Shown here: piece by piece, positions 1 through 64,000 of the stretch
How the letters are laid out: each line of letters opens with the position of its first letter
How positions within the stretch are numbered: position 1 is the first letter of the stretch
Assembly: GCA_963704305.1 (NCBI GenBank)
Contig: OY969888.1
Location: forward strand, 859,168 to 923,167
Length of the DNA: 64,000 bases
Direction: 5' to 3'
Origin: an uncultured Bacteroidota bacterium
GTDB lineage: Bacteria; Bacteroidota; Ignavibacteria; Kryptoniales; JAKASW01
Made by a program: the position numbers and the translations under genes
The notes under the pieces: generated by a model
What the model saw: the letters and a program-made list of their open reading frames with translations, nothing else
Databases searched by the model: none
Told to the model about the DNA's origin: nothing

Positions 1-1064
1 TCATTCCTTTTCGCGAGCGACGCCTTCATTTGATCGGCATTCTTGACCATAGTGCGAAACTTCCAGCTCCTAATGGGTTTTCTATCCAGACCTACGACAT
101 TCCATCGATACAAGATAGGTCTGCCGTCCGAGATCAAGATCCCCAATGCTGCAACGAGCATCAGTGGAGAGAGCAGGACGAGTGCAAAGGAAGAAACAGC
201 GAAGTCGATAAGTCTCTTAAGAAGCAACCCCAACTCCGACTGATGCACCATGCTAAAGGTTATGATATCCAATCCATAAACATCATCAACCGTGACATCC
301 TTGGTGATATGCCCGAAAAAGTTCGAGTTCAGCCGTGTCACCACGCCTTCCTGTTCACACACCTCCAGCAGCGATCTGATCAAATCAAATCTCTTTGTGG
401 AGATCGTAATGATGACTTCTTCAGGGTTAAGTTCTCTCAGGACGCTGCCGATGTTTTCATAGGTGTCTATTATCTTCTTGCCGCAATACTCCTTCCCCAC
501 TTTGTTCGTGTCATCTGTTAATACTCCAATTATGTCCAATCCCCAATTGAAATTATTGTCGACGACCTCGATGAATTTTTTCCCTCTTCTCCCTGCCCCT
601 ACCAACAGGACTCTTTTGCGGTTCTTACCCTTCCCCCTGAGAAAGGCGGCAACGTAGAACACCAATGTCTTCTCCATCGTGAATAAGGCAACGGTTACGA
701 AGAAAAGGGCGATAACGGTGGTCCTCGAAACTTCTCCTGCTCGAGCCAGGAAGAGGACCGAAATGTTTATGAGTATGCCAAGCGAGGTTACCTTCAAGAT
801 GATGGTATACTCCCTGGCTATGGAAGTAAAACGCTGATAACTGTATGCGTTCTGGGAATTGAATAAAACTACATAGGCAAGACTAATCACCAGGACAAGG
901 AGAATGTGAGACGGATGTAGAGGAATGACCTGAGGAAATATCTCGGGATGCAGCCCATGCAGCAGATTTGCGACAAAATAGGAAATGACACAACTTGCCA
1001 CAGCAGTCAGGAAGTCCACTAACTGGGCAAGTCGTGTGTGAAATGAAGGACGCCAGAGTATCAC
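1..1064 (-). CDS. Polyprenyl-phosphate glycosylphosphotransferase (bacterial sugar transferase, WbaP/EpsL-like); 5' part only, 3' end runs off the left edge
   Basis: My own minus-strand translation. GTG at 1064 is preceded by AAGGAGGGA. It shows N-terminal TM segments, then 'RVLLVGAGRRGKKF', then 'LKRLIDFAVSSFALVLLSPLML..DGRPILYRWNVVGLDRKPIRSWKFRTM', the signature start of the sugar-transferase catalytic domain. It is absent from the ORF track because it is open at the window edge. Confidence 0.85.
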   Translation of the reverse strand, partial: MILWRPSFHTRLAQLVDFLTAVASCVISYFVANLLHGLHPEIFPQVIPLHPSHILLVLVISLAYVVLFNSQNAYSYQRFTSIAREYTIILKVTSLGILINISVLFLARAGEVSRTTVIALFFVTVALFTMEKTLVFYVAAFLRGKGKNRKRVLLVGAGRRGKKFIEVVDNNFNWGLDIIGVLTDDTNKVGKEYCGKKIIDTYENIGSVLRELNPEEVIITISTKRFDLIRSLLEVCEQEGVVTRLNSNFFGHITKDVTVDDVYGLDIITFSMVHQSELGLLLKRLIDFAVSSFALVLLSPLMLVAALGILISDGRPILYRWNVVGLDRKPIRSWKFRTMVKNADQMKASLAKRN

Positions 1065-1259
1065 GGTTTATCCCTCCTTATGTTTAATTATGATGCGGCA
1101 AGAAAGACGTAAGCAACGAGCATTCTTCTTCATCATACAATTTGTAAATGGATTAAGATTATGTTTAGAACAAGAACAAATCGAAACAGATGCAGGACGA
1201 GGCTTGGGAATTTCTCATACGAGATGCGACGTTGCAAAGAAAAGAACGCCATATGATGG

Positions 1260-2123
1260 TCATTGCGAGAATTTGTCTATCAGTTCCTTCGTTCGGGCAA
1301 TATTGGCATTTGAGGAGGATCCGAAAAGGACCGATACTATTCCCTTCTGCTCACAAACGTACCGCAATGCCTCTTCGGGTTTAATTGCTCCACCTGCAAG
1401 AACCTGCATAGCGATACACCTGCAATTCTTTTCTGCGATCACCGGCTCATATTCTTCTATTCCACCCGACATGCGAAAGCCAATCTTATTGATCGAGCTA
1501 CAAATGACAGGATTCTTAATGCCGCAGTTTTCCAAAAAGGCAAGCATCTTCGGCAAATTCATCGTCATGAATCCTGCTTCCGCATCATACTTTTTCTTTA
1601 CGTAATTGTGGAACTCGACGAAGACTTCCTTCATTCCCAGACCCATTAGAAGATCGTTCAAATTGTTTTGGATGAAAACGACGCCTGTCTTAATGCCCCT
1701 AAACATTTTCATCTCTAAATCAATTAGCATTTCCATGATTGAAATAAAATCCTTCGAAGCCAGAGCCATCCCGCCTTTGGCCAGAAAGCTGAAGGGGTTG
1801 GAAGGCAGGTACTCGCGCAGAGTGCCAATAATACCTAAGTCGCCTAAGGCGTTTGCGTATTTATGAACATCCGGAATTGTAGGAAAGATTTCGTAGTCCC
1901 GGTATCTCGACGGGTTAGCTCTGATAACGTCGGCGATTTCCGAGACCCTTTGATTCGTAGTGCAAACGAATGTCCTTATCCCAATATCATATGAGAAATC
2001 CAGGACCTTCATGATCTCCTTTGTGTCGCTGAACCTGATAGCGGTTTGCCTTCCTCTTTCATCAGAGACATGATTCACCCCCCAGAATTGATTGTCGCCG
2101 ATTAGTATTCTGTCAATGGTCAA
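1260..2123 (-). CDS. Hypothetical protein of the glycan locus (no family recognised)
   Basis: 287-aa ORF. Its start overlaps the stop of the upstream oxidoreductase by 4 nt (2120-2123), consistent with operon membership. Confidence 0.6.
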   Translation of the reverse strand: MTIDRILIGDNQFWGVNHVSDERGRQTAIRFSDTKEIMKVLDFSYDIGIRTFVCTTNQRVSEIADVIRANPSRYRDYEIFPTIPDVHKYANALGDLGIIGTLREYLPSNPFSFLAKGGMALASKDFISIMEMLIDLEMKMFRGIKTGVVFIQNNLNDLLMGLGMKEVFVEFHNYVKKKYDAEAGFMTMNLPKMLAFLENCGIKNPVICSSINKIGFRMSGGIEEYEPVIAEKNCRCIAMQVLAGGAIKPEEALRYVCEQKGIVSVLFGSSSNANIARTKELIDKFSQ

Positions 2124-3139
2124 TTCCAGATGGCATCCTTCCTCAACATATCGATTGTATGGTTTGTCTTTATAGAGTCCTCAAAGGAGTTCACCTTAGA
2201 GTGATTCGCTTTACCCGACGCTCCACGTACGAAATGATCTAATTGCTCCGTGTATTCTTCGCCGCGAACAAAAAAATCTACCGGTTGGACCAGGCCCGTT
2301 ATGTACCTAAAATTCCATCCCTTACTCAGGCTTGCCGGTTTGTTCTCCTCCGTCAGGAATATCTTACACTCCTGAGAGTCAACGATAATTTTCCCATTCC
2401 TTCCCAATATTGTGATCGTAATCGACATCCTTCTGAATGTCTTCTCGCTCCAGTTTACAGAGATGCTGCCTGTCAGATCGTTCGAAAAAACAAGGTTTGA
2501 AAAAACGGCGTCCTCGGACCTTGCTGAATATATTTTTTTCATAATTGTCCCTGTCACTCTCTCCGGCAAACCCCAGTAGTAATTAATGAGGTTTATCAGA
2601 TGAGAGCCATAATCTAACAGGCAGCCTCCACCTTCATCTGTCTTGGAACGCCATGAGAACTTGCTCTCCTTGACAAAAGCAGGCCCATTTACTTCTGCCA
2701 TGAAATGATACATCTTGCCCAATACTTCTTGATCGAGTAATTTCTTCACGTATCTGAATGTCGCGACGAATCGGTTGTGATAGCCAACTTGAGTGTATAA
2801 GCTTCTCCCCCGTGCAATCTCAGTTAGCTCCTGGGATCCAGGGTAGTCCGTCCCGAATGGTTTCTCAACAAATACACTAACGCCCTTGTCCAGGAAGTAT
2901 TTTGTGATTTCATAATGTGTGCTGGTAGGGGTAGATATAACAACGCAGTCGGGTTTTGTTTCCTCATTCAACCCTCTATAATCATCGAAACATTTGAACG
3001 AGGTAAACCTTCTCAAGGCATCGAGAACCAGTCGGGATTTATCGCATACACCTACGATTTCTGTATTCTTATTCTGATTCAAGATGGACAAGTGCGAGAT
3101 ACCCATCTTGCCGAGACCGATTACGGCTGTCTTCAGCAT
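2120..3139 (-). CDS. Gfo/Idh/MocA family NAD(P)-dependent sugar oxidoreductase
   Basis: N-terminal Rossmann motif 'KTAVIGLGKMGISHLSIL', 'VFVEKPF' motif, about 340 aa, typical of nucleotide-sugar 3-dehydrogenases in glycan loci. Confidence 0.85.
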   Translation of the reverse strand: MLKTAVIGLGKMGISHLSILNQNKNTEIVGVCDKSRLVLDALRRFTSFKCFDDYRGLNEETKPDCVVISTPTSTHYEITKYFLDKGVSVFVEKPFGTDYPGSQELTEIARGRSLYTQVGYHNRFVATFRYVKKLLDQEVLGKMYHFMAEVNGPAFVKESKFSWRSKTDEGGGCLLDYGSHLINLINYYWGLPERVTGTIMKKIYSARSEDAVFSNLVFSNDLTGSISVNWSEKTFRRMSITITILGRNGKIIVDSQECKIFLTEENKPASLSKGWNFRYITGLVQPVDFFVRGEEYTEQLDHFVRGASGKANHSKVNSFEDSIKTNHTIDMLRKDAIWN

Positions 3140-4167
3140 ATCTGAACTCTGTCGAGGCTTTCATAGATCGTTTTCAAGATCATCTTGTATGCTTCCTCTC
3201 CTTTCGACATAAGTCCAAGATTGTGTCCCACCGCATGATGATTCTTCAATATCTCCTCGACGTAAGGGAGGGTCAAATGCTTGCTGTGGTACATCAGTCC
3301 TTCGTTCAGCAAGCACTTATCAACTGAGAGCAATTCATCCTGATAAACTGATATTACCGGAAAGCCCAGTACAGCTAGTTCTCTGGTCATCGTTCCACCC
3401 GCTCCGATAAAGAGCCTACAGTTACTGGCAACCTGATCCAACTTCAGCTTACCTCTGAGAATCACTGTATTTTCCAAATTCAGTGAGACATAATGTTCTT
3501 CCTGTAAAGCATCACGTGGTAATATCACCAACTTGTGGCTACCGATGAGTTCCTTGATGATACCGTCAAGAAAGTTTACCTCTCCATTATAATACTGTGC
3601 AAGCCACGGCTCAGGTCTGATGTAGATGGAATCCCTGGTATCCCGGTGGTCATACAATAAATCCTGTCGATTCCACAGGTATATGCCCTCTTTCAACCCG
3701 GGGTACCTGACGATCTTTCTCGCCCTCGCTAACTGTTTTATTGCCACTTCCATAGGAAAGTATTCGGGGAGCAGAATCTTGTCAGCCAGAAGAAACGAAG
3801 GAACGTTACCAAGAGCATGATCATTATCGTTCATGTATATGGAATCTATCCCTAATAGCCGTGCCACGATCGGCGAATGGAATGAACTCTGAGAGACTGC
3901 CAGATCCACATTTCAACGTCTAAGGTGTTGATATAGCTGCAATATCCTGATCGGGTATCCCACGGCCTTCTTCAACCGGTTTGCACCATAGTGCTTGCCC
4001 ACAACCGTAAAGTCAAAACCATGCAACTCGAGTAACTCTATTGCATTTCCCAGCGGCCGGGTGGTGATAACGATCTCAAAGTCTTTTCTTAATTTCTGAA
4101 TAATCGGTGAAAAGAGATTTACGTGCGGCGAATTGGAAAGATCAAACCAAATCTTCATTGTCCTCAT
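3133..4167 (-). pseudogene. DUF354 family protein (predicted GT-B-like) interrupted by one in-frame TGA at 3913-3915
   Basis: ORFs 3913..4167 ('MKIWFDLSNSPHVNLFSPIIQKL..') and 3133..3909 ('VDLAVSQSSFHSPIVARLLGI..') are in the same frame. Together they reproduce the DUF354 layout. The junction reads HLRR*NVDLAVS. Confidence 0.6.
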
Positions 4168-5413
4168 CTTTCAGGTGATAGGCTAACGAAGCGAGAGCGA
4201 GGAACATCCATGCATTGGACCACCGCATGTAGGAGATTCGGTTCATCGAGAATCTATGCTTCCGGTAATAGAAATATCCTGACGAGTCCTGCATACTATC
4301 AATCATCCACCCGGCGACATCAGAAGCCATTTTTACCTGACCAAACCTGCACAGAGTCAAGATGGATTGAGCAGCGGCGGTCGAGTCGATGGGGTATGTC
4401 CTATCTTGATAGTACTTTGGAATCCCCTGCTCTAAGAAAAAGCTGTTCTTGTAGAACTCAAACCCGCGCTGCAAAGCCGGCAGAAATTCCGTGTCTCCTG
4501 TGCACCTTATGAATTCATCGAGACAATCTAAGACGTAACCGGTGTGAAAATTGTCCACCCAGGTTCTTGTATCGCCTTCCGAGTAAGACCAAGCGCCGTC
4601 ATCTCTTTGGTGTTTCATCACAAAACTAACAACCTTCTTTGCTTCCTCCATCAAGTATTGCTCATTCGTAATTGAATAGACCTGTGAAAGGAGTCTTGCG
4701 CCCTTCATCGAGGCATTGAACACGACCTGAGTGTCATTTGGCGAATATGAAAAACAGTAACTCCCGTCATCTCCGTAGGCCCTATTGAGATCGCTAAGAA
4801 AGAACTTCGTCGCATTCGTACACAGCTCCAAGCTCTCAGCAGAACCGAGTAACTTGTAATTAGTAAAGAGAGCATTTGTAATAATTCCCGTGGCTACACT
4901 GGTCGGCATGAAAGCATGAATTCGCGCGTATCTCGCTTCCCAATCGAAATCATAACCCCAGCAACTACCGGAGTATCCATTCGAACGAAGTTCCACCAAT
5001 CTCTGCAGGCAGTAGTCTATTTGATGCGAATAGAAATCCAGCTTCTCCTTGAACACTTGACTCAGGCGCGCGTAAGCTTGAATGCACAAGCCCAGAGTGA
5101 CAGGATTCAATCCCTTCGGGGTACCGAGAATATGCCTTAAGTTGACCGGCACTCTTTTCAATGCTTGCTGAAAACCGAGACGAATTATTTTGTTCGATTT
5201 GAATACCGGCAATTTGAAGATTGGCGACATCAGGGCATCAAAGGGATCATACCCTTCGTACCCTTCTGAAATTATGTACTTCTCAAGCTTTTCAATTGGC
5301 TCGCAAAGTTTCAATTCATCTTCCCGGCTCACCTGCATTTCGCTCCGTCGATTCAGGAAATCCCGAGATGTTGTGCCTTGACTAACCACAATATCATTTC
5401 CATTCGGGATCAC
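4142..5413 (-). CDS. Hypothetical protein, possibly an (alpha/alpha)6-toroid glycan-modifying enzyme
   Basis: 423-aa ORF with 'GYEGYDPFDALMSP', 'SCWGYDFDWEARY' and 'DDGAWSYSEG' motifs reminiscent of alpha/alpha-barrel sugar enzymes. The family was not firmly recognised. Confidence 0.55.
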   Translation of the reverse strand: MIPNGNDIVVSQGTTSRDFLNRRSEMQVSREDELKLCEPIEKLEKYIISEGYEGYDPFDALMSPIFKLPVFKSNKIIRLGFQQALKRVPVNLRHILGTPKGLNPVTLGLCIQAYARLSQVFKEKLDFYSHQIDYCLQRLVELRSNGYSGSCWGYDFDWEARYARIHAFMPTSVATGIITNALFTNYKLLGSAESLELCTNATKFFLSDLNRAYGDDGSYCFSYSPNDTQVVFNASMKGARLLSQVYSITNEQYLMEEAKKVVSFVMKHQRDDGAWSYSEGDTRTWVDNFHTGYVLDCLDEFIRCTGDTEFLPALQRGFEFYKNSFFLEQGIPKYYQDRTYPIDSTAAAQSILTLCRFGQVKMASDVAGWMIDSMQDSSGYFYYRKHRFSMNRISYMRWSNAWMFLALASLAYHLKDEDNEDLV

Positions 5414-6168
5414 TTAACCAATGCAATTTTCCTGGCGCTCGAGAAAGTCACGGCCTGACTGACCGGATCAAGCGTTTCCAATCGACAGAAGTAAACACCG
5501 CTGCTAAATTGTCTGGCGTCCCATGTAACAAAATAATAACCCGCCTCCAGATCCTGGTCTGCAACGATACCGACTCGTCGACCGAGAACATCATAGATGG
5601 ATACCCTGATCCGGCTACGATTCGGAATTCCAAAATAGATTTTTGTTGATGGGTTAAACGGATTAGGAAAGTTCTGATACAGGCTGAAGGACTTAGGGAG
5701 ATTAGTGCCAGCTGCTTTTACCGCTCCGAGCGGACTCCCCTGTGCCTGAAGATGGATGTCGAACGAATTTGCGCTCAGATTAGAAAACACCCTAATTGTA
5801 TCATCCAGTCTACCAGTATAATCCGGTCTGCAGACTACGCTCACTTCCAGAGAGTCACTCGAATTAAACCATTCCGGAAGACTCACTGTATAGGCAGTGA
5901 ACTCTTTAGGGGATGATTGATTTACTGAGTCAATATGGATCCTGGTCGTGTTTGCAAACCTCAAAGTGAGCCTCAGTGTATCTGAGGCACCAAGTCCAAT
6001 TTTCCCAAATGACAGTGAATTCGCACGAACAGTGATTGGGGGACTGTATGACCCCAGTGTAAACTCACCTGATCCTAGAACTGACACGGCATTGTACAGT
6101 GTTCCATTGAGTTCATACAGACCGATTATCTGCCAAGCACTATCTGTGAAGGCCTTGTACAACCACAC
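5410..6168 (-). CDS. T9SS C-terminal sorting domain protein lacking a signal peptide (possibly the 3' half of a split gene)
   Basis: C-terminus 'NFPNPFNPSTKIYFGIP..GVYFCRLET' is a Por_Secre_tail-type CTD. It has a GTG start and no N-terminal signal sequence. It overlaps the upstream ORF by 29 nt. Confidence 0.6.
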   Translation of the reverse strand: MWLYKAFTDSAWQIIGLYELNGTLYNAVSVLGSGEFTLGSYSPPITVRANSLSFGKIGLGASDTLRLTLRFANTTRIHIDSVNQSSPKEFTAYTVSLPEWFNSSDSLEVSVVCRPDYTGRLDDTIRVFSNLSANSFDIHLQAQGSPLGAVKAAGTNLPKSFSLYQNFPNPFNPSTKIYFGIPNRSRIRVSIYDVLGRRVGIVADQDLEAGYYFVTWDARQFSSGVYFCRLETLDPVSQAVTFSSARKIALVK

Positions 6169-7957
6169 TAAGGAATCGCTGGAACGTCAAGCCAGTCAGC
6201 TTCTGGACTGGAAGTCCCAGGAATAAGTTGGAGACCATGTTTTGTGGACTATATACTATCCATTCAAATGGATAGTTGGACTGTATCCCCATTGGAAAAT
6301 TCTTTTCAGAAAAGGACGAACCGTACACAAACAGCTCAGAGGAGGCTCTTGAGTCGCACGCTACTGTTAGTCCTGTATTAGGGCATATGAGATTCAGATC
6401 ATTCCCCGCTGCGACATCAACAGAATCAAAATCATTCCATTTAAGAGATCCAACGCAAAAGGCATTTCCGTACGGCCAAATTCCAGACTCCAAAAGGTAG
6501 ATGTTGCCAGCCAAGTCGGTCCCAACCGGCTCGGCCCGGCCATCCCGCGCGGCTGGGAAGGAAGCAATTTCCTGAACCTGATATGAACCGTCCTGAGCCT
6601 CCTTGATTGCAAACAGCCTTGCCAACGTGTCAATCTCCATTTGGTTGCGCTCATCCACAGTATTCGCTATTATCATGTTGCCACTGTCACTATGCAGGAT
6701 GACGTTGAAATAAAAAGGCTTATCGGCGAACGTTCCCAGTACTTCTTTGTAGTCTTCAGCACCCGTGGTCATGGGGGTCATTGTGGGGTAGCTGCTTCTC
6801 CGTCCTATTCTGAATATCTTCTGCGGAGAGTAGGGTGCATCCATAAACCAATAGATGTAGTGCTCAGTAAACGCAAAGCTAACTGTCCGGGTTTCCTGTG
6901 AGCCTGTCCCAACCAGGTTCAGGCGAACTACTCCATCTGAATCGGGCTCGAGGCGGTGCGTATGATAATAGATTCGAGATTGAGCGTCCCCATCTCCCGT
7001 CGCTATCCAAATATCGCCCGTATATGGATCACGCTGGACCGCATGAACATGCCGCACGCCTCCATTGTACCCGGTGCTATCCCTTGGCGGAAAGGCGTAT
7101 ACTGCGTGCCAGTGCTCACCATTTTCGGTCCCCTTGTAGATCTTAATACTTATGTGAGGTGCAGCCTGATCGTCAGTATTGTATTCTCCTAAATAGACAT
7201 TTCCAGAGTCATCCGAATCCCAGCCCTGAGCCAAAACGCTAGATACAGTAAAGGTCCCGTCATGTTGCGGGAAAGAATCGCAGACTACATGAGCAGCTTT
7301 GAACCCAAAGTCAGTTTTCAAGATCCTTCTGTGCCCCTGCAGGGAATCTCGAGTGCCAAGAATGAAATATCCGAAATCAGTGTGCAGAAAAGGCTCGTTG
7401 TCGATGTCGCCATGAATCTCTGGAGGGTATTCCCCCACGTCCATTGGCTGAAGCGGGTTAGTTCTTGAAGTGTACCAATATTTCGAGTCAAACAAAAACA
7501 CGGTGTCCCCGATTACCGATGCATTAATCCAATTAGTCGATTTATATGACGGAGGGTAAGTCAGGTTTTCCATAGTCAATGTAGAAACTCCTGCTACCCA
7601 TGGGACAACAGTGACATGGCAAGTATCAATCAGAATGGGAATGCCTCCCTGGGCAATGAGAAGAGTTTTTCCAAATTTCTTTCCCGTCACGAAACGGGAA
7701 CGGACAGTGGCTACTGTAGTGTCGGTCGAATAGCAAGAAAATTTGCCACTAGGATCGACATATTCCAACAAGTGCGGAACATCCTTCGTGAATGAAATAC
7801 ATCTCGTCCGAAATATCGGCTGGGAAAACGTTCCACCAAGGGGGAAAACTTCAAACACAAGTGACATGACGAGCACAAAGGACGTCGATGATCTGTTGGA
7901 GATCTTGCTCATGATTGATCTATGGCAAGCGCGTCTTCGGCTTATGGTTACTCGCAA
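6140..7957 (-). CDS. Exported hypothetical protein (Ig-like Big_2-type segment plus beta-rich, propeller-like body)
   Basis: 605-aa ORF with an N-terminal hydrophobic signal ('TSFVLVMSLVFEVFPLGG') and a 'TVATVRSRFVTGKKFGKTLLIAQG..HVTVVP' Ig-like segment. There is no CTD at its own C-terminus. Confidence 0.65.
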   Translation of the reverse strand: MRVTISRRRACHRSIMSKISNRSSTSFVLVMSLVFEVFPLGGTFSQPIFRTRCISFTKDVPHLLEYVDPSGKFSCYSTDTTVATVRSRFVTGKKFGKTLLIAQGGIPILIDTCHVTVVPWVAGVSTLTMENLTYPPSYKSTNWINASVIGDTVFLFDSKYWYTSRTNPLQPMDVGEYPPEIHGDIDNEPFLHTDFGYFILGTRDSLQGHRRILKTDFGFKAAHVVCDSFPQHDGTFTVSSVLAQGWDSDDSGNVYLGEYNTDDQAAPHISIKIYKGTENGEHWHAVYAFPPRDSTGYNGGVRHVHAVQRDPYTGDIWIATGDGDAQSRIYYHTHRLEPDSDGVVRLNLVGTGSQETRTVSFAFTEHYIYWFMDAPYSPQKIFRIGRRSSYPTMTPMTTGAEDYKEVLGTFADKPFYFNVILHSDSGNMIIANTVDERNQMEIDTLARLFAIKEAQDGSYQVQEIASFPAARDGRAEPVGTDLAGNIYLLESGIWPYGNAFCVGSLKWNDFDSVDVAAGNDLNLICPNTGLTVACDSRASSELFVYGSSFSEKNFPMGIQSNYPFEWIVYSPQNMVSNLFLGLPVQKLTGLTFQRFLSVVVQGLHR

Positions 7958-8031
7958 ACAACAACCGGGATTGTGTTTCTTGTTAGATCCCCATTCACGA
8001 GCGATCCATGAAGCGCATCAACCCTCATTAA

Positions 8032-9159
8032 CTAAATTCGCCTCTCAGCCGAAACTTCTGCTCTTCGACGATGGTTTTCCAGCTCATCGGGAATGAGTTT
8101 TTCCAAAGACTCAAGAACAACTTCAGGGGGCAATTCATTCAGAGTCGCCCCCTGACAGTCCAGATCTTCATTCCGTTGGCCGGGCAACAGGTAACGACGA
8201 GCGATCGGTTCTCCTGAACGCACGACTGCATGGCGATCCCCGTAGGGAGCCGTACGGACCGGGTTGGTTGGTCCGAAGATTCCAACTGTTGGAACTCCGA
8301 CTGCCGCAGCCAAATGCATTAGACCTGAATCGTTCGCAACAAAGCAATCCATTCTTTGAATCAACGCACTGACCTTATGAAGTGGCAATCCAATGACCAT
8401 TTTTGTGTGCGCTCTCGTCATGCTCACCACATTCTCTATCATCTCTCGTTCCTCGGTCTTACCAAACAAATAGAAACAAGAAACATATTTCTCGCTGAGA
8501 GAATCACAAAGCTTTAAGAATTTTTCCGTCGGCCACTGGCGGGTAGAATCATAAGATCTTTTTACACCGGGCTGAATGCCTATTCTTAGTCCCTGACAAC
8601 CATCTCCAGTAAGCTGACTATCTGCCCAATCTTGATCTTCTTTTTCCACGTCCAGTTTGTATTCGACAGTCTTGTCATGAATACCTATTTGATCCAGCAT
8701 ATCCATATTCTGGTCTACGTCATGTTCAATCTTAGGAGTAAGATCAGTGTTGAGAAGCCCGAGAATGCGAGACATCTTTTTTATGTGTAGAAATCTCTTT
8801 TTCGCGCCTATAAGGAAACTCAAAACCCGTTGCTCGAAGCCTACACCACCGGAAAATGGAATCAAACTCAGATCGTATTTTCTTTTTCTGAGACTCCAGG
8901 CAAGACGCGCAAGGTTGATAATTCTGACAAAAATGTTCAGGCTAGAGGAATTATCAAAATAGATTATTTCATCGACCAGATTGTTGCTCGCAAACAAGCG
9001 AAGGTCGCCGTTCTGGGAATGAGTTAAGAGAGTGACTTGGGAGTCATTGAGAGTCTTCTTCAACTGCCGCAATGCCGGACTGAAAAGAAATAGATTGCCT
9101 ATACCGGTCAGACCAATAATTACAACTTTGCGGATAACGGGATTTGCTGTCAAGCCCAT
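8032..9159 (-). CDS. Glycosyltransferase family 9 (heptosyltransferase-like)
   Basis: 'DSGLMHLAAAVGVPTVGIFGPTNP' is the hallmark GT9 C-terminal motif. The N-terminus 'KVVIIGLTGIGNLFLFSPAL' also fits. Confidence 0.85.
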   Translation of the reverse strand: MGLTANPVIRKVVIIGLTGIGNLFLFSPALRQLKKTLNDSQVTLLTHSQNGDLRLFASNNLVDEIIYFDNSSSLNIFVRIINLARLAWSLRKRKYDLSLIPFSGGVGFEQRVLSFLIGAKKRFLHIKKMSRILGLLNTDLTPKIEHDVDQNMDMLDQIGIHDKTVEYKLDVEKEDQDWADSQLTGDGCQGLRIGIQPGVKRSYDSTRQWPTEKFLKLCDSLSEKYVSCFYLFGKTEEREMIENVVSMTRAHTKMVIGLPLHKVSALIQRMDCFVANDSGLMHLAAAVGVPTVGIFGPTNPVRTAPYGDRHAVVRSGEPIARRYLLPGQRNEDLDCQGATLNELPPEVVLESLEKLIPDELENHRRRAEVSAERRI

Positions 9160-9160
9160 G

Positions 9161-10284
9161 TTAAGCTAACATCTTTTCGTACGCTTTGACAGTCAACTCA
9201 GCTACCCTCGCTTGAGAGCACTCAGCCTCCATGCGTTTCTTTGCGTTACGACCCAGCTGAGCCGCAATCTCCGGATTACTCAGCATGTAGCGTATCTTTT
9301 CTGTCATGTCCGACACCTCGTTGGGATTAGTCAAGATACCGTCTTGCATATCTTCAATAATATATGGGATTCCTCCCACATTAGAGGCAATCACGGGTAC
9401 TGCTGCTGCCATTGCCTCCATTATTGCAATCGGTGCAGTTTCTTGAAAAGATGGCAGCACAAACATATAGCACTCTGACAATCTCGCATATATCTGTTCT
9501 CTGGTCTGACTGCCGTGAAACCACACTCGAGAGGCAATGTTGTTGCTCTCTGCTAAGCCTAGTATTTCTGAATAGTACTTTCTGTAACTGATTCTACCAC
9601 AGAAGTGAACTTCTAACGAGGGGAAGTCAGACATCAGCGGAATCAGAGCTTTCAACAAGCCTAGCTGGTTCTTCCTTTGCATAATCGACCCGACTACAAG
9701 CAATTGCATCCCACTCGGGTGGCGTTTTACCTGGAACATGAGAGGATCAACAGGATTGGGTATCTCAAACACGAGTTTGCATGGTGGTAAATCATTCGAT
9801 ATGTAAGGTGAGATTGAGATTATATTGCTCGCTTTCTTGAGAATGATCCTCCAGATGACGTATTCCAAGAACTTTGAGGCCCACCCGGGCCAGCCCACTT
9901 TTTGAGTTCGTGACCGATGTGCCCGTGCACAGTATATACCCACCTCCGTCCGGATAGGAGTGCCGCCAGGCCATAATCTACGCCACCCTGCGCATGCACG
10001 ATATTGGCATTTGTCGTTCTGACATAACGTAACAATTTCGAAGTGTCGCGAATAATGCGAGTGAGTAGTTTTGGCCTCGGCGACGAAAGAAAGAGAATTG
10101 TGATATTCCCGTCTTTCACTTCGTGATCTGACGCTATTCTTTTGGAAATTGTCGCGACGGAGTACTCAATATTCGTGTTCCCTCTTATTCCCTGAGCTAA
10201 GAAATACGCCGCGGCTTCCGGCCCAATTTCAACCGTATCGTTCGTGGGGTAAGAACTGAGGACTAATACGCTGAGTTTACGCAC
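9161..10284 (-). pseudogene. GT4 glycosyltransferase split by a 1-nt frameshift in a homopolymer (T5 at 9899-9903)
   Basis: ORF 9820..10284 ends '..VYTVHGHIGHELKK' and ORF 9161..9943 continues 'VGWPGWASKFLEYVIWRII..' in the -1 frame. Adding one A to CTCAAAAAGTGG restores a continuous GT4 protein. Confidence 0.7.
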
Positions 10285-10588
10285 GATTCACAAGCCGGCT
10301 CTTGGGTTCGATGCGCTTCCTTCTTTCAGGGGGAAGATCGCTTAAGCGATGCATTGGTTGACATGAATCCGCGAGAAAACTGAGTTACGCGGTGGTCATC
10401 AAAGACCACCGTATTCATGGATATTAGCTTGAGGCAGCATCAGTCTTTTTTATCATCGATGGACAAAAACAATCACGTATGTCATCGCAGCCAAAGAATC
10501 TAACGACTCAGGTCCGACATTGTCCAAATAGGAAAGTCTTACCCTACCAACCAATACGATCCTGCAGACGTGATCCCCTGCTCCGAAC

Positions 10589-11539
10589 CTAGGACAGTTT
10601 TGTTTGCGAAAAGAATTCAATCGCCTTTTGCAGGCCTTCAACAAAAGGATATTTAACTTGATAGTGCAAAAGATCTCGAGCTTTTTCAATAGACGCAAGC
10701 GAGTGCTTCACATCTCCAGGCCTTTGCTTTTGAATTATGGGCTGGACGTCTTTTCCCGTCAACTCATTGATCTTCTTTACCAAGTCAATAAGAGTTATTC
10801 GTTCTCCGCAGGCGATGTTAATAACACTACCGACAGCTTCAGCTGCATCACAGGCAAGAATGTTAGCCTCGACATTATTAGCAACATACGTAAAATCCCG
10901 GGACTGCAAACCATCTCCATAGATAACAGGCTGCTTCCCATTCGTTATGGCAGTAATAAATTTGGGAATAACAGCGCTATATTGAGATGACGGATCTTGA
11001 TTGGGACCAAAAACATTAAAGTATCGCAGGCACACTGTTTCCAAGCCGTATAAGTCGAAATACATTTGGCAATACCTTTCACCTGCATACTTTGTTAGCG
11101 CGTAAGGAGAAAGTGGACGAACGGCCATATCCTCTACTTTGGGCAGTTGCTCGCCGTCGCCATACACAGACGACGAGGAGGCATAAATCACCCTGCGGAC
11201 TTCAAATTCTTTGGCTGCTTCGAGCACATTTAGTGTGCCTACAATGTTTACTTCGTTGGTTGTAATGGGATCATTTATAGAACGGGGTACTGAAGGGAGT
11301 GCTCCCTGATGCAGAACAAAGTCAACGCCTTTAACTGCATCTCGGACAATATGGAAGCTCCGCAGGTCGCCCTCAATGAGATCAAAATTCTCTTCGTCTA
11401 TGAAGGGCTTGACATTCTCTCGTTTTCCCGTCGAAAAGTTATCAAGTACGCGCACCTTATGACCACGTCGCAACAATTCCGCCACTATGTTCGATCCGAT
11501 GAATCCTGCACCACCCGTCACTAGAAATGTCAAGCTCAT
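10589..11539 (-). CDS. SDR-family NAD-dependent nucleotide-sugar epimerase (WbpP/UDP-GlcNAc or UDP-GlcA 4-epimerase-like)
   Basis: 'FLVTGGAGFIGSNIV', 'LDNFSTGKRENV' and the 'YALTKYAGE' (YxxxK) catalytic motif. Confidence 0.85.
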   Translation of the reverse strand: MSLTFLVTGGAGFIGSNIVAELLRRGHKVRVLDNFSTGKRENVKPFIDEENFDLIEGDLRSFHIVRDAVKGVDFVLHQGALPSVPRSINDPITTNEVNIVGTLNVLEAAKEFEVRRVIYASSSSVYGDGEQLPKVEDMAVRPLSPYALTKYAGERYCQMYFDLYGLETVCLRYFNVFGPNQDPSSQYSAVIPKFITAITNGKQPVIYGDGLQSRDFTYVANNVEANILACDAAEAVGSVINIACGERITLIDLVKKINELTGKDVQPIIQKQRPGDVKHSLASIEKARDLLHYQVKYPFVEGLQKAIEFFSQTKLS

Positions 11540-11546
11540 GTCAGCT

Positions 11547-12671
11547 TTATTTTGTCTCCTGCACGATTTTCATGAACAACTGTGCTGCGTTTTTGAATGA
11601 GTGATAATCAGAAACATAGCGAACGAGTGCATCTCGACAGAACGCCGTGCAATCCAGACCGCCCCGGGCAATCTCCTCCAATTGTTCAAGATCCCCATGG
11701 CAGATAGCGCCCAACTTATTCTTTTCTATGACACCATCAGGATCAACGGAAAGTGAAATAACCGGAGTACCAACACTCCATGCTTCCAGGAAAGTATTTG
11801 GGAAGCCTTCAAACGGCGACGTACATATGAGAGCCTCAGAACTTGCAACATGGCTTATAGTTTCTTTATGGCTTAAGCGGCCAAAGACTTTAACATTGGA
11901 AAACTGTTGAAGTTGCCAGTAAAGTCCTTCTGCGCCTTTTCCTCTCGGCTGACCAATTACTTTGAATTTTTTGTTTTTCACAGTCTCTGCGACATTTACG
12001 AACTCCCCAAATCCTTTTCGGACGTCAAGCGAACCAACGTAAACATATCCCTCTCTTTTCGTGACAGAAACGTTCGAAAGAACGGACTCGATATCAATAA
12101 TATTCTGAAAGGTGAAAGCATGGATGTTTTTCTTCTGCAATTCCATCTTTTGCATTTCGTGCTGTACCAGAACAGCGTCTGCGTGCCGCAACAGAAACGG
12201 CGTGACCATTTCCGCTGGAAGAGCGCTCGCAACCCAGTTATACGGATGCATGCTCTTGAGATAATGATGGTTCAACCTTTCTGTGAAGCCGAGCACGTCC
12301 AGGTCAGATGCCACTGCGAAAAAGAATTTTGCGTTGACGACTCTTGCAGCAAGATAAGAGAGGAGATTAGAAAAACTTACCGTTCGCGTGTAATAAACAT
12401 CCGCTTGTTGGGCCTTTAAGACTTTAAAGAGCGTCGGAATCCGACGCGAGAACGTTCTGACCACGCGAATACCGAGGTTCCATCCGGGGACGGAAAAAAT
12501 CCTGATACCGTCATCGGTCTTGAAGTCTCGGCCGCTGTACGGATCAACAACAAAAACTTCCTCCCCAGCTCTTGCTAGAGCTGTGGCAAGCAACGCAACC
12601 TGCAACTCTCCTCCCCCTGGAGTTTTTCCAGATAGGGCACCACCAATATTGCCGAAGAAGCAAAACTTCAT
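11547..12671 (-). CDS. Glycosyltransferase family 4
   Basis: GT-B layout with a C-terminal 'SPFEGFPNTFLEAWSVGTPVIS' EX7E-type motif. Confidence 0.8.
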   Translation of the reverse strand: MKFCFFGNIGGALSGKTPGGGELQVALLATALARAGEEVFVVDPYSGRDFKTDDGIRIFSVPGWNLGIRVVRTFSRRIPTLFKVLKAQQADVYYTRTVSFSNLLSYLAARVVNAKFFFAVASDLDVLGFTERLNHHYLKSMHPYNWVASALPAEMVTPFLLRHADAVLVQHEMQKMELQKKNIHAFTFQNIIDIESVLSNVSVTKREGYVYVGSLDVRKGFGEFVNVAETVKNKKFKVIGQPRGKGAEGLYWQLQQFSNVKVFGRLSHKETISHVASSEALICTSPFEGFPNTFLEAWSVGTPVISLSVDPDGVIEKNKLGAICHGDLEQLEEIARGGLDCTAFCRDALVRYVSDYHSFKNAAQLFMKIVQETK

Positions 12672-12702
12672 AAGATCCTAAGATCGGAACCCTGCGCCTT
12701 AA

Positions 12703-14019
12703 TTACTCATTTGAAAGTATAACGGCCGAATGTGGTTTCATGTCAAACACCTGTTGGGTTTGCCAGCCGAGTTGCCCGCCTTTTTCTGTCACCCCTCCAA
12801 TTAAAGTCAGTACCTTCCTAGGAGTACCTAAATCAAATTTTACGTCATAGCCAAAAGGATTAACAAAAACTTCCACCGAATCAAACGATCTCCTGTACAC
12901 GCCCAAAGATGCGTTAAACGCCTGGTCTACATTGGTGAAGGTCTCTTTCGGATTCCCAAGAGGAAGAGAAAATTCGGGAAAATGATACAGTGTATCGTAA
13001 GAATAATGAAAACGATAATTATAATACGACTTTTCCGTCGCTCCTATCAAAAACGATCCGAGGCAAAATAGGCGCGCTTGTGTGTCATTTTGAATTCCCG
13101 TCGCCTGGCATAGCACGATCTTTCCCAGACTGTCCCCGACCATCATATCGTATACATTTGCCTTCCAATCCTCGACGGAAACGTATGCCGACGTATCGGT
13201 AGTCAACGAAAAGTGCAAAAACGCTTCGTTCATAGCTCCATCAAAAGGTGAGGCCGCAAAGATTTTGAAACCTGAATTACCGTATGACCACCACATCCCT
13301 AAATTTCCAATCAACGGTACATTTGCTCCAAGCCTCGATCTAATCCGCTTTGAGAAGTCTATCATGGCATTTACCCACTCAACATCGTCTTGTCCATCCA
13401 TGACACCGTCTCCATTAATATCAATCTGCAAATTCTTGGGCAAGTTGGCAAACTTCCAACAAATACTCGGGAGAACATTATCAGCAAAAATACCTTCTCT
13501 GTTCTGACTATTCTCAAGTACCAAAAAGGAATCCGCCAGTGCCGTGTAATACTGCGCCCAACCTTTAGATGTGGGGTCTATGTAATAGCTATCTCTGTAT
13601 TGACCAGTTGAATCATATGGCTTCCCGAAGCCCCATGCATATTCAATTCTAAACGGGAGGTTCTTATTAAACTCGCCTCCGATCGTTTTAAGCAAAAAGT
13701 CATTATGATGCTCAAGGACATCGTCTGTCCAAGGGCGACCAGGCTCAAGTTCGGTCATATCCAGGTAATGAAAAACTATCAACCCTTTATGTGCATCGAA
13801 AATCTTCTGAAGTCCCGTCGTTCTCAGAGGGTCATTTACGAGGACAGAGTAACCATCCAAAGAACCACTTTCTTGATCTGAGAGTCCGGCATAGTAAGCT
13901 ATATAAGTTTGTACAGAATGCACCTGTGCCAGACTAACCTTGACTTCCATTGCAATGAAGACACAAAGGACAGCGACTGCAGCTAACACGTGCCTATTTG
14001 GCTTAACCACAATCATCAT
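12703..14019 (-). CDS. Secreted hypothetical protein, possibly a TIM-barrel glycoside-hydrolase-like enzyme
   Basis: 438-aa ORF with signal peptide 'VLAAVAVLCVFIAMEV'. The family was not firmly recognised. The location suggests a glycan-processing role. Confidence 0.6.
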   Translation of the reverse strand: MMIVVKPNRHVLAAVAVLCVFIAMEVKVSLAQVHSVQTYIAYYAGLSDQESGSLDGYSVLVNDPLRTTGLQKIFDAHKGLIVFHYLDMTELEPGRPWTDDVLEHHNDFLLKTIGGEFNKNLPFRIEYAWGFGKPYDSTGQYRDSYYIDPTSKGWAQYYTALADSFLVLENSQNREGIFADNVLPSICWKFANLPKNLQIDINGDGVMDGQDDVEWVNAMIDFSKRIRSRLGANVPLIGNLGMWWSYGNSGFKIFAASPFDGAMNEAFLHFSLTTDTSAYVSVEDWKANVYDMMVGDSLGKIVLCQATGIQNDTQARLFCLGSFLIGATEKSYYNYRFHYSYDTLYHFPEFSLPLGNPKETFTNVDQAFNASLGVYRRSFDSVEVFVNPFGYDVKFDLGTPRKVLTLIGGVTEKGGQLGWQTQQVFDMKPHSAVILSNE

Positions 14020-14062
14020 ACCTCCTTACATGGATACATCAGTTTCTCCCTGAAGAGGATTT

Positions 14063-15088
14063 TCAACTTGTCCGAATGCCCCCTAAGAACAATTCCTGAG
14101 GGCAAGATTCTCCAGAACGGGATATCTCCAAAGCAGCCTCAGTTAACGAAATGCATGGAACCTTCATCTTTTCGAGAAACTCGAAAAAAACCTCGAGGAG
14201 AGAATATAGCGACTCTATTTCATGGTGGTCCCTTCTAAAAGGAGAACAACCTGCCATCAACTCGCTAGAATGAAACATCATCGTAATGAATTGTAAAGAA
14301 ACGTGCGTGGCTCTGCTGACAACCTCTTTAAACGAATCTGCGGTTTTCAATCTACCTGGAGAAAGCCAAAGAGGTTGTCCGCCGATGTACAATTTTCTGG
14401 CTATTCTCTTTACAAGCGATTCTTCCCACGAACAAAAACGTCTCATAAGCCGCTCGTTAGTAGAAAATGGCCATTTTGTCGGCAGAATCGTAACAGGAAC
14501 TTCGAAGAGTTTTCCGCCGCTGGTATTTATAGAATAATGATGAACCGGAAATCCTATGAAATTTGGACCGCCCTTTCCATTAGGCAACCCCTTATGCGCA
14601 AACCAATTAACGTATGGTGTAACAGACGAATCGACCAGGTATCCATTGTCGACCAAGAGCCGTGCACAGGTTTCATTGAAGCCAAACCTTCCTGAGCGAA
14701 ACGAAGTGGGGCGCACACCAAATGCATTTTCTATTTGATGCGTCAAGTTAGCTATTTTTTTAGCGAGAAACGGTTCAGCCAACTCGGTCGCAAACGCGTG
14801 ATGCCGATCATTGAAGCGAAGTCCTTCCGCATCTTCGAAGGGCGGTGTTGTCCACACATGCAAGTGCGCACCTATTTCAGCAGTCGCCTTCTCTAAGTAC
14901 TGCCTAAAGATACTGTTTGCAAACTCGTCTCCGCATATTTCTGATGTAACCAAGTACGTCGGCTTGACATGGTAATTTTCACACAGCTCCTGAAACCGTG
15001 GAACATGACGAATATTTTCAGTAGAAAGTGGGATTCCGTGATTCCATTGATTGTCCGCTTCCGTGTCTATTGTAAGGATGAACTTCAT
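14063..15088 (-). CDS. Polysaccharide deacetylase-like (WalW-type) protein
   Basis: 'MKFILTIDTEADNQW' N-terminus. The preferred start ATG at 15088 forms an ATGA overlap with the methyltransferase stop. The ORF track's longer start at 15136 is less likely. Confidence 0.7.
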   Translation of the reverse strand: MKFILTIDTEADNQWNHGIPLSTENIRHVPRFQELCENYHVKPTYLVTSEICGDEFANSIFRQYLEKATAEIGAHLHVWTTPPFEDAEGLRFNDRHHAFATELAEPFLAKKIANLTHQIENAFGVRPTSFRSGRFGFNETCARLLVDNGYLVDSSVTPYVNWFAHKGLPNGKGGPNFIGFPVHHYSINTSGGKLFEVPVTILPTKWPFSTNERLMRRFCSWEESLVKRIARKLYIGGQPLWLSPGRLKTADSFKEVVSRATHVSLQFITMMFHSSELMAGCSPFRRDHHEIESLYSLLEVFFEFLEKMKVPCISLTEAALEISRSGESCPQELFLGGIRTS

Positions 15089-15951
15089 GCCTGCCCGTAA
15101 GCAATGTGCGAAATTGAAGAAGTAAACGGGTACCATTTCATAAACAAGCGAAGAACTCCTTGCGTCCTCGTAATCTCTACCATGTGTGCAATTGATCTCT
15201 TTACTGCTGAAGCGATTTGCATGGTCTGAAGTTTAAAAGAATTGTACGGCTCGATATTGTAGCCCCTTTTCTGTAAGTGAGAGAGAATCATATACTTGTT
15301 GACGAGTCTAAGTTTCGTATCAAAATATTCAAGGCTAAGGTGCCTGATTTTCACAATGAACCGGGCAAGGATCCTCGGCATACAAGGCAACCACCAGATA
15401 CAGTGATGAGGTCCACGCCACCTCCATAGGTAATTCGGAGCCTGAACAACGAATGCACCATCCGGCTTAAGATATTCCAAAGAGCCATCGATGTATCCTC
15501 TATACTTGTCGACATGCTCAACTACCTGGTGGGAAAACACGACATCGAATTTTCGGTCTAACGCCTCCACCGCATTCTGTCCATCCAATGTTAGGAATTT
15601 TTCAGGATTGCCGCGATATAGTTTTGCTCTTTCTCTCGCGAGCTCAATTTCAGCAGCAAATATGTCAATCCCCCCGGCGTCGATAACTTGTCTCTGACAT
15701 TCGAGGACAGAACTGCTAAACCCACAGCCAACATCAGTGACTGAGGTTTTCTCATCCACAAAGCCGCGAGAACTCAGGGTCTTTCTGTTGTCATTCACAA
15801 ATTTTCTTTCATTGGACAAATCCACCTTGCTATCATAAACCTCTCTGATGCATTTATCAGAAGAAGAAGGAGTTATCCAAAGCCGACTCTTCCTGACAAT
15901 AGATAGGCCTTTCGCCATGAGTTTTCGATCACCTTGTAACGTGTGTGTCAT
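15085..15951 (-). CDS. Class I SAM-dependent methyltransferase
   Basis: Motif I 'VTDVGCGFSSSV' and 'FDVVFSHQVVEHV'. Confidence 0.8.
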   Translation of the reverse strand: MTHTLQGDRKLMAKGLSIVRKSRLWITPSSSDKCIREVYDSKVDLSNERKFVNDNRKTLSSRGFVDEKTSVTDVGCGFSSSVLECQRQVIDAGGIDIFAAEIELARERAKLYRGNPEKFLTLDGQNAVEALDRKFDVVFSHQVVEHVDKYRGYIDGSLEYLKPDGAFVVQAPNYLWRWRGPHHCIWWLPCMPRILARFIVKIRHLSLEYFDTKLRLVNKYMILSHLQKRGYNIEPYNSFKLQTMQIASAVKRSIAHMVEITRTQGVLRLFMKWYPFTSSISHIAYGQA

Positions 15952-17170
15952 CGAACAGAAACGAAGTCATCATTGAGCTGTACCTCAATGGATTGAAATG
16001 CTTGTCAACGGTATCATAGGCATTAGACAAGATGCGGTCAACGTCGGCATTATAGTTCATAATGATTTGGTGTAGCTTTGTGGAAATTGTCGCAGCATCC
16101 AAACGGTCTATGCAATACCCGTTTACGCCATCTCTGATGAATAGTGAATTGTCACTAACGTTTGAAATAAGCACGGGAACGCCAGACGCCATGTACTCGG
16201 CAAGCTTCGTTGAAAATCCATAATGCGTCATGGTATTGAGCGGCCTGGTCAATAATAATAGGTGCGCTTTACGTAACTCGCTTGGCACTTCAGTCTGATT
16301 CATAACGCCATGATAGAAGATGTTGGCGGCCACATCATATTTCGGAACCAGCTCTCTGAATATTTTTCTGCTGTCATACTCCGTGACGAGGCCATAAAGG
16401 TGCAGTTCAAAGTTTGCAAATCTATTTTTCAACTGTGAAATTGCCTCAAGCAAAACGTCCATTCCTTCCTTTCTTACCGAGACTTCGCCGGCAAAACACA
16501 TCCTGAAGATACCCCCATTTACGAGCGACGGACGGAATCCACTACTATCCGGACGCGGCTCAGAAAGGATAGGAATACGAACCATCACGGGATTATATCG
16601 AGAAAAATATTTCTCGAGATTTGTCGAGATGACCACCAGACCGTTATAGTATCTTGTAAGTTCCTCAACAAGTTTGTACTTCACGCGAGTGAACTCTCTT
16701 ATAACCGGCGAAGAAATGAACTGCGAAATCCCAAGATTCGAGATTCTGAGTTCATTGACATCACAGAATATTCTATAACCTTTGATCCAATGCACCAAGA
16801 AGAGCGCTCCAACATCCATCGAAGCTTCCGGCTGTGGATACAAATAGAAGACCTTTTCTCCCTCAATGTTTCGGACAATTGAAAGAACTATGGATAAATA
16901 GCGCATCACCAAAAGAAGACGGAAATAGCGGTTCACAATCCGGTATGGCACAGAACGTTTGCCTGCAAATTCTTCTCCAACAACGAAAATATTTGGAAGC
17001 ACTTCGCGAACATGTTTATAGTCTACATTCACTTCCAATTTCGAAGAACACAAATAGACCCTGCACCCTGCAGAAGCCAATGCTTTAGCAATATTCATCA
17101 TGCGAGACGAACCAGCACTGTTGCCGTTGTAGAGTTTGATGGTCGAAAGTATGAAAACGTTCTTTTTCAC
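15929..17170 (-). CDS. Glycosyltransferase family 4
   Basis: GTG start abuts the upstream stop. C-terminal 'FSTKLAEYMASGVPVLISNV' is a GT4 motif. Confidence 0.8.
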   Translation of the reverse strand: MKKNVFILSTIKLYNGNSAGSSRMMNIAKALASAGCRVYLCSSKLEVNVDYKHVREVLPNIFVVGEEFAGKRSVPYRIVNRYFRLLLVMRYLSIVLSIVRNIEGEKVFYLYPQPEASMDVGALFLVHWIKGYRIFCDVNELRISNLGISQFISSPVIREFTRVKYKLVEELTRYYNGLVVISTNLEKYFSRYNPVMVRIPILSEPRPDSSGFRPSLVNGGIFRMCFAGEVSVRKEGMDVLLEAISQLKNRFANFELHLYGLVTEYDSRKIFRELVPKYDVAANIFYHGVMNQTEVPSELRKAHLLLLTRPLNTMTHYGFSTKLAEYMASGVPVLISNVSDNSLFIRDGVNGYCIDRLDAATISTKLHQIIMNYNADVDRILSNAYDTVDKHFNPLRYSSMMTSFLFDDTHVTR

Positions 17171-18196
17171 TTACCTGACTGCCGAGGACACCCCGGGAAG
17201 AAATGACGCACTCTTTTCAATATTCTCCCAATTATCACGGAACCATTGGATCGTGTTTTTCAAACCGTCTTCGAATTTCATGCTCGGCTCATAGCCCAGT
17301 ACCTTCCGCGCTTTGTCGCAAGAAGCAAGGAGCCGGCTCTTCGTGTCCCACTTCCTTTTTCCGGCAATGACAGTCCCTGCCTTGTTGCATGTCAGGTTAT
17401 TAATCATTTCAGCCAGATCTCCAATACGAATCTCTCTTTCGGATGCGAGGTTCATCTCGTTGCCGATCGCTTCTTCGAAATAACCCGCTCTTAACAAGCC
17501 ATCCACCAAATCGCCGACATATGCGAAGTCCCTTGTCGCATCTGGGTTGCCCGTTATCGGGAGGGGTTGACCTTTCATCGCCCAGTAAATGAAGTTCGGA
17601 ATCACGTTGCGATACTGCCCCGGCACTTCACCTGGACCGTAGGAATTGAAGAATCGAGTCTTGACAACCTTCAACCCGTAGTTGTGGTGGAAGAAGTTTG
17701 CATATAGCTCACCAAGCATTTTCGTAATCTGGTAAGGGGACGTAAGGTGCAATGACATGAACTCTTCTTTCAGAGGAAGAGGAGCCTGACTTCCATAGAT
17801 AGAGCAGCCCGAAGAAGCGTAGACTATTCGACTTGGATTAGTCAATACGGAGTACTCAAAGACCTTTAATGTCCCAAAACCGTTTGTTTCAAGATCTCTC
17901 TCCGGGTAATCCACTGAGTTCTGATTAGCAAAGAATGCCGCCAAATGGTAAACCACATCTGGCTTCTCATTGAACACCCTCTTCAAGTCGGTGTCATTCG
18001 ACACGGATCCTTTTACCAGCATGACATTCTTAAACGGTGGCACATTCCACTCGTATCCGGCCACCATATTGTCGAGGATAATAACCAGCCTTGCATCGAG
18101 ACTCGCTAGTGCCCTTACTAAGTTAGTACCGATTGAGCCTGCTCCACCGGTCACAAGAATCGTCTTTCCCTTATAGTAGCTTTTGTAATCCTCCAT
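17171..18196 (-). CDS. SDR-family NAD-dependent epimerase/dehydratase (UDP-glucuronate decarboxylase/4,6-dehydratase-like)
   Basis: 'ILVTGGAGSIGTNLV' and 'SPYQITKMLGE' (YxxxK). Confidence 0.85.
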   Translation of the reverse strand: MEDYKSYYKGKTILVTGGAGSIGTNLVRALASLDARLVIILDNMVAGYEWNVPPFKNVMLVKGSVSNDTDLKRVFNEKPDVVYHLAAFFANQNSVDYPERDLETNGFGTLKVFEYSVLTNPSRIVYASSGCSIYGSQAPLPLKEEFMSLHLTSPYQITKMLGELYANFFHHNYGLKVVKTRFFNSYGPGEVPGQYRNVIPNFIYWAMKGQPLPITGNPDATRDFAYVGDLVDGLLRAGYFEEAIGNEMNLASEREIRIGDLAEMINNLTCNKAGTVIAGKRKWDTKSRLLASCDKARKVLGYEPSMKFEDGLKNTIQWFRDNWENIEKSASFLPGVSSAVR

Positions 18197-18256
18197 TACG
18201 TAATCCCTATTATTAGTTAGTATGTGTTTCTGTGCTGCCCTGAGTCAGCTCCGTTC

Positions 18257-19177
18257 TCAGACTTCGTAAACTTTCTTCATCCATTGCACATATCGCGTCA
18301 GACCTTCGCGAAGATCAACTGTTGCTTTATGATTCAAGTCGCGGCGTGATTTAGAGTAATCGACTATTTTTACCTTGGTCGTGAATCCTTCTTCCTTATG
18401 AAACTGAGCTAACGAAGGATCCGCCCCGGTGATCTCTATTACCATCCGCGCGAGAGTCGTAATATCAACGACCCATTTTTCATCGGAGCCAATGTTATAC
18501 ACCTCCCCGGGGATGAAGTTGTCCACGATATTCGAGAACGTGCGGCACGTATCCTCCACGAAATCAAAAATGCGCTTATGACTGCCATAGACTTTGAATG
18601 GCTTATTCAACAGGGAATGGTAGACAAAAATTGGGATGACACCTCTATAGGGGCTGTAATATTCGTGAGGACCATAACAGCCTACCGGGCGAACACGCAC
18701 GGTCTCAGTTCCGAACATCGCGGCGCTATTCAGACACTGGAGCTCACCGGCCCATTTGCTGATGGCGTAATCGTTCATTTGTTTGATTGGAATCTTTTCC
18801 ATAATGTCTTCGCTCATCACCCCGTCATAGTCGCCGTAAACCTCAGCGCTGCTGAAGAAGATCATCTTGAAGCGGTGAATCTCCTGCAGGCGCAGCATAT
18901 TTTTCGTGCCAACCACATTTGTCTTCCATAGATTTTGGTAGTGGTCTTCACCATTCCACCGCCCGTACTCTGCGGCAAGATGATAGACAAAATCAAACCT
19001 GTGCTTACGGAATAGCACTTCCATTTGCTGATACTCTGAACAATCTGCTTTGTAGTGCTGCGGATCATGATGCTGAATGATGTCGCACGTTATTACGTTA
19101 TGCCCTCTAGAGCGTAATTCATTGGTTAGGTTAGTTCCAATAAATCCTTTGCCACCAGTAACGAGTATTTCTGCCAT
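18257..19177 (-). CDS. SDR-family NAD-dependent epimerase/dehydratase
   Basis: 'ILVTGGKGFIGTNLTNEL' and 'NDYAISKWAGE' (YxxxK). Confidence 0.85.
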   Translation of the reverse strand: MAEILVTGGKGFIGTNLTNELRSRGHNVITCDIIQHHDPQHYKADCSEYQQMEVLFRKHRFDFVYHLAAEYGRWNGEDHYQNLWKTNVVGTKNMLRLQEIHRFKMIFFSSAEVYGDYDGVMSEDIMEKIPIKQMNDYAISKWAGELQCLNSAAMFGTETVRVRPVGCYGPHEYYSPYRGVIPIFVYHSLLNKPFKVYGSHKRIFDFVEDTCRTFSNIVDNFIPGEVYNIGSDEKWVVDITTLARMVIEITGADPSLAQFHKEEGFTTKVKIVDYSKSRRDLNHKATVDLREGLTRYVQWMKKVYEV

Positions 19178-19197
19178 GAAGTCCTCCTTAATGAATT

Positions 19198-19297
19198 CTA
19201 CTGTGGTTTCAGCGAAATTATATAGCCACGAGAAATAAGTTCTTTAACCGAATTAGTACCAACAAAGCCTGGTACCTGTTACTCACACTTCCTTCTT
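19198..19297 (-). pseudogene. About 30-codon remnant of an SDR epimerase N-terminus (stop plus frameshift)
   Basis: The minus strand reads KKEV*VTGT, then after a shift GFVGTNSVKELISRGYIISLKPQ*. This is a decayed copy of the 'VTGGxGFIGTNL..EL.SRG' Rossmann start, 20 nt upstream of the intact SDR gene start at 19177. Confidence 0.45.
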
Positions 19298-19414
19298 TAG
19301 ATCCGTGTCCTTGAGAAAGAGACTGTGTGAGAACCAATCTGTCAGAACGACAGTCTTCACACACTCTGGAACCCATAGGGTTAGCAAAAGTAATAAGAGT
19401 TAGAAGCGGATCAG

Positions 19415-20677
19415 TTACTGCACATGATATTTTAAGACATCTTCATAGATATTGATCACATCGGAGACAATTCTGTTTGGATCATGTCGTTTGAGCGCCC
19501 TCTCTCTTGCATTCTTGCCCAATTCCTTTGCCAAACCAGGATTATCTCTCATTTGCAAGATTGCACCTGTGAAGGCGTAAGGATCTCCGTCTTGAACCAG
19601 AAACCCGGTGATTCCATTTTCAATTGTTGTTTGCAAACCACCTGCACTTGAAGTCACAATCGGCATTCCAACCAGCATCGCTTCCTGCACTGCATTGCAT
19701 CCATTCTCGATATGAGAGCAGTAGACAAAAACATCCGAAGCAAGTAGTAATCCTGCAATTTGCTCGGCATTCTGATATCCCATAAGTTTGACTTTTCCCA
19801 GAATATCAGCTCTGCGAAAGCGCCTTGTCATTATTCTGGCGATTTCGTCCTTCTCCGATACGCCGGCAACACGCCACTCAAATTGCATGTCGCTTTTTGA
19901 CAATAGATAGGCAGCGTCATAAATGGTCTCAATGCCCTTATATATGTTTCCCCGTAAAGTTGTAAAAAGAGAAAGGACCTCCGCGCGTTTCTTATGCCAT
20001 ATAACCGAATAATACTCTTTCCGAAGAATCTCATCGCAGTGATAATACTTCGAATTTGGCGATAGACAAAGGGATACACGCCTGTCCCAGTCAGTGCGCC
20101 CCATCAAGTACCTACAGTGAGTGAGGATAGCTTGCTCCCGCTTAGATTTCTTTTTCATTAGCAGGTACTCATGCAGAAATCCGCGGCCCTTAATTAAATC
20201 ACGCAGGCGGGAATTCCTTAGAACATCGAGCGGCGAGACTCCGATGAACCATTTCTTTTCAATGACGTTGATATTACCCTGAAAGTGAATTATCACCGGT
20301 ATGCGGACACTGGGAATAATCAGACCAAACGGTCCTTCTGTGCCAAAGATATGGATAATATCGGGCTTGAATTTTCGAACGACATCTAAATAAGGATCAA
20401 CAACGTCGATTGAATCAATTCTGTGAGTGAGTCGGTCGATCAGGCCGCTCAACCTCCTCTTGTTCGCATGCGGGGGAATAGCAAAGTAGCTTGTCTTATT
20501 AGCGACAATATCCTTACCCTCTGACGATGAAGAATGGAAACAAACACCTAATTCGATTTCTCCACGCTGAGAGATTTTCTCTTCCAAAGCCTCAATCCAG
20601 CCGCCAGTCCCACCGGAGGGGTTATCGAATTGACTCCTTCTCAATACCGGCGTATTTGTAAACCAAAGAACTCTCAC
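19415..20677 (-). CDS. Glycosyltransferase family 4
   Basis: C-terminal 'ENGCNAVQEAMLVGMPIVTSSAGG' is an EX7E-type motif. Confidence 0.8.
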   Translation of the reverse strand: MRVLWFTNTPVLRRSQFDNPSGGTGGWIEALEEKISQRGEIELGVCFHSSSSEGKDIVANKTSYFAIPPHANKRRLSGLIDRLTHRIDSIDVVDPYLDVVRKFKPDIIHIFGTEGPFGLIIPSVRIPVIIHFQGNINVIEKKWFIGVSPLDVLRNSRLRDLIKGRGFLHEYLLMKKKSKREQAILTHCRYLMGRTDWDRRVSLCLSPNSKYYHCDEILRKEYYSVIWHKKRAEVLSLFTTLRGNIYKGIETIYDAAYLLSKSDMQFEWRVAGVSEKDEIARIMTRRFRRADILGKVKLMGYQNAEQIAGLLLASDVFVYCSHIENGCNAVQEAMLVGMPIVTSSAGGLQTTIENGITGFLVQDGDPYAFTGAILQMRDNPGLAKELGKNARERALKRHDPNRIVSDVINIYEDVLKYHVQ

Positions 20678-20723
20678 AATCTATTTTGCCCTGCGTAAAA
20701 GAAAACCACTGGAATCACTCATA

Positions 20724-21728
20724 TCACGTCTTAGCACTACGTCGGACAGGCATGCCCTGAATATCTGATAGGATGTAACGTGCTAATTTCTTGATCGCAT
20801 ATCTAGCGTTAAACATAAAAGCAATAACCAGATATCGCAACCTTGTTGGATGCCAGTATCGCTGTCTGATTGCGTTCATTATCCTGATCCCGGCATCCCT
20901 GCGAATGACGCGTCTCTCATTTCTCGTCAGGTGCTCTGAAGTTTTGAAAGACTTGTACAACAAACAGATCAGCTCACTCGCCTGCAAGTCACCTTCAACG
21001 CCAACGCCATCCGTACGCAATGTTGAAACAGACTCCACACTAATCTCTTTAACCAATCTGTCCGATACAATTGCCATCCGAACCCTGTCAGAGTTTCTCA
21101 CGTGATTCATGAAATTCGTCTTCGTAACGCTCTCGTCATGCTTTCTGAGCAAGATCAAAATATCACGAAGGTTGCCTAACTGGGCAACACGGCTTACACG
21201 CCACCAGAGATCGTAGTCTTCGCAGTAGAGTGCTTCATTTCGGTATCCACCAACATCTTTGATAACCCCGGTCCGCATCATCACGCTTGGATGAATAATT
21301 GGGGAATAAAATGGGAGAGACCAAAGCAATTCGGGATTACGCTGAGGGTGCGTATGAGCACCGAGAAATGCTCCCTCATCGTCTATTAATCCGTATCCGG
21401 TACCTAGGGCTGCGACCGCTGGATTGGCATCCAAAAACGCTAGCTGTTTCGCAAATCGATTTGGCAAGCTTATGTCATCGCAATCCATGCGAGCAATGTA
21501 TTGGCATTTGGCGAGGTCAAGTCCTCTATTGAGGGTCGCAATAAGTCCTAAGTTCTTTTCGTTCCTAACAAGCTTTATTCGCGGATCGCTGAACGATAAG
21601 ACTATTTCATCAGATCTGTCCATGGAGCCGTCATTGATAACAAGAAATTCAAAATCACCATACGATTGAGTCAAAATACTTGTGATGGCTTCCGACAGAT
21701 ACTTTTCCCCGTTGTACACGGGCAGCAA
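20724..21728 (-). CDS. Glycosyltransferase family 2
   Basis: 'LPVYNGEKYLSEAITSILTQSYGDFEFLVINDGSMDRS' and 'MDCDDIS' (DxD). It has a TTG start and the N-terminal beta-strand looks short. Confidence 0.85.
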   Translation of the reverse strand: MLPVYNGEKYLSEAITSILTQSYGDFEFLVINDGSMDRSDEIVLSFSDPRIKLVRNEKNLGLIATLNRGLDLAKCQYIARMDCDDISLPNRFAKQLAFLDANPAVAALGTGYGLIDDEGAFLGAHTHPQRNPELLWSLPFYSPIIHPSVMMRTGVIKDVGGYRNEALYCEDYDLWWRVSRVAQLGNLRDILILLRKHDESVTKTNFMNHVRNSDRVRMAIVSDRLVKEISVESVSTLRTDGVGVEGDLQASELICLLYKSFKTSEHLTRNERRVIRRDAGIRIMNAIRQRYWHPTRLRYLVIAFMFNARYAIKKLARYILSDIQGMPVRRSAKT

Positions 21729-21982
21729 GACTGTTACCCTCGGACTGATATTCTATGCCCTCCCCCAGGTTTCAGGAATCAAGCCCTTATCATTAATCTT
21801 GTCGTTGACGAACCACTTTGCTGTCTGAAGTGCGGAACCTAATCAGTATTTCTCAATTCCCCATTTTGTCTCAAGAGAATCACATGACGCTTACGATTGT
21901 AGATCAAACCCGTAGACATACTCCGTCACGAAATCTTCCCACTAACGGAGTTTCTGCTCCATGTGGTCTCACTTGATCAAAA

Positions 21983-23296
21983 CTACCCCCCTGCTTGGGG
22001 ATGTATTATATACTTTCGTGTCTCGTCTCGATAAGAATTCGCAAATAGAGGATTTTCTTGATTTGTAGCAAATGCATTGAATTGAAGACCTACGAGAATA
22101 TAAAAAAACATTTCATTCTGATATGTGAGGAGCGTGATATTATCCACTATGAATAGATAAACGAATATGAAAAGAAATATCTTATTAAATGAATTCCGCT
22201 TAAACCTCTGAACATTCCTCGCAAAAATCTTGAACCACAAGAACAAATAGATTAAGGCAATAACCAGGCCTTTCAACAGCGCTTTATTTAAGATGCCATT
22301 AATAAGATCTATATTGTGAGCGATTACAAAATTGCGATAGAAAGGTGATAACTCTCCTAAATAGTTAATCTGACCTGTGAGAGACAACAATGTTGCGCTT
22401 GCCACCGCGATTCTTCCGTTTAAGTTCTCGATGCCGCCCTGCTCTTTAACATTAGCGAAAACTATTGTGCTGAAAGTATCCGGGAAGTAACTGGTAAAGA
22501 CCAGGTAGCTTGCTAAAACAAAGACGGAAAATATTAGTATGTAACTCAATCGTTTCCTGCTAAACAGCAAATAAGCGAACATACATAGAGCGAAGGACAT
22601 GATTCCTGTCCTTGACTGGCTTAGGACGGCTCCGAGGATTGCTAACAAAATCTGAAGATATGAAAACATTCTAAGTTTGTATTCATAATAATTATTGTCG
22701 ATTAGCAAAATATTTATAAGAGATACCAGCAGCAGGAATTCCCCCAAGAAAATGGGTTGAGAAAAGGCACCGGCAACCCTGACGACACCAGCCCGATAAT
22801 AAATGAGTGAGCTATTATTGAAGGCTTCGTTTGGGTCTAACACTAAGGAAGTTAGGAAATTCTCATATAAGCTTCTTTCAGCTAGGTATTCAACGATTGC
22901 AATCACTGAAGAAAGAATTGCAGCAAGAGTCAATCCCATAAATATTTTGTCAAAATCGTTTCTGGTTTTGATGAAGTACTTACTGAAATAGTACGGGAGG
23001 AAAAACAGTATGAACGGTTCAAATGTTTCGACAGTAGCTGCTTTGAAATTCCTGTAGAATAAGATATGTTCAGCAATTGGCGACAACAAAACAAGAGCTA
23101 ATACAACATAGTCTGTTCTATCCAGCGCAAAATGTTTTTGATAAGCTTCGTGGACGAACTTAAAAAAGAAAAAGACAAACGAAAATAGCATCCATAGAGT
23201 GAAATCACCCAAGACCGATATTTTGAAGCCATACCCAATTGGGAATAAGCAGATTAAGAGAATAAAGAATGACAGTCTACTGCTAATCTTCAGCAT
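21983..23296 (-). CDS. O-antigen polymerase/ligase family (Wzy-like) polytopic membrane protein
   Basis: 437 aa with about 10-12 hydrophobic segments, AT-rich and low-complexity, typical of Wzy. Confidence 0.75.
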   Translation of the reverse strand: MLKISSRLSFFILLICLFPIGYGFKISVLGDFTLWMLFSFVFFFFKFVHEAYQKHFALDRTDYVVLALVLLSPIAEHILFYRNFKAATVETFEPFILFFLPYYFSKYFIKTRNDFDKIFMGLTLAAILSSVIAIVEYLAERSLYENFLTSLVLDPNEAFNNSSLIYYRAGVVRVAGAFSQPIFLGEFLLLVSLINILLIDNNYYEYKLRMFSYLQILLAILGAVLSQSRTGIMSFALCMFAYLLFSRKRLSYILIFSVFVLASYLVFTSYFPDTFSTIVFANVKEQGGIENLNGRIAVASATLLSLTGQINYLGELSPFYRNFVIAHNIDLINGILNKALLKGLVIALIYLFLWFKIFARNVQRFKRNSFNKIFLFIFVYLFIVDNITLLTYQNEMFFYILVGLQFNAFATNQENPLFANSYRDETRKYIIHPQAGG

Positions 23297-23448
23297 CTAT
23301 TTATGACCAGGTTGTCGCGAGTTAGTGCCAATAGGCATATGATCTCCTGAAGCCAAATTCCGAGTATTGATCCTTTGCCACGAACTTTCTCCGTCAAAAA
23401 TGCTTTGAACAACGAAAATCAAAAAACGTTCTCAAGAATAAGATTCTT

Positions 23449-24453
23449 CTACCAGTTCCTATTGAGAACAAATCTGCGAATCTCTTTCAAATAACTCCAT
23501 ACTCCTAAATGGCTTAACAATGACTTGAGTTGTCTCTTAAGAAATCTTATCGATAACGCTCTAAGCTTAAGAAGTGCGGCAAGATGATAAACAAATAGAA
23601 GATTATTATTCCTGCAGATGTTTCTTACTTTTTTGAACGCCTGATTATCATATTGCGTCAGTCTATGTAAAATAGAATCGATAAACCTGAGATTGTCTAA
23701 TTTGTTCCTCTTAATCTTATTGAATACATAAATACGCTCGGACAAATCGACCACAGAATCGACTGTTCTTGTAACCCTGTTCTTGGCAATATCTGAAACA
23801 CAAACGAGTGGCTCTTCAGAATAAACAAAATTCGGATTGTTGTTTAATAACCTGATATAAAAATCAATATCTACAAACCACTTTATGTTCCTATCAAAAA
23901 GTAAATTTACGGATTTTCTAAAAATCGTCACGCTGGGGCTTCCGATTGAAATTCCTTTTGTATAATACAGATCAAAGGGATCATCCCTAATCATTTGTAA
24001 CTGTTTGCGTGTTAATATAACTGTACTTGCTGTCTCACCGTCTTCATAAACATTCTTTGTGGCAGAAAAGGCAAATGAGCTGTCTCGGTTGCATCGTAAC
24101 AAATTAACAAAGGTAGACAATGAATCTTCTCGACTAAACCAATCATCATGGTGCATGATCTTTATATATTCACCTCTAGCAAGCCTTATCGATTCATTCC
24201 AATTGTCCGGAGTACCTAATCTTCTTTCATTGCGAGTGTATCTGATTGGCAGGGGGTCTCTATACTCTTCAACCAGCCTCTCAATGTCACGCGTCGAGCT
24301 GTCGTCCGTGATAATCACTTCGAAATCCTTGAAGTCCTGAATGGCAACAGAATCCAAGAGCTTACGGAGGACGGCCGGTTCCTCAAAAGTCGGGATACAA
24401 ATGGATACCGTCGGAAGTGTCACATTCCCATCTTTTGTGCTTAGATTAGCCAT
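23449..24453 (-). CDS. Glycosyltransferase family 2
   Basis: 'VSICIPTFEEPAVLRKLLDSVAIQDFKDFEVIITDDSS'. The preferred start is the 'MANLST' ATG at 24453, embedded in the wzt stop context AATGGCTAA. The ORF track start at 24498 is less likely. Confidence 0.8.
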   Translation of the reverse strand: MANLSTKDGNVTLPTVSICIPTFEEPAVLRKLLDSVAIQDFKDFEVIITDDSSTRDIERLVEEYRDPLPIRYTRNERRLGTPDNWNESIRLARGEYIKIMHHDDWFSREDSLSTFVNLLRCNRDSSFAFSATKNVYEDGETASTVILTRKQLQMIRDDPFDLYYTKGISIGSPSVTIFRKSVNLLFDRNIKWFVDIDFYIRLLNNNPNFVYSEEPLVCVSDIAKNRVTRTVDSVVDLSERIYVFNKIKRNKLDNLRFIDSILHRLTQYDNQAFKKVRNICRNNNLLFVYHLAALLKLRALSIRFLKRQLKSLLSHLGVWSYLKEIRRFVLNRNW

Positions 24454-25744
24454 TGGAAATGAGCTTCGTTGACCATGGCAACTTCGGCCTAACAACACCG
24501 GGGAAACCTCCTGTATAGTCTTTACCTCGGGCAGAGTTTCCTTCCATCTTGTCTACCACATTGAAAGCAACTGCGTCCATTTCATGGAAATAGATCGAGA
24601 ACGGGCTATGCTCCACTATTGCCACACTAACCGTGACGGAGCCTTCCGCCAATAAGTTACCAGGTATCCACATTGTGGCAGAATATTTCCCTTTGCATCT
24701 TGGAGTGTTTCTGATGGGAGAGCTGATATCATGCGAGCTTAACAGATGGATACCCTGTTCGTTATACAAGTTGCAGCTGTGTGTGAAGCGGTGCCCTTCT
24801 TCCATCACTTCATAATACATCGTGATGCCGATCGGTTTTGTAATGTCATATGTCTCTGCAAGTGTGCCGTCCTCCATATGACAGCAAACTTCAGTAAGCC
24901 GAACAATGTGATTACCAGGCGCGTGATCGCCATCGGTCCATCTCCGGAGCAACGTCATCCCAAGATTGGTCCTCAGGTAGGCTGTAACTGTTCTTGAGGT
25001 TTCTCCAGAAATCATAACCGTTCCATCGTTGAGCAATATCGCGCTCGAACATAATCTCAAAATCGCTTCCATGTTGTGGCTTACAAACAAGACAGTCCGT
25101 CCTTCGTTGCTGCTCACAGACTCCATCTTCCCCAGGCACTTTTTTTGAAACTCAGCATCGCCGACCGCGAGAACTTCATCAACGATAAGAATGTCCGGTT
25201 CCAAATGTGCGGCAACAGCAAACGCAAGACGGACATACATTCCGCTGCTGTATCTCTTCACAGGAGTATCAAGAAACTTCTCAATCTCAGAAAATGCCAC
25301 GATTTCGTCGAACTTCTTCTTGATTTCCATTTTGCTCATCCCGAGAATGGCTCCGTTCAAAAAAATATTCTCTCGCCCTGTCAATTCTTGATGAAAACCT
25401 GTTCCAACTTCCAACAAGCTTGCCACTCGCCCCCTGATGGCTATCTTCCCAATCGTTGGTTCCACGATGCGGCTCAACACTTTCAGCAGCGTGCTCTTCC
25501 CCGCGCCGTTGCGTCCGATAATTCCTAACCTCTCTCCCTGTTTCACTTCAAATGAAACGTCCTTAAGTGCCCAGAATTCCTCGTGCGCGGGATCGGGCTT
25601 GCCATTTCTTCCAAATGAAAACAGACGCTTTGTCTTGTCGGCGATAACATCACGAAGAGTAACATATTTCCCCCGTCCGCGCACTTCGTGGTCGATTATG
25701 TACTTCTTTCCGAGATTTTCTACTGTGATGACCGTATCAGACAT
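24446..25744 (-). CDS. wzt: Polysaccharide ABC exporter ATP-binding protein with extended C-terminal (glycan-binding type) domain
   Basis: Walker A 'GIIGRNGAGKSTLLK', signature 'YSSGMYVRLAF', Walker B 'ILIVDEVL'. About 170 extra C-terminal residues, as in Wzt/TagH proteins. Confidence 0.9.
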   Translation of the reverse strand: MSDTVITVENLGKKYIIDHEVRGRGKYVTLRDVIADKTKRLFSFGRNGKPDPAHEEFWALKDVSFEVKQGERLGIIGRNGAGKSTLLKVLSRIVEPTIGKIAIRGRVASLLEVGTGFHQELTGRENIFLNGAILGMSKMEIKKKFDEIVAFSEIEKFLDTPVKRYSSGMYVRLAFAVAAHLEPDILIVDEVLAVGDAEFQKKCLGKMESVSSNEGRTVLFVSHNMEAILRLCSSAILLNDGTVMISGETSRTVTAYLRTNLGMTLLRRWTDGDHAPGNHIVRLTEVCCHMEDGTLAETYDITKPIGITMYYEVMEEGHRFTHSCNLYNEQGIHLLSSHDISSPIRNTPRCKGKYSATMWIPGNLLAEGSVTVSVAIVEHSPFSIYFHEMDAVAFNVVDKMEGNSARGKDYTGGFPGVVRPKLPWSTKLISNG

Positions 25745-25826
25745 GTGTTCTAAATTTCTGATCCCAAATTGCCAATTGATAATCTGATGTTTGGATGTTC
25801 GATCGCTGAATGTGTATCAGTCACGG

Positions 25827-26660
25827 TCAAATAATGTCCGCAAACTTCCGTTCAGTCTTCCTGAAATAGTAGATGCCGCTTACAACTGAAATGAAAATGA
25901 TGAGCGACCCCAGGCCAACACTCATCCATGGAAACGGCGCATTACCAAGGAGCGTCCACCGAAATCCATCGATCACACCTACCATCGGATTCAATGAGTA
26001 GAGCAACTGATACTTATGCGGAACTACAGAACTGCTGAATCCGACGGGCGAAATATACAAACCGAATTGTACAATAAAAGGAACGATGAATTTAAAATCA
26101 CGATATTTGACATTAAGCGACGCAAGCCAGAGCCCCACCCCCATCGCCGCACCGAATGCCAATAATGAGAACAAAGGAAACGCAAGGATGTTGACTCCGG
26201 GCATGGATCTGTACCACACCATCATACCTGCGAGTATCAAGACCGAGATCAGGAAGTCAACGAAGCTTACAACGACCGAACTCGTTGGTATAACCAGTCG
26301 AGGGAAGTAGATTTTCGTTATCAGATTCGTGTTCAGGATGAGGCTGTTGCTGCTTTCGGTTAGTGAATTTGAAAAGAACTGCCAGGGGAGGAGTCCTGCA
26401 AAAACGAGGAGCGGGTACGGGACACCACCGGAGGGAAGCTTTGCGATTCTGCCGAACACAACTGTAAATACAAGCATGGTTAGGAAAGGACGAACCACGG
26501 ACCATGCGACGCCAATTACGGTTTGTTTATATCTAACGAGAATGTCCCGCCAGGCAAGAAAATAAAACAGCTCCCGGTATCGAAAGATATCTTTCCAATA
26601 CTGCTTCTCCGTCTTTCCGGCTTCAATAATTAAAACTGGTCGATTCATAGTTTTAGTCAA
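25827..26660 (-). CDS. wzm: ABC-2 type polysaccharide exporter permease
   Basis: 277 aa with six hydrophobic segments and a 'YRELFYFLAWRDILVRYKQTVIGVAW' ABC-2 N-terminus, directly upstream of wzt. Confidence 0.85.
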   Translation of the reverse strand: MTKTMNRPVLIIEAGKTEKQYWKDIFRYRELFYFLAWRDILVRYKQTVIGVAWSVVRPFLTMLVFTVVFGRIAKLPSGGVPYPLLVFAGLLPWQFFSNSLTESSNSLILNTNLITKIYFPRLVIPTSSVVVSFVDFLISVLILAGMMVWYRSMPGVNILAFPLFSLLAFGAAMGVGLWLASLNVKYRDFKFIVPFIVQFGLYISPVGFSSSVVPHKYQLLYSLNPMVGVIDGFRWTLLGNAPFPWMSVGLGSLIIFISVVSGIYYFRKTERKFADII

Positions 26661-26910
26661 GAGTTAGACTTTCATTATTTCGCAAATTCATCGTTTGTTG
26701 AAAATATTTTCGACGGCTGTAGATATTCTTCCTTGACGGTCTTTACCTATTCCAACGCCGCTGGCACTAAAAATCTGCAGATAAGATCCGTGTGTTCTGT
26801 TACTTTGTTTTCGTTTCTCCAAATCAACATTTGAATGTGTCCGTTTTCGATAATAGCCGCACAGAGTTCTAGATTTCTAGACCGCCTCGACAGATTGCAT
26901 TAGGACTCCC

Positions 26911-27870
26911 CTAATTCTTGAATCTCAACCAGGAGCCCGGGACTTTGACGTGATAATTATTCTCGTCAAGCACCCATTTCTCTGGTGCCACTACAATCTT
27001 CGAGGGATTCTCATTTAGCCAAGCAGCCCACCAGCTAAATGTGCTACTATCGATTATGTTGTGCTTGCATCGACTCATCAGAAAAAGATGTTCATAATCC
27101 GGTCCGCCGCTCTCAATGAATACAATCGGGAAACCAATCTTGAAGTTAGCCTTCACCCACTCCGTGTCGTTTGAAAAGACGAAGAACGTTGGCTGAGGCA
27201 TCTTGTCGCCCATGAGCGAGGCAGCGTTAAGAAAATAATCGATGGACGCCATAGCATAGAACTTCCTGGCGTAGGACTTCAAGCTGTCTCCCCTTCTGAA
27301 ATGGATGGACACCGAATTGGACGCAATGATTTGCTCCAAGTATTTCCGGTTCTCAACCGACATCTGTCCCTTAAGCGTAAAATCTCTGGCGATGACGCCC
27401 ACGTGTCCTAGAAAGTATTCGTAATTCTGCCAATAGCCGCGCAGGAACACGGTTCCCTCTGAAGGAATTTTAACGTCATCCACTTCGTAGCCGTTTTCCT
27501 TAATTTCGAATGTTACACGCTTGTCCAATAGGGGCACGACTCTACTCAATATCGGAATCTTGACGACCGCCTTCCCAGCCAAACGACTTAGTGAAGAGGA
27601 CTCACATGAGGAATAGTTATCCACAATGTTGAAATGGTCGAGTAGATATTCCCTTTTGTCCGGTCTGTCAAGAGCAGATGTGTCGATTTGTGTTTTGAAC
27701 CAAGAGAGGTCCATTGCGAAGGGTACCCCCTTCTCTAGTGACAGCGCTCTGGCAAAGGCATACTGGAACATCTGGTTTCCTAGCCCGCCAAAGATCTCAA
27801 CTATGAGCATGTCTTCTTTACCTAATTTGAATCGTCGAATAGGATGTCGCTTAGCGATTCCCATGAGCAA
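26911..27870 (-). CDS. Glycosyltransferase family 11 (alpha-1,2-fucosyltransferase-like)
   Basis: 'FGGLGNQMFQYAFARAL', 'HFRRGD' and 'SSTFSWWAAWL' GT11 motifs. The true start may be the internal 'MLIVEIFGG' ATG at 27810. Confidence 0.85.
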   Translation of the reverse strand: MLMGIAKRHPIRRFKLGKEDMLIVEIFGGLGNQMFQYAFARALSLEKGVPFAMDLSWFKTQIDTSALDRPDKREYLLDHFNIVDNYSSCESSSLSRLAGKAVVKIPILSRVVPLLDKRVTFEIKENGYEVDDVKIPSEGTVFLRGYWQNYEYFLGHVGVIARDFTLKGQMSVENRKYLEQIIASNSVSIHFRRGDSLKSYARKFYAMASIDYFLNAASLMGDKMPQPTFFVFSNDTEWVKANFKIGFPIVFIESGGPDYEHLFLMSRCKHNIIDSSTFSWWAAWLNENPSKIVVAPEKWVLDENNYHVKVPGSWLRFKN

Positions 27871-27873
27871 GAG

Positions 27874-29199
27874 TCAATGAGATCGTCCAATCGGCACGTA
27901 CTTCACGTGCCATTGAAGTTTATCAGGGTCCAATATGCGCCAGCAATCGACAATCGCGGCAGGACCGTCTCCCTGATAATTTTCGACGGCAGTCTTAATT
28001 TTTCCGTCCTGCGAAGCGACGACGCAGAGGCCCGCTTGCTTCAGACAGGTTGCGGCGGAATCGACATACTCGACTGAACTCCCAAGTACAGCGCGCGCAT
28101 TATCGATAGCCAGCGGATCATATGCGACGACCCGCAGGTCATGCAAGAGAAGTCTCTTTATGAGTTTCAGCGATGCCGATTCCGCTACCACGGGCGTATT
28201 GGAAGTGAATGCCAAGCCTAGGATGCCGATCGTTTTGTCATCGATGCCCTGCATTTCGCGGAGAACTACTTCGGCAAGGTGCTCGTCCTGATACGTGTTG
28301 ACGCGATCGACCGCACGTATTATGTCTGGCTCGATGTTGTATTTTTCCGCGAGTGCGACATATGCTCGTGTATCGCGGGGGAAACAAGTTCCTCCAAAAC
28401 TTAAACCGCCGCGAAAATAGTAAGGAGATATCCTCCTGTCGGCTCCTACAGCCCTTGTAATTGCATCAACATCTGCCCCCGGGATCCGCTCGCATATATT
28501 CGCCACAGAGTTAGCAAAACTAATCTTCGTCGTGATGTAAGCATTGAGGCTTACCTTGGCAATCTCAGCACTTATTATCGACATCCTAGATATGACGGGG
28601 TCGCTATCACACATTTTTTCGTGAATGGCCTGGATACGAGCACCCGCAGTTTTGTTAGACTCTCCGATCACCACAAGATCAGGTCTGAGAAAACCTTTTA
28701 TGACATTGCCGAGAGCAACAAAGTCGGGGTCATAACAAACCGAAAATCCACGATTTATCTTTCGTCCAGACGACTTCTCAATTATCGGTATAAATGCTGA
28801 GTCCGTAGAAGTCGGCATAACAGTGCTACTAATTGCAAATAGATGCTCGTCCTTCGTGCTCCGGGAAAGCGCCTCACCGAGCGATCTCAAAGCTGATTCC
28901 ACAAACCTGTTTGAAAAACTTCCGTCCGGGTTACTTGGAGTCGCCACGAGGATGAAGGTAATGTCCGTGTTCTCAATTGCTTCCTTGTGGCTCGTCGTGG
29001 CTCTTAAGCGTTTTCCGCCATGTTTTGCGATTAGATCTCCCAGCCCCGGCTTAAAAAATGGGGCACTCCCGGAGTTCACAGCGTCCACTACTCTGCTTTC
29101 AATGTCCACACCAAGAGTATTAAACCCCTTTTCGGCAAGGCACGACGCCAAGCAAAGGCCCAGTTTGCCAAGGCCAACAACCGAAACACGTTCATCCAT
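27874..29199 (-). CDS. Nucleotide-sugar 6-dehydrogenase (UDP-glucose/GDP-mannose dehydrogenase family; substrate unresolved)
   Basis: 'VSVVGLGKLGLCLASCLAEKG', 'ILVATPS' and 'GGTCFPRD' catalytic Cys motif. Confidence 0.85.
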   Translation of the reverse strand: MDERVSVVGLGKLGLCLASCLAEKGFNTLGVDIESRVVDAVNSGSAPFFKPGLGDLIAKHGGKRLRATTSHKEAIENTDITFILVATPSNPDGSFSNRFVESALRSLGEALSRSTKDEHLFAISSTVMPTSTDSAFIPIIEKSSGRKINRGFSVCYDPDFVALGNVIKGFLRPDLVVIGESNKTAGARIQAIHEKMCDSDPVISRMSIISAEIAKVSLNAYITTKISFANSVANICERIPGADVDAITRAVGADRRISPYYFRGGLSFGGTCFPRDTRAYVALAEKYNIEPDIIRAVDRVNTYQDEHLAEVVLREMQGIDDKTIGILGLAFTSNTPVVAESASLKLIKRLLLHDLRVVAYDPLAIDNARAVLGSSVEYVDSAATCLKQAGLCVVASQDGKIKTAVENYQGDGPAAIVDCWRILDPDKLQWHVKYVPIGRSH

Positions 29200-30756
29200 T
29201 TAGATTTCCCTTTGAATATTCTTATGACCTGTGTGTGATTTCGACGTCACTTCAAGATGTCCGGCCCAACCAGGATGGGGCTTGAAATCAAGATACGGAT
29301 TCTGCATATCCACAAAACATCTCTCCCACTCCCTCACTGAAGAGACAACTTTTATTCCGTCTATGCCATTAATTCCCGGCGAGAGTTCTCTGTCTTTGAG
29401 TATTTCACAATACAACTGCATCTTCAGGGGATCAAATCCCATTAATCTCGATGCGACCAGGTCGACAGCTATAAGGTTTTCCCCCGCCAGCAGAATGCCT
29501 GCCGATTTTGGATCAGGAGCAAGTGGCCCATTGTTCTCTCCTCCGATCACTCCGTCGACTAAAGAAAAGGTCCTTCGTTGTGCGGTATCATGCAATACTC
29601 CATTAGAATCCGCATAGTAAAATGCTCGGAGCAAATCTACAGTCATGCGCCAAGCCGAATCGTTTCCGTACCAGTTTCCAGCGTCGAGCAGGCGCTTCCG
29701 TGGGTCAATGGTGATGCCGATGTGTTTGGTTGTCCTGTTGTGCAACCAATAAACAGAACGATGGATATACTCAAGGATTTTATTTCTGGGCGAGAGCAGA
29801 TGATCGTACATCCAACGCTCAAGTCTAATGAGTTTTTCTTCCCTCCAGCTAAACAGGCCATCTGGATATTGGTCTCCTCCCTTGCTCGGCGGTGTCAACG
29901 TATAATGGACAAGATAATTCTTGTTGGTGCTGACGCCGACAAGCCCCTTGGCATTTAGAGTAACCCCCACTTTTTTGTGGACCTTGAGCTTTGGCACTGA
30001 TATAACCACGTCGGCCTTCATTACTGTAGCAGACAATTCATAATCGTGGACCGGGCCACTGTGGTGGGCGATGGTTTCGGCCCTATTGTACACCGCGCCG
30101 TACAGTTTATTTGCCGCTTCCTTCCCGTAAAGGGCACTTTTTCTTCCAAGCCTTACCGTGACATTACCTTCTTTATCCCCTGGCAGTGGTTGGAGGAGCG
30201 AAGCGAAATGTTTCCAACTCGACCAATACCGCCTCAGGTCACTAATCCGAACTTCCGGCCCTGAGTAACCGGCATAGAAATCCGAAACCTCATCGAGCCT
30301 TGTCGCCTGGAGCAATTCCTGGAAATTACAATCGTATTGGGGAGCATCGGCAAAAATTATCTTGCCACTATTATGTAGCGCTATCCAGCAATAGTCAGCA
30401 AGGGCCCGTAACACGGAGGGATGAGTGATGATCGAGTAAATATCCTTGCCGCTTGAGTGTTTACTTAACACAAAATTCGGTTTGATCACTACCGTCATCC
30501 CCGTTTCGATTATACCGCCAAGTGGATTCCACAGACTTGATCCAAAACGTTCCTTGTCATATCCCAGAAGATGAAAGAGCTCGCGGATCCCATCGTAAAC
30601 CGCATTCTCATTTGAAGAAAGCGAATCACCAAAGGGATACTCCGGGTACTTTTCGTGCGGATGGTAAGGGGCTTCCACCGGGTATTGAGGAGATCGGACC
30701 TGCACAACCCCGACTAAATTAGGACTCACATCATCCACCATCTTAGTTATCTCCAA
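29200..30756 (-). CDS. DUF362 domain protein (unusually long, 518 aa)
   Basis: 'VVIKPNFV', 'VPKLKVHKKVGVTLNAKGLVG' and 'DGVIGGENNGPL' match DUF362 core motifs. Confidence 0.75.
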   Translation of the reverse strand: MEITKMVDDVSPNLVGVVQVRSPQYPVEAPYHPHEKYPEYPFGDSLSSNENAVYDGIRELFHLLGYDKERFGSSLWNPLGGIIETGMTVVIKPNFVLSKHSSGKDIYSIITHPSVLRALADYCWIALHNSGKIIFADAPQYDCNFQELLQATRLDEVSDFYAGYSGPEVRISDLRRYWSSWKHFASLLQPLPGDKEGNVTVRLGRKSALYGKEAANKLYGAVYNRAETIAHHSGPVHDYELSATVMKADVVISVPKLKVHKKVGVTLNAKGLVGVSTNKNYLVHYTLTPPSKGGDQYPDGLFSWREEKLIRLERWMYDHLLSPRNKILEYIHRSVYWLHNRTTKHIGITIDPRKRLLDAGNWYGNDSAWRMTVDLLRAFYYADSNGVLHDTAQRRTFSLVDGVIGGENNGPLAPDPKSAGILLAGENLIAVDLVASRLMGFDPLKMQLYCEILKDRELSPGINGIDGIKVVSSVREWERCFVDMQNPYLDFKPHPGWAGHLEVTSKSHTGHKNIQREI

Positions 30757-32080
30757 ATGGAATATCCATGTTCTGGATCAGAAATCTATGTTTCCCTCGC
30801 TGTGTCAGCGGAATATTTTCGACCGCCTCCATGTCCAGCAAAATGTCGTCCCCCAATTTCACCATTAATCTCTTTCGAATATCGTTCCGGTCGTCGTCGC
30901 TCAACTTATCTTTCGGTATATAACGAAAGGTAACACGACCTTTCTCTTCCTGATAAAATTGGAACTGATTGAGATGATCAAAAATGTCATCATGCATATT
31001 GATGGCAGTCATTGAAATATACCTGCCCGCTCTGGTAACTATAAACTCTTGAAGTCTCCCTTCAATCCGATCCCATATTTGATACGGGCGTCCACAAGAA
31101 GAACATGCCCAACTTTTAAACACTGCGTAATCACGGGTCCTATACCGAATAAACGGCGTTGCATGCATGATGAATGAAGTGGCAACTATCTCTCCCATTT
31201 GCCCCAGCTTTGTAACGGGTTGCCCGTCCGGACTCAGTAACTCAGCATACCCATACTGAGGAAGCACATGGTATGTGTCATCGTATTCGCAAAATCCTGC
31301 CAGGACTGCAAGTTCATAGTGTCCATAGTGGCTGAACACACGAGCTCCAAAAACTTCTTTGAGCAAATCCTTCTGGTAGTCGTACAAGTTCTCGGATGCA
31401 CAAAGGATCCCTTTGATCTCCGGGAAATCCCTCTTGGTTTCTCTTAAGAACCGGGCAAATAAGTATCCTGAAGAGGGATAACACCTGACAAATTCCGGCA
31501 TAAATTTAAAAGCCTTCCTCCGAAACACTTCCATCGACTCTGGCGTCAAGTGGTAGGACGAGCATCGCATCTCGTTGAAACGGGGATAGAATTGCATACG
31601 TCTCTCATTGATGATCGGTATGCCTCTGAATACCAGCTGCCTCATCCCCTCCTTCCAGCCGACCCTGTAGTATTGATGCGCCTTCGACGCAAGCTCCCTT
31701 GAAAACGCTACCTTATCCTGGTAAAAACCAAACGGGATACCTGTACTTCCCCCGGTGGTAACGTACCGACTTCCACGACTTTTTAACGAAAAGGCATCCA
31801 GTGAATCTCTAATCATTTCCTTTTCTACCAGAGGAAACTTCCTGAGGTCCTCCGGTTCGCTGATCATCTGAGGTGTCACGCCATATTTGTCATACAAGCG
31901 ACGATAACCCTTGGTATTCCTGTACGCGTAGTCGACAATCCTTTTGATCTCAGACAGTTGGTATTGAACAATTTCCCCTGAGGACCAATTCTCCGCTTCT
32001 CTCAGGAAGTTAACCCACTGGATATACCATTTGTTCCTTAGGTCGGCATGAACTCTCATGTCCTGCCCGGTCCCGGTCAC
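30743..32080 (-). CDS. CapK-like adenylate-forming enzyme (phenylacetate-CoA ligase / F390 synthetase family)
   Basis: 'TTGGSTGIPFGF' AMP-binding core motif, about 445 aa, capsule-locus context. Confidence 0.8.
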   Translation of the reverse strand: MTGTGQDMRVHADLRNKWYIQWVNFLREAENWSSGEIVQYQLSEIKRIVDYAYRNTKGYRRLYDKYGVTPQMISEPEDLRKFPLVEKEMIRDSLDAFSLKSRGSRYVTTGGSTGIPFGFYQDKVAFSRELASKAHQYYRVGWKEGMRQLVFRGIPIINERRMQFYPRFNEMRCSSYHLTPESMEVFRRKAFKFMPEFVRCYPSSGYLFARFLRETKRDFPEIKGILCASENLYDYQKDLLKEVFGARVFSHYGHYELAVLAGFCEYDDTYHVLPQYGYAELLSPDGQPVTKLGQMGEIVATSFIMHATPFIRYRTRDYAVFKSWACSSCGRPYQIWDRIEGRLQEFIVTRAGRYISMTAINMHDDIFDHLNQFQFYQEEKGRVTFRYIPKDKLSDDDRNDIRKRLMVKLGDDILLDMEAVENIPLTQRGKHRFLIQNMDIPFGDN

Positions 32081-33075
32081 TTTTCAGTCGGCACGTATGA
32101 CATGGTCTTATTCTTCACCTGCTTTGCAACCCAGGAATAAGTAATAGTTAACCCATCAGTCAATTTCATAGATGGCGACCAACCCAGCTTATCCCTAATT
32201 AACCTGTTGTCTGAATTCCTGCCTCTAACACCTAGAGGTCCGGCGACATGATTTATTAATAACTTTTTCCCCGCGATGTTTATCACGATTTCAGCAAGTT
32301 GATCAATAGTTACCATTTCCTCCGAGCCGATGTTGACGGGCCCGATGAAATCCGATTCCATAAGCCGCCTGATCGCTTCCAGGCATTCGTTAACATACAA
32401 GAAAGAGCGTGTTTGTTTTCCGTCGCCCCATATTTCTATTTCTCCGCCGTCCTGCGCCTCTGCGACCTTTCTGCAAACTGCAGCAGGCGCTTTCTCTCGC
32501 CCGCCGACCCATGTCCCTTCCGGTCCAAATATATTATGAAACCTTGCTATCCGGACATTAAGTCCGTAGTTCCTGTGAAACGCCAAGTAAACATGCTCGC
32601 TGAACAATTTTTCCCAACCATATTCACTGTCTGGAGCAGCGGGGTACGCTGAATCTTCAGAGCACTTTGGGTTGTCGGGATCTTCCTGGTTATAGGCAGG
32701 GTACATGCAAGCAGAAGATGAGTAGAAGATCTTCTTCACCTTCACTCTGTTTGCTGCTTCAGCCATGTTTAAATTGATCATCGCAGAATTATGTATAATG
32801 TCGGCGTCGTTCTCCCCTGTGAAGACGAATCCTGCGCCGCCCATATCGGCTGCAAGCTGGTACACCTCATCAAAAGGCTGGTCAGTGATATTACGACAAA
32901 CAACTGGGTCCCTCAGATCTCCGATCACAAAATCATCTGCAACCGTGTTTGAAAACTCTGGATACTTGAGGTCGAGCCCTCTGACCCAGAAGCCTTGACC
33001 TTTTAATTTTTTTACTAAGTGGCTTCCAATGAAACCGCCGGCGCCGCATACTAGTGCCGTTTCCTTTATTGACAT
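32077..33075 (-). CDS. SDR-family NAD-dependent epimerase (GDP-mannose 3,5-epimerase-like)
   Basis: 'ALVCGAGGFIGSHLVKKLKGQGFWVRGLD', 'YGWEKLFSE' (YxxxK) and 'DFVIGDLRD'. Confidence 0.8.
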   Translation of the reverse strand: MSIKETALVCGAGGFIGSHLVKKLKGQGFWVRGLDLKYPEFSNTVADDFVIGDLRDPVVCRNITDQPFDEVYQLAADMGGAGFVFTGENDADIIHNSAMINLNMAEAANRVKVKKIFYSSSACMYPAYNQEDPDNPKCSEDSAYPAAPDSEYGWEKLFSEHVYLAFHRNYGLNVRIARFHNIFGPEGTWVGGREKAPAAVCRKVAEAQDGGEIEIWGDGKQTRSFLYVNECLEAIRRLMESDFIGPVNIGSEEMVTIDQLAEIVINIAGKKLLINHVAGPLGVRGRNSDNRLIRDKLGWSPSMKLTDGLTITYSWVAKQVKNKTMSYVPTEK

Positions 33076-33100
33076 AAGTTACTCCTGAGTGTTTGTATTA

Positions 33101-33220
33101 AGTTAGTGATCGGTGAGGATAGCTCTTAGCTGATAGCTCATGGCTGATAGAAACAGTGAACAGTAATCAGTGATCTGTGATCGGTGAACAGTGAAGGGTG
33201 ATCTGTGATCTGTGACTGGA
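33101..33220. repeat. Heptanucleotide-periodic repeat tract (AGCTSAT units then CNGTGAW units)
   Basis: 33121-33148 reads AGCTCTT AGCTGAT AGCTCAT GGCTGAT. 33154-33216 reads CAGTGAA CAGTAAT CAGTGAT CTGTGAT CGGTGAA CAGTGAA GGGTGAT CTGTGAT CTGTGAC. Confidence 0.85.
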
Positions 33221-33222
33221 GT

Positions 33223-33708
33223 TCACTTTCTTTTGTTTTGCACCTTCGTCAGAAATTCCAGGTCATCAATGTCTTTGTGCCTTCCGAGAGCTTTCTTGTT
33301 CTTAACCAATTCATCAAGCCCGATGTAATAGATCGGCACCTCCATGCCCTGAAATGAAAACCTCTCATCCACCCTGTTTTCCCAAGCCTCCTTGAATCTG
33401 ACACCTTCAATTTCATTTATCAAATCTATCCTGTTGGGAGGCACGCCAAATTGAAAAATCATGCCGTCCTGCATCAGTTCGTCCTTGTTAGCCATACCTG
33501 GTATATCGTTCAGCCAAAACTGACTCAGAGCAGCATATAGCCGACTAACGTTTTCCTCAGACCCTTCATAAAAAATGTCAATATCTCCGGTCAATCTTGC
33601 GTGCCCGTAGTAGATGACAGCCTCACCTCCGACGATCACGTACCGCACTTCGCGGCTTGACAAAACCGAAAGGAACTCGGACACATCTTCGGAAAAAGGA
33701 ACTTTCAC
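33223..33708 (-). CDS. Small nucleotidyltransferase-fold protein (DUF6036-like; putative toxin/antitoxin-type module component)
   Basis: 'VRYVIVGGEAVIYYGHARLTGDIDIFY' is the G-x-..-D-x-D minimal NTase signature. 161 aa. Confidence 0.65.
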   Translation of the reverse strand: MKVPFSEDVSEFLSVLSSREVRYVIVGGEAVIYYGHARLTGDIDIFYEGSEENVSRLYAALSQFWLNDIPGMANKDELMQDGMIFQFGVPPNRIDLINEIEGVRFKEAWENRVDERFSFQGMEVPIYYIGLDELVKNKKALGRHKDIDDLEFLTKVQNKRK

Positions 33709-33896
33709 TTGTCCAACCGGAGTCGCTTACCGAATGCCCTGCTCTCGCGAACATCGGGATTATCGATCCCGAAGAAACGTTCCTTTAGGGCCTTGGCAAT
33801 TTCATGACGCTGGTCGCAGGTCATCTCTATCTGCTGCAGAAGATCCCAATCCTCCGCTTCCTTGTGCGTCCTGGCTTTGTTGACTATGCGGTCCAT
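33705..33896 (-). CDS. Small partner protein of the NTase-fold gene (63 aa)
   Basis: 4-nt overlap with the downstream NTase start (33705-33708). The charged helical sequence 'KEAEDWDLLQQIEMTCDQRHEIAKALKERFFG' is typical of small TA-type partners. Confidence 0.5.
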   Translation of the reverse strand: MDRIVNKARTHKEAEDWDLLQQIEMTCDQRHEIAKALKERFFGIDNPDVRESRAFGKRLRLDK

Positions 33897-33904
33897 CGTT
33901 GGGT

Positions 33905-34212
33905 TAGCTCGTAGCGGATAAAAGCAGTGAAAAGTGATTGATAATCAATGAACAATGATCAGTGATCAGTGAATGGTGATCGGTCCCGCCTTGCGGCATC
34001 CCGTAAATCCATTTTGAATAATGATGAACGGGATAAATAATTTTGACGGGATAATCAGTGAGCAGTATGAATAGCTTATAGCAACTTAGCTCATAGCTGA
34101 TAGGATGCAGGCTTGAAAGCCGGCAAGCGTGGATATCTGATGGCTCATGGCTCATAGCAAGGAGCAGTGTGCAATAATCAATGGACAGTTTGCGGTGAAT
34201 GGTGATATGAGC
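33905..34212. repeat. Heptanucleotide-periodic repeat tracts (GTGAW-type and AGCTSAT/GGCTCAT-type) around a short unique core
   Basis: For example CAGTGAA AAGTGAT TGATAAT CAATGAA CAATGAT CAGTGAT CAGTGAA TGGTGAT (33925-33980), AGCTCAT AGCTGAT (34089-34102) and TGGCTCA TGGCTCA (34141-34154). ORF 33904..34155 here is a repeat artefact. Confidence 0.8.
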
Positions 34213-34263
34213 AATTTTAGCGTGTCACCTAATTTGGCTGGAGCCACACATCCGCCTGCTTTC

Positions 34264-34632
34264 TTAAGGACGCCTTACTCCTGCTAGCATCATCCTCATC
34301 GGTTCGAGGGTTCTGCGAAACGGATCGAGCTTCAATCCAAGAATCTCAAGGGTAACCATACCGAGGAGCGATTCATCGCCTTCTTCACCGAGAATTACAG
34401 GAGTGTGCCCCTCTCCGCCAGCAATTCTAATAAAACACTCCGACACATTACGTTTGATCATAGAACCGTCCGCCAAGGTAAAATCCATCGTTCGCTCCGC
34501 AACCAGCCCCATGTTCTTCCAATGTTCCTGTGCAAGGAGTGAGTAGACAGCACCGCTGTCAACCAGAAACCGGACGGATCGTTCCACACCGTTGGGTCCT
34601 CTCACCATTCCATCGATAAAAGTCAATCCCAT
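34264..34632 (-). CDS. Retropepsin-like (clan AA) aspartic protease, stand-alone 122-aa form
   Basis: The 'FLVDSGAVYSLL' active-site D-S-G-A motif and the size match single-domain bacterial/archaeal retropepsin-like proteases. Confidence 0.75.
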   Translation of the reverse strand: MGLTFIDGMVRGPNGVERSVRFLVDSGAVYSLLAQEHWKNMGLVAERTMDFTLADGSMIKRNVSECFIRIAGGEGHTPVILGEEGDESLLGMVTLEILGLKLDPFRRTLEPMRMMLAGVRRP

Positions 34633-34775
34633 GACGCGTCCTCTCCTTCGTAAATCCTGACAGGGTCAAGCGCCTGCAATACCAAATGGACACGAGCTTC
34701 GCATTTGCGCCTCTGCTCCTGCCGGTAGATTTCGCTTCCTAACAATATACGTCGCACTCGTCTCAATTGGTAGAA

Positions 34776-34930
34776 CTGTAATCAGTGATTAGTAAAAGTG
34801 ATCTGTGAACAGTGAACGGTGATCGGCAAGCGGTGAGTAGTAAACAGTAAGCACTAGGCAGCAACCGGTAGACATTATGTTTTATCAAGTGTATTCCCTG
34901 CTGACAGCTCATTGCTAAAAGCTAATCGCC
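34776..34930. repeat. Heptanucleotide-periodic repeat tract
   Basis: CTGTAAT CAGTGAT TAGTAAA AGTGATC TGTGAAC AGTGAAC GGTGATC.., then AGCTCAT TGCTAAA AGCTAAT (34906-34926). Confidence 0.75.
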
Positions 34931-35105
34931 ATTCTTCCTACAGCTTCGCCATCTCACTCCCATTGCGCTTCGAAAAAGTGCTTTGCGCACATAGGAACTG
35001 TGCATCATAGAGCGAATACGCCTCTGGCTCGCGTAGTTAGAGAAATTTTTCTCCGCGAGCTTCACTATCCCGACAATTCGGGAGAGTGTGTCCCCCTCTC
35101 TATGA

Positions 35106-35723
35106 TTATGTTGCGGATGAAGTAAGGTTAACGGCAGTCATGCCTGAACGCGGTTTGCGCGCTGCCGTGCTGCGGCTAATTAGCCTTACTGCACCTGCTG
35201 GTACCTTTATACTAAGTAGTTTGTCCAGCCCATCGACACTGACAACGAAATTCTTGCCATTAACTAACTCGACAACCTTGCCACGCAATCCCATCAAGGG
35301 ACCGGCGACCACTTCTGCTTCGTAACCGGAATAATCACCCTCCAGCACATCGATATCATCAGAATGATACTCAATCAATCTCTTAACATCTTCAATTTGG
35401 TTATCAGGTACAATACTTGGCTTACCATTTGAGCTGACAAATTTTACAAAGCCATCTATTGTGTAAATACTCTGGAACTCGCTCTGCAAAGTTCTCGCAA
35501 AAACATAACATGAAAACAGCGGAGTCTCGATCCACTTTTTCCGATCGCTCCACTGTCTTATTTCTTTTCTCAGGGGAAGATAGGATTCGATACCGCGCTC
35601 GGTCAAATCCAGACAGACGCATTTCTCATGACGGGCTTTGACATAGATTACCCGCCAAACTTTCTTCTCAAAATCTTTAGGACCTTCAGCCCCCCCAGGC
35701 AAGGCGCATTGCAAGTCGTTCAA
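35106..35723 (-). CDS. UpxY-family (NusG-like) transcription antiterminator
   Basis: 'WRVIYVKARHEKCVCLDLTERGIESYLPLRKEIRQWSDRKKWIETPLFSCYVFAR' is an NGN domain. A C-terminal KOW-like 'GLRGKVVELVNGKNFVVSV' follows. It has a TTG start and the exact start is uncertain. Confidence 0.8.
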   Translation of the reverse strand: MNDLQCALPGGAEGPKDFEKKVWRVIYVKARHEKCVCLDLTERGIESYLPLRKEIRQWSDRKKWIETPLFSCYVFARTLQSEFQSIYTIDGFVKFVSSNGKPSIVPDNQIEDVKRLIEYHSDDIDVLEGDYSGYEAEVVAGPLMGLRGKVVELVNGKNFVVSVDGLDKLLSIKVPAGAVRLISRSTAARKPRSGMTAVNLTSSAT

Positions 35724-36154
35724 ACGATATCTCCACTTTAGGTCTACGGTAAAAAAGCGTCGTCACCATCTGCGTTCAACATACAAACAGATTTCTTACG
35801 ACAAAAGGTTCCGCGGACCGTTCCACATTTCATGAGACGATAAGACCTTATCATGGATCATGTTAGATCCCTTCTCGTCTCAAACAACAACGAAAGAATT
35901 GGTTCGGAGGAAATGGCTAGGTGCCAGTGCTCGAAATTAAGAAACTACTCCCGCTCATTAAACCGGGAATTTCCTCCTTCTGTTCGCCCTCTCGGAATAA
36001 AGTTAAGTCTGCCTAAGGAAGAAATCAAGCGTCTGAATTTAAAGTTATGTTAAGAATTTAGGATGTGACAATGTTCACACGCAGAATGCGGCGAAAAATG
36101 ATGGATTTGTATTGGGGCGATGGGGGAAAAGGGATCAGGGAGCAGTTAGGAGGA

Positions 36155-36812
36155 GATTTACAATTGACGATTGCCGATTGATGATTGAACGGTGAAGAGT
36201 GATTTGTGGGAAGGAGAGTTGGGAGGAGAGCTGGGAAGAGATTTGGGAAGAGATTTACGATTGTCAATTGCCGATTGACGAATGAACGGTGAGCAGTTGG
36301 AAGGAGAGTTGGGAGGAGAATTGGGAGGAGATTTACGATTGACAATTGCCAATTGACGAATGAACGGTGAGCAGTTGGAAGGAAAGTTGGGAGGAGAATT
36401 GGGAAGAGATTTACGATTGTCAATTGCCGATTGACGAATGAACGGTGAGCAGTTGGAAGGAAAGTTGTGAGGAGAATTGGGAAGAGATTTACGATTGACA
36501 ATTGAAGATTGACGAATGAACGGTGAGCAGTTGGAAGGAGAGTTGGGAGGAGAATTGGGAGGAGATTTACGATTGACAATTGCCGATTGACGAATGAACG
36601 GTGAGGGGTAGGAAGGAGAGTTGGGAGGAGAGTTGAGGAGAGATTTGCGATTTACAATTGCCAATTGATGATTGAACGTCGAGAGAGCAGTGAACGGTTG
36701 GGAAGAGATTTACGATTGAGGATTGCCAATTGACGAATAAACGGTGAGAGAGCAGTGAACGGTTGGGAAGAGATTTACGATTGACAATTGCCAATTGATG
36801 ATTGAACGATGC
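36155..36812. repeat. Tandem repeat array: 1x97, 5x78, 2x65 bp units plus a 41-bp partial unit
   Basis: The unit start GATTTAC recurs at 36155, 36252, 36330, 36408, 36486, 36564, 36642, 36707 and 36772. The unit is GATTTACGATTGACAATTGCCGATTGACGAATGAACGGTGAGCAGTTGGAAGGAGAGTTGGGAGGAGAATTGGGAGGA, itself built of heptamers. Confidence 0.9.
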
Positions 36813-36877
36813 CCTATGAAAAAGAAAATCCATTTACACGAATTTTCTTACAGACTCGTAAATATTGGAACGGACTC

Positions 36878-37228
36878 TCATCTCCTCTCAGCGGTTTTGT
36901 GTGAGGCCGTAAAAATGGCCAGGAGTTCTTTAGCTTCCGAGATAATTGGCTTTACGACTTGGTCGTTTGCGATTTCAGATTCTAAGATCAACTCGAGCCA
37001 ATAAATAGTCTCACTTGCCTCCTTCTGGACTATCCCGATCTTATGAACGAAGTCCGCCCTCGACTCTCCTCGGGATGCTTCACAATAGTTCGCCCCCACC
37101 GATGTCCCAGACTTCAAGACCTGGTACCCAAGGACATCGGAGACTTTACTCTTTGGAAGTGAGTTGACAAGCTTTATGACGTCAAGCGCGAACGCTTTCG
37201 TCCGCTTCTCCAAATCCTCTCTCTTCAT
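36878..37228 (-). CDS. Four-helix-bundle protein (TIGR02436 / '23S rRNA intervening sequence protein' family)
   Basis: 'LGYQVLKSGTSVGANYCEASRGESRADFVHKIGIVQKEASETIYWLELI' matches the family core (GxQLxRSxxSIGANxxEA .. KE..ET.YWL). Confidence 0.85.
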   Translation of the reverse strand: MKREDLEKRTKAFALDVIKLVNSLPKSKVSDVLGYQVLKSGTSVGANYCEASRGESRADFVHKIGIVQKEASETIYWLELILESEIANDQVVKPIISEAKELLAIFTASHKTAERR

Positions 37229-37235
37229 TAGTCAG

Positions 37236-37266
37236 ATCATCAATTGTCAATCGGCATTTACAAATC
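37236..37266. repeat. Inverted partial copy of the 36155-36812 repeat unit
   Basis: The reverse complement GATTTGTAAATGCCGATTGACAATTGATGAT shares GATTGACAATTG and ATTGATGAT with the terminal unit at 36772-36812. Confidence 0.5.
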
Positions 37267-37268
37267 CT

Positions 37269-38711
37269 TCATCGCCTCCCTATTCCATAATACTCAAAGC
37301 CGAGCTCTCTCACCTTTTCCGGATTGTAGATGTTGCGTCCGTCAAAGATCACATGCCCCCGCATTAACCTTTTCATCCTATCGTAATCCGGCTCTCTGAA
37401 TTCCTGCCACTCAGTTACCAGTATCAGCGCATCCGCATCTTTGAGTGCATCATACTGGTCTTTAACAAATCTCAACTTCCCTTCTGTGACTTTTCCCTTC
37501 ACGCCTTTTCCTTTCAGGTTTACCTTCCGCCCTGTCAGGCTCTCCTTCTTCTCCTCAAATAATCTTCTTGCGTTATCCATTGCCACGGGGTCAAATGCGG
37601 AAACCTCCGCACCATCCCTCAAAAGGCTGTCGATGACCACGAGCGAAGGCGCCTCACGAATATCGTCAGTCTTCGGCTTGAAGGAGAGGCCCCACAACGC
37701 AAATTTCCGCCCGGCGAGTTTGCCCGCGAAGTGTGCTCGAATCTTCTCGGGAAGGACGCCCTTTTGCCTTTCGTTAACCCTGTTCACCGCGCTGACAAGC
37801 GAAGTCTCCATCGAAACTTCCTCTCCCATCTTGATGAGTGCCTTAACGTCTTTCGGGAAACAACTTCCTCCCCAGCCGATTCCCGGGAAAAGGAATTTCT
37901 GTCCAATCCTGTTGTCGTAGCCCATCGCCATCCTTACCTTCTCGACATCCACGCCTAATTTTTCACAGAGAAGTGCAATCTCATTCATGAACGAAATTCT
38001 CGTCGCGAGGAAAGCGTTAGCCGCATACTTCACCATCTCGGCGTCCCGAGTTTGCATGAGAAGAATCCTGGGGACGGTTCTGACAAACGGCTGGTACAAC
38101 TCTTGAAGGATGTCCGCAGCTTCGTGATCTTCAATGCCGATAACGACCCTGTCGGGAAACAAGAATTCTTGAATAGCACTCCCCTCTTTCAGAAACTCCG
38201 GGTTTGATGCCACCTGGACTCTCGCTCGCGGATACTTCTTGAATATCTCCCTCAACTTGTCCCCGGTCCCCACAGGAACCGTACTCTTTGTCACGACTAA
38301 CTTATACACCTCCGCTTCGTTGCCACCCATCGCTTCACCGGGCCTCCGTGATTTCCGTTCCCCGCTTGAAGATCGGACATTTAATATCTGTCCTATCCTT
38401 TCCGCAGTTTCCATGACGTATCTCAAGTCCGCACTGCCGTCTGCACCCGGAGGCGTCGGCAGGCAGAGAAAGATCACCTTCGAACTTTCTACGGCATCCT
38501 GCAGAGAGGTAGTGAAGAATAACCGTTTTGCTCTTTGATTCTTCTCAATCAGTGCATCGAGCCCGGGCTCGTATATAGGAGATTTGCCTTTCTTAAGGAG
38601 CGAGATCTTTCTTGAATCGACATCCATGCAGACAACCTGATTGCCGGTTTCTGCGAAACATGTTCCGGTAACAAGACCTACATAGCCGGTTCCGATGACT
38701 GAGATGTTCAT
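37269..38711 (-). CDS. ugd: UDP-glucose 6-dehydrogenase
   Basis: 'MNISVIGTGYVGLVTGTCFAETGNQVVCMDVD', 'GWGGSCFPKDV' and 'PEFLKEGSAI'. It is about 40 aa longer than usual because of two low-complexity insertions. Confidence 0.9.
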   Translation of the reverse strand: MNISVIGTGYVGLVTGTCFAETGNQVVCMDVDSRKISLLKKGKSPIYEPGLDALIEKNQRAKRLFFTTSLQDAVESSKVIFLCLPTPPGADGSADLRYVMETAERIGQILNVRSSSGERKSRRPGEAMGGNEAEVYKLVVTKSTVPVGTGDKLREIFKKYPRARVQVASNPEFLKEGSAIQEFLFPDRVVIGIEDHEAADILQELYQPFVRTVPRILLMQTRDAEMVKYAANAFLATRISFMNEIALLCEKLGVDVEKVRMAMGYDNRIGQKFLFPGIGWGGSCFPKDVKALIKMGEEVSMETSLVSAVNRVNERQKGVLPEKIRAHFAGKLAGRKFALWGLSFKPKTDDIREAPSLVVIDSLLRDGAEVSAFDPVAMDNARRLFEEKKESLTGRKVNLKGKGVKGKVTEGKLRFVKDQYDALKDADALILVTEWQEFREPDYDRMKRLMRGHVIFDGRNIYNPEKVRELGFEYYGIGRR

Positions 38712-38743
38712 TTGATTAATTTCCTATTTAAGTTGTGAGAGGA

Positions 38744-38852
38744 GCGGTGATCAGTGATTGGTGAACAGTGAACGGTGGTCGGCGAACTGCTCACAGTTCA
38801 AAGTTTACTGTTTACTCGTAACTATTCACAAATCACAGTTCACGCTTCACGA
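38744..38852. repeat. Heptanucleotide-periodic tract with dyad symmetry
   Basis: The left arm GGTGATC AGTGATT GGTGAAC AGTGAAC GGTGGTC switches at 38785 to the complementary orientation CTCACAG TTCAAAG TTTACTG TTTACTC .. TCACAGT TCACGCT TCAC. Confidence 0.75.
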
Positions 38853-38977
38853 CATACAACTAACTATTTCCTGCGGACTTTCCTTGAAGACTCAGGCAAT
38901 AAGATAACAATTCAACCTCGTGCGCACAAGACGGAGCATGGATCCGCTGCTACCGGGTGCCTCTTGCAAGAGCCCAT

Positions 38978-39010
38978 AACAACAAAAAGCCCCTCAGAAT
39001 CTCGAGGGGC
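38978..39010 (-). terminator. Rho-independent terminator after the 483-aa T9SS gene
   Basis: The minus strand reads GCCCCTC GAGATTCT GAGGGGC followed by TTTTTGTTGTT, about 30 nt after the stop at 39042. Confidence 0.7.
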
Positions 39011-39041
39011 CTTTGTGAACAATTATGTTCTTTGGAGTCTG

Positions 39042-40493
39042 TTACTTCAAAAGAAGCATCTTCTTCATCATTGTAAAGGTCCCGGCATCCATCCTGTAGA
39101 AGTACACGCCGCTCGTGACTTGTTGGCCCTGGTCATTCAGGCCATCCCATGTTACGGAGTAGCGTCCCGCTCCCATGTCACTATTGACAAGTGTGCGGAC
39201 TTCTTTTCCGAGAATGTCATAGACCGTGACCCTGACATTCGACATGTTCGGCAAATCGAACTTGATGCTGGTGGTCGGGTTGAACGGATTCGGGTAGTTC
39301 TGACCGAGCGAGTAATCCTTCGGGAGGCCAGGCAACTCCTGCACCTTCTGAACCTTGAAGACCCAGGTATTCGAAGCAGACAGGCCACCTTGATCGCTGA
39401 CGACGACCTTCACGGAATCTGTCTTTCCGGAATCCGAGAATGAGGTCGTGAACCAGTTGTCGGCGCCAGTCTTCTTCGTAGTGCCGTTGACACTCCAGGT
39501 GTATGTCAGCACGTCGCCGAGGTCCGGATCGCTCGCGGTCGCCGCGAAGGTCACCGAAGCGTTCAATTGAATCTTGCTCACCGAGGGCGTGAAGCTGGAG
39601 ATCTTGGGCGGGTGGTTGACTTTTGTACTTGTCAACGATCCGTTCGTCACCCCAACACTCGGAGTGCCTTCGTTGTACTCGAAGCCGGACAAAGTCAGTG
39701 ATGTCTTTCCTGCACCGACTACTACTCCTGTTACGTATACTAAGACGCCTTTTCCTGAGAGAGTTGCTGCTCCAGCGGCGGCTATTGATACCGTACCAGG
39801 ATTAGACATGCCGGCAGTGATTGTCATCGAAGAGGGCGAAATCGTTCCAGTTGTGGAATATCCCAGACCGGTGATTTGGACGACGCTCGTATCGTACGCC
39901 AAATTGAACTGATACGAATAGACATTCTGTCCAGTCAAAGTGCTGTCAGCGTTTATGGGTATCAAGACTACTTGACCAACCGTGTCAGTGAGTGCAGGTA
40001 CAGACACGCTCACTGCGGCAGTTCCGACAGATCCATTCGTAAGGTTGGCAGTCGGTGTACCCTCGTTGAACATGAAGGATTGAAACGTCAAAGCAGTTGT
40101 ACCAGTACTCAATATCGTCGCATCCAAGTTAATCAGCGTTCCAACGCCGCCAAGGTATCCTGAACCCGCTGCAGCTACGCTGATTTTGCCACCGACAGTG
40201 TCCACGACTGGCTGAACCGAAATGGCCGACGATAGAGTCCCTGATATATCTGCCCCCGTTATCTTTATCATGTGAGGGTTGTAGGTTACAACGAACTGAT
40301 ACGATCGAACGCCCTGGCCATCCAGGTTGCTGACTGTAATCGGCATGGCAACGGCTGCACCTACTGTTCCTGTCACGTTTGGCAGGCTTACGCTCACCTG
40401 CGCAATACTCAAACTGCTCTGTAGTATGAGCATAGCGAAGGCGAGACCGAATATCCTTGTCACATCTCTACTAAATTTTAACATTTGACTCAC
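39042..40493 (-). CDS. T9SS-sorted surface protein with two cohesin-like modules and a PKD-like domain
   Basis: It has a signal peptide. Two modules follow: 'VSLPNVTGTVGAAVAMPITVSNLDGQGVRSYQFVVTYNPHMIKI..TFQSFMFNEGTP' and 'VSVPALTDTVGQVVLIPINADS..YSYQFNLAYDTSVVQI..LSGFEYNEGTP'. Then comes 'SDPDLGDVLTYTWSVNG' (PKD-like) and the CTD 'NYPNPFNPTTSIKF..GVYFYRMDAGTFTMMKKMLLLK'. Confidence 0.8.
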   Translation of the reverse strand: MSQMLKFSRDVTRIFGLAFAMLILQSSLSIAQVSVSLPNVTGTVGAAVAMPITVSNLDGQGVRSYQFVVTYNPHMIKITGADISGTLSSAISVQPVVDTVGGKISVAAAGSGYLGGVGTLINLDATILSTGTTALTFQSFMFNEGTPTANLTNGSVGTAAVSVSVPALTDTVGQVVLIPINADSTLTGQNVYSYQFNLAYDTSVVQITGLGYSTTGTISPSSMTITAGMSNPGTVSIAAAGAATLSGKGVLVYVTGVVVGAGKTSLTLSGFEYNEGTPSVGVTNGSLTSTKVNHPPKISSFTPSVSKIQLNASVTFAATASDPDLGDVLTYTWSVNGTTKKTGADNWFTTSFSDSGKTDSVKVVVSDQGGLSASNTWVFKVQKVQELPGLPKDYSLGQNYPNPFNPTTSIKFDLPNMSNVRVTVYDILGKEVRTLVNSDMGAGRYSVTWDGLNDQGQQVTSGVYFYRMDAGTFTMMKKMLLLK

Positions 40494-40510
40494 CTTTCTT
40501 TTTTATGGTT

Positions 40511-40536
40511 CCCGACCCGGCAGCTGCCGGGTCGGG
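40511..40536. other. Perfect 26-nt palindrome between the two T9SS genes
   Basis: CCCGACCCGGCAG/CTGCCGGGTCGGG, with no T-tract on the transcribed (minus) strand. The next gene's RBS and ATG follow within 20 nt. Confidence 0.6.
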
Positions 40537-40550
40537 ATCGCTTAGCTCTC

Positions 40551-43500
40551 TTACTTGAGGAGCAGCATCTTCTTGAATGAAACAAATGAACCTGCCTCTA
40601 AGCGGAAGAAGTACACTCCGCTGGAGACCTGCTCACCTGCATTGTTCAATCCGTTCCACTGGATCGTGTAGTAGCCGGCATTCTGGTTGTCGTTCACCAG
40701 AGTTCTGACAAGCTGACCAGTGACATTGTAAATCTTCAACGTCACGTTGGCCGGCTTTGCGAGCTGGTACTTGATCATCGTGGTCGGGTTGAACGGATTC
40801 GGATAATTCTGATCGAGGCCAAACTTCGAAGGAACTGCAGCGACTTCGAAGGAAGCAAGTGATTGCGCCTCATTTTCATTAATTACTGTACTGCCGGTCA
40901 GGTTCGCTTTCGCTGACTGGCTGGCAAGCTTGAATTGAATCGTCGCAACGTTGCCCGAAGACAGAGGAGTTGTGCCTGCCATGGCTATCTTCAGCACGCC
41001 TTGGCTGACGTGGTACGCGAACAGCCAATCCTTAGGCAGACTGCTGGTCACGCCTTCCACAGTGGCACCCTGTCCAACGTTCAGGCTCATCGAAACTGCG
41101 TTGACATTTCGAGCATCGCTTATTGCAACCGGCACGTTCACGAGGTTCTCTTCAGAACCGGATTGGCCTCCACTGAGAGCCATTGTACCGGACGAAGGCA
41201 GCACCGAAACTGCAAAGCGCTCGCCCTTCAATGTAGCTGACGCAAAGTGGACGCTAGTGTCGCCGGCTGCCTTACGCAGTATCCATGATGCGTCAAGTGC
41301 CGTGACAGAACCGTTTCCAGTCACGTCAGCAGCGGTGAGTGCACTGGAAGACAGGACCGTGTCGCCAACAACGTAATCCAGAACTAGAGCTGCGTCAAAA
41401 GCAGTGACCGTTCCATTACCGCTAACATCACCTTTTGCAACAACCGGGCCATTGCGTATCACGATAGCCTTGCTCTGACCATACAAGCTAGTGCTCGTAC
41501 CGTTGAACACATAGATGTAGAGAGGGTTCGTTGCGGCAGTCAAGGTACCAGTAAAGGTCGTGGCACCCGTTATGACCTTCGGGTTCGAGCCGATGTTGAA
41601 GCCACCCGTCTGGTTCGAGGAGACGTTGATAATGTTCTGCTCAGTTGAATTGAGGTTCCAATATTTGTCACGCGGAGAAACCGTGAACGTGAACGTATCA
41701 TTGGGTCCTAGAGTATCTTTTGATACTGTAGCGCCCCAGAATCCTACGCCGGTGCCACTAGCTGACAGCGGGAGCCACTTCAATGAGTATGTCGATGTGG
41801 CCGTGAAACCACCGCCAGTAAGCGTCACGGTATTCGCGCTATCGACCCAGAACTTGTGCAGATAGAACACAGCCTGACCTTGCACAAATACAGTGTCGGT
41901 AAGGCTTGCACCGGAGCTTCTCTTTACAAACTTGCCGTTCTTATCGCTGTAAGAGAAGTAGAAGGTAGAATCCTTCGTCGCATTTACTGCAAGGTTCGTG
42001 TGGTTTACCGTTAGGGTCTGACCGGCAAGAGAATACGTATAGATGCGATGGGTCAACGAATCCTGTGCTGTAAACACAAGCTTCACGCTATCGCCTGCAT
42101 TCCCCTTCCAACCGGTGCCACCGTATCCAGAGGCTGCCGTGTCAAAGACTGCAGTAAAGGCTTTCAAGATACCTGTAGGTATCGACCTTATGGTTGCCGT
42201 GTCGTTGGTTGCTCCGGTAAGGTTGACATAAATCTTCTGCGTGTCAGCGCCAGCCGTATATGAGGTAAACGGAACCTGCGCATCAAGTGAACCACCCACG
42301 CTCGCAAGCGCGCTGCTACCAGTGCTTGTATACGTGTGCGTCACAAAGCCACCGCGATTGTGGCCTGATGAGACGGTATCAGCCGTCAAAGCAGATAGCT
42401 GACTTCTTATGTCTGGGTTCAATTTACTGGTGTCAAGTTTAGCGCTTGTATAATAAGCCGTCTTGTAAGCGCTTACGGTCAAGTTTCCAGCGACACCCCA
42501 GTCGATGTGGTTGCTGTATTGATCTTGCTTGTCGACAGTAAAGGTCTCTTTCTGTCCGGCAATTGCAAGCGTATCAGAGTGCGGCGTGATGACCAGCTTT
42601 GCAAGGGTAGTAGGTGTAACCCAAATAGGCGCAGACTTTGCAACCGACGCGCTCGTCGCGGCAACAGTCTTCAAAGTATCCATGCCAGCTGTCTTGTACG
42701 AGGCAATGCTAACAGTGGTGACTAAACCGGCATTCGGATAGAGAGTGTCTGCCGATGTCGTATCTGCCGTGCGCAAGAACTTCACCTTCCCTAATGTCGA
42801 AAGGAGCATTCCATACGATGATTTAGTCGGAGCAATCGTTGCGCCCGATGAAGTTGGAGCCGTCACTATGTTTCCGTATCCATCCCATACTGAATCCTGG
42901 AATGCAAGGGCATTAACATAATTCGAGGCCACAACCGAGCTGTCTGTACCTGTCGACTGGAACAACTTCAACGTCGCAGGAACATTGCTTCGGGCTTGAA
43001 TGGTCAGCGTATTAGTATAAGAACCCATGGTTGCGAGAACGCTGTCCTTAGAACTCGTTCTGTCGAGCGCACCGGCAACACCGGTGTACACGTTAGTGGA
43101 CACAGTATATGGAATCGCAATACCGACCGCTGTCTTGCTCGTGTTCGGGTACTGATTTTCCGTGATCGAGCTCGTAAGTGCTGGTGTTCCAAGAGCAGTA
43201 TTCTTGCCATTCTTTCCACTTATCGTGAAGGTCACCTGGGTCGCGCTCGACGCACTTATTGGATTCCCGTAAGAATCGCGGAGGAACGCACGTGCGTAAA
43301 CCTGAACTCCGGCGCCAATAGCTTCTGAAAGTTGGGATCCGCTGGCTGAGGACGCATAGTCAAGGATCAAACCGCCGATTGCACCCGGATTGATCAGGAT
43401 CGACCTGCTTTGCAATACATTGCTTGCGCTATCAGCGAATTGTAAGATATCAGTGCCTACATAATATTTGTTCGGGGTAAACGTAACCGCAATTTGACCG

Positions 43501-44690
43501 TTCCCGTCCGTGGTGAATGGCCCATTAAACGCACCGTTGTGATTCGTCTTCTCCGACAAAGCGACGCTGGCACCGAGTACTGGATTGAAGAACTGGTCGG
43601 TGACTGTCCCGGTGTATTGCGTTGTTTGATCAACCGTCAACGTATCAGACTTCCCGCTGACCAGCGCCACCGAGATATTTTTCATGGTGCCTGGAACAAA
43701 CGTCATGACGGCATTATTTCTCACAGTGTCTTTGCTGCTAAGGGTGAACTTGAGAGTGATCTTTTCCGCCTTCGTATACGTCAGGCTACCAAAGTCGACA
43801 GCTATGTTATGACCGTACCAGACGACCGTGGACGTGTTGCCCACCGTACCGCTACCTGCGGCATTGGTGTTGCTGAGTACCGCCGTTACAGTTGGTACAG
43901 TCGAGTTGTACGGCGTGTAATTACCAACAGCGTCCTTAAAATAGACCTTGATACCATTCGCGGTATCCACGGACGCAGAGCCAAGAGTTCCAGCCGAGCT
44001 AATGTATTTTCCCGCTGTTTGGGCTGCATCAGGTTGATTGGTGATTGTCATCTGAGTTACCGGTCCGGGAAGAGGAATGATTGCGCTCCCAGCAATGTTT
44101 AACCCGGCACTCATAGTATCGACTACCACATTTATTGCCGCGGTGGTTGAGTCAAACTTTGCTGCCGTCACTTTCGACTGCAAATACAGCCCTGTCACAA
44201 CAATCGTATCATGAGCTGTGGAAGCTGTCGCAACTCTGACCGCAAGATAATACACATGATTAGTTGCACCATATATTGGCTTCACCCTCACGCTGGTGAG
44301 CGAAGTTTGAGTTTGGCCATACGCTGCGAAGAAGCCAGTGGTGTCGAACTTTATCCCCGTAGTTCCAATTTGTCGCGCAGTAAGCGTGACCACGGAGTCC
44401 TTAACAAACTGCACATTAGCCGGCGGCATGATCTGAAGAGTATCCTGGGTGTTCTTGTCGCCTCCCTGGATATCCCCTGCTGCCGTCTCGAGCAGCTTAA
44501 GATTCTTGATCAGGTATTTGGCGGAGTCGCCATTCGTAGTCATGGTATGATTCAACGGAACATATGTCGTATCATACACGACCGTCACCTGTGCTTGCGC
44601 GGTTGACATGCCGAATCCCCCGACGAGCAATATACTCATCAGAAGAGGAAGCCAGCCGTGCCTCAGAAAACCGAAACGTTTTTCTAGCAT
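40551..44690 (-). CDS. Giant (1379 aa) T9SS-sorted surface protein with Ig-like repeats, a dockerin-like module and a cohesin-like module
   Basis: Signal peptide. It has about 1050 aa of T/S/V-rich beta repeats. The dockerin-like duplicated Ca-loop reads 'GDVSGNGTVTAFDAALVLDYV..ADVTGNGSVTALDASWILRKAAGD' (about 41259-41432). A cohesin-like 'LVNVPVAISDARNVNAVSMSLNV..GNVATIQFKL' follows, then the CTD 'NYPNPFNPTTMIKY..KKMLLLK'. GGAGG lies 6 nt upstream of the ATG. Confidence 0.85.
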   Translation of the reverse strand: MLEKRFGFLRHGWLPLLMSILLVGGFGMSTAQAQVTVVYDTTYVPLNHTMTTNGDSAKYLIKNLKLLETAAGDIQGGDKNTQDTLQIMPPANVQFVKDSVVTLTARQIGTTGIKFDTTGFFAAYGQTQTSLTSVRVKPIYGATNHVYYLAVRVATASTAHDTIVVTGLYLQSKVTAAKFDSTTAAINVVVDTMSAGLNIAGSAIIPLPGPVTQMTITNQPDAAQTAGKYISSAGTLGSASVDTANGIKVYFKDAVGNYTPYNSTVPTVTAVLSNTNAAGSGTVGNTSTVVWYGHNIAVDFGSLTYTKAEKITLKFTLSSKDTVRNNAVMTFVPGTMKNISVALVSGKSDTLTVDQTTQYTGTVTDQFFNPVLGASVALSEKTNHNGAFNGPFTTDGNGQIAVTFTPNKYYVGTDILQFADSASNVLQSRSILINPGAIGGLILDYASSASGSQLSEAIGAGVQVYARAFLRDSYGNPISASSATQVTFTISGKNGKNTALGTPALTSSITENQYPNTSKTAVGIAIPYTVSTNVYTGVAGALDRTSSKDSVLATMGSYTNTLTIQARSNVPATLKLFQSTGTDSSVVASNYVNALAFQDSVWDGYGNIVTAPTSSGATIAPTKSSYGMLLSTLGKVKFLRTADTTSADTLYPNAGLVTTVSIASYKTAGMDTLKTVAATSASVAKSAPIWVTPTTLAKLVITPHSDTLAIAGQKETFTVDKQDQYSNHIDWGVAGNLTVSAYKTAYYTSAKLDTSKLNPDIRSQLSALTADTVSSGHNRGGFVTHTYTSTGSSALASVGGSLDAQVPFTSYTAGADTQKIYVNLTGATNDTATIRSIPTGILKAFTAVFDTAASGYGGTGWKGNAGDSVKLVFTAQDSLTHRIYTYSLAGQTLTVNHTNLAVNATKDSTFYFSYSDKNGKFVKRSSGASLTDTVFVQGQAVFYLHKFWVDSANTVTLTGGGFTATSTYSLKWLPLSASGTGVGFWGATVSKDTLGPNDTFTFTVSPRDKYWNLNSTEQNIINVSSNQTGGFNIGSNPKVITGATTFTGTLTAATNPLYIYVFNGTSTSLYGQSKAIVIRNGPVVAKGDVSGNGTVTAFDAALVLDYVVGDTVLSSSALTAADVTGNGSVTALDASWILRKAAGDTSVHFASATLKGERFAVSVLPSSGTMALSGGQSGSEENLVNVPVAISDARNVNAVSMSLNVGQGATVEGVTSSLPKDWLFAYHVSQGVLKIAMAGTTPLSSGNVATIQFKLASQSAKANLTGSTVINENEAQSLASFEVAAVPSKFGLDQNYPNPFNPTTMIKYQLAKPANVTLKIYNVTGQLVRTLVNDNQNAGYYTIQWNGLNNAGEQVSSGVYFFRLEAGSFVSFKKMLLLK

Positions 44691-46436
44691 TGTACCTCCA
44701 TTGTGTTTACTTTTCTTTCAAATGATAATGCAAACAAACGGGAGAAGTCAAAGAGAATCGCATTACCCTCGCTTGCCCGTCCTCTATGTTTACTAGCATT
44801 TCTTTTGCTTCCGAAACAAAACTCGCCGTAACCAAATATCATCTTACTCCAAACGAAGATTTCTCTATGTCAAAAGCGCACATTAATTCAAACACGCTCC
44901 GCAATCCTGACAACAATACCGGCACAAGTGCTTCACCACTTGCTCAAGTTGTCGAGCACAACATTCAGTATTTTCATTACCTATCGACGTGGAAATATTA
45001 ATCAGTGTGGCGCACATAGTCAAGAGCATTTTGAACTTTTTTTTGATTTTTTCGCGTGCCTGTCTGCGGTGACGACATACGTCTATTTCGGATATATTGA
45101 CAGAAAACTTTAACATATGAAACGCCATAGTGCAAGCGTCGCCAGAGGTGATGTGACAGTGCGCACAGAGGGGAATTTCGGCGGGCTATCCATTGTTCAA
45201 GAGGCGGTGCGGGAAACGGGACCGACCGACAACGTCCTTCGAAGGCAGCTAAGCAAGAATACTTTGTGGCGCAGCCGTCGCGGTGCGCGGCTGGCAATGA
45301 TGTTCAGCCGGTACCGTTCATCCGCGCGGCGGCATTCGGGTTGTAACCACGCCACGTCGGAAATCTCCTGACGGCCGAGATCAATGAAATCAGATACATG
45401 GACGGAACTCGCAGGACGATGCGGGTCGCCCTTCGACGAATGAATCCTTCATTGGCAAATCATGTTCTCAAAGCGAGGTATGACAGGAGACAGTTGCGCT
45501 CGCATCCGCACAAGATGGTACAGCAAGATCCCACGTCCCGCACTGTACCATGATACCAAAGCCAGGAAGTTGAACAGCATCTCACATAGCATTCCCGTTA
45601 ATCATGAGAAGTTGCACGCAGAAGCTCGCGCCGCGAAAATGAATCCTTATTCTTACTACGGAAATCTCTGAGCCCCAACTCTTGAAATACGGAGAGGTCG
45701 TTATGATGAGAATTAATTGGCGTCTAATTGTAGCGCCATTCATTCCGACTTCGTTCAATCAGAATTGAACGCGGGTTCTTATACCAAAGTTAGCTTTTAG
45801 CCCAACATGCGTCGGGGCATACTCGTTGCAGAAGAAAAGAGGACAACTGAGGGATAGGGGAATTCCGTCGCCGTTGCGTCCCGCCGTGCAGTTACTTGAC
45901 ATGGGGAGATGCCCACTGTTTACACAGGGAGACAATCGGAATACTAAGGAAGGAAGCTAAGGCTTGATATTCAATAATCTGGCAGTGACTCACTTTTAAT
46001 TCTAATGTCGGTACATTAAGAAGGTCTTGCTTTCTTTAATGTGTTAGAACCGTAACTTACGGTTGAAAGATGAACATCATTGAAAAAGGGAGACCTTATG
46101 ATGAAAGATAGCAAAAGAGAGTGGTACAAGAACTATGTGGCGATCGATTGGTCACAAGAGGTGGTGTTTGTACGAAGGATGATGACACAGGCGGGACGAG
46201 TGGAAAAATCTGTATGGACTACCGCTCAACCATCATTTGACGAAACTCATAGAAGATTTCTCCTCTCAAGGATCGTCTCCGCCAGAGGCTGATGCGCCTG
46301 TGGCGCAGAAATGACATTCTCTTTGTTTTCATGCAGCCTCATAAAAAAGAGGGTGAAGATTCACGAATGCTATTCCGGTGGACTGTACCCCCTCTTGATG
46401 GGACCGTTCCAAAATGGACATTCCGGCGAAACTTGT

Positions 46437-46519
46437 CCCAGCATGATCTTAGCTGGGAGCCGGAATCCAGTTTTTGGTTCTGCATGCAAGCTGGAGTCTA
46501 CCCCGTGCTTGACACGGGG
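46437..46519. repeat. REP-like pair of short GC-rich hairpins just downstream of wzc
   Basis: TCCCAGC-N9-GCTGGGA (46437-46459) and CCCCGTG-N5-CACGGGG (46501-46519). Translated frames give the '..AGIQ..' and '..LDTG..AGMT..' strings typical of palindromic extragenic elements. There is a single copy in the window. Confidence 0.3.
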
Positions 46520-46590
46520 CTGGCATGACAAGCGTCATTTTATGTGAATGCTGAAACTGAGTCACTACCAAAAATCTACTGGCCGCGTAC

Positions 46591-48996
46591 TTAGGTCTTG
46601 CTCTCTTCCTTGTGTCCGTAATAATGGTAATACCGGTAGTATCTGTAGTAAGCACCGTAAGCTTTCGTCACGTCGAACTCATTCAGAACAAATCCTATAA
46701 TCCCGGCCTTCACCTGTTTCAAAGTGGAGTATGCCTTTTCGAGGACATCGATCTCAGTTCTGTTAGCAAGAGCGACAAAGACGACGCCGTCTGCAAGCTT
46801 AGAAAGAATGACGCTGTCAGTCACGGCAACCACAGGCGGAGAATCGATAATGATGAAATCAAAGCTGGCCTTGAGCACTTCCATCGTGGCAGCCATTGCA
46901 TCCGACCCGAGGACCTCAGACGGATCAGGTGGAAGAGAGCCGGTGGGAAGGAGGAACAAGTTCTCGACAAATGTCTTTCTCACGACCGAGTTTAGGTCCA
47001 CCTCGTTTCTCAGATACTCGACAAGTCCCGGCTTTCTGTCACAGCTGAACAGTCTATGAAGCACCGGCCGTCGAAAATCCGCATCGAGGACCAGCGTTTT
47101 CAATCCTGCCCTCGCAAATGTCACGGACAGATTCGCGACCGTAGTTGACTTCCCCTCTTTCGGTAGAGCACTGGCGAAGAGCAATGCCTTCACAGGCTTA
47201 TCGATCCTTGAGTATTGAATTGCCGTTCTAAGCGAGCGATATGCCTCTGAGACTGGATCGGACGGCTTGTGGAAGGTAATGAGTCTCATGGGCACAGTTA
47301 TGCCGTCTTTGGAAACGCTCTCTTCCATCTCGTCACCCTTGCCAGATGGGTTGGAACCTGAGATCATCGGAATCGACGCTAGTACAGTGAAGCCCCTTTT
47401 CTCCAAATCTTCCGGCGATTTGATCGACTTATCCATATAGTCCAAGACAAATACGAAGCCCACTCCAAGAGCGAGACCGAGCAAAATGCCGAGAGTCAAG
47501 TTCAACGGAATTTTAGGACTCACCGGCCTCCCCGGTGGAACAGCAGGATCTACGATCTGCACGTAACCAAATTGAGACTGCTCGGCGATTTGTGCTTGCT
47601 GATAATTATCCTGAATGAGCAGGAACAACTTCTCTCTGCTTTTTTCAACTCTGTCCAACTTCGCGAGGTCGATAGACTGTTTCGGTATCTTTGAGAATTC
47701 CGAATCATACCTCTCCACAATCTTGTCCAGCTCGTTCTTCTGTGCTTGTGTGGCGTTGAGATCCAGTTCTTGCTGGAGAATCTTCAACTTCAAATCTTTG
47801 TAAACACCCGTGGGGTCATAATTCCCAGAACCTCCCTGACTGGATTGAGGCGATCCACTTGCCATCACCTGCATGGTTAGAAATTTCGAAGTCTTATCCT
47901 TCAACCTTCTCTGGAGATCCGTGATCTGCGAGTCGGTCTGTGCTATTATCTGGTTATACACTTCCCTGTTGCCAACCATCGGATTCTGTGCAAGCGCCAC
48001 GTCTCGATTGACCTGCAGCTTTGCAATTTGTTCCTGAAGAAGCTTGATGTATGGATCAATTGCATCGGAAACATTAGATGAGAGTGCGGGTTCGATCTTT
48101 GCAAGTTGATCCCGGTAGCTCTGCAAGACTTGCTGTTGAGACTTCATCTGAATAACAACATCGTCCCGTTGAGCCTGGAATGTACTCATGACATCTATTA
48201 GCTGTTTCGCCTCGTCGTCTAGTGAGACGATCCCCTGCGTCTGCATGTAGTTCTGCAGATTGTTCTCCGCAACATCCAAATCCTTCTTCGTATCGTCCAG
48301 CTGCTTCCCAAGAAATCCTCTGACGTTGCTCGCCATGTTTCTGCTGGAACTTAAGTTCAAGTCATAATACTGTTCTGCATATGTGTTCGCAATGTACTCA
48401 GACTCTTGGGGAGAATGGCTCTTTGCACTTATGACAATGATATCCGAGTTGCGATCGTTGGTAAACGCAACTGCTCCCATGAGACGCCCAGAGACCTCAC
48501 CTATTGGCGCAAATGGCATAATCCCCTTCTGAATATCTTCTTTGGAGGCAAGGACGATCTCCATCGTATCGGGCTTGCCATCAACCAAAATGACCGGACT
48601 GTTCAGAAGCTCTTTCGCCACATTGGTCCGCAGGAGATTTGTCTGCAGTATATCGAGTTCGTTGGTGATTCTTCTCTCGTCCGATTCAAATGGTTGAATA
48701 AGGTCACCCATACCCTCCAGAAGAGAGCTTGACCCAGTCTTGTTTTTTTGAATCAGCACTTGTGTCGTTGCCTGGTAAACAGGTTTTTGAAGAAAGGTAT
48801 ACAGAACCGTGAGAGTAGTTACAACCGCGAATATGATGACTACGGTTGTTCTCCGCCTGTAGACCTTCTGAAGAACGTCCTGAAGAGTTACTTCCTGTTC
48901 CTGACCTTGCGATCGAGAACTTCCATGAATGAATGAGCCGGTGCCGTTGTTTCCGGCGCCGTTACCTAGTCCATTTGTACCATTATCTGAGCTCAA
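46591..48996 (-). CDS. wzc: Polysaccharide co-polymerase / tyrosine autokinase (Wzc, GumC-like)
   Basis: Wzz-type N-terminal TM plus a long coiled periplasmic region. The kinase domain has Walker A 'ALPKEGKSTTVANLS', A' 'VLDADFRRP' and B 'FIIIDSPPV'. The C-terminal tyrosine cluster reads 'YGAYYRYYRYYHYYG'. Confidence 0.9.
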   Translation of the reverse strand: MSSDNGTNGLGNGAGNNGTGSFIHGSSRSQGQEQEVTLQDVLQKVYRRRTTVVIIFAVVTTLTVLYTFLQKPVYQATTQVLIQKNKTGSSSLLEGMGDLIQPFESDERRITNELDILQTNLLRTNVAKELLNSPVILVDGKPDTMEIVLASKEDIQKGIMPFAPIGEVSGRLMGAVAFTNDRNSDIIVISAKSHSPQESEYIANTYAEQYYDLNLSSSRNMASNVRGFLGKQLDDTKKDLDVAENNLQNYMQTQGIVSLDDEAKQLIDVMSTFQAQRDDVVIQMKSQQQVLQSYRDQLAKIEPALSSNVSDAIDPYIKLLQEQIAKLQVNRDVALAQNPMVGNREVYNQIIAQTDSQITDLQRRLKDKTSKFLTMQVMASGSPQSSQGGSGNYDPTGVYKDLKLKILQQELDLNATQAQKNELDKIVERYDSEFSKIPKQSIDLAKLDRVEKSREKLFLLIQDNYQQAQIAEQSQFGYVQIVDPAVPPGRPVSPKIPLNLTLGILLGLALGVGFVFVLDYMDKSIKSPEDLEKRGFTVLASIPMISGSNPSGKGDEMEESVSKDGITVPMRLITFHKPSDPVSEAYRSLRTAIQYSRIDKPVKALLFASALPKEGKSTTVANLSVTFARAGLKTLVLDADFRRPVLHRLFSCDRKPGLVEYLRNEVDLNSVVRKTFVENLFLLPTGSLPPDPSEVLGSDAMAATMEVLKASFDFIIIDSPPVVAVTDSVILSKLADGVVFVALANRTEIDVLEKAYSTLKQVKAGIIGFVLNEFDVTKAYGAYYRYYRYYHYYGHKEESKT

Positions 48997-49389
48997 TGAC
49001 TTGTCTCTCTGTTTTGTTCCCGGAAAAAGTTACTTTATCGAATGACATCTGTCAAGTGAACGAGAACACACGAATAAGTCCGGAATCTTGCCCACGCGCT
49101 GCGGTCGTGAGCCAAACTCTCATCTTGCGGATGAGGGTCCTCTATTCTTCGACAGCATAACATCATCGCTCGAGTGAAAGTTCAAGCGCAACCACGTCGG
49201 CGTCATGCAGCTATCAATTCTTATTATCGGATCAATTCGCCCTATTTCAACTCTATCGCCTCCCTCGATAGGGCTCGGCAGCAAAAATTCGCCGCCTGTG
49301 ACTTTCGCGCGCCTGGTCGCGAACTACGCAACCAAGCTCTGCTTGTCGTGAGGCTGGTCCCGCATCGCGGGACGACCCTCTGCTTGTCG

Positions 49390-49461
49390 TGAGGCTGGCA
49401 GGGATCGAACCTGCGACCCTCTGCTTAAAAGGCAGATGCTCTACCACTGAGCTACAGCCCC
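49390..49461 (-). tRNA. tRNA-Lys (anticodon UUU)
   Basis: A hand-folded cloverleaf: GGGGCTG TA GCTC AGTGGTA GAGC A TCTGC CTTTTAA GCAGA GGGTC GCAGG TTCGATC CCTGC CAGCCTC A. There is one G-U in the acceptor stem and CCA is not encoded. Confidence 0.9.
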
Positions 49462-49480
49462 AACAATTTAGAAAGAACTC

Positions 49481-49551
49481 CGACAGGGCCGTGATCTCAA
49501 CTGCGGCCCCCCCGCTAAAAGCGGGGTGCTCTACCACTGAGCTACAGCCCC
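49481..49551 (-). pseudogene. Decayed tandem copy of tRNA-Lys(UUU) (tRNA-like, acceptor and T-arm do not fold)
   Basis: The 5' 24 nt are identical to the functional copy (49528-49551 = 49438-49461). The anticodon arm CCCCG CTTTTAG CGGGG is intact with compensatory changes. However, the T-loop is TGAGATC and the 3' acceptor CCTGTCG cannot pair with GGGGCTG. Confidence 0.45.
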
Positions 49552-49968
49552 AGAGCCCCCGCTAATGCGGGGGCTAGAGTGACAATATTTGAAAAAACCG
49601 CGACGCCCTCGCTGGAAGGGGCGTGATCTGTGAGTAGGACAACACCTTCCTTCCTCCCAGGATCAAACTAATTTAATGATGGGAATTCAGACCTGCAAGG
49701 GAGCTTGTGGGTGACTATCTATTCGACATACCGACGAGAAATAGATTCTCAAACACTGAGCCATAGGCTCATCAGCCTCAGGCTTAGGATTGCACGAATA
49801 GTTTCTAGTCTTTCGAAGCGAAATTCACAAATGCGTTCTATTCGTGCCTGCACGCGCTCCGTCGCTGAAGCTATGGAGCGTAAGCGACCGAAGTGCGTTT
49901 CGGCACGCAGGCGTGGCATCCGTAGTTTCATGGTTTCTATCGGTATCATTCATGGTCCTATTCTTTGA

Positions 49969-50097
49969 CGGCAGGGTTTGTCTTACGAAGAGATTTCCGG
50001 AGTCCTGAAACTGCCTGTCGGCACCGTTTCCGTTGCATTGCACCGCGGTAGAGAAAGACTGAGAGGGATGTTGAAGGAAAAGAGGGAAGAGTTATGA
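49969..50097 (+). pseudogene. ECF sigma-70 factor, region-4 remnant only
   Basis: It translates to 'RQGLSYEEISGVLKLPVGTVSVALHRGRERLRGMLKEKREEL*'. It is preceded by an in-frame TGA (49966-49968), and no region-2/3 coding is detectable upstream in any frame. Its stop overlaps the anti-sigma ATG (ATGA). Confidence 0.6.
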
Positions 50098-50522
50098 GCT
50101 GCGAGAATTTCAGACATGTTCTTGACGAAATGATTGACACGAGGAAAGCGATAGGCAAAGTCGATCTCCCCCCGGAAATGATAACCCATCTTGAGAAGTG
50201 CACAGCCTGCGAGGAGTACTTCGAGACAATGATCTCAGTTCAAAGAATGCTGGCAGAAATGCAGAGAGAGACCATCCCGGCGGATCTTTACCGGCGTTTG
50301 ATCAAACTTGCGCAAGAGCAGCGCACGATCAATCGGCATGCGTTCAGGAAACCGGTAGCCATTTATGTTTTGAAGATAGTCCTGCCGGTTCTGCTGCTCT
50401 GGATAGTCGCACTTTTTGAACCCGACTCAGCCCGATTCATAATCGAGACACTAACTCTGGTGTTTGGGTTGACGATGATGTTTGAAAAGACGGGGAGAAG
50501 ATTGCTTACAGGTAAGGTTTAG
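50094..50522 (+). CDS. Anti-sigma factor (zf-HC2 type) with C-terminal TM segments
   Basis: 'MSCENFRHVLDEMID..HLEKCTACEEYFETM' is an H-x3-C-x2-C motif. Two hydrophobic segments follow. Confidence 0.7.
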   Translation: MSCENFRHVLDEMIDTRKAIGKVDLPPEMITHLEKCTACEEYFETMISVQRMLAEMQRETIPADLYRRLIKLAQEQRTINRHAFRKPVAIYVLKIVLPVLLLWIVALFEPDSARFIIETLTLVFGLTMMFEKTGRRLLTGKV

Positions 50523-50523
50523 A

Positions 50524-50620
50524 GTGGAATGTTGGATTGGTGGATTGATGGATTGGAACAAACCTTGACACGTTTGCACTTTGTGACTTTGCTGCTCAGT
50601 GCCTTTGTCCCTCAAGTGAT
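50524..50620. repeat. Heptamer-type low-complexity tract in a convergent intergenic region
   Basis: TGGAATG TTGGATT GGTGGAT TGATGGA TTGGAAC, then CACTTTGTGAC / CAGTGCCTTTGTC motifs related to the tract at 54965-55115. Confidence 0.4.
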
Positions 50621-52858
50621 CTAAAACTTCATTGATAATACCAGCGAGTAGTTTCTTATCGGCGCGATATTCCCAATTATCTCAACGTAGTAATATTCGA
50701 ACGCATTGTTGACAATGAAATTTACTTCGATCGGATAGCCAATTGAAGTCAGGTCAACTCCCGCTCTCACATCGGTCACGTAAGCCGGAACGCGCTGGTC
50801 TCCGTTTTTGACGTAGCCGGATTGCACCAGCTCATTGTCGTAATTCTCGAACGCGCTTATAAATCTGAAGTCTATTGATGCACGGTATATCGAATGAGAA
50901 AAATTGGCAGACGCGTACAAAAGTTCACGCGAGCGATATTTCAATATTTCATGAGCTGTCAGATCAAGCGGATAAATGTAAGTGTAGCTCGCATTGAGCG
51001 TCAGGAAATCTGTCCCCGCGCTGCTCGATGCATCGATTTCATATCCCTGCACTCGAGCACGGGTCACGTTCTGAAACGTAACCTGTCCGGTCGAATTGAA
51101 TTCCGGCTCGATCATGTCCCAGTAATCGCTCTGGAACACAGCAGCGTCGAGCAGACCGAAATGCCAGACAGGGATTCTCCCGCCGAGCTCCTCCGACAGG
51201 CTCTTCTCAGGAAGGAGGTTCGGGTTCGGGATTATGGACAGACCTCCCGCCCCGGTGTTGACATAAGTTTCTCCCACGCTCGGCGCTCGAAAGCCCGTGC
51301 CAACTGAAGCTCGAAGAGATGTGATGTCTTGAGTCCGTTCGCCGCCGAGATCGTAAACAAATCCGAGCTTCGGATTGAATTGGTTGAACGCGGGTTTGTT
51401 CTGAATCTTCTCGTAGTCGTACCGCGCACCGATCGTCATGTGCAACCGGTCCAGCTTCCTTTCTGCTTGCAGGTAGACCGCGCCTGAGCTGCTTTGCTTA
51501 TTCGAGAATATATTCGAGTTGATGAAATCCAATTCTCCTTCTGTGCCGAACGTTAGAATGGTCGACGAACCAAGGTTTAGCGTCCCCTGAAGTTCCAAAT
51601 ATCCTAAGTGCGAAGTCGAAGTGTCGCCGATGCCGCTCAGTGTTTGGCTGAAGTTATCGTACCAGCGGTTGAAGTAGTAGCTTCCACGAACCACGTAGAA
51701 AAAATCCTCGTCAACAATGTTCGTGTAAATCCCTGCGATGTTAGCTCTCGTCGAATTCACGCGTTCACCCAGCGCACTTGGATCGGGTTGAAGCGCGTGG
51801 TTGAGATCCTCCCAATATAAAAAATTGCCGGAGTACTGGTTGAAAACGTCGGCAAAGATTTTCAGGCTCTGATTGTTCCCGATGCTGCCTGCGGACTTGA
51901 CGAAGAAGTTCACCCTCCTGAAGTAATCGTTTTGAATATAGCTATCATCTTTTTTGAAGCTGAGCGATGCGGTGACTCCGAAATCTCCGAGACCGAGCGG
52001 CATCGAGTGGACGAAAGATGCTCCCTGGAAAAACCTCTCTTTGCTCGACCACTCCCACTCGCCGTACCTCGGCTGTTCGTACATGCCGCCGTACAACTTC
52101 ACATCCGTCGAATTAACATTTACGTTATCTTTCGTTATTACGTCGATGACTCCGCCGAGTGCGCTCGATCCGTAGAGTGCGGAGCCGGCACCTTTAACAA
52201 CTTCGACATGATCGACTTGCGAAACGGGGATCGATTCCCAAACCGCTTCGCCGGTGTCGCCCGCGAGAAGAGGTATGCCGTCTACGAGGAGGAGAACCCG
52301 GCTTCCGATTCCGCGAGCATACCCGCTCGAGCCGCGGATGTTTGCCTGATCCTGAATGAAGTTTACTCCGGGAACGTAGCGAAGCGCATCATCGAGTGAA
52401 ATAATATTTCTCCTCTCAATGGCGCTCGAGCTGACAAGACTTACGCTGGCAGGCACCTCGCTCAAAAGCTGTTGGTGCTTGCTTGCAGTGACTATGACCT
52501 GTTGGGCCTCTACCGGCAGAGGCTGAAGAAAAATCTCTGTCCGCCTGTTCTCTCCTTCTGCAATCGACAGTGATTCATCAAATCGTTTGAAGCCGATCAT
52601 CGAAACGGAAATAGTGAAAGTGCCCGGATTAATTTTCTCAAAGGAGAAACGTCCATTTGTTTTTGTCATCATGCCGAATCTCACGGACTTCTGCGCATCC
52701 TTCCATTGCATGGAAACCGTTGCACCGACGATCGCACTGGAGTCTTCGGCGGAACGGACTCTGCCATCCAATCGCGTCTGGGAGAGGCTGTTACTTTGAA
52801 ACGACAGAAGCGCTGAGAGGAGTAGGAGGTATATTCTTGAAATCGACTTCAATGTCAA
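50621..52858 (-). CDS. TonB-dependent receptor with N-terminal carboxypeptidase-regulatory-like domain
   Basis: Signal peptide, then 'GRVRSAEDSSAIVGATVSM'. Plug motifs 'DDALRYVPGVN' and 'IRGSSG..RVLLLVDGIPL' follow, then a beta-barrel ending in '..SMKF'. Confidence 0.9.
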   Translation of the reverse strand: MTLKSISRIYLLLLSALLSFQSNSLSQTRLDGRVRSAEDSSAIVGATVSMQWKDAQKSVRFGMMTKTNGRFSFEKINPGTFTISVSMIGFKRFDESLSIAEGENRRTEIFLQPLPVEAQQVIVTASKHQQLLSEVPASVSLVSSSAIERRNIISLDDALRYVPGVNFIQDQANIRGSSGYARGIGSRVLLLVDGIPLLAGDTGEAVWESIPVSQVDHVEVVKGAGSALYGSSALGGVIDVITKDNVNVNSTDVKLYGGMYEQPRYGEWEWSSKERFFQGASFVHSMPLGLGDFGVTASLSFKKDDSYIQNDYFRRVNFFVKSAGSIGNNQSLKIFADVFNQYSGNFLYWEDLNHALQPDPSALGERVNSTRANIAGIYTNIVDEDFFYVVRGSYYFNRWYDNFSQTLSGIGDTSTSHLGYLELQGTLNLGSSTILTFGTEGELDFINSNIFSNKQSSSGAVYLQAERKLDRLHMTIGARYDYEKIQNKPAFNQFNPKLGFVYDLGGERTQDITSLRASVGTGFRAPSVGETYVNTGAGGLSIIPNPNLLPEKSLSEELGGRIPVWHFGLLDAAVFQSDYWDMIEPEFNSTGQVTFQNVTRARVQGYEIDASSSAGTDFLTLNASYTYIYPLDLTAHEILKYRSRELLYASANFSHSIYRASIDFRFISAFENYDNELVQSGYVKNGDQRVPAYVTDVRAGVDLTSIGYPIEVNFIVNNAFEYYYVEIIGNIAPIRNYSLVLSMKF

Positions 52859-53333
52859 TATTATTTATGATTGTATTTGGTGGGATAACGACCGTCTTCG
52901 GTTCACCAACGCCGTGGGAGTACCCATAAGCTCCAACCACTTTCCAATCTGCAAAAATGTTTGCGCCATACCGCAATGCGACCGCGACATACTGAAAAGT
53001 GGAGGAAGAATCAAGACTGAAACTATACGCCAGCGAGTTAACGAAGAGCGGCCACGGGTTCGCGCTAATTGCCGGATAAACTCTCGCGCTGCCCGACTCG
53101 ACTTCGCCGATGATGTTCGTCGGAGGATAGTCATAGAAGGCTACCACCCGAATATCATAGACGCTATCCTGGGGCGGCCAGGTCGATACGAATTTTATCG
53201 TACCTCCGAAGCCAGGCTGAACCGGGAGAGGTGCAAGGCCGTGGTTGCAACCGGATAAGAAAATCAATAGCGAAAAAGCGCCAATTAGAATCTCCAATTT
53301 GCGATTTTCAATCGTCGATTGGAATACTTTCAT
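52791..53333 (-). CDS. Hypothetical lipoprotein
   Basis: The preferred start is 'MKVFQSTIENRKLEILIGAFSLLIFLSGC' (lipobox LSGC). The ORF track's longer start at 53489 adds a non-signal extension. Confidence 0.6.
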   Translation of the reverse strand: MKVFQSTIENRKLEILIGAFSLLIFLSGCNHGLAPLPVQPGFGGTIKFVSTWPPQDSVYDIRVVAFYDYPPTNIIGEVESGSARVYPAISANPWPLFVNSLAYSFSLDSSSTFQYVAVALRYGANIFADWKVVGAYGYSHGVGEPKTVVIPPNTIINNIDIEVDFKNIPPTPLSASVVSK

Positions 53334-53543
53334 TTCCTGCTGCCTCTTGAAGCGCCCTCTGCTATGTTCGATGAGGTGGAGACCGATGCTTGCCGGACTT
53401 GGTTCGCCATTCGTACAACTCTTCTTTCGGAAATGATGTGGTGAGTTCATAAACACTCTTGACCAGCTCAATCCCTCGTTTCCACACATCCAGATCTTTA
53501 TGACTATTCAGCTTTTCCATCTTTGCCGATCACCCATAACCGA

Positions 53544-54959
53544 TTATTTCCTAATTCCGAACAGCGTCCACGGATAAGAGAGCATGTCGTGCAAATATCT
53601 TCCCTGCCACTTGAAATTAGGATGTGCCTGAAAAAATTTCGACGCGATGAAACTCTCGCCGCACGGGTGTCCCATGTGCACCCAGAATTCCATCCTGCCA
53701 GCCAGGTCACCAGTTGTCACCTTGCCCTGCACTGCTCCAGCAGGAGTGTACGGAGCCCAACCCCATTGCGGAATCCCGCGCAGGTCCTCGTCGACGTGGC
53801 CGCACAGAACGCAGGCACCAACCGATTCCTTGCCGCGAACCTGATCAAAGTGGTCGCTCATGAATTGCTCCGCGAGTTCAGCATTAATTCTTCCCTTGTA
53901 TTGCTGCATCAACTTTTCCCAGCGGGACTTTCGATCGTTCATGGAACTGTAAATGTTACTGACCTTAAAAGTGGTTTCCTCCTCGATCGTCTTTTTGTCG
54001 CTCGGGAAGTTCGAGCCGACGTAACAGCCGTCTTTCGTCCGCCACACTCTATGATTCTTCAAACCGAGTTCGAGACGCGCAATCTCGTTCGTCCTGGTGT
54101 CTCCGATAAGCCAATCGTTCGCATAGCCGCCGTTATTTCCAGTTGTCATGATCCTGATAAAATCATCGATGCTGTTGGAATACTGTTCCGCCTCTCTCGC
54201 ACGCATGAACTCCGGTATTCCGTCTTCATCGAACCCTTTGAATTGTGCTATCGTCGTTTCCGTGATCAGGATGCCGGCGCTGTTCTCTACGAAATCATCT
54301 CCGCTGTGAATGAAGCCGGGGAAAGTGTCCATTAATATCCGGTTCCCTTTTTCCGGAACGATGTCCTCTATGACATTCCACCTTTCTCCGATAATGTAGT
54401 CGACCCAGGAATTATGTGCCATCACGATCTTCCCATCGGAGGTGTAACTTCCCGTCGCGATGAACGCGCTGCAATTCCCCGGTGCGCGATTATCACCTGC
54501 ACCTTTCCTCATTCTCTCGGCAAGCGCCGGCAAATAGTATTGTGCGAGCTCCATCCATCCGTTCAGCGCGGTGATATCGATCTTATCGTACATCTTTCCT
54601 CGTGCTCGCAAGCCCTCAGCAATTCCCTCAATCTCATTCCTGTATTCGTCACTCAGCTTGGGCCAGAACATTCTCTCGGCTGCGTCCCTGTAGAACTTCC
54701 AATCTCTGTGAGTCGTCCGTCCAAGGTAGAACTTCATCATCTTGATGGCATCGTCGATCTCAGGGGCAAGCAAATAGCCGTGCTGGTATCCTATCTCATT
54801 CGGTGAGCCCTCCACATGAATGTAAATCCATCCCGACCTGTCCTCACGGGAAGCTTTGGCGAGTCTCGGGTCTGTACCACCATATGCCGCCGCGAATAGA
54901 AGCAGGTAAAGAGTGAACAGTGAACAGTAGAATGTATGTTTAGATTTCATAATTCTCAT
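53544..54959 (-). CDS. Secreted Ntn-hydrolase, phospholipase-B-like / C45-like family
   Basis: Signal peptide, then 'GNCSAFIATGSYTSDGKIVMAHNSW' (nucleophile Cys context) and 'FPGFIHSGDDFVENSAGILITETT'. Confidence 0.65.
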   Translation of the reverse strand: MRIMKSKHTFYCSLFTLYLLLFAAAYGGTDPRLAKASREDRSGWIYIHVEGSPNEIGYQHGYLLAPEIDDAIKMMKFYLGRTTHRDWKFYRDAAERMFWPKLSDEYRNEIEGIAEGLRARGKMYDKIDITALNGWMELAQYYLPALAERMRKGAGDNRAPGNCSAFIATGSYTSDGKIVMAHNSWVDYIIGERWNVIEDIVPEKGNRILMDTFPGFIHSGDDFVENSAGILITETTIAQFKGFDEDGIPEFMRAREAEQYSNSIDDFIRIMTTGNNGGYANDWLIGDTRTNEIARLELGLKNHRVWRTKDGCYVGSNFPSDKKTIEEETTFKVSNIYSSMNDRKSRWEKLMQQYKGRINAELAEQFMSDHFDQVRGKESVGACVLCGHVDEDLRGIPQWGWAPYTPAGAVQGKVTTGDLAGRMEFWVHMGHPCGESFIASKFFQAHPNFKWQGRYLHDMLSYPWTLFGIRK

Positions 54960-54964
54960 CCTTT

Positions 54965-55115
54965 AAGAAAGGCACAAAGAAACAGAGGCACTGAGACACA
55001 AAGTCCAACTAAATTTAATCTGCTCATAAGATTTAGCGGTCAGCTCTCAGGAGTCAGCCATAAGCTAATAGCTGAAAGTTGCTTTGTGCCATTACCACTC
55101 TGTGCCTGTGTGACT
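54965..55115. repeat. Heptamer-type tract with inverted GGCACAAAG / CTTTGTGCC arms around TCAGCTC/TAAGCTA/ATAGCTG units
   Basis: Left arm: AAAGGCACAAAGAAACAGAGGCACTGAGACACAAAG. Right arm: CTTTGTGCCATTACCACTCTGTGCCTGTGTGAC. Centre: TCAGCTC TCAGGAG TCAGCCA TAAGCTA ATAGCTG. Confidence 0.55.
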
Positions 55116-55118
55116 GTC

Positions 55119-55661
55119 TCATTTCTTTTTGGGAGGATTTCTAAAAACGTTATCAGGAACAGACCATGCGTCTGGAAATCCGTGGCTCGCAATATAGTTT
55201 GCTGCCTGGCTCGCTTCATACTTTGTCCGAAAATCACCGGCGCGCACTTTGTAGTAGGGCGAATCGTAAATGATGTAGACACTGTAGCTAGTCAGGAGCG
55301 TGTCCGCCTCGTTCCTCGCATCGATTGCATCATCGAGAATAGGAGTCGACGTCAACTGCACGCGAAAACCGGGAATGGTATTGAAGTTCGCCTCATTCGT
55401 GATTATGTCAAGAGTATCCTTTCGCATGGACAAAGTGTCTTCCTTGATAGCAGTCGTGTCCCGATGATTGAGCACGGTGTCCGAAGGTATCCGGAGCGAA
55501 TCATTGGCAATCTGTTCACGAGTGCTATCGGAATTCGACTTCATAGGGGAACCGGGCAATTGTCCCAATGCGACGCTCGACAAAAGAGAGGCCGCCGCTG
55601 AGATCAGAAGAATCGCAGTCCCGGACCAGGACATTGAACGGATTATCGGAACTATTGTCAT
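55119..55661 (-). CDS. SPOR domain protein
   Basis: The C-terminal 'FRVQLTSTPILDDAIDARNEA..YKVRAGDFRTKYEASQAANYIASHGFPDAW' is a typical SPOR repeat. An N-terminal signal/anchor is present. Confidence 0.8.
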   Translation of the reverse strand: MTIVPIIRSMSWSGTAILLISAAASLLSSVALGQLPGSPMKSNSDSTREQIANDSLRIPSDTVLNHRDTTAIKEDTLSMRKDTLDIITNEANFNTIPGFRVQLTSTPILDDAIDARNEADTLLTSYSVYIIYDSPYYKVRAGDFRTKYEASQAANYIASHGFPDAWSVPDNVFRNPPKKK

Positions 55662-55781
55662 AGGCTGTTTTCGGTCGGAGTTGCCGATAAAAATTTACGG
55701 GCGGGAGACCTACCAAACAAGCGTATATTGATTAACAGCCGGAGGGCAAGAGGTGTTATTGAGACGCAAAATTTTGCGTCT

Positions 55782-55828
55782 CAAAAAAAAGAAGGCGGAC
55801 ATCCCGACCTTTGTCGGGATCTGCCCGC
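55782..55828 (-). terminator. Rho-independent terminator after the 802-aa T9SS gene
   Basis: The minus strand reads GGCGGGCAGATCCCGAC AAAG GTCGGGATGTCCGCC followed by TTCTTTTTTTT, about 40 nt after the stop at 55866. Confidence 0.75.
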
Positions 55829-55865
55829 CCTCATGTAGAAGGGTCGATAGGGACGACTTTCGCTT

Positions 55866-58226
55866 CTACTTCAACAAGAGCATCTTCTTCACTGCCGTAA
55901 AATCATGAGTTGACAGTTTGTAGAAGTAGACACCCGTCGGCAGAATCTCGCCGTGACCATTCCGGGCATCCCACGTTATTACATGAGCACCGGCACTCAT
56001 ATCGCCGTCAAGAAGACTGACTACCTCTTGTCCGAGGATATTGTATACGGTAATCGTGACGTGCTCAGGCTGCGGAATGCTAAACGCAATCTGCGTTGTC
56101 GGGTTGAATGGGTTCGGATAATTCTGCTCGAGAGAAAATGATGTTGGTTGAATCGGCTTTCCATTCACAGCGTCCGGAGTTTCCGGAGTGACGGTCAGAT
56201 TGTTATTGCTGGAAGGCACGGCGTTTCCGCTGGCATCGTATGCTGGTCTCGATGTGGATGAGCCGGATGAGCTATATCCGACCGCGTCCGCATAAACGCT
56301 GTACATACCGGGAGCCATGCCGGAGATCGTGTAACTGCCGTCGGCTTCGGTAAAGCCGTAGCCGACAATGTTACCATTCGCATCGGCTGCGTAGACTATC
56401 GCTCCGCTCACACCAGACTTGCTGGTCGAAGAAGTCACCGAGCCGGCGATTGAAACGTAACCGGATGCGGAATCAGGCAACGGCATTACATAGATGGTCA
56501 CACCACTCGTTGAGTTGCCGTTCACCGGGATGGCGGTTGCATCTTTCCATCTGACAGTCGGGCCGCTCAAGCTATAGAATGATGGGGCATAGTCGCCGAG
56601 AGGAACCGCAAGTATCTTGTAATATCCCTGCGGCAGATTATCGAATGTGTAGGCTCCCATGCTGTCAGCGTCCGCGAAATACGTACCGATTACATGCATC
56701 TTCAGAGTGTCGCGATAATCCCAGACATCTCTGAACGCGATCAGTCTCGCTGCGACGGCGGCGCCGCTCGTCGAGTCGAGCACCGAGCCGCTGATCTGTC
56801 CGAGCACAATTTGTGGAATCGGAGTCAGCTGGAAGTTTACGCTGGCTGTGTCGCTCACGAGAACGAGGATTGCGGCAGACAGCACGCTGTGTTCGCCATT
56901 AAAGAAAGTCCTGTAATATCCGTTAGCTTCGGCGAAGACGACATACTGTCCTTCCGGAAGCGTGTCCGTATATGCGCCATTGCTGTCGACGTAAGTTTTG
57001 AAGACATATGGAGAATGATCATCATCCAACCTAAAGTCATGGTCCGCTTTTGCATCGAGGTTGATGTCGTGGAAGAAGTCGCGGAAATTCTCGTCACCTG
57101 ACCATTCGTTTTGGTCTTCGACGCTCTCGTTCAACACAAACCCTGCGCGTGCAAACACGACCCACGCTCCTCTGACAGGAGTCCCTGCCGTATCTTCCAC
57201 CACGCCGGAGACAGTGAACTTAGGCAATTGATGGAAACGATTCTGCAACATGAAGTCAGCAATCTGGGTCGAAGTATCCATGACCTCGATAGGTGTGGCA
57301 TCCTGAATGTCCGAAACATTTTTGTACCACTCAGGCAGATAGTTCGGGTTCAATGGATTCGCGTGGACCAAATATCTTCCTTCGTCCACGTGAGATGTTG
57401 AGTAGTGGCCGGTCGAGTCAGTTTCCGCTTGATAGTCAAACGGTGGTCCGACAGCGATGGGGGTCATGACGGGTAAAATACTTTGATACAATCTGACGAC
57501 AACATGGGGGATCGGATTTCCCAAAGTGTCCGTGACTATTCCGGCGATCTTGCCGTCGATTCCTGCTACCCTCACCGTATACTCCTGCTGGGCTTCTCCA
57601 CCTTTGCTCGAGGTGACCATGATTTGAACCTCTTTCCAACCCCTTTCCTGAGGTATCCAGTTAATCAGCCCGGTCGAGTCTATGGCCATCGGTTCGGGAT
57701 GTTCACCAAGGCGGTATTTGAGAGCCGCGGTGGAATCCGAGGATACTGCTTTGACCTGATATGTGTACAGCGAACCGACCGTCGCATTCAACGGCGGCGT
57801 TGATACGATCGTTACTTTGTCTCTGTGGTATCCTGTGGAATTGCCGAATACATCTACCGTATTGCTTAGACGGACCTGTCCCTTCGCATCAAACGCTTTT
57901 ACCATGTAGACAAACACGGTGTCGGCCGACGGGGCCGTCATGTCCTGATATTCTGTCGCGCTCGTAGAATCTATCAGACTGTAACCAAGATTTATGGGCA
58001 CGGGCACACCGGTCGTCCACATTCGCAGTCCCAATTCCGCGCGGTAGACCAAGTAATATGACACGTCGAAATTCTTAGGCTGCTCCCATGATAAATCAAC
58101 GCTGCCCGCATTCAAGACAGCTTTCAGATTGAAGCCCCCATTCATCATCTGAGACCTTGCGTTCGAGAACATAAGCAAGGTCCCGATGATCGCGAGAAGA
58201 GAAAGAGTGTGTGCCTTTCTAAGCAT
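55866..58226 (-). CDS. T9SS-sorted surface protein with multiple carboxypeptidase-regulatory-like (CarboxypepD_reg) repeats
   Basis: Repeats include 'GKIAGIVTDTLGNPIPHVVVRLY', 'VSGVVEDTAGTPVRGAWVVF' and 'IAGSVTSSTSKSGVSGAIVYA'. The CTD is 'NYPNPFNPTTQIAF..KKMLLLK'. The start is moved to ATG 58226 ('MLRKAHTLSLLAIIGTLLMF', GGAGG 5 nt upstream). The ORF-track GTG at 58274 lies inside the promoter-like element. Confidence 0.85.
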   Translation of the reverse strand: MLRKAHTLSLLAIIGTLLMFSNARSQMMNGGFNLKAVLNAGSVDLSWEQPKNFDVSYYLVYRAELGLRMWTTGVPVPINLGYSLIDSTSATEYQDMTAPSADTVFVYMVKAFDAKGQVRLSNTVDVFGNSTGYHRDKVTIVSTPPLNATVGSLYTYQVKAVSSDSTAALKYRLGEHPEPMAIDSTGLINWIPQERGWKEVQIMVTSSKGGEAQQEYTVRVAGIDGKIAGIVTDTLGNPIPHVVVRLYQSILPVMTPIAVGPPFDYQAETDSTGHYSTSHVDEGRYLVHANPLNPNYLPEWYKNVSDIQDATPIEVMDTSTQIADFMLQNRFHQLPKFTVSGVVEDTAGTPVRGAWVVFARAGFVLNESVEDQNEWSGDENFRDFFHDINLDAKADHDFRLDDDHSPYVFKTYVDSNGAYTDTLPEGQYVVFAEANGYYRTFFNGEHSVLSAAILVLVSDTASVNFQLTPIPQIVLGQISGSVLDSTSGAAVAARLIAFRDVWDYRDTLKMHVIGTYFADADSMGAYTFDNLPQGYYKILAVPLGDYAPSFYSLSGPTVRWKDATAIPVNGNSTSGVTIYVMPLPDSASGYVSIAGSVTSSTSKSGVSGAIVYAADANGNIVGYGFTEADGSYTISGMAPGMYSVYADAVGYSSSGSSTSRPAYDASGNAVPSSNNNLTVTPETPDAVNGKPIQPTSFSLEQNYPNPFNPTTQIAFSIPQPEHVTITVYNILGQEVVSLLDGDMSAGAHVITWDARNGHGEILPTGVYFYKLSTHDFTAVKKMLLLK

Positions 58227-58266
58227 TTCATCCTCCATGTTTTTTAGTAACAGGTGGTTCAACGAA

Positions 58267-58282
58267 CGTGCCACGGAATATC
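58267..58282 (-). promoter_or_regulatory. Candidate sigma-54 (-24/-12) promoter
   Basis: The minus strand reads TGGCAC GTTCG TTGAA, against the consensus TGGCAC-N5-TTGCW. The only mismatch is C to A at -12. It lies about 40 nt upstream of the SD/ATG at 58226. Confidence 0.45.
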
Positions 58283-58385
58283 ATTCAAATCAAATCTGGA
58301 AATGCGTAAGAAACATTCCGCGGTCACCCATGCCGCAGGCGTTGCACACCTCCATGCAGTTCTTGCAGGTAAAAAGAAAGAGAGC

Positions 58386-59186
58386 TCAGAAAGTAATTTG
58401 AAGATGGACGCTTTCGGTAAGTGTCCGGGGCGAGTAATCAAATCTGAAATAGGGAGGGAGATTCAGAAACGCATCCAACCCTGAGTAGATATAAATGAGT
58501 ATGAATGCGGATCCCGAATAGAACTCACTCTTGTAATAAAGATTATATGTACTATATCGACTTTCAGCCAGTTCGGGTGTCGAAGCATCTAGATATTTTG
58601 TGCGCGCGTCACGTCGCAAAAAATCGAGTGCAATTGTAGAGAGAGCCGCGATTCCCCCGGCACCCAAGAGGACATAGCCTTTCACTCTCTTACCTTCATA
58701 GATCTGCTCCCAGCCCGGGAACAGGAGCGCCCTATAAGTGGGACCTGCCGCCGCTTGGTTTGGGAAACCGCGTCTTGACAATAACTCTTGCGCCGCAGCC
58801 GCTTGCTTCTTGCGCACTTCCGAATTGAACTCCGCCCTTGCCGCTTCGAACACGCTCAGAATCTTCGGAGATGTCAACACCTGGTCGAGCGTGAAAGTCG
58901 AGTCAATCTCGAGAGCATCTACAAAATGATCGATTGCAGATTCCTTTTTTTCCTGGGCAACGAGCGAGAAAGCCACGTACTTTTCAAACTGCACCCTCGC
59001 AGAGTCGGGAAGACTCCTGTCTTCGAGCATCCTGCGCGATTGCAGCTCAGCCGAGATATAAGAGCCGCTGTCGAAAAGAGATTCTGTGGCTGAAAGGAGT
59101 GAGTCGATCTGGCCTCGGCTTTGTGGAAAGGCTGCCGTCGAAAATAGTAGGGATGAGAATAGAAGACGGATGGCCGTCCTTGTCAT
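58386..59186 (-). CDS. Hypothetical membrane protein (TPR-like N-terminal part, C-terminal TM segments)
   Basis: 266-aa ORF with a signal-like N-terminus and C-terminal hydrophobic segments 'GYVLLGAGGIAALSTIAL' and 'SGSAFILIYIYSGLDAF'. ATGA overlap with the upstream Kelch gene. Confidence 0.6.
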   Translation of the reverse strand: MTRTAIRLLFSSLLFSTAAFPQSRGQIDSLLSATESLFDSGSYISAELQSRRMLEDRSLPDSARVQFEKYVAFSLVAQEKKESAIDHFVDALEIDSTFTLDQVLTSPKILSVFEAARAEFNSEVRKKQAAAAQELLSRRGFPNQAAAGPTYRALLFPGWEQIYEGKRVKGYVLLGAGGIAALSTIALDFLRRDARTKYLDASTPELAESRYSTYNLYYKSEFYSGSAFILIYIYSGLDAFLNLPPYFRFDYSPRTLTESVHLQITF

Positions 59187-60544
59187 TTAATCAAAACCAT
59201 CTTCCTGTAAATACTTCCAGTTTCCGTCTCCAGCCTGTAAATATAAGGGCCGCTCGGCAAATTCGTGCCGTCGAAGCTAACCGAATAGTCCCCCGGATTT
59301 TCTCTCCGGTCTACCAAGGTTTTCACTTCTCGACCAAGCATATCATAGATCTTTAGTGTGACGAAGCTATTCACTGCTAACTGATAACCGATTACCGTGG
59401 TCGGATTGAACGGATTTGGGTAGTTCTGAGATAGATTGAAGGTCTTCGGATTAGCATCCGGCTGATCCACGACAGAGGTTAGGCCGGTTACGACAGATGA
59501 AATCGTATCGACGGTGGGGGTCGGCACTCGACCGCTCTTGTAACCAGGAGAGAGACCACCGAAAAGATAAATCGTTCCCTTGGCATCTTGATCTGCAACA
59601 AAGCCCGCTCTAACCTGCGTCCTGGTCAGCATTGCCCTGGTTTCATGTTCGCCCTCATCTCCAAACACGCCGAAGTTAAGCAAATCAATGTCCTGATAGA
59701 AGTAATCCTGCAAGTTCTCACCTGATCCATATCCCGAGATTGCATACACCGAGTCATTCCTATCGACAACTCCAAAATATGTTCGCGGATGTCCCCAAGA
59801 CAATCTCATCTCATCACTTCCGGTCGCGGGAGTATATCTTTCAATAATCCCAAAAGGACCAAGACTCGTTCCCAGAGGACCCAGGCCTCCTATCCCTCCG
59901 AAAAGATAGATTGAACGTCCGACTTTGACAGCATAATGGAAAGCACGCCCAAAGATCGTAGAGTCGAACGCAATCCAAATGGGTTTGGAGGGCGAGTAAG
60001 CTTCGACCAAGGTGAGGAGAACACCCGTCCTGCTACCTCCTCCAAAGACCAAGATTGTGTCGCCGTAGACTACTGCTGCCGCTCCTTCTCTCTCTTTCAA
60101 CATACTCGGCGCATAATGCCATTCGTTCTTCGACTCGTCATAAACCTCGACGCTGTTCAGAATCCTGCCGTGATTATCGACTCCCCCCATTACATAAATC
60201 GAATCATCAAGGCTTACTGCGGTTGCAAATGCCCTTGGCGTATTGAGAGGCGCGACTTTCTCATCCCAGGCCATACTACTGAAATCAAAGGCGTCGACGA
60301 TTGACGAGCCTTGAAGTGATTGGAGCGATTGAACACCCTGCATATTCTGCAGCTGAGAAGGTGAACCACCGATAAGGAATAGCTTACTTCCAAGTCGTGC
60401 CGAGCACATCCCCACCCGCGGATTAGGCATGTCCGGAGGAGTTGTACTCTGCGAGAAAGCCGAGCCTTGCATTATCAGCGCACTTCCGGCAAGAGCCGTA
60501 ATTAATAATTTCTGAAATGTTAATCTGTGCCAAGCCATCATCAT
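59183..60544 (-). CDS. Kelch-repeat beta-propeller protein with T9SS sorting domain
   Basis: Repeated '..IYVMGGVDNHGRILNSVEVYD..NEW' and 'ILVFGGG', 'IYLFGG' Kelch motifs. CTD 'NYPNPFNPTTVIGY..YRKMVLIK'. Confidence 0.85.
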   Translation of the reverse strand: MMMAWHRLTFQKLLITALAGSALIMQGSAFSQSTTPPDMPNPRVGMCSARLGSKLFLIGGSPSQLQNMQGVQSLQSLQGSSIVDAFDFSSMAWDEKVAPLNTPRAFATAVSLDDSIYVMGGVDNHGRILNSVEVYDESKNEWHYAPSMLKEREGAAAVVYGDTILVFGGGSRTGVLLTLVEAYSPSKPIWIAFDSTIFGRAFHYAVKVGRSIYLFGGIGGLGPLGTSLGPFGIIERYTPATGSDEMRLSWGHPRTYFGVVDRNDSVYAISGYGSGENLQDYFYQDIDLLNFGVFGDEGEHETRAMLTRTQVRAGFVADQDAKGTIYLFGGLSPGYKSGRVPTPTVDTISSVVTGLTSVVDQPDANPKTFNLSQNYPNPFNPTTVIGYQLAVNSFVTLKIYDMLGREVKTLVDRRENPGDYSVSFDGTNLPSGPYIYRLETETGSIYRKMVLIK

Positions 60545-60574
60545 TCGCCTAAGTAATGTGCAATGTGCGTGCCG

Positions 60575-62212
60575 TCACTTCTTCTCGTCTCTCAAGAAAC
60601 TGAAATTCAGCCTCAGTGTGTCACCGGGCTTTACCTTCACACTTTGCTCAATATCATGAAAACCCTTGTTGTGTAATCTCACCTTTCTAATGCCGGGAGA
60701 AACTTCTATCGGCTTTGTCAGCGGGGTTGTGTCTCTCAAATTCTCGTCGACATACACTTCGGCCCAGGGATCGACGGTGACAAAGATGTAGCCGGCATTC
60801 TTAAGGAAGTCAGCTTCAACTGTGGAAAGGAGGCGTGGCTGAACATTGATCTCCTTTCTGATCGGCTCGAAAAAAGTATTAGCAAATAGCACTGTGTGTT
60901 TCCCCGGAGGGATTTTTATTGCGCCTGCAATCGGCGTCCTTCCGACAAAATCGCTGTCAACATATACATCTGCCCAAGGCTTGCACACAACAGAAACATA
61001 GCCAGGGTCGTTGTCCGCAGGTGACGTAACATCTCTCATTCTCCGGCTTTGCTCGGCCACACCCGGTTGATTCCTTGAATTGGTCTCCTGGAAAGTTGCC
61101 GGCGAGTGAGCGCCTTGCTGAGTAGCTACAGCCTTTTTATCTGCAAGAGCTATCTGTCCGTGCGCGGGTTTGCTTGGGGGTGAATCCTCTTTCATCTGCT
61201 CTGATAGGTGATGATCCTGCCTCATCGAAGTCAATCGAGACGAGGTGTCGGGAACCGTACCTTTCGCTGGAGGCATGCCGTCGCGACTGAACTTCCCGAG
61301 AGCAAATACTAGGGCGACGACAAGCACAGAAACGATTCCAATTCCGCCGACAAAGACTGTGCTTCGTTTTTTGCCCGCAACATTTCTTTCAGCTGGTGCG
61401 TCTCCCTTTTCCTCTTCGAGAAACGAAGAGATAAATTTTAATGCCTCGTCTGCGGATGAAAACCTTGCGTTCCTATCAGGAGCGAGGAGTCGTCTCAGGA
61501 AATTCAATATCTGCGGCGAACATTTTTCAGCGAACCCTTCAAGCGACTCGAGCTGAAAATTCTGGATCTTGTTTATGCATTCGGCATACGACGCGCCAAG
61601 AAGTATGCGCTCGCCCGTGAGGACTTCAATCAGCGTGACACCTAAAGAGAACAAGTCCGCTCTTCCGTCGACAGCGTCGCCTCTCGCCTGCTCGGGCGAC
61701 ATGTAAGCAGGCGTGCCGACCAGACTCCCTTCCATGGTAAGAGATGGGGCATCGGAGACAGCCGCCAGACCGAAGTCCGTCACCTTGAAAGTTCCGTCTT
61801 CAGAGACGAGTATGTTAGCGGGTTTTATGTCGCGATGTATGACGCCTCTTTCGTGTGCATAGGAAAGAGCGTTAAGAACGGAATCCGCCACTTTGACTGC
61901 CAGCTCTTCAGAATGCATTCCGTCAAGAAGCTTCTCTTCCAATGACTTGCCTTCGACGTATTCCATCACGATGGCGGGAGCACCATCCACTTCCGTGAGG
62001 TCATAAACCTGGACGATATTCACCGACCTAAGAATGGCACATGCCCTCGCTTCGCGCGTGAATCTCGCTACAAGATTCTTGTCTCTGAGAAGATGTTTGT
62101 GGAGGACTTTCAGTAGCACAACCCTATCGAGTACATTCTGGTGTGCCTTATAAACAGCGGTGGTGGCACTTTCGCTTAACTTTTCGAGGATGGCGAAGCT
62201 ATCTTGATTCAC
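60575..62212 (-). CDS. Ser/Thr protein kinase with TM segment and two C-terminal PEGA-like domains
   Basis: Hanks motifs 'HRDIKPANILV', 'DFGLA' and 'GTPAYMSPEQ'. A TM segment 'VFVGGIGIVSVLVVALVFAL' follows. PEGA-like segments are 'GYVSVVCKPWADVYVDSDFVGRTP' and 'GYIFVTVDPWAEVYVDENLRDTTP'. Confidence 0.9.
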   Translation of the reverse strand: MNQDSFAILEKLSESATTAVYKAHQNVLDRVVLLKVLHKHLLRDKNLVARFTREARACAILRSVNIVQVYDLTEVDGAPAIVMEYVEGKSLEEKLLDGMHSEELAVKVADSVLNALSYAHERGVIHRDIKPANILVSEDGTFKVTDFGLAAVSDAPSLTMEGSLVGTPAYMSPEQARGDAVDGRADLFSLGVTLIEVLTGERILLGASYAECINKIQNFQLESLEGFAEKCSPQILNFLRRLLAPDRNARFSSADEALKFISSFLEEEKGDAPAERNVAGKKRSTVFVGGIGIVSVLVVALVFALGKFSRDGMPPAKGTVPDTSSRLTSMRQDHHLSEQMKEDSPPSKPAHGQIALADKKAVATQQGAHSPATFQETNSRNQPGVAEQSRRMRDVTSPADNDPGYVSVVCKPWADVYVDSDFVGRTPIAGAIKIPPGKHTVLFANTFFEPIRKEINVQPRLLSTVEADFLKNAGYIFVTVDPWAEVYVDENLRDTTPLTKPIEVSPGIRKVRLHNKGFHDIEQSVKVKPGDTLRLNFSFLRDEKK

Positions 62213-63707
62213 CGCTCCATTCCTTTATTCTGTATTGAAGCCAGCGAAGCGACACTCCAAGTTTCTCGGCGGTACGCGTTCGATTCCCTCCCGTCTCGGC
62301 CAGCGTCTTCTCGACCAGTCTGCGCTCAAACTCCTCAAGCGTCACGCCGCTCTGAAGCAGCTCCTCTTCGGAATAATGCTGTAACATCAAATCCTCGTCC
62401 TTCAGCTCTTCGTCTCTCGAGAGGACGACTGCACGCTCAATAGCATTTTGAAGCTCGCGGACATTTCCAGGCCACGGATGCTTGAGAAGTCGTGACATCG
62501 TGCCCGGATCAACTCTCTTGACACTCCTACCGTGACTCTCGCAAGCCTTCTTCATGAAATGATCAACAAGTATCGGTATGTCATCATTGCGGTCCCGCAG
62601 CGGCGGCAGATGGACCTCAACGATATTTAATCTGAAATACAAATCCTCCCGAAAATTCCCCTTTTTAATCTCATCCCGCAGATCTTTGTTAGTTGCCGCG
62701 ATGATTCTTAGGTTGACCTTTCTGCTCTCCACCTCGCCGAGGCGCCTGATTTCTTTTTCCTGGAGGACACGGAGCAGCTTCGACTGCAATGATGCAGGTA
62801 AGTCACCCACCTCATCGAGAAACATCGTACCTCCTTCGGCATATTCCACGAGACCTTTCTTGTCGGCATTGGCACCCGTGAATGCACCTTTCTTGTAGCC
62901 GAACAATTCGCTCTCCAGCAGCTGTTCGGGAATCGCCGAACAGTTTATGGCCACGAAAGGCTTTTCGCTCCGCGCTCCTCGCGTGTGAATCGCTCGTGCA
63001 ACCAGCTCTTTGCCGGTGCCGCTCTCGCCAGTGACCAAGACGGATATATCCGTGTCGACAACTCGCTGGGCCAGATCCAGCGCAGCTTTCCAAACTTTGC
63101 TCTTACCGATTATTCCTGGAAAAAGATTCGCACTGACAATTTCGCTCTTCAGACGAACGTTTTCTGTTTTCAGATTATCGTACCGTTGAGCGTTTTCAAC
63201 GGCAACCGCAGCAAGAGTTCCGAATACAGAAAGAAACTTCATCGTTTCGTTGTTGAACTTGCCGCGTGACTTAGTGCTGTCAAGATAAATTGCTCCCGTG
63301 GTTCTGTCATGCTCATGGGACCCTTCGGGCAAACGAAGCGGAACACAGATTACCGAGAGTATCTGCTGTGCCACGATGCTCCTCGCGGCCTCGAACCTTT
63401 CATCGCTCATCGCATCGAACGTCAGTACCGGTTCCCCGGTTGTCAGGACTTTGTTGATCACGGACGAAGATGCAGCCGAGTCTCTGACGTCTTTCTCGCT
63501 GCTGAAGTTTTTGGAGATCATGACGTTGTACCCGCGTTCCGCGCTCCCGTCCACCATCACGATAAATCCCCGCTCCGCATCGAGGTGTTCCATCGCAGTC
63601 TCAAGCACCTTTTCAAGCAGCTCCTGCCTGTCGAGGATTGAGTTTATTTTCTGCGCGATCTCGTACAGAACGGTGAAATTGTCCTTTGTCGGTTCGACCT
63701 TGCTCAT
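62199..63707 (-). CDS. Sigma-54-dependent transcriptional activator (GAF - AAA+ - Fis-type HTH)
   Basis: 'GESGTGKE' Walker A, 'GAFTGA' sigma-54 contact loop, and the C-terminal HTH '[22 protein letters not shown]'. The N-terminal region of about 170 aa is GAF-like. Confidence 0.9.
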
Positions 63708-64000
63708 TTTCCCTCCCGCACCACGAAAGATGCTTCTGTGGAGCGCGAGCTGTTTCCAAATCCGTCAATGATCGCTGCGGTCCAGTAATACGTTCCGTTA
63801 GGCAGAGAGTCAGGATAACTGAGGGAAACATAATCGGAACTCAGACTAATCGGGGACCCTACGAGTGCCGGGGATGCTCCCCCAATGTTGAAGACCTGTA
63901 TCTGGTACGTGTAATCGAAAGATACCTTCGGGGGATCCCAATTGAGTACGGGATATGAAGTTGTTGTGTCGAGCCCAGTCGGCGATGTCGGAACAGGCTC
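63704..64000 (-). CDS. Hypothetical beta-rich (Fn3/Ig-like) protein, 3' end only; 5' part off the right edge
   Basis: My own translation gives '..[57 protein letters not shown]'. Its stop overlaps the activator ATG (ATGA). Confidence 0.65.
   Translation of the reverse strand, partial: EPVPTSPTGLDTTTSYPVLNWDPPKVSFDYTYQIQVFNIGGASPALVGSPISLSSDYVSLSYPDSLPNGTYYWTAAIIDGFGNSSRSTEASFVVREGK

Follow-up and report, generated by a model that had tools for sequence, protein, structure and literature searches.

[quoted passage not shown] Degenerate tandem 7-nt units in intergenic DNA, often just upstream of start codons, are also described as the cyanobacterial STRR, as the TAACTGA repeats of Beggiatoaceae, Cyanobacteria and Bacteroidetes (MacGregor 2015), and as long simple-sequence repeats (SSRs) (Mrazek 2007); several unit families are mixed in one spacer, the taxonomic distribution is patchy, and the function is unknown. 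Integrons hold arrays of small, co-oriented, promoterless cassettes rich in toxin-antitoxin genes, separated by imperfect palindromes (attC sites) whose structure rather than sequence is conserved, and in the UpxY-controlled capsular polysaccharide loci of Bacteroidota, a UpxY-family NusG paralogue with a long conserved leader stands at the head of a long glycan operon.

Here, we analysed a 64,000-nt stretch of contig OY969888.1 (hereafter the window), in which small accessory genes at the head of a glycan operon are separated by runs of 7-base repeats. The preliminary description of this region, namely heptanucleotide tracts bracketing small genes between ugd and the first biosynthetic gene, was confirmed. 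Tandem Repeats Finder reported period-7 arrays at 33119-33215, 34140-34155, 34797-34822, 36155-36188 (and inside every unit of the tandem array described below), 38745-38782 and 54912-54928. At a threshold of at least 67% lag-p self-identity over 42 nt, only period 7 (5 regions) and periods 12 and 14 passed, and all five period-7 regions lie in 33146-38852. GTGAnnnGTGA occurs 23 times on both strands, compared to 2.3 +/- 1.4 in dinucleotide shuffles. Tract bases cover 774 of 9451 non-coding positions and 1 of 54549 coding positions. A uniform spread of the tracts over intergenic DNA had been named in advance as evidence against cassette boundaries; within the window, 5 of 6 intergenic gaps in 33.1-39.0 kb have a tract, whereas 0 of 20 gaps elsewhere do (Fisher p = 9e-5), although the source genome as a whole was not surveyed. 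All of the gene calls hold, and all the genes are on the minus strand, so that the RNA-sense units are TCACTGA, TCACCGA and TTCACTG.

The tracts are of two structural kinds, which had not been separated previously: inverted pairs or hairpins, as in the ugd leader and the arms around the four-helix-bundle (4HB) gene, and unidirectional TCAC/AGCT "junction modules" in front of the other cassettes. The co-directional unit starts after an intrinsic terminator of the upstream cohesin/T9SS gene (38985-39014, minus strand; 12-bp stem with 6 GC pairs and a T-rich tail), which is the only strong terminator in 32.9-39.2 kb. The ugd leader holds an ORF-less heptamer hairpin (38745-38852), in which, in RNA sense, the GUGAA-type arm (38805-38852) comes first and the UUCAC-type arm (38745-38782) second; its RNA fold has an energy of -33.9 kcal/mol (z = -3.3, 1 of 200 shuffles as stable). 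It is followed by ugd (UDP-glucose 6-dehydrogenase, 37269-38711; PF03721, PF00984 and PF03720).

For the 4HB gene (36878-37228, 116 aa), membership in PF05635 / TIGR02436, the S23p or "IVS protein" family, is supported by 65.9 bits against a Pfam cutoff of 33.8, by 83.8 bits against 24 for TIGR02436, and by a match of the family profile to PDB 2RLD at E = 6e-27. The upstream arm of the IR around this gene (37236-37285; GATTGAC/AATTGAT heptamers) overlaps the last codons of ugd. Downstream, the previously noted 660-bp array is real (36140-36810): it comprises about 8 copies of a unit made of the downstream IR arm (GTCAATCG... type), a short TCAC segment and CT-rich 12-mers, and was resolved as 78-nt units x5.9 at 36217-36678 (91% matches) and 65-nt units x2.7 at 36632-36808. 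Every unit is complementary to the upstream arm (31-46 nt, 72-81% complementary), and the ORF is enclosed by a long-range stem in both the MFE and the centroid fold.

Next in the direction of transcription is the conserved leader and probable promoter region of the UpxY operon (35724-36105), which aligns with the related locus L002 over about 400 nt with long identical blocks, and the gene for a UpxY-family NusG-like antiterminator (35106-35723; NF033644, 124.5 bits against a cutoff of 100; PF02357). An AGCT-type left arm (34905-34935; RNA sense GAUUAGCUUUUAGCAAUGAGCUGUCAGC) lies just after the stretch downstream of UpxY that is conserved with L002; in L002, the same position starts an AGCTSAT inverted repeat that encloses a 4HB gene. 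A unidirectional TCAC-type heptamer tract (34776-34853), unstructured as RNA (z = +0.5), precedes the cassette 34264-34766, which holds a 47-aa ORF (34623-34766) and a retropepsin-like aspartic protease (34264-34632; PF13975, 32 bits against 28.2; PF13650; TIGR03698 at E = 8e-10, below its cutoff). The double junction at 33905-34212 consists of 34040-34212, with a TCAC tract, two AGCT-type right arms and a small hairpin, and 33905-33990, with a TCAC tract and an AGCT remnant, and is paralogous to the module in front of the epimerase. The cassette 33223-33896 holds an upstream 63-aa ORF (33705-33896) overlapping a DUF6036 nucleotidyltransferase (NTase) gene (33223-33708; PF19502 and PF09970). 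The junction module at 33101-33222 has nine TCAC-type heptamers (33152-33216), then AGCT-type heptamers (33119-33150), then an AGGAG and the ATG, and is unstructured as RNA (z = -0.8). The first biosynthetic gene, an NAD-dependent epimerase/dehydratase (32077-33075), is followed by the glycan cluster (GT1, GT2, GT9, GT11, wzm, wzt and Wzy_C). Accessory cassettes and heptamer tracts between UpxY and the first biosynthetic gene are not part of the described architecture of UpxY-controlled loci.

The enrichment of tracts next to the gene families of this region had been proposed as a test, and for the 4HB family the link is strong and general. In 80 metagenome loci chosen only by 4HB protein similarity, period-7 tracts occur in 64% of upstream and 60% of downstream flanks, compared to 0-4% for periods 5, 6, 8 and 9, and the median IR score is 18.75, compared to 9.0 for controls. 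Tract coverage is 30.5% within 100 nt of the gene and about 1% beyond 200 nt. Complementary arms, with an IR score of at least 30, surround the gene in 43 of 69 of those loci, with 1332 of 1544 positions Watson-Crick paired. Arm similarity tracks protein similarity (Spearman 0.48 and 0.35, Mantel p <= 0.001). The cassettes tend to point the same way as their neighbours (101 of 129 neighbouring genes on the same strand), which are ABC2_membrane, ABC_tran, WecG, SLBB, epimerases and PIN. All 10 finished plasmid loci that were examined (Nostoc, Anabaena, Planktothrix, Chlorohelix, Treponema and others) have period-7 tracts on both sides, and 7 of 10 have an IR score above 30 (3 of the first four and 4 of the next six); in Nostoc flagelliforme, a perfect 35-nt TAATTCG IR abuts the ATG and the stop codon.

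Conversely, the specific association of the tracts with small, mobile-looking genes was not supported as stated, and the proposal that the tracts mark cassettes inserted or exchanged by an unnamed mechanism, or have an RNA-level function, was only partly supported. Heptamer tracts in general are not specific to small, mobile-looking genes: the genes next to 120 GTGA-type tracts from many phyla are ordinary, with a median length of 301 aa. The same two-gene NTase module (55-68 aa plus 146-163 aa) occurs in the loci L005, L209, L213, L214 and L216 in different contexts, but carries tracts only in this lineage, with none next to an IS3 element and only a weak one in a nuo operon; the retropepsin family was not tested. 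The absence of cassette variation among relatives had also been named as a refuting outcome, whereas syntenic sites show cassette presence, absence and replacement. After ugd, the window and L209 carry related 4HB genes, L002 carries an unrelated 4HB pseudogene with different arms, and L005 has only a tract. After UpxY, the window has the retropepsin and NTase cassettes where L002 has a 4HB. L002 has 2 copies of the array unit.

The comparison with STRR repeats, made in the preliminary description, is apt in kind, and the RNA-sense units here (TCACTGA, TTACTGA) are one base away from TAACTGA. However, no STRR or TAACTGA unit occurs in tandem here, and the tracts are organised as complementary pairs around genes, a feature not reported in those papers. 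The closest described element is instead the ORF-bearing 23S rRNA IVS, which had not been named. In contrast to the IVS, the host here is a protein-coding operon: there is no rRNA in the window, and 0 of 20 related loci hit any Rfam family. The arms are built entirely of degenerate heptamers, and the downstream arm is amplified about 8-fold.

We consider it moderately likely that the 5.7 kb at the head of this Wzm/Wzt-type polysaccharide cluster is a co-directional stretch in which small accessory cassettes have accumulated, with degenerate heptanucleotide tracts as spacers, and that its best-defined unit, the 4HB gene enclosed by a heptamer-built IR, is the same element as the ORF-bearing IVS of 23S rRNA, but located between genes of an operon. 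The analysis itself shows that the arms are complementary and enclose the ORF; that this arrangement is the norm for the family in metagenomes and in finished genomes of at least four phyla; that the arm sequence differs between loci but stays complementary and tracks the protein; that the cassettes point the same way as their neighbours and favour glycan and defence operons, CRISPR-Cas operons also being among the hosts; and that relatives differ in which cassette occupies a given site. The mechanism, whether an RNA stem cut by RNase III or recombination in the DNA, is inferred. In this view, the arms would pair in the polycistronic transcript into a stem of about 30-45 bp that RNase III cuts, as demonstrated for the Coxiella IVS, which would release the cassette RNA and limit harm to the host operon. 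RNase III cleavage is untested outside rRNA, and mismatches in the stems show no excess of G:U over A:C (41 against 49), so that nothing points to selection in the sense RNA rather than in DNA. The repeats would also supply portable homology, or a hairpin target, through which cassettes are gained, replaced and lost; no recombinase or transposase lies in the 64 kb and no empty site with exact junctions was recovered, and mobility therefore rests on comparison only. The absence of 7-nt indels between contigs that are 98-100% identical also counts against this view. The retropepsin and NTase cassettes would lie inside a second (AGCT-type) IR whose right arm, together with a TCAC tract, was copied at each insertion, giving the three paralogous junction modules. 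This account is a reconstruction, because the tracts next to the retropepsin, NTase and epimerase genes are unidirectional and unstructured, and their only complementary partners are 1.8-5.6 kb away.

Three other explanations appear unlikely, but were not excluded. The tracts may be neutral by-products of replication slippage that build up wherever intergenic DNA is long and unconstrained, coinciding with cassettes only because both are tolerated in accessory regions. GTGA-period-7 tracts are indeed true tandem repeats in very diverse phyla and lie next to ordinary genes, unit sequences are not conserved across loci, and Mrazek et al. found heptanucleotides to be the commonest long SSR unit (cited in PMC4679880). 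However, slippage does not explain the complementary arms on the two sides of one gene family in 62% of loci, the sharp fall of tract density beyond 100 nt from the gene, the co-variation of arms with the protein, or the presence of GAA/TTC in 75% of consensus units against 21% by chance, and no 7-nt indels separate contigs that are 98-100% identical. An integron-like system, in which the heptamer palindromes act as structure-specific recombination sites, as attC hairpins do, for a recombinase encoded elsewhere in the genome that inserts and excises promoterless cassettes, would fit the small, co-oriented, apparently promoterless cassettes, which include toxin-antitoxin-like modules, the conservation of structure rather than sequence, the existence of ORF-less hairpins, the variable content at fixed sites, and L213, which looks like a toxin-antitoxin cassette array. 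Against it, no integrase or transposase was found among about 50 ORFs of the window, attC R''/R' core pairs occur at the chance level (2 against 1 expected), the arms flank the ORF instead of forming one site downstream of it, and the cassettes sit, scattered, in ordinary operons in many phyla, with no common neighbour.

Alternatively, the repeats may be binding sites that set the expression of the gene that follows, for the pentameric 4HB protein itself (in autoregulation or protection), for a host RNA-binding factor (S1, Csp or CsrA-like), as proposed for TAACTGA repeats, or, for the C-rich, G-poor sense-strand tracts, for Rho working with UpxY antitermination. The tracts end a few to about 40 nt upstream of start codons, as in Beggiatoaceae (PMC4679880), the arms co-vary with the protein, a GAA phase is conserved, S23p and Avd homologues form pentamers (PMC4990558; 2RLD holds 5 chains), and the unidirectional tracts, unstructured and G-poor, lie in an operon governed by a UpxY antiterminator. 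No binding data exist, however; run lengths of 2-5 units show no mode at 5, unit sequences are too varied for a single host factor, the "purine-rich arm first" pattern is not universal, and binding alone does not explain the inverted symmetry.

Outside the 5.7-kb region, two gaps had been described as holding related heptamer tracts. The tract at 50524-50556 has period 8, not 7, and 54965-55116 (minus strand) is a separate ORF-less hairpin, with GGCACAAAG-type arms and AGCT-type heptamers in the loop (RNA fold z = -2.2). The earlier assignment of the genome as Ignavibacteria-like is roughly right, since the closest named homologues come from Candidatus Kryptoniota and Ignavibacteriaceae MAGs. 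In addition, ugd has two insert loops that the L209 orthologue lacks.

All genes in 32-39 kb lie on the minus strand. In the direction of transcription, a cohesin/T9SS gene, which carries the only strong intrinsic terminator of the region (39014-38985), is followed by ugd (38711-37269), a 116-aa four-helix-bundle (4HB) gene (37228-36878), a tandem array (36810-36140), a UpxY-family antiterminator (35723-35106; NF033644, 124.5 bits against a cutoff of 100), a 47-aa ORF plus a retropepsin-like protease (34766-34264), a 63-aa ORF overlapping a DUF6036 nucleotidyltransferase (NTase; 33896-33223), and an epimerase (33075-32077). Behind the epimerase lies a typical glycan cluster with GT1, GT2, GT9 and GT11 glycosyltransferases, wzm, wzt and a Wzy_C protein. 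The 4HB protein scored above the curated cutoffs of both family models, PF05635 (65.9 bits against 33.8) and TIGR02436 (83.8 bits against 24), which describe the 23S rRNA IVS protein (S23p, Avd-like) family, and the family profile hit PDB 2RLD at E = 6e-27. An exact look-up of the 4HB protein of the window returned no record.

The heptanucleotide tracts reported between these genes in the preliminary description were confirmed, and the periodicity is real and specific. Only period 7, and its relatives 12 and 14, reached 67% self-identity over 42 nt, and all five period-7 stretches lie in 33146-38852. GTGAnnnGTGA occurs 23 times, against 2.3 +/- 1.4 in shuffles, so that the tracts qualify as long simple-sequence repeats (5-11 nt units), although the units are degenerate, with 70-81% matches. 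Tracts cover 774 of 9451 non-coding bases and 1 of 54549 coding bases, and five of the six gaps in the region carry a tract, against none of 20 gaps elsewhere in the window (Fisher p = 9e-5). Of the two further intergenic tracts that had been described as related, however, that at 50524 has period 8, and the 54965-55116 element is a hairpin. In addition, the wzm-wzt gap (25745-25826) holds degenerate CAAT-type heptamers, but has no hairpin (z = +1.0) and no 4HB gene. Elsewhere in the window, a 1.9-kb stretch with no ORF longer than 99 aa (44691-46590), which may hold decayed genes, lies between a dockerin/T9SS protein gene and a Wzz/tyrosine-kinase gene.

The tracts are of two kinds, the first of which is inverted. 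The ugd leader (38852-38745) reads, in RNA sense, as a GUGAA-type arm followed by a UUCAC-type arm, and folds into a long hairpin (z = -3.3). The 4HB gene is enclosed by an inverted repeat, whose upstream arm (37285-37236) overlaps the end of ugd and is complementary (31-46 nt, 72-81%) to a segment present in every unit of the downstream array. Both the MFE and the centroid fold place the ORF in the loop of this long-range stem. The 660-bp array is therefore an eight-fold tandem amplification of the downstream arm of the cassette, together with a short TCAC segment and CT-rich 12-mers, and it lies upstream of a UpxY leader of about 400 nt that is conserved in a relative.

The second kind is unidirectional. 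In front of the 47-aa ORF, the 63-aa ORF and the epimerase lie paralogous junction modules, each of which, as shown by their alignment, is a TCAC-type tract followed by AGCT-type heptamers. As RNA, these modules are unstructured (z between -0.8 and +0.5). Their only complementary partners lie far upstream, at 38805-38852 for the TCAC type and at 34905-34935 for the AGCT type.

Comparison with relatives showed cassette turnover. The UpxY protein has an identical copy on the 4.53-Mb contig of the source genome, and it has relatives. The closest named homologues of the NTase come from Candidatus Kryptoniota and Ignavibacteriaceae MAGs. At the site after ugd, four states were found. The window has a 4HB gene with ATTGA-type arms. 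L209, a 3.6-Mb contig, has a 75%-identical 4HB gene between ugd and an epimerase, with short ATTGA-type flanks. L002, a contig whose UpxY is 81% identical, has an unrelated 4HB gene (no BLASTP alignment), which is framed by GTGAAC/GTTTAC arms and split into a pseudogene by a REP-like insertion. L005, a further relative, has only an ATTGA-type tract and no 4HB gene. The insertion in L002 belongs to a family of CTACGG/CCGTAG (REP-like) palindromes, found in L002 (7000-7180) and L005 (10880-10955, 13751-13858 and 18751-18857). In addition, the ugd of the window, L002 and L005 has two insert loops (residues about 113-141 and 400-424 in the window) that the L209 orthologue lacks. In L005 the DNA of the first loop (7532-7646) consists of heptamer tracts (GAACGGC x3, TTTCGGA/ATTCGGA) read in frame; tracts can therefore invade coding sequence.

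At the site after UpxY, the sequence is conserved between the window and L002 up to ...GAGATGGCGAAGCTGTAG. Beyond that point L002 carries a 4HB gene inside an AGCTSAT inverted repeat, whereas the window carries the AGCT left arm and then the retropepsin and NTase cassettes, each followed by a copy of the right arm. In L005, a 64-nt, 86% complementary inverted repeat (8848-8911 and 11148-11211) brackets the whole UpxY gene with its leader (2.2 kb), which might be an invertible segment of the kind that controls capsule loci. DUF6036 modules about 41% identical to that of the window occupy other slots in glycan loci, between an acetyltransferase and an aminotransferase gene in L209, and before an epimerase in L005. 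It had been specified in advance that the idea of cassette boundaries would fail if relatives showed the same genes without tracts and no variation in cassette presence or absence; the relatives examined do not fulfil this condition.

Enrichment of tracts next to 4HB, NTase-fold and retropepsin-like genes had likewise been put forward as a test, and for the 4HB genes the link is general. Metagenome contigs were scanned with a profile of 40 homologues, and 80 loci were kept, chosen only by protein similarity of 45-64%. Period-7 tracts occur in 64% of upstream and 60% of downstream 200-nt flanks, whereas periods 5, 6, 8 and 9 give 0-4%. Tract coverage is 30.5% within 100 nt of the gene, 4.8% at 101-200 nt, and about 1% further out. 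The upstream flank is complementary to the downstream flank, with a median score of 18.75 against 9.0 when flanks of different loci are paired, and 43 of 69 loci have a clear inverted repeat, with 86% Watson-Crick pairs. The units differ between loci (GAATTGC, GAAAGTA, GAAGGCT, GGAAAGC and others), but 75% contain GAA/TTC, against 21% by chance, and arm similarity follows protein similarity (Spearman 0.48 and 0.35, Mantel p <= 0.001). Of the neighbouring genes, 101 of 129 are on the same strand, and the commonest neighbour families are ABC-2 permease (8), ABC ATPase (7), WecG (5), PIN (4), SLBB and epimerases. At least six cassettes sit exactly between wzm and wzt. None of 20 loci tested lies in rRNA. 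Most contigs carrying close homologues of the 4HB and DUF6036 proteins are only about 1-3 kb long, and in 19 of the 80 4HB loci the contig ends within 150 nt of the gene, which fits assembly breaks at the flanking repeats.

The rule also holds in finished sequences. A tblastn search found the family on 31 plasmids, mostly of Nostoc and other cyanobacteria, and also of Chlorohelix, Bernardetia and Treponema. All ten loci examined have period-7 tracts on both sides, and seven of the ten have a clear inverted repeat (score above 30; 3 of the first four, 4 of the next six). Nostoc punctiforme pNPUN01 has a 44-nt arm of GGAGGTC units, Nostoc flagelliforme has a perfect 35-nt TAATTCG repeat touching the ATG and the stop codon, and Gloeocapsa has TTTTAGA units abutting both codons. 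Culturable carriers include N. punctiforme PCC 73102 (pNPUN01, NPUN_RS34315), Anabaena cylindrica PCC 7122 (ANACY_RS28330) and Bacteroides thetaiotaomicron (the 2RLD gene). In these plasmids the cassettes are wedged inside defence operons, namely DISARM (drmD-MmeI), DUF1156-Swt1 HEPN (twice), cas2-cas1, upstream of cas1, and helicase-N6 methylase. That the purine-rich arm is always upstream held on average in the metagenome set, but was contradicted by three plasmid loci.

Conversely, heptamer tracts as such are a broad phenomenon. A scan of species-representative genomes with four copies of GTGAN3 yielded at least 120 loci, a sample that did not extend to the source genome. These loci are nearly all genuine heptamer repeats from many phyla, and their flanking genes are ordinary, with a median length of 301 aa and families such as AAA, TPR and HSP70; PF05635 accounts for 2 of 146. 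Among 62 other ORFs bracketed by tracts, PF05635 is the only recurrent family (4 of 62), and the rest are single housekeeping genes. Both counts come from Pfam and have no matched control, because a narrow HMM built from the 40-homologue alignment missed divergent 4HB genes that Pfam detects. The specific, family-wide association is with PF05635.

The DUF6036 genes form a toxin-antitoxin-like two-gene module, in which a 55-68 aa gene overlaps a 146-163 aa DUF6036 gene, in the window, L209 and three further loci in varied contexts (L213, L214 and L216); in L005 the DUF6036 gene instead overlaps a 151-aa HicA-like ORF. Toxicity was not assayed. The module is tract-flanked in Kryptoniota-like genomes. 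In the Kryptoniota genome L213, a run of toxin-antitoxin-like cassettes (3456-10492), comprising DUF2204/AbiEii, DUF6036, MNT/HepT, HicB and PIN, lies downstream of ugd-OmpA-epimerase, and the cassettes are separated by long (NNNGAAC)n tracts. In contrast, the module has only a weak tract in a nuo (NADH dehydrogenase) operon, where it sits between nuoE and what looks like a fragmented nuoF (L214, 4814-5480), and none beside an IS3 element. The retropepsin family was not included in these comparisons.

The Coxiella burnetii IVS is described as a 428-nt selfish element in helix 45 of 23S rRNA, which carries an S23p (PF05635) ORF and terminal inverted repeats that form a 28-bp stem cut by RNase III (PMC4990558). 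Two to three tandem GACAGAT heptamers lie just upstream of its start codon, and their number varies between strains. That anatomy matches the cassette described here in every respect except its host, although excision of the cassette RNA by RNase III was not measured. The defining location in helix 25 or 45 of a 23S rRNA gene does not apply, because the flanking genes are ugd and UpxY, and Rfam searches found only two tRNAs in the window and nothing in 32.9-39.2 kb at E <= 1. The two tRNA genes lie at 49390-49461 and 49484-49551, and a 41-nt x2.2 tandem repeat (49337-49426) overlaps the first, which suggests a partial duplication. In the full texts searched for the protein family names, which do not include subscription journals or database comments, the Coxiella paper reports heptamers inside the rRNA IVS, and no description of heptamer-built inverted repeats around these genes outside rRNA was found.

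Intergenic TAACTGA repeats just upstream of start codons have been described in Beggiatoaceae, Cyanobacteria and five Bacteroidetes (MacGregor, 2015; PMC4679880), where translational control or rearrangement was suggested and a distribution like that of XisH/XisI was noted. The N. punctiforme cassette sits next to xisH and xisI. The RNA-sense units of the window, TCACTGA and TTACTGA, are one base away from TAACTGA. However, no tandem pair of TAACTGA or of the STRR units CCCCAGT, TTGGTCA and CAACAGT was found in any rotation on either strand of the window, and tandem GACAGAT units were also absent.

The analysis itself establishes that the arms are complementary and enclose the ORF, that the cassettes are co-oriented with their hosts, that arms and protein co-vary, and that sites turn over between relatives. 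That the arms pair in the operon transcript and are cut by RNase III is instead inferred from the Coxiella precedent, and that the repeats mediate gain and loss of cassettes is inferred from comparison. The preliminary interpretation of the tracts as boundaries of exchangeable cassettes is supported in part. The element is an IVS-like, heptamer-armed 4HB cassette in a glycan operon, accompanied by two toxin-antitoxin-like cassettes in a second repeat-framed slot; it differs from the rRNA IVS in its host, and its interest comes mainly from the general rule that it exposed.

Against an RNA-only reading, stem mismatches show no excess of G:U over A:C (41 against 49), a comparison that does not inform on whether selection acts on RNA or DNA. 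Against hypermutable slippage, contigs 98-100% identical show no 7-nt indels, and the contingency-locus reading was dropped. The idea that the pentameric protein matches five subunits to five seven-base units is unsupported, because run lengths are 2-5 units with no mode at 5. The analysis offers no explanation for period 7, or for the role of the amplified arm array and of the unidirectional modules.

Integron features were also examined. No integrase, recombinase or transposase domain was found in about 50 ORFs of the window, the rest of the genome not having been surveyed for these or for tracts. attC R'' (RYYYAAC) and R' (GTTRRRY) cores 35-125 nt apart gave 2 matches on both strands, the same palindromic site, against 1.0 expected from shuffles, which is chance level. 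The window shows neither of the two integron features tested, an IntI-type integrase next to the array and attC sites. Inverted arms such as those of a MITE or another non-autonomous TIR element are present, but the copies differ in unit sequence even within the window, the arm boundaries are too fuzzy to score target-site duplications, and copies were not counted genome-wide, so that these observations speak neither for nor against membership of that class.

A broader reading is compatible with the evidence but appears unlikely. In this view, heptamer-armed inverted repeats define a widespread, so far unnamed class of non-autonomous gene cassette, of which the 23S rRNA IVS is only the first-seen special case. 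The PF05635 pentamer would be the own factor of the cassette, recognising its heptamer arms, and the co-variation of arms and protein points that way. The cassette would spread into hairpin loops of operon transcripts or of DNA, and a substantial share of the long-unexplained bacterial heptanucleotide repeats (STRR and TAACTGA types) would be the footprints or arms of such cassettes.

Two old puzzles meet here, namely what the sporadic heptanucleotide repeats of cyanobacteria, Bacteroidota and sulfur bacteria are for, and what the IVS protein family does and why it turns up in rRNA, CRISPR-cas, defence and glycan loci. The rule that PF05635 genes come wrapped in heptamer-built inverted repeats, which was found in metagenomes and in finished genomes of four phyla, gives a concrete, testable element with clear boundaries. 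It predicts RNase III-type processing sites inside operons, it may explain why contigs carrying these genes are so short, and it offers cultured model organisms (Nostoc, Anabaena) for mobility, RNA processing and protein-repeat binding.

Follow-up and report, generated by a model that had tools for sequence, protein, structure and literature searches.

A lineage-specific, non-coding minisatellite of 660 bp beside an IVP gene that may derive from an inverted arm of the gene's own cassette

In the 64-kb window analyzed here (the whole stretch of DNA under study, 64,000 nucleotides), a tandem array lies within a run of genes that, as judged by their Pfam matches, are all encoded on the minus strand. 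In order of transcription these are a gene for a Wzc-type kinase, the genes of two T9SS dockerin/cohesin proteins, ugd, a gene of the 23S_rRNA_IVP family (the IVP gene), the array itself, a NusG/UpxY-like gene, and then accessory and polysaccharide genes, the small accessory genes coming first and a long row of polysaccharide genes following them (Table 1). The order of ugd, four-helix-bundle gene, array and UpxY-like gene given in the original prediction is confirmed by these matches. Orthologues of the UpxY-like gene were found in 22 of 24 congeners, and in most congeners the gene lies immediately next to the Tyr-rich tail of the Wzc-type gene. Here, the two are separated by approximately 10.9 kb (35723-46591) that hold the two T9SS proteins, ugd, the IVP gene and the array. 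Given the arrangement in the congeners, this block ending in ugd, IVP gene and array is peculiar to the present genome, and its position between the Wzc-type and UpxY-like genes means that the ancestral coupling of the antiterminator gene has been lost.

The end of the array and the start codon of the UpxY-like gene are 430 bp apart. Scans for sigma-70-type and Bacteroidota-type (TTTG...TAnnTTTG) promoters located none for the UpxY-like gene, with nothing usable near the array and no enrichment, and the TAnnTTTG box is absent from both strands between 34457 and 45784. The stretch from the IVP gene to the UpxY-like gene yielded no intrinsic terminator, and no Rfam family, rRNA included, was matched within 32500-40000 at E <= 1. 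An alignment of the congeners showed no conserved leader upstream of their UpxY-like genes, because the gene abuts the Wzc-type gene there. Two side observations concern the wider window. At ~53300-53499 (G000:C1:912467-912666), two adjacent sub-threshold PF05635 fragments, one of them with an internal stop, are what is left of a decayed second IVP gene. Furthermore, tracts of an NNGTGAN heptamer family (AGTGAAC, AACAGTG, CGGTGAT) at 33119-33215, 34797-34822, 38745-38782 and 54912-54928, all in one orientation, mark several gene junctions; a motif of the same family (CAGTGAAC) is also present in the 65-bp units of the array.

Table 1. Features of the array locus and its neighborhood, in window coordinates.
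Feature	Position	Strand	Evidence and remarks
Wzc-type kinase gene	46591-48996	-	Pfam
ugd, UDP-glucose 6-dehydrogenase; upstream host gene	37269-38711	-	PF03721, PF00984, PF03720; 3' end is part of the 5' arm
Single 5' arm with the last ~17 ugd codons and stop	37232-37320	-	Core 37236-37266; mirrored by every array unit
Four-helix-bundle gene, 23S_rRNA_IVP family, 116 aa; cassette cargo	36878-37228	-	PF05635, 65.9 bits (cut-off 33.8 bits), E 4e-18
Solo terminal remnant of an IS256/Mutator-type IS	36796-36860	+	Terminal repeat about 36830-36855; between IVP stop codon and array
Whole array, nine units	36155-36812		TRF, unit table, composition; purine/G-rich on plus strand, C-rich and G-poor on the transcribed minus strand
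Unit 9, partial, 41 bp; proximal 3' arm of the cassette	36772-36812		Inverted match to 5' arm 31 nt, 77 %; duplex -41.0 kcal/mol, z -3.7
Units 7-8, two 65-bp units	36642-36771		Non-heptamer half (…CGGTGAGAGAGCAGTGAACGG…) complementary to ugd codons 37304-37318
Units 2-6, five 78-bp units	36252-36641		Each 6 x 7 bp + 3 x 12 bp
Unit 1, 97 bp; farthest from the IVP gene	36155-36251		Six heptamers + ~4.6 dodecamers
NusG/UpxY-like gene, first downstream of the array; head of ~35-kb polysaccharide row	35106-35723	-	Pfam NusG, 61.6 bits

Cut at the boundaries of the original prediction, the array consists of nine units of 97 bp, 78 bp (five units), 65 bp (two units) and 41 bp. TRF reported a period of 78 over 36217-36678 (5.9 copies, 91 % matches, score 749) and a period of 65 over 36632-36808 (2.7 copies, 85 % matches); nested inside these are periods of 7 (GATTGAC), present in every unit, and 12 (AGTTGGGAGGAG). 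The predicted 78-bp and 65-bp units, with spacings of 97, five times 78 and twice 65, are therefore borne out by TRF and the unit table. The heptamer GATTTAC, which had been said to open the units, stands at the listed places except at 36642, where the sequence reads GATTTGC and an exact GATTTAC begins at 36649. Nine of the 17 GATTTAC sites of the window are inside the array, the expectation for the whole window being 7.8 +/- 2.6. Each 78-bp unit is composed of six heptamers (GATTTAC GATTGAC AATTGCC GATTGAC GAATGAA CGGTGAG) and, in its purine-rich half, three dodecamers (CAGTTGGAAGGA GAGTTGGGAGGA GAATTGGGAGGA). Identity among the 78-bp units is 88-96 %, in agreement with the figure of about 90 percent estimated beforehand, and there are long exact direct repeats, of 78 bp at an offset of 234 (three units apart) and of 63 bp at an offset of 156 (two units apart). 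With head-to-tail copies of a unit longer than ~10 bp (TRF, 78 x 5.9 and 65 x 2.7), the array is a minisatellite. A CRISPR array was considered and rejected, as it is the entire unit that recurs, with no unique spacers in between; a reading as a riboswitch or attenuator was rejected as well. GGAGG is indeed abundant on the plus strand (seven occurrences, vs none on the minus strand). These motifs belong to the strand that is not transcribed and mirror the final ugd codons; they are not ribosome-binding sites.

That mirroring is part of a larger inverted arrangement around the IVP gene. A single 5' arm of the IVP cassette lies at 37236-37285 and overlaps the ugd stop; on the transcribed strand it reads GGATTTGTAAATGCCGATTGACAATTGATGAT, starting at the ugd stop codon and ending 8 nt before the IVP start codon. 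Its complement is found in every unit of the array, as inverted matches of 31-46 nt at 72-81 %. RNA duplexes predicted between the 5' arm and each of the nine units extend over ~50 nt, with energies of -37 to -46.5 kcal/mol and z values of -2.4 to -4.5 relative to dinucleotide shuffles. The Smith-Waterman arm score at the array locus is 31, and the maximum in 120 control genes is 25. The locus shows the features of an IVS-like IVP cassette: a PF05635 cargo, flanking inverted repeats above the control level, and arms with a period of ~7 bp. In their other, purine-rich half the units match the final codons of ugd (GAATAGGGAGGCGATGAAG vs GAATTGGGAGGAGATTTAC), with 51 of 61 aligned columns identical (84 %). 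When the arm was held fixed and the non-arm half shuffled, 9/1000 and 16/1000 shuffles reached the score of this match, which is thus only moderately significant (p about 0.01). With the arm complement in every unit and the purine-rich half matching ugd codons, the unit is best regarded as the sequence 'ugd tail + 5' arm' copied in inverted orientation. The original prediction had placed the array between the ugd/IVP unit and the promoter region of the UpxY-like gene. The position stands; the array is not an independent spacer, however, and appears instead as the multiplied downstream arm of the IVP inverted repeat.

Such inverted, periodic arms are typical of IVP genes in general. Seven of the 12 IVP loci in this genome are flanked by arms that score at least 30 in a Smith-Waterman comparison, vs none of 120 size-matched control genes (Mann-Whitney p 2.5e-7). 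The heptamer differs at each of these IVP loci (GAGAAAT, AGAAGCC, AGGCACA and AAAAGTC are examples), so that arms match within loci and not between them. In a metagenomic sample of 80 IVP loci at 40-61 % identity, 68 had enough flank to be scored, and a score of at least 30 was reached in 54. The usual arm length at the metagenomic loci is 30-80 bp, and the largest arm-side arrays among these 80 other loci measure 173 bp (TRF; about 220 bp by eye) and 114 bp; the 660-bp array of 78-bp units is an extreme outlier among IVP arms. The 173-bp array, made of pyrimidine-rich heptamers of the CCTTTTA/CCTCTTA type, is on the 3' side at the closest metagenomic homologue (L057, 2505-2900, 61 % identity), and the 114-bp array is on the 5' side of its gene (L086). 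Judging from the long L057 array, one-sided growth of an arm may be recurrent in this IVP sub-lineage. Across 53 IVP loci, arm mismatches showed no excess of G.U-compatible over C.A pairs (55 vs 49), and so give no positive evidence for arms selected as sense-RNA stems; DNA may be the level at which the arms act, or at which they simply arise. The polarity of the arms is likewise inconsistent between loci, with G>C in 18 of the 5' arms and C>G in 34, and a consistently purine-rich 5' arm was not seen.

The array is lineage-specific. Its unit is single-copy in the closed 4.53-Mb genome, the only other match being a short inverted piece at 37209-37253 of the window, and a search of 24 congeners and 16 further relatives (same order or class) did not find the array; the sole match was to the IS-end piece situated between the array and the IVP stop codon. 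In the closest congener (G011, L013:95-225), an ATTGAC/ATTTAC tract follows right after the ugd stop, oriented as the 5' arm is here, and this heptamer tract stands there without an IVP gene and without an inverted partner. The match is weak; it agrees with an old insertion site whose fate later diverged, and the tract may be a leftover arm. The IS-end piece, ~60 bp long, recurs once in this genome (G000:C1:1158570-1158628) and in four congeners. In L008 the IS-end sequence is one of two 26-nt terminal inverted repeats (1504-1529 and 2871-2896) enclosing a 1.39-kb element with a gene for a Mutator/IS256-type transposase (PF00872), and from this match the piece in the window is identified as a solo IS end. 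The IS256-type transposase was looked for in the present genome and, with the query used, not found. The inner edge of the remnant shares GATTGAACG with the array units, which would fit loss of the IS body via recombination at short homology.

Period-7 repeats are strongly over-represented in this genome in general: TRF listed 546 rows of period 7, vs 170-240 for periods 6, 8 and 9. The period-7 repeats are also enriched in intergenic DNA, which holds 37 % of them. The 21-mer GATTTACGATTGNCAATTGCC, taken from the heptamer half, is matched exactly in ten genomes (L032-L041), against an expectation of approximately one by chance. These genomes belong to Acidobacteriota, Planctomycetota, Cyanobacteria, Bacteroidota and Patescibacteria; the matches are mostly in intergenic heptamer tracts, several of which form long hairpins with a nearby complement. 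They were rejected as homologous arrays and are regarded as generic heptamer tracts. Some further observations on repeats of this genome were made in passing. An inverted partner within 1.5 kb was seen for 38 of 243 period-7 arrays of at least 20 bp, forming either short hairpins (gap < 200 bp) or arms that enclose IVP-sized ORFs (gap 380-490 bp). Other long arrays have periods of 21 or 42 nt, multiples of 7 (G000:C1:774119-774424, 1184155-1184435 and 2869405-2869664), for example (AACTCCA TTCCGTC GCATTGC)n. An ORF of 102-174 aa overlaps every one of them, two of these ORFs running against their neighbors and looking like repeat read-throughs, and the strand bias of the arrays relative to neighboring genes is opposite to that of the 660-bp array (G-rich on the sense strand). 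Two more regions (G000:C1:211162-212003 and 526369-527700) hold 97-98 % identical tandem arrays with periods of 115, 131 and 321 bp; these have a tRNA-gene-like consensus and are possibly tRNA gene arrays.

Taken together, we consider it fairly probable that the array is a lineage-specific non-coding minisatellite that arose by tandem amplification of the 3' arm of an IVP cassette behind ugd. An IVP gene would have inserted directly behind ugd, bracketed by heptamer-periodic inverted arms, and the unit that was later multiplied would have joined a heptamer half mirroring the 5' arm to a purine-rich half mirroring the last ugd codons. With units built on a heptamer period and sharing long exact repeats, slippage in the heptamers and unequal homologous recombination on the exact repeats are the likely engine of growth; once two copies of 65-78 bp existed, exact repeats of 63-78 bp would have been ample for unequal recombination. 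Three consequences would be expected of an array with such an origin. The number of units should be unstable. The 5' arm, of which there is only one, may pair with any of the nine units, so that alternative long-range stems would enclose the IVP gene. Lastly, Rho loading on ~660 nt of C-rich, G-poor RNA would curtail read-through from ugd and the IVP gene into the UpxY-like gene.

The last of these consequences is suggested by the composition of the transcribed strand. The minus strand of the array contains A, C, G and T at.24,.36,.09 and.32, and the array is the top GC-skew region of the 4.5-Mb genome at 78, 300 and 600 nt, with a skew of 0.64 at 600 nt and 0.44 in the next best region. Folding of the minus-strand transcript, which had been proposed along with the array, gave a nearly unstructured array RNA (-0.078 kcal/mol per nt when folded alone, 22 % paired) and stems with the 5' arm. 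When transcripts were truncated after unit 9, the 5' arm paired with unit 9, and with more units the pairing shifted among them. The density of YC in the sense RNA of the array is 2.2 times the genome mean. This is a C>G, poorly structured, untranslated RNA of well over ~80 nt, as in rut-type regions, and the genome encodes Rho as well as RNase III. In composition the array RNA is Rho-loading-like, which makes a polar effect of Rho type on read-through plausible; as for the original prediction's idea that unit number could modulate read-through or spacing, the evidence speaks neither for it nor against it. From the unstructured, C-rich, untranslated RNA, the lack of an intrinsic terminator and the presence of a rho gene, a Rho-dependent polar block would be the most concrete functional expectation, and the array probably acts at most as a transcriptional barrier before the polysaccharide operon. 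Since a C-rich 3' arm on the sense strand is not a feature of the family, and other long arrays of 7n period are G-rich on the sense strand, the Rho-like composition may be incidental.

A stronger claim can be built on the same observations, namely that the array has been retained as a Rho-dependent insulator that stops transcripts coming from the 10.9-kb block, the UpxY-led operon being served by a promoter of its own. The extreme C>G skew, the high YC density of an unstructured and untranslated RNA, the lack of an intrinsic terminator nearby in a genome that encodes Rho, and the status of the block as an insertion relative to the congeners are all consistent with it. The evidence is all compositional, however, and the skew would be automatic from multiplying one strand-asymmetric arm. 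The 430 bp that separate array and UpxY-like gene yielded no promoter, and other long arrays of the genome are opposite in polarity. We regard retention as an insulator as possible but rather unlikely.

The array has also to be weighed as a selected, length-variable control element of the UpxY-led operon, that is, a contingency locus in which repeats in the leader pair with the 5' arm, RNase III cuts the stem, and the number of units sets expression. There is a precedent in hmw1A (PMC12721329), and the geometry here is analogous, with pyrimidine-rich repeats facing a single G-rich partner to which they can bind; the genome encodes RNase III, the array is upstream of a surface-polysaccharide operon, and its long exact repeats predict gain and loss of units. 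On the other hand, the array was not found in the 24 congeners searched and is thus not a conserved device, the family shows no G.U signature of selection at the RNA level, and like arms surround IVP genes in unrelated operons. Promoter scans placed no transcription start. Exact-protein look-ups of the IVP protein and of Ugd in public assemblies, and a metagenome scan with the unit junction, gave no match, and no copy-number variant was found. A contingency locus is accordingly an unlikely account of the array. A bolder variant would make the array a working length-variable RNA switch, in which the one purine-rich arm at the ugd stop chooses among nine interchangeable pyrimidine-rich partners, and the choice and the number of units together set RNase III processing and Rho loading between an acquired block of genes and the 35-kb polysaccharide operon driven by UpxY. 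As each unit mirrors the final codons of the host gene as well, the arms would be made by templated inverted copying of the insertion site. We hold this conjecture doubtful; if true, it would hint at the way in which IVP cassettes establish themselves.

Could the arms instead be sites of DNA recombination? In this reading they would serve to invert the IVP segment, with nine alternative inversions, much as the promoters ahead of upxY are inverted in Bacteroides fragilis. It is true that inverted repeats flank 0.4-1 kb just upstream of a UpxY-like gene and that they bear no strand-specific RNA signature. However, the segment contains no TAnnTTTG box, no recombinase gene was seen among the annotated neighbors in the window, the arms are only 72-81 % matched, and a like arm architecture is seen around IVP genes in operons unrelated to capsules. 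An inversion system is very improbable, and the analogy with invertible upxY promoters of Bacteroides was rejected on the absent box (34457-45784) and the lack of a recombinase among the neighbors.

Tandem repeats are prone to assembly error, and an over-expanded repeat has been considered for this reason. Against this, the genome is one closed 4.53-Mb contig, and the units are individually distinguishable: beyond the 88-96 % identity of the 78-bp units, there are 13 variable columns, two size classes and distinct edge units, in an ordered mosaic. An assembly artefact is highly improbable, and the array is real.

It is also non-coding. Two ORFs stay open on the minus strand for more than 500 nt (36058-36579 and 36158-36664; 173 and 168 aa), and one match in Pfam, to DUF6688_C (28.2 bits over 29 residues), is just over the cut-off; that these ORFs encode real repetitive proteins can nevertheless be practically discounted. 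Variants among the units are 3 synonymous vs 13 non-synonymous in each open frame, both ORFs begin with TTG, their products are L/P/S/N-rich low-complexity sequences read from two overlapping frames of the repeat, and no homologous DNA was found in the 24 congeners. The frames are open because the strand is G-poor (11 stop triplets, vs 41 on the other strand). The DUF6688_C match is regarded as compositional, and the remaining Pfam matches are marginal and of low complexity. The original prediction had already taken the ORFs for artefacts, which the substitution pattern, the marginal Pfam matches and the lack of homologous congener DNA uphold. In annotation, these ORFs of 168-173 aa should not be called genes.

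Amplification of the 3' arm, the preferred reading, has implications beyond this locus. The periodic arms of an IVP cassette can grow out of bounds into a minisatellite of hundreds of bases, and an arm can mirror the coding end of its host gene. Both points bear on the origin of IVP cassettes and of bacterial heptamer repeats. Moreover, a C-rich untranslated tract of 660 nt directly ahead of an antiterminator gene offers a testable case of a selfish insertion reshaping the coupling of an operon.

Several known systems share features with this locus. As in rut regions, the RNA is C-rich, G-poor, unstructured and untranslated in a genome that encodes Rho, and termination is predicted. To our knowledge, rut sites are not normally tandem repeats of such length. 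Intervening sequences (IVS) of 23S rRNA that bear an ORF are reportedly found in Leptospira, where they are said to have been described by Ralph and McClelland in 1993. In Coxiella burnetii, the 23S IVS at helix 45 holds an S23p ORF in a 28-bp stem that is cut by RNase III, and heptameric repeats beside the ORF differ in number between strains (PMC4990558). Similarly, the present locus has a PF05635-family gene in the loop of an inverted-repeat stem, with heptamers adjoining the ORF. Unlike the Coxiella IVS, it lies between protein-coding genes (ugd and the NusG-like gene) and not in rRNA, one of its arms overlaps the ugd stop, and the other is multiplied nine-fold into a 660-bp higher-order array. 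A 23S rRNA intervening sequence proper was therefore rejected (no rRNA by Rfam in 32500-40000), and the element is best called IVS-like, with a putative excision by RNase III suggested by the predicted stems and the RNase III gene. In Haemophilus influenzae, the (ATCTTTC)n repeat in the 5'-UTR of hmw1A pairs with a G-rich arm, RNase III cuts the resulting hairpin, and expression falls as the number of repeats rises (PMC12721329). The likeness consists in a pyrimidine-rich, heptamer-based repeat with a G-rich partner upstream of a surface-structure gene, while the unit here is 78 bp long and the partner arm lies beyond an intervening gene. Finally, PMC4679880, citing Mrazek et al. (2007), describes heptamer tracts among the long simple-sequence repeats (LSSR) as prone to slippage. 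The array resembles such heptanucleotide LSSR and the cyanobacterial STRR in having intergenic tandem heptamers, which are attributed to polymerase slippage (PMC4679880), and differs from both in that its unit is a composite 78-mer (6 x 7 + 3 x 12) tied to an inverted partner.

Follow-up and report, generated by a model that had tools for sequence, protein, structure and literature searches.

The origin and purpose of the intervening sequences of 23S rRNA, and of the conserved ORF that goes with them, have been an open question since the early 1990s. In the closest described case, the intervening sequence in helix 45 of the Coxiella burnetii 23S rRNA, an S23p ORF lies in the loop between terminal inverted repeats that form a 28-bp stem with one mismatch and one bulge; three tandem GACAGAT heptamers stand before the ATG, the Shine-Dalgarno sequence is poor, and RNase III cuts have been mapped in the stem, at the first repeat (PMC4990558). 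Intervening sequences with an S23p ORF also occur in Leptospira, Brucella and Xanthomonas (cited in PMC4990558), and the element is regarded as selfish or mobile (PMC4990558). Outside rRNA, members of the family have been found inside cas operons (PMC3936711). Separately, intergenic heptamer repeats (STRR; TAACTGA) have been reported from cyanobacteria, Beggiatoaceae and Bacteroidetes, where they often lie beside start codons, have no known function and are suspected of horizontal spread (PMC4679880). Neither of these last two reports connects the family members of cas operons with the intergenic heptamers.

The locus studied here joins both elements. It lies in a window of 64 kb, which is the whole stretch of DNA that was analysed, and all genes of this window are on the minus strand and part of a large polysaccharide locus. 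Its features, with the evidence for each in brackets, are as follows.

37269..38711, minus strand: host gene ugd, for UDP-glucose 6-dehydrogenase; its stop codon adjoins the 5' arm (Pfam, homologues).
37236..37285, minus strand: 5' arm of degenerate 7-nt repeats, GATTTGT, AAATGCC, GATTGAC, AATTGAT and GATCTGA (inverted pairs I1-I7, folds, shuffles).
36878..37228, minus strand: gene for a four-helix-bundle protein of 116 aa, PF05635 / TIGR02436, '23S rRNA intervening-sequence protein' or S23p (HMM, fold).
36816..36850, minus strand: A/U-rich hairpin followed by UUUUU, between the ORF stop and the 3' arm (521-nt fold).
36765..36811, minus strand: proximal 3' arm, the reverse complement of the 5' arm and also the first array unit (pair I7, 521-nt fold).
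36130..36812, minus strand: nine repeat units in tandem, with a period of 78 nt for six to seven of them and of 65 nt thereafter (repeat analysis).
36109..37274, strand not given: variable slot for a cassette, bounded by ugd and the UpxY leader (nothing homologous in the syntenic locus L165).
35106..36108, minus strand: conserved leader (35724-36108) and UpxY-family antiterminator gene (35106-35723), the right-hand boundary of the slot (NF033644, homology to L165).

In transcription order, the minus strand leads from a Wzc-like gene through two genes for type 9 secretion system (T9SS) surface proteins to ugd, continues over the 116-aa ORF, the tandem array and the leader of about 385 nt into the UpxY-family gene (NF033644, 124.5 bits, cut-off 100), and on to an aspartic protease gene, a pair formed by a small gene and a DUF6036 nucleotidyltransferase gene, and genes for an epimerase, glycosyltransferases and Wzm/Wzt. 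Judged by the homologues of ugd, the organism stands near Candidatus Kryptoniota. Two points of a preliminary description, made from the sequence before the present analysis, have to be corrected here. It had set the ORF 41 nt past the ugd stop; the gap is 40 nt (37229-37268), because ugd ends at 37269 with its stop codon included and the ATG occupies 37228-37226. It had also seen the putative stem inside the polysaccharide operon transcript, when the cassette in fact lies at the 3' end of the ugd unit, upstream of the conserved leader of a UpxY-led operon, and not within a single long operon. A location in helix 25 or 45 of 23S rRNA is not met, the ORF lying between ugd and the UpxY-family gene in a window without rRNA: Rfam returned only two tRNAs and no rRNA for the whole window, and no family match for positions 33000-39200 with E up to 1.

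The assignment of the ORF at 36878..37228 to the four-helix-bundle family, made in that description, is borne out. Both profile scores exceed the curated cut-offs (PF05635, E 4.3e-18, 65.9 bits, cut-off 33.8; TIGR02436, 83.8 bits, cut-off 24), the protein matches PDB 2RLD with E 1e-18, and an AlphaFold2 monomer model (pLDDT 95.9) has four helices and yields Foldseek TM scores of 0.87 to 2RLD, 0.85 to 2GSC and 0.77 to Avd of the Bordetella phage DGR (4DWL). The family motif GxxRxxxSxxxNxxE (PMC3936711) corresponds to Q36-x2-K39-x3-S43-x3-N47-x2-E50, which retains S, N and E but has Q for G and K for R; an alignment of 28 sequences shows no variation at Q36, N47 and E50. Against its orthologue in L002, a more distant relative, the protein shows a pN of 0.13 and a pS of 0.95, and since the synonymous sites are saturated at so low a pN it is maintained by purifying selection. 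No Shine-Dalgarno-like 4-mer was found before its ATG, as had been noted before, and this is typical of the family, in which only 43 of 143 loci have such a motif. An exact sequence look-up gave no record of the protein, and comparison with PADLOC and PHROGs gave no match. The context of a DGR Avd gene is not met either: there is no reverse transcriptase among the ORFs scanned, and the neighbours tested in this respect are polysaccharide, T9SS and toxin-antitoxin-like genes.

The 5' arm fills the spacer between ugd and the ORF, the 40 nt of which read GGATTTGTAAATGCCGATTGACAATTGATGATCTGACTA on the coding strand and consist of degenerate heptamers, and its complementarity reaches into the last ugd codons (37240-37285). 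All nine array units, each made up of a copy of the 3' arm and a CCUCC-rich pyrimidine tract, contain a heptamer block to which the spacer is imperfectly reverse-complementary. In the nearest unit 36772-36802 is 77% complementary to 37236-37266 over 31 nt (pair I7), the most distal unit (36155-36185) is 81% complementary to the 5' arm over 31 nt, and unit 36552-36597 is so to 76% over 46 nt, into the last ugd codons; the longest perfect run between the arms is 11 bp. The description of 37236-37266 as an inverted partial copy is thereby confirmed, including its reverse complement, and the repeat placed at 36772-36812 is indeed present as the string GATTTACG...GAACG, but it ends at 36808, 4 nt short of the end given. 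Period 7 fits the 5' arm best, with a weak autocorrelation of 0.42, and reaches 0.51 on the 3' side; with tandem 7-nt units in an intergenic spacer next to a gene start the locus satisfies the definition of the STRR / TAACTGA repeats. The core of the array unit, CAATTG, is palindromic, so that for part of the upstream piece a direct alignment is possible too (78% over 18 nt, family D3). A CRISPR array was ruled out, as whole 78-nt units repeat at 91% without unique spacers, and so was a coding sequence, whose frame the 65-nt units would break.

That the flanks should pair beyond chance had been set beforehand as a test of a stem around the ORF. We scored each locus by local alignment of the 100 nt upstream with the reverse complement of the 120 nt downstream. 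The locus passes: its score of 29 compares with 15.6 +/- 2.3 in dinucleotide shuffles, is reached by only 2 of 5000 of them and exceeds the scores with all 70 flank partners taken from other loci. Moreover, the 12-mer GATTGACAATTG, with at most one mismatch, occurs in the 64 kb only in the array and at the single inverted site, the chance expectation being 0.5 matches. The RNAduplex energy of the whole flanks gave this locus no advantage over shuffles (z = +1.1); it is a poor statistic because it is large for any pair of 100 x 120 nt, and it was dropped in favour of the local alignment score.

Folding the minus strand of 36760-37280, a check that the preliminary description had called for, gave a long-range stem that closes the ORF in both the minimum-free-energy and the centroid structure of this 521-nt RNA (z = -2.5). 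When the whole slot is folded (1191 nt), the partner of the 5' arm is instead the unit farthest away, 36155-36185, so that the array offers nine alternative partners, and in every fold computed the 5' arm is paired with some array unit. The proximal 3' arm starts some 66-75 nt past the ORF stop (family median 19), and the A/U-rich hairpin with its U tract lies in between, so positioned that a transcript might end before the arm. This hairpin is possibly a weak terminator, on weak evidence from the predicted folds: the alternative fold has a z of -1.7, and a terminator scan did not report 36816..36850.

Comparable inverted repeats around other members of the family had likewise been required in advance, and they are generally present. 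To the eye, nearly every family gene is preceded by short tandem repeats and then followed by their reverse complement downstream, as in the arm pairs AAAGTGCCTAAAGTG / CACTTTAGGCACTTT, GAATGCAGAATGCAGA / TCTGCATTCTGCATTC and GAAGGATGAAGGATGAAG. We sampled 80 loci from GTDB species-representative genomes (71 usable) and 80 from JGI metagenomes (72 usable), which gave 143 loci from many phyla in two independent sets, and compared the 100 nt upstream with the 120 nt downstream for each. The median inverted score was 32 in the genome set and 30 in the metagenome set, against a median direct score of 15 in both and median per-locus shuffle means of 15.8 and 16, respectively. All 200 shuffles were beaten at 47 of 71 and 45 of 72 loci, and the inverted alignment won over the direct one by 56:15 and 56:12. 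A score of at least 26 is attained by about 64-68% of the family genes (64% in the metagenome set), as opposed to 0.7% of 300 control ORFs of at least 150 aa and 5.6% of 108 control ORFs of 90-150 aa from the same loci. The bracket is therefore specific to this family, standing around most of its members across phyla and not around other genes. We found no prior description of inverted short-repeat flanks around family members outside rRNA; our search of the literature was incomplete and such a description may exist elsewhere. With this reservation the bracket appears, from the flanking sequences compared, to be a general rule for the family that has gone undescribed outside rRNA. The present locus is an ordinary, somewhat degenerate member of this apparent rule.

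The arms of the family have a median length of 28 nt and are separated from the start codon of the gene by 18 nt and from its stop codon by 19 nt (medians), with 7 as the commonest repeat period, followed by 9. They begin a median of 4 nt past the stop codon of the upstream gene and end a median of 20 nt before the next ATG, the intergenic gaps being about 54 nt on each side, and 107 of 126 family genes are co-directional with their upstream neighbour. Sequestration of the start codon was rejected as a general role of the arms: the ATG is paired in the 521-nt fold of this locus, but family arms end at the median of 18 nt before the start given above. Among 170 loci searched, no copy inside rRNA was found; one locus (L160) has a 16S gene and a tRNA in its vicinity but is not in a 23S gene. 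Viral contigs seldom carry members of this subfamily (11 loci among 2.9 million contigs), and the few that do have the inverted bracket as well. Among cultured strains the bracket is present on Nostoc punctiforme pNPUN01, with GTCGGAG units, and in Anabaena sp. 90 (between cas6 and cas4), Calothrix NIES-22 and Riemerella anatipestifer, plasmids being among the carriers; the cultured carriers also include a second, divergent subfamily of the family.

Since about two thirds of the 143 relatives have the same bracket, gene and arms look like one portable unit. Arm similarity correlates with protein identity (Spearman 0.37), a value reached by 0 of 300 Mantel permutations, and arms are common to 52% of the pairs at 60-80% protein identity and to 94% above 80%. 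Even between phyla, 111 of 172 pairs with at least 60% protein identity share their arms; a Desulfobacterota and a Planctomycetota copy with 75-80% identity, for instance, both have GTGCCTAAA units. The comparison shows that arm and protein sequences are passed on together, both by inheritance and by horizontal transfer.

Between close relatives the slot behind ugd differs in the cassette that it holds. In L165, with a ugd 80% identical and synteny on both sides, blastn aligns 5340-6801 with window positions 38715-37275 and 7682-8854 with 36108-34938, and nothing in between, so that window 36109-37274 and L165 6802-7681 have no mutual homology. The former contains the 116-aa ORF, arms of the GATTGAC type and the nine-unit array, the latter a PF05635 gene from a different subfamily, whose ORF a MITE-like insert interrupts, with arms of the GTGAACAGT type. 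After the UpxY gene, too, the window has only heptamer remnants of the AGCT type and L165 a second cassette. The more distant L002 carries the same type of cassette after ugd, with 75% protein identity and with arms that score weakly (19 inverted, p = 0.05; 20 direct), and in a Kryptoniota genome (L169) ugd is not followed by a gene of this kind. By the criteria for transposons and MITEs, there is no transposase near the ORF, arm ends differ between subfamilies, and the slot boundaries compared with L165 show no target-site duplication, the slot being occupied in both genomes. The suggestion that the locus is a mobile element like an intervening sequence gains support from the covariation of arms and protein across phyla, from the slot turnover in L165 and from the anatomy of the Coxiella element.

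Taken together, we consider it probable that the locus is a four-helix-bundle cassette of the intervening-sequence type placed in an mRNA spacer, the RNA pairing and the cleavage by RNase III being inferred. The cassette consists of a heptamer 5' arm starting from the ugd stop codon, an ORF without a Shine-Dalgarno sequence and a reverse-complement 3' arm, which here is amplified, together with the pyrimidine tract, into the nine tandem units. Against this reading stand the moderate complementarity of the arms, the undistinguished duplex energy of the flanks, the unusual distance of the proximal 3' arm from the ORF stop with the hairpin in between, and the weak arms of L002. In a transcript reading through from ugd the arms would be expected to pair into an imperfect duplex of about 30-45 bp with the ORF looped out, so that the host sequences on either side would come to lie next to each other, as happens with an intervening sequence in 23S rRNA. 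RNase III could then cut the arm duplex, as in rRNA, which would detach the ORF message from ugd and might limit polar effects on the host genes.

We cannot exclude that the arms instead act at the level of DNA, as terminal inverted repeats or as hairpins (cruciform or single-stranded DNA) that recombination or replication enzymes of the host use to move, copy or delete the cassette, with RNA pairing merely incidental. Cassette turnover at fixed slots and the sharing of ORF and arms across phyla fit such a mechanism, as do hairpins of the same repeats that lack an ORF and occur as insertions or deletions between relatives, solo arm pieces elsewhere in the window, and repeats at the ends of many carrier contigs. 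Moreover, G:U-compatible mismatches are not in excess on the sense strand of the arms (34 vs 33); this strand asymmetry is absent, and therefore nothing in the mismatches favours an RNA stem over a DNA-level palindrome. However, none of the cassettes has a gene for a transposase, an integrase or a reverse transcriptase beside it, there was no sign of a target-site duplication, and the arm sequences vary widely among subfamilies, unlike the ends that a dedicated transposase recognises. The strong co-orientation with host genes and the arms that abut stop and start codons point to constraints at the level of the transcript. We thus regard an action of the arms on DNA alone as rather unlikely, bearing in mind that it and the cassette acting in the transcript are not mutually exclusive.

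Could the repeats serve the protein itself? The tandem units may be binding sites of the cassette's own, presumably pentameric protein, one unit per subunit, for autoregulation or for a nucleoprotein particle as with Avd, although there are no binding data. The fold resembles the homopentamers 2RLD and 2GSC as well as Avd of the DGR ribonucleoprotein, a typical arm has 3-6 repeat units, and the arm type covaries with the protein subfamily. Yet direct evidence of nucleic-acid binding is lacking for the non-DGR members, periods 7 and 9 are both found, and the inverted symmetry would be left unexplained; the Coxiella protein, moreover, is apparently not made (PMC4990558). A role of the repeats as protein-binding sites accordingly seems improbable to us. 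That the array is no more than the promoter or leader of the UpxY operon or a locally expanding satellite, with the upstream piece a stray copy and the bracket a by-product without a role, is very improbable, for while the spacers of this genome are full of direct and inverted heptamer runs, the array unit is partly palindromic and the array lies upstream of the UpxY gene, the conserved UpxY leader, as defined by homology to L165, begins only at 36108, outside the array, the bracket is family-specific and replicated, and the observed flank score is reached by so few of the shuffles (2/5000).

Returning to the transcript-borne cassette, we put forward tentatively, as a possibility that goes well beyond this locus, that PF05635 genes with their inverted short-repeat arms may constitute a widespread and unrecognised class of horizontally mobile stem-loop cassettes. 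Most of these would sit in operon spacers, from the upstream stop codon to just before the next start, with the stem looping the insert out of the host transcript, and the copies in 23S rRNA would be a minority; a pentameric, Avd-like protein might read the repeat units and help to copy or move the cassette. Should ORFs within a stem prove to be the norm outside rRNA, those in rRNA would occupy just one niche of a cassette of general occurrence. The concept would also explain why operons for polysaccharides, CRISPR-cas and other functions are interrupted by family genes and why breaks in assemblies are frequent beside these genes, and it would, if true, give a role to at least some of the intergenic heptamer repeats of cyanobacteria, Bacteroidota and others. 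The kinship to Avd raises a possible tie to retroelement biology, and the cultured carriers Nostoc punctiforme, Anabaena sp. 90 and Riemerella make such questions experimentally accessible.

How does the locus compare with systems that are already known? Like MITEs, REP/BIME elements and integron attC cassettes, the cassette is compact, has inverted repeats as its boundaries, occupies a spacer and varies in presence from strain to strain. It differs in that no cognate transposase or integrase, conserved end or target-site duplication was seen and that its arms are tandem short repeats which differ between subfamilies. RNase III processing stems between cistrons, as in phage T7 early mRNA and in rRNA precursors, are local hairpins. 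The arms resemble them in that their long imperfect duplex could split a polycistronic transcript into separate messages, but the duplex would be a long-range one, around a whole ORF of 350 nt. With the STRR and TAACTGA repeats the locus has in common the short tandem 7-nt units in intergenic spacers; whereas those were reported as direct repeats without a link to a gene, here inverted pairs bracket one gene family.

Avd (PDB 4DWL, 8UB7), the accessory protein of DGRs, forms pentamers and binds RNA and the reverse transcriptase. The 116-aa protein has the same four-helix-bundle fold (TM 0.77) and belongs to the same superfamily, yet its identity to Avd is only about 14%, and neither a reverse transcriptase nor a pair of template and variable repeats lies near its gene. 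Unlike the intervening sequences of 23S rRNA, the present copy lies between protein-coding genes and not in an rRNA helix. Compared with the Coxiella element it has less perfect arms (76-81%), nine copies of the 3' arm and a protein kept by purifying selection, whereas the Coxiella ORF is decaying; cleavage is only inferred here, where the RNase III cuts of Coxiella have been mapped. What the locus shares with the Coxiella element is the tandem heptamers 5' of the start codon and the poor or absent Shine-Dalgarno sequence, and with the 23S intervening sequences in general the same protein family and an ORF inside an inverted-repeat stem.

The 5' region of ugd (window 38745-38850, minus strand) contains a hairpin of GTGAACTGT and TCACTGTTCAC heptamers that encloses no ORF and for which folding gave a dG of -36.1 and a z-score of -2.5. 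Approximately 245 nt at this site are absent from the syntenic relative L165, so hairpins of this kind are gained and lost by themselves. The ugd protein itself (window 37269-38711, minus strand) comprises 480 amino acids, as compared to 433-447 in most relatives, and it carries two lineage-specific insertions, one rich in Ser, Arg and Gly after about residue 112 and one rich in Lys and Gly near residue 400.

Two blocks of GTGAACAGT-type heptamers, at window 34805-34850 and 38805-38850, make up a 46-nt pair that is 72% complementary, has its members 3954 nt apart and wholly encloses ugd, the four-helix-bundle cassette, the tandem array and the UpxY-family gene. It is possible that this pair constitutes an outer, nested stem.

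Heptamer runs of the TCACTGA/TCACCGT type, interleaved with AGCTATG-type heptamers, are located at window 33140-33215, 33925-33990 and 34800-34870. They flank an aspartic protease gene and a pair consisting of a 63-aa gene and a DUF6036 nucleotidyltransferase gene, and their orientation is direct rather than inverted. Scattered through the polysaccharide loci of the lineage (window 33223-34632, minus strand, as well as L170 and the Kryptoniota genome L169) are small genes resembling those of toxin-antitoxin or defence systems; they encode DUF6036/DUF2204 nucleotidyltransferases, AbiEii, HepT and a clan AA aspartic protease.

The AGCT-type heptamers ATTAGCT, TTTAGCA, ATGAGCT and GTCAGCA at window ~34895-34935 (minus strand) are not accompanied by an ORF, and at the exact counterpart of this position L165 contains its second four-helix-bundle cassette, the arms of which are of the AGCTCAT type. 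They probably represent a cassette remnant or an empty slot. Farther away, 11 kb from the cassette next to ugd, the 82-nt Wzm-Wzt spacer holds a lone 20-nt piece, ATTGCCAATTGATAATCTGA (window 25767-25787, plus strand), of which 18 of 20 nucleotides agree with the 5' arm of that cassette.

Of the following two tRNA matches in the window, the tRNA-Lys overlaps at its 3' end with a 41-nt tandem repeat (49337-49426):

49389-49461, minus strand, tRNA-Lys (UUU)
49484-49551, minus strand, second tRNA match, weak

In L003, another polysaccharide cluster, a heptamer run 3' of a four-helix-bundle gene (3172-3290; GATTCCC, four copies) enters the next gene, reaching the first codons of the downstream ABC-2 permease gene. 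Finally, the first four-helix-bundle ORF of L165 is split by a MITE- or REP-like insert of ~230 nt (~7000-7235), in which there are inverted CCCTACGGG motifs.
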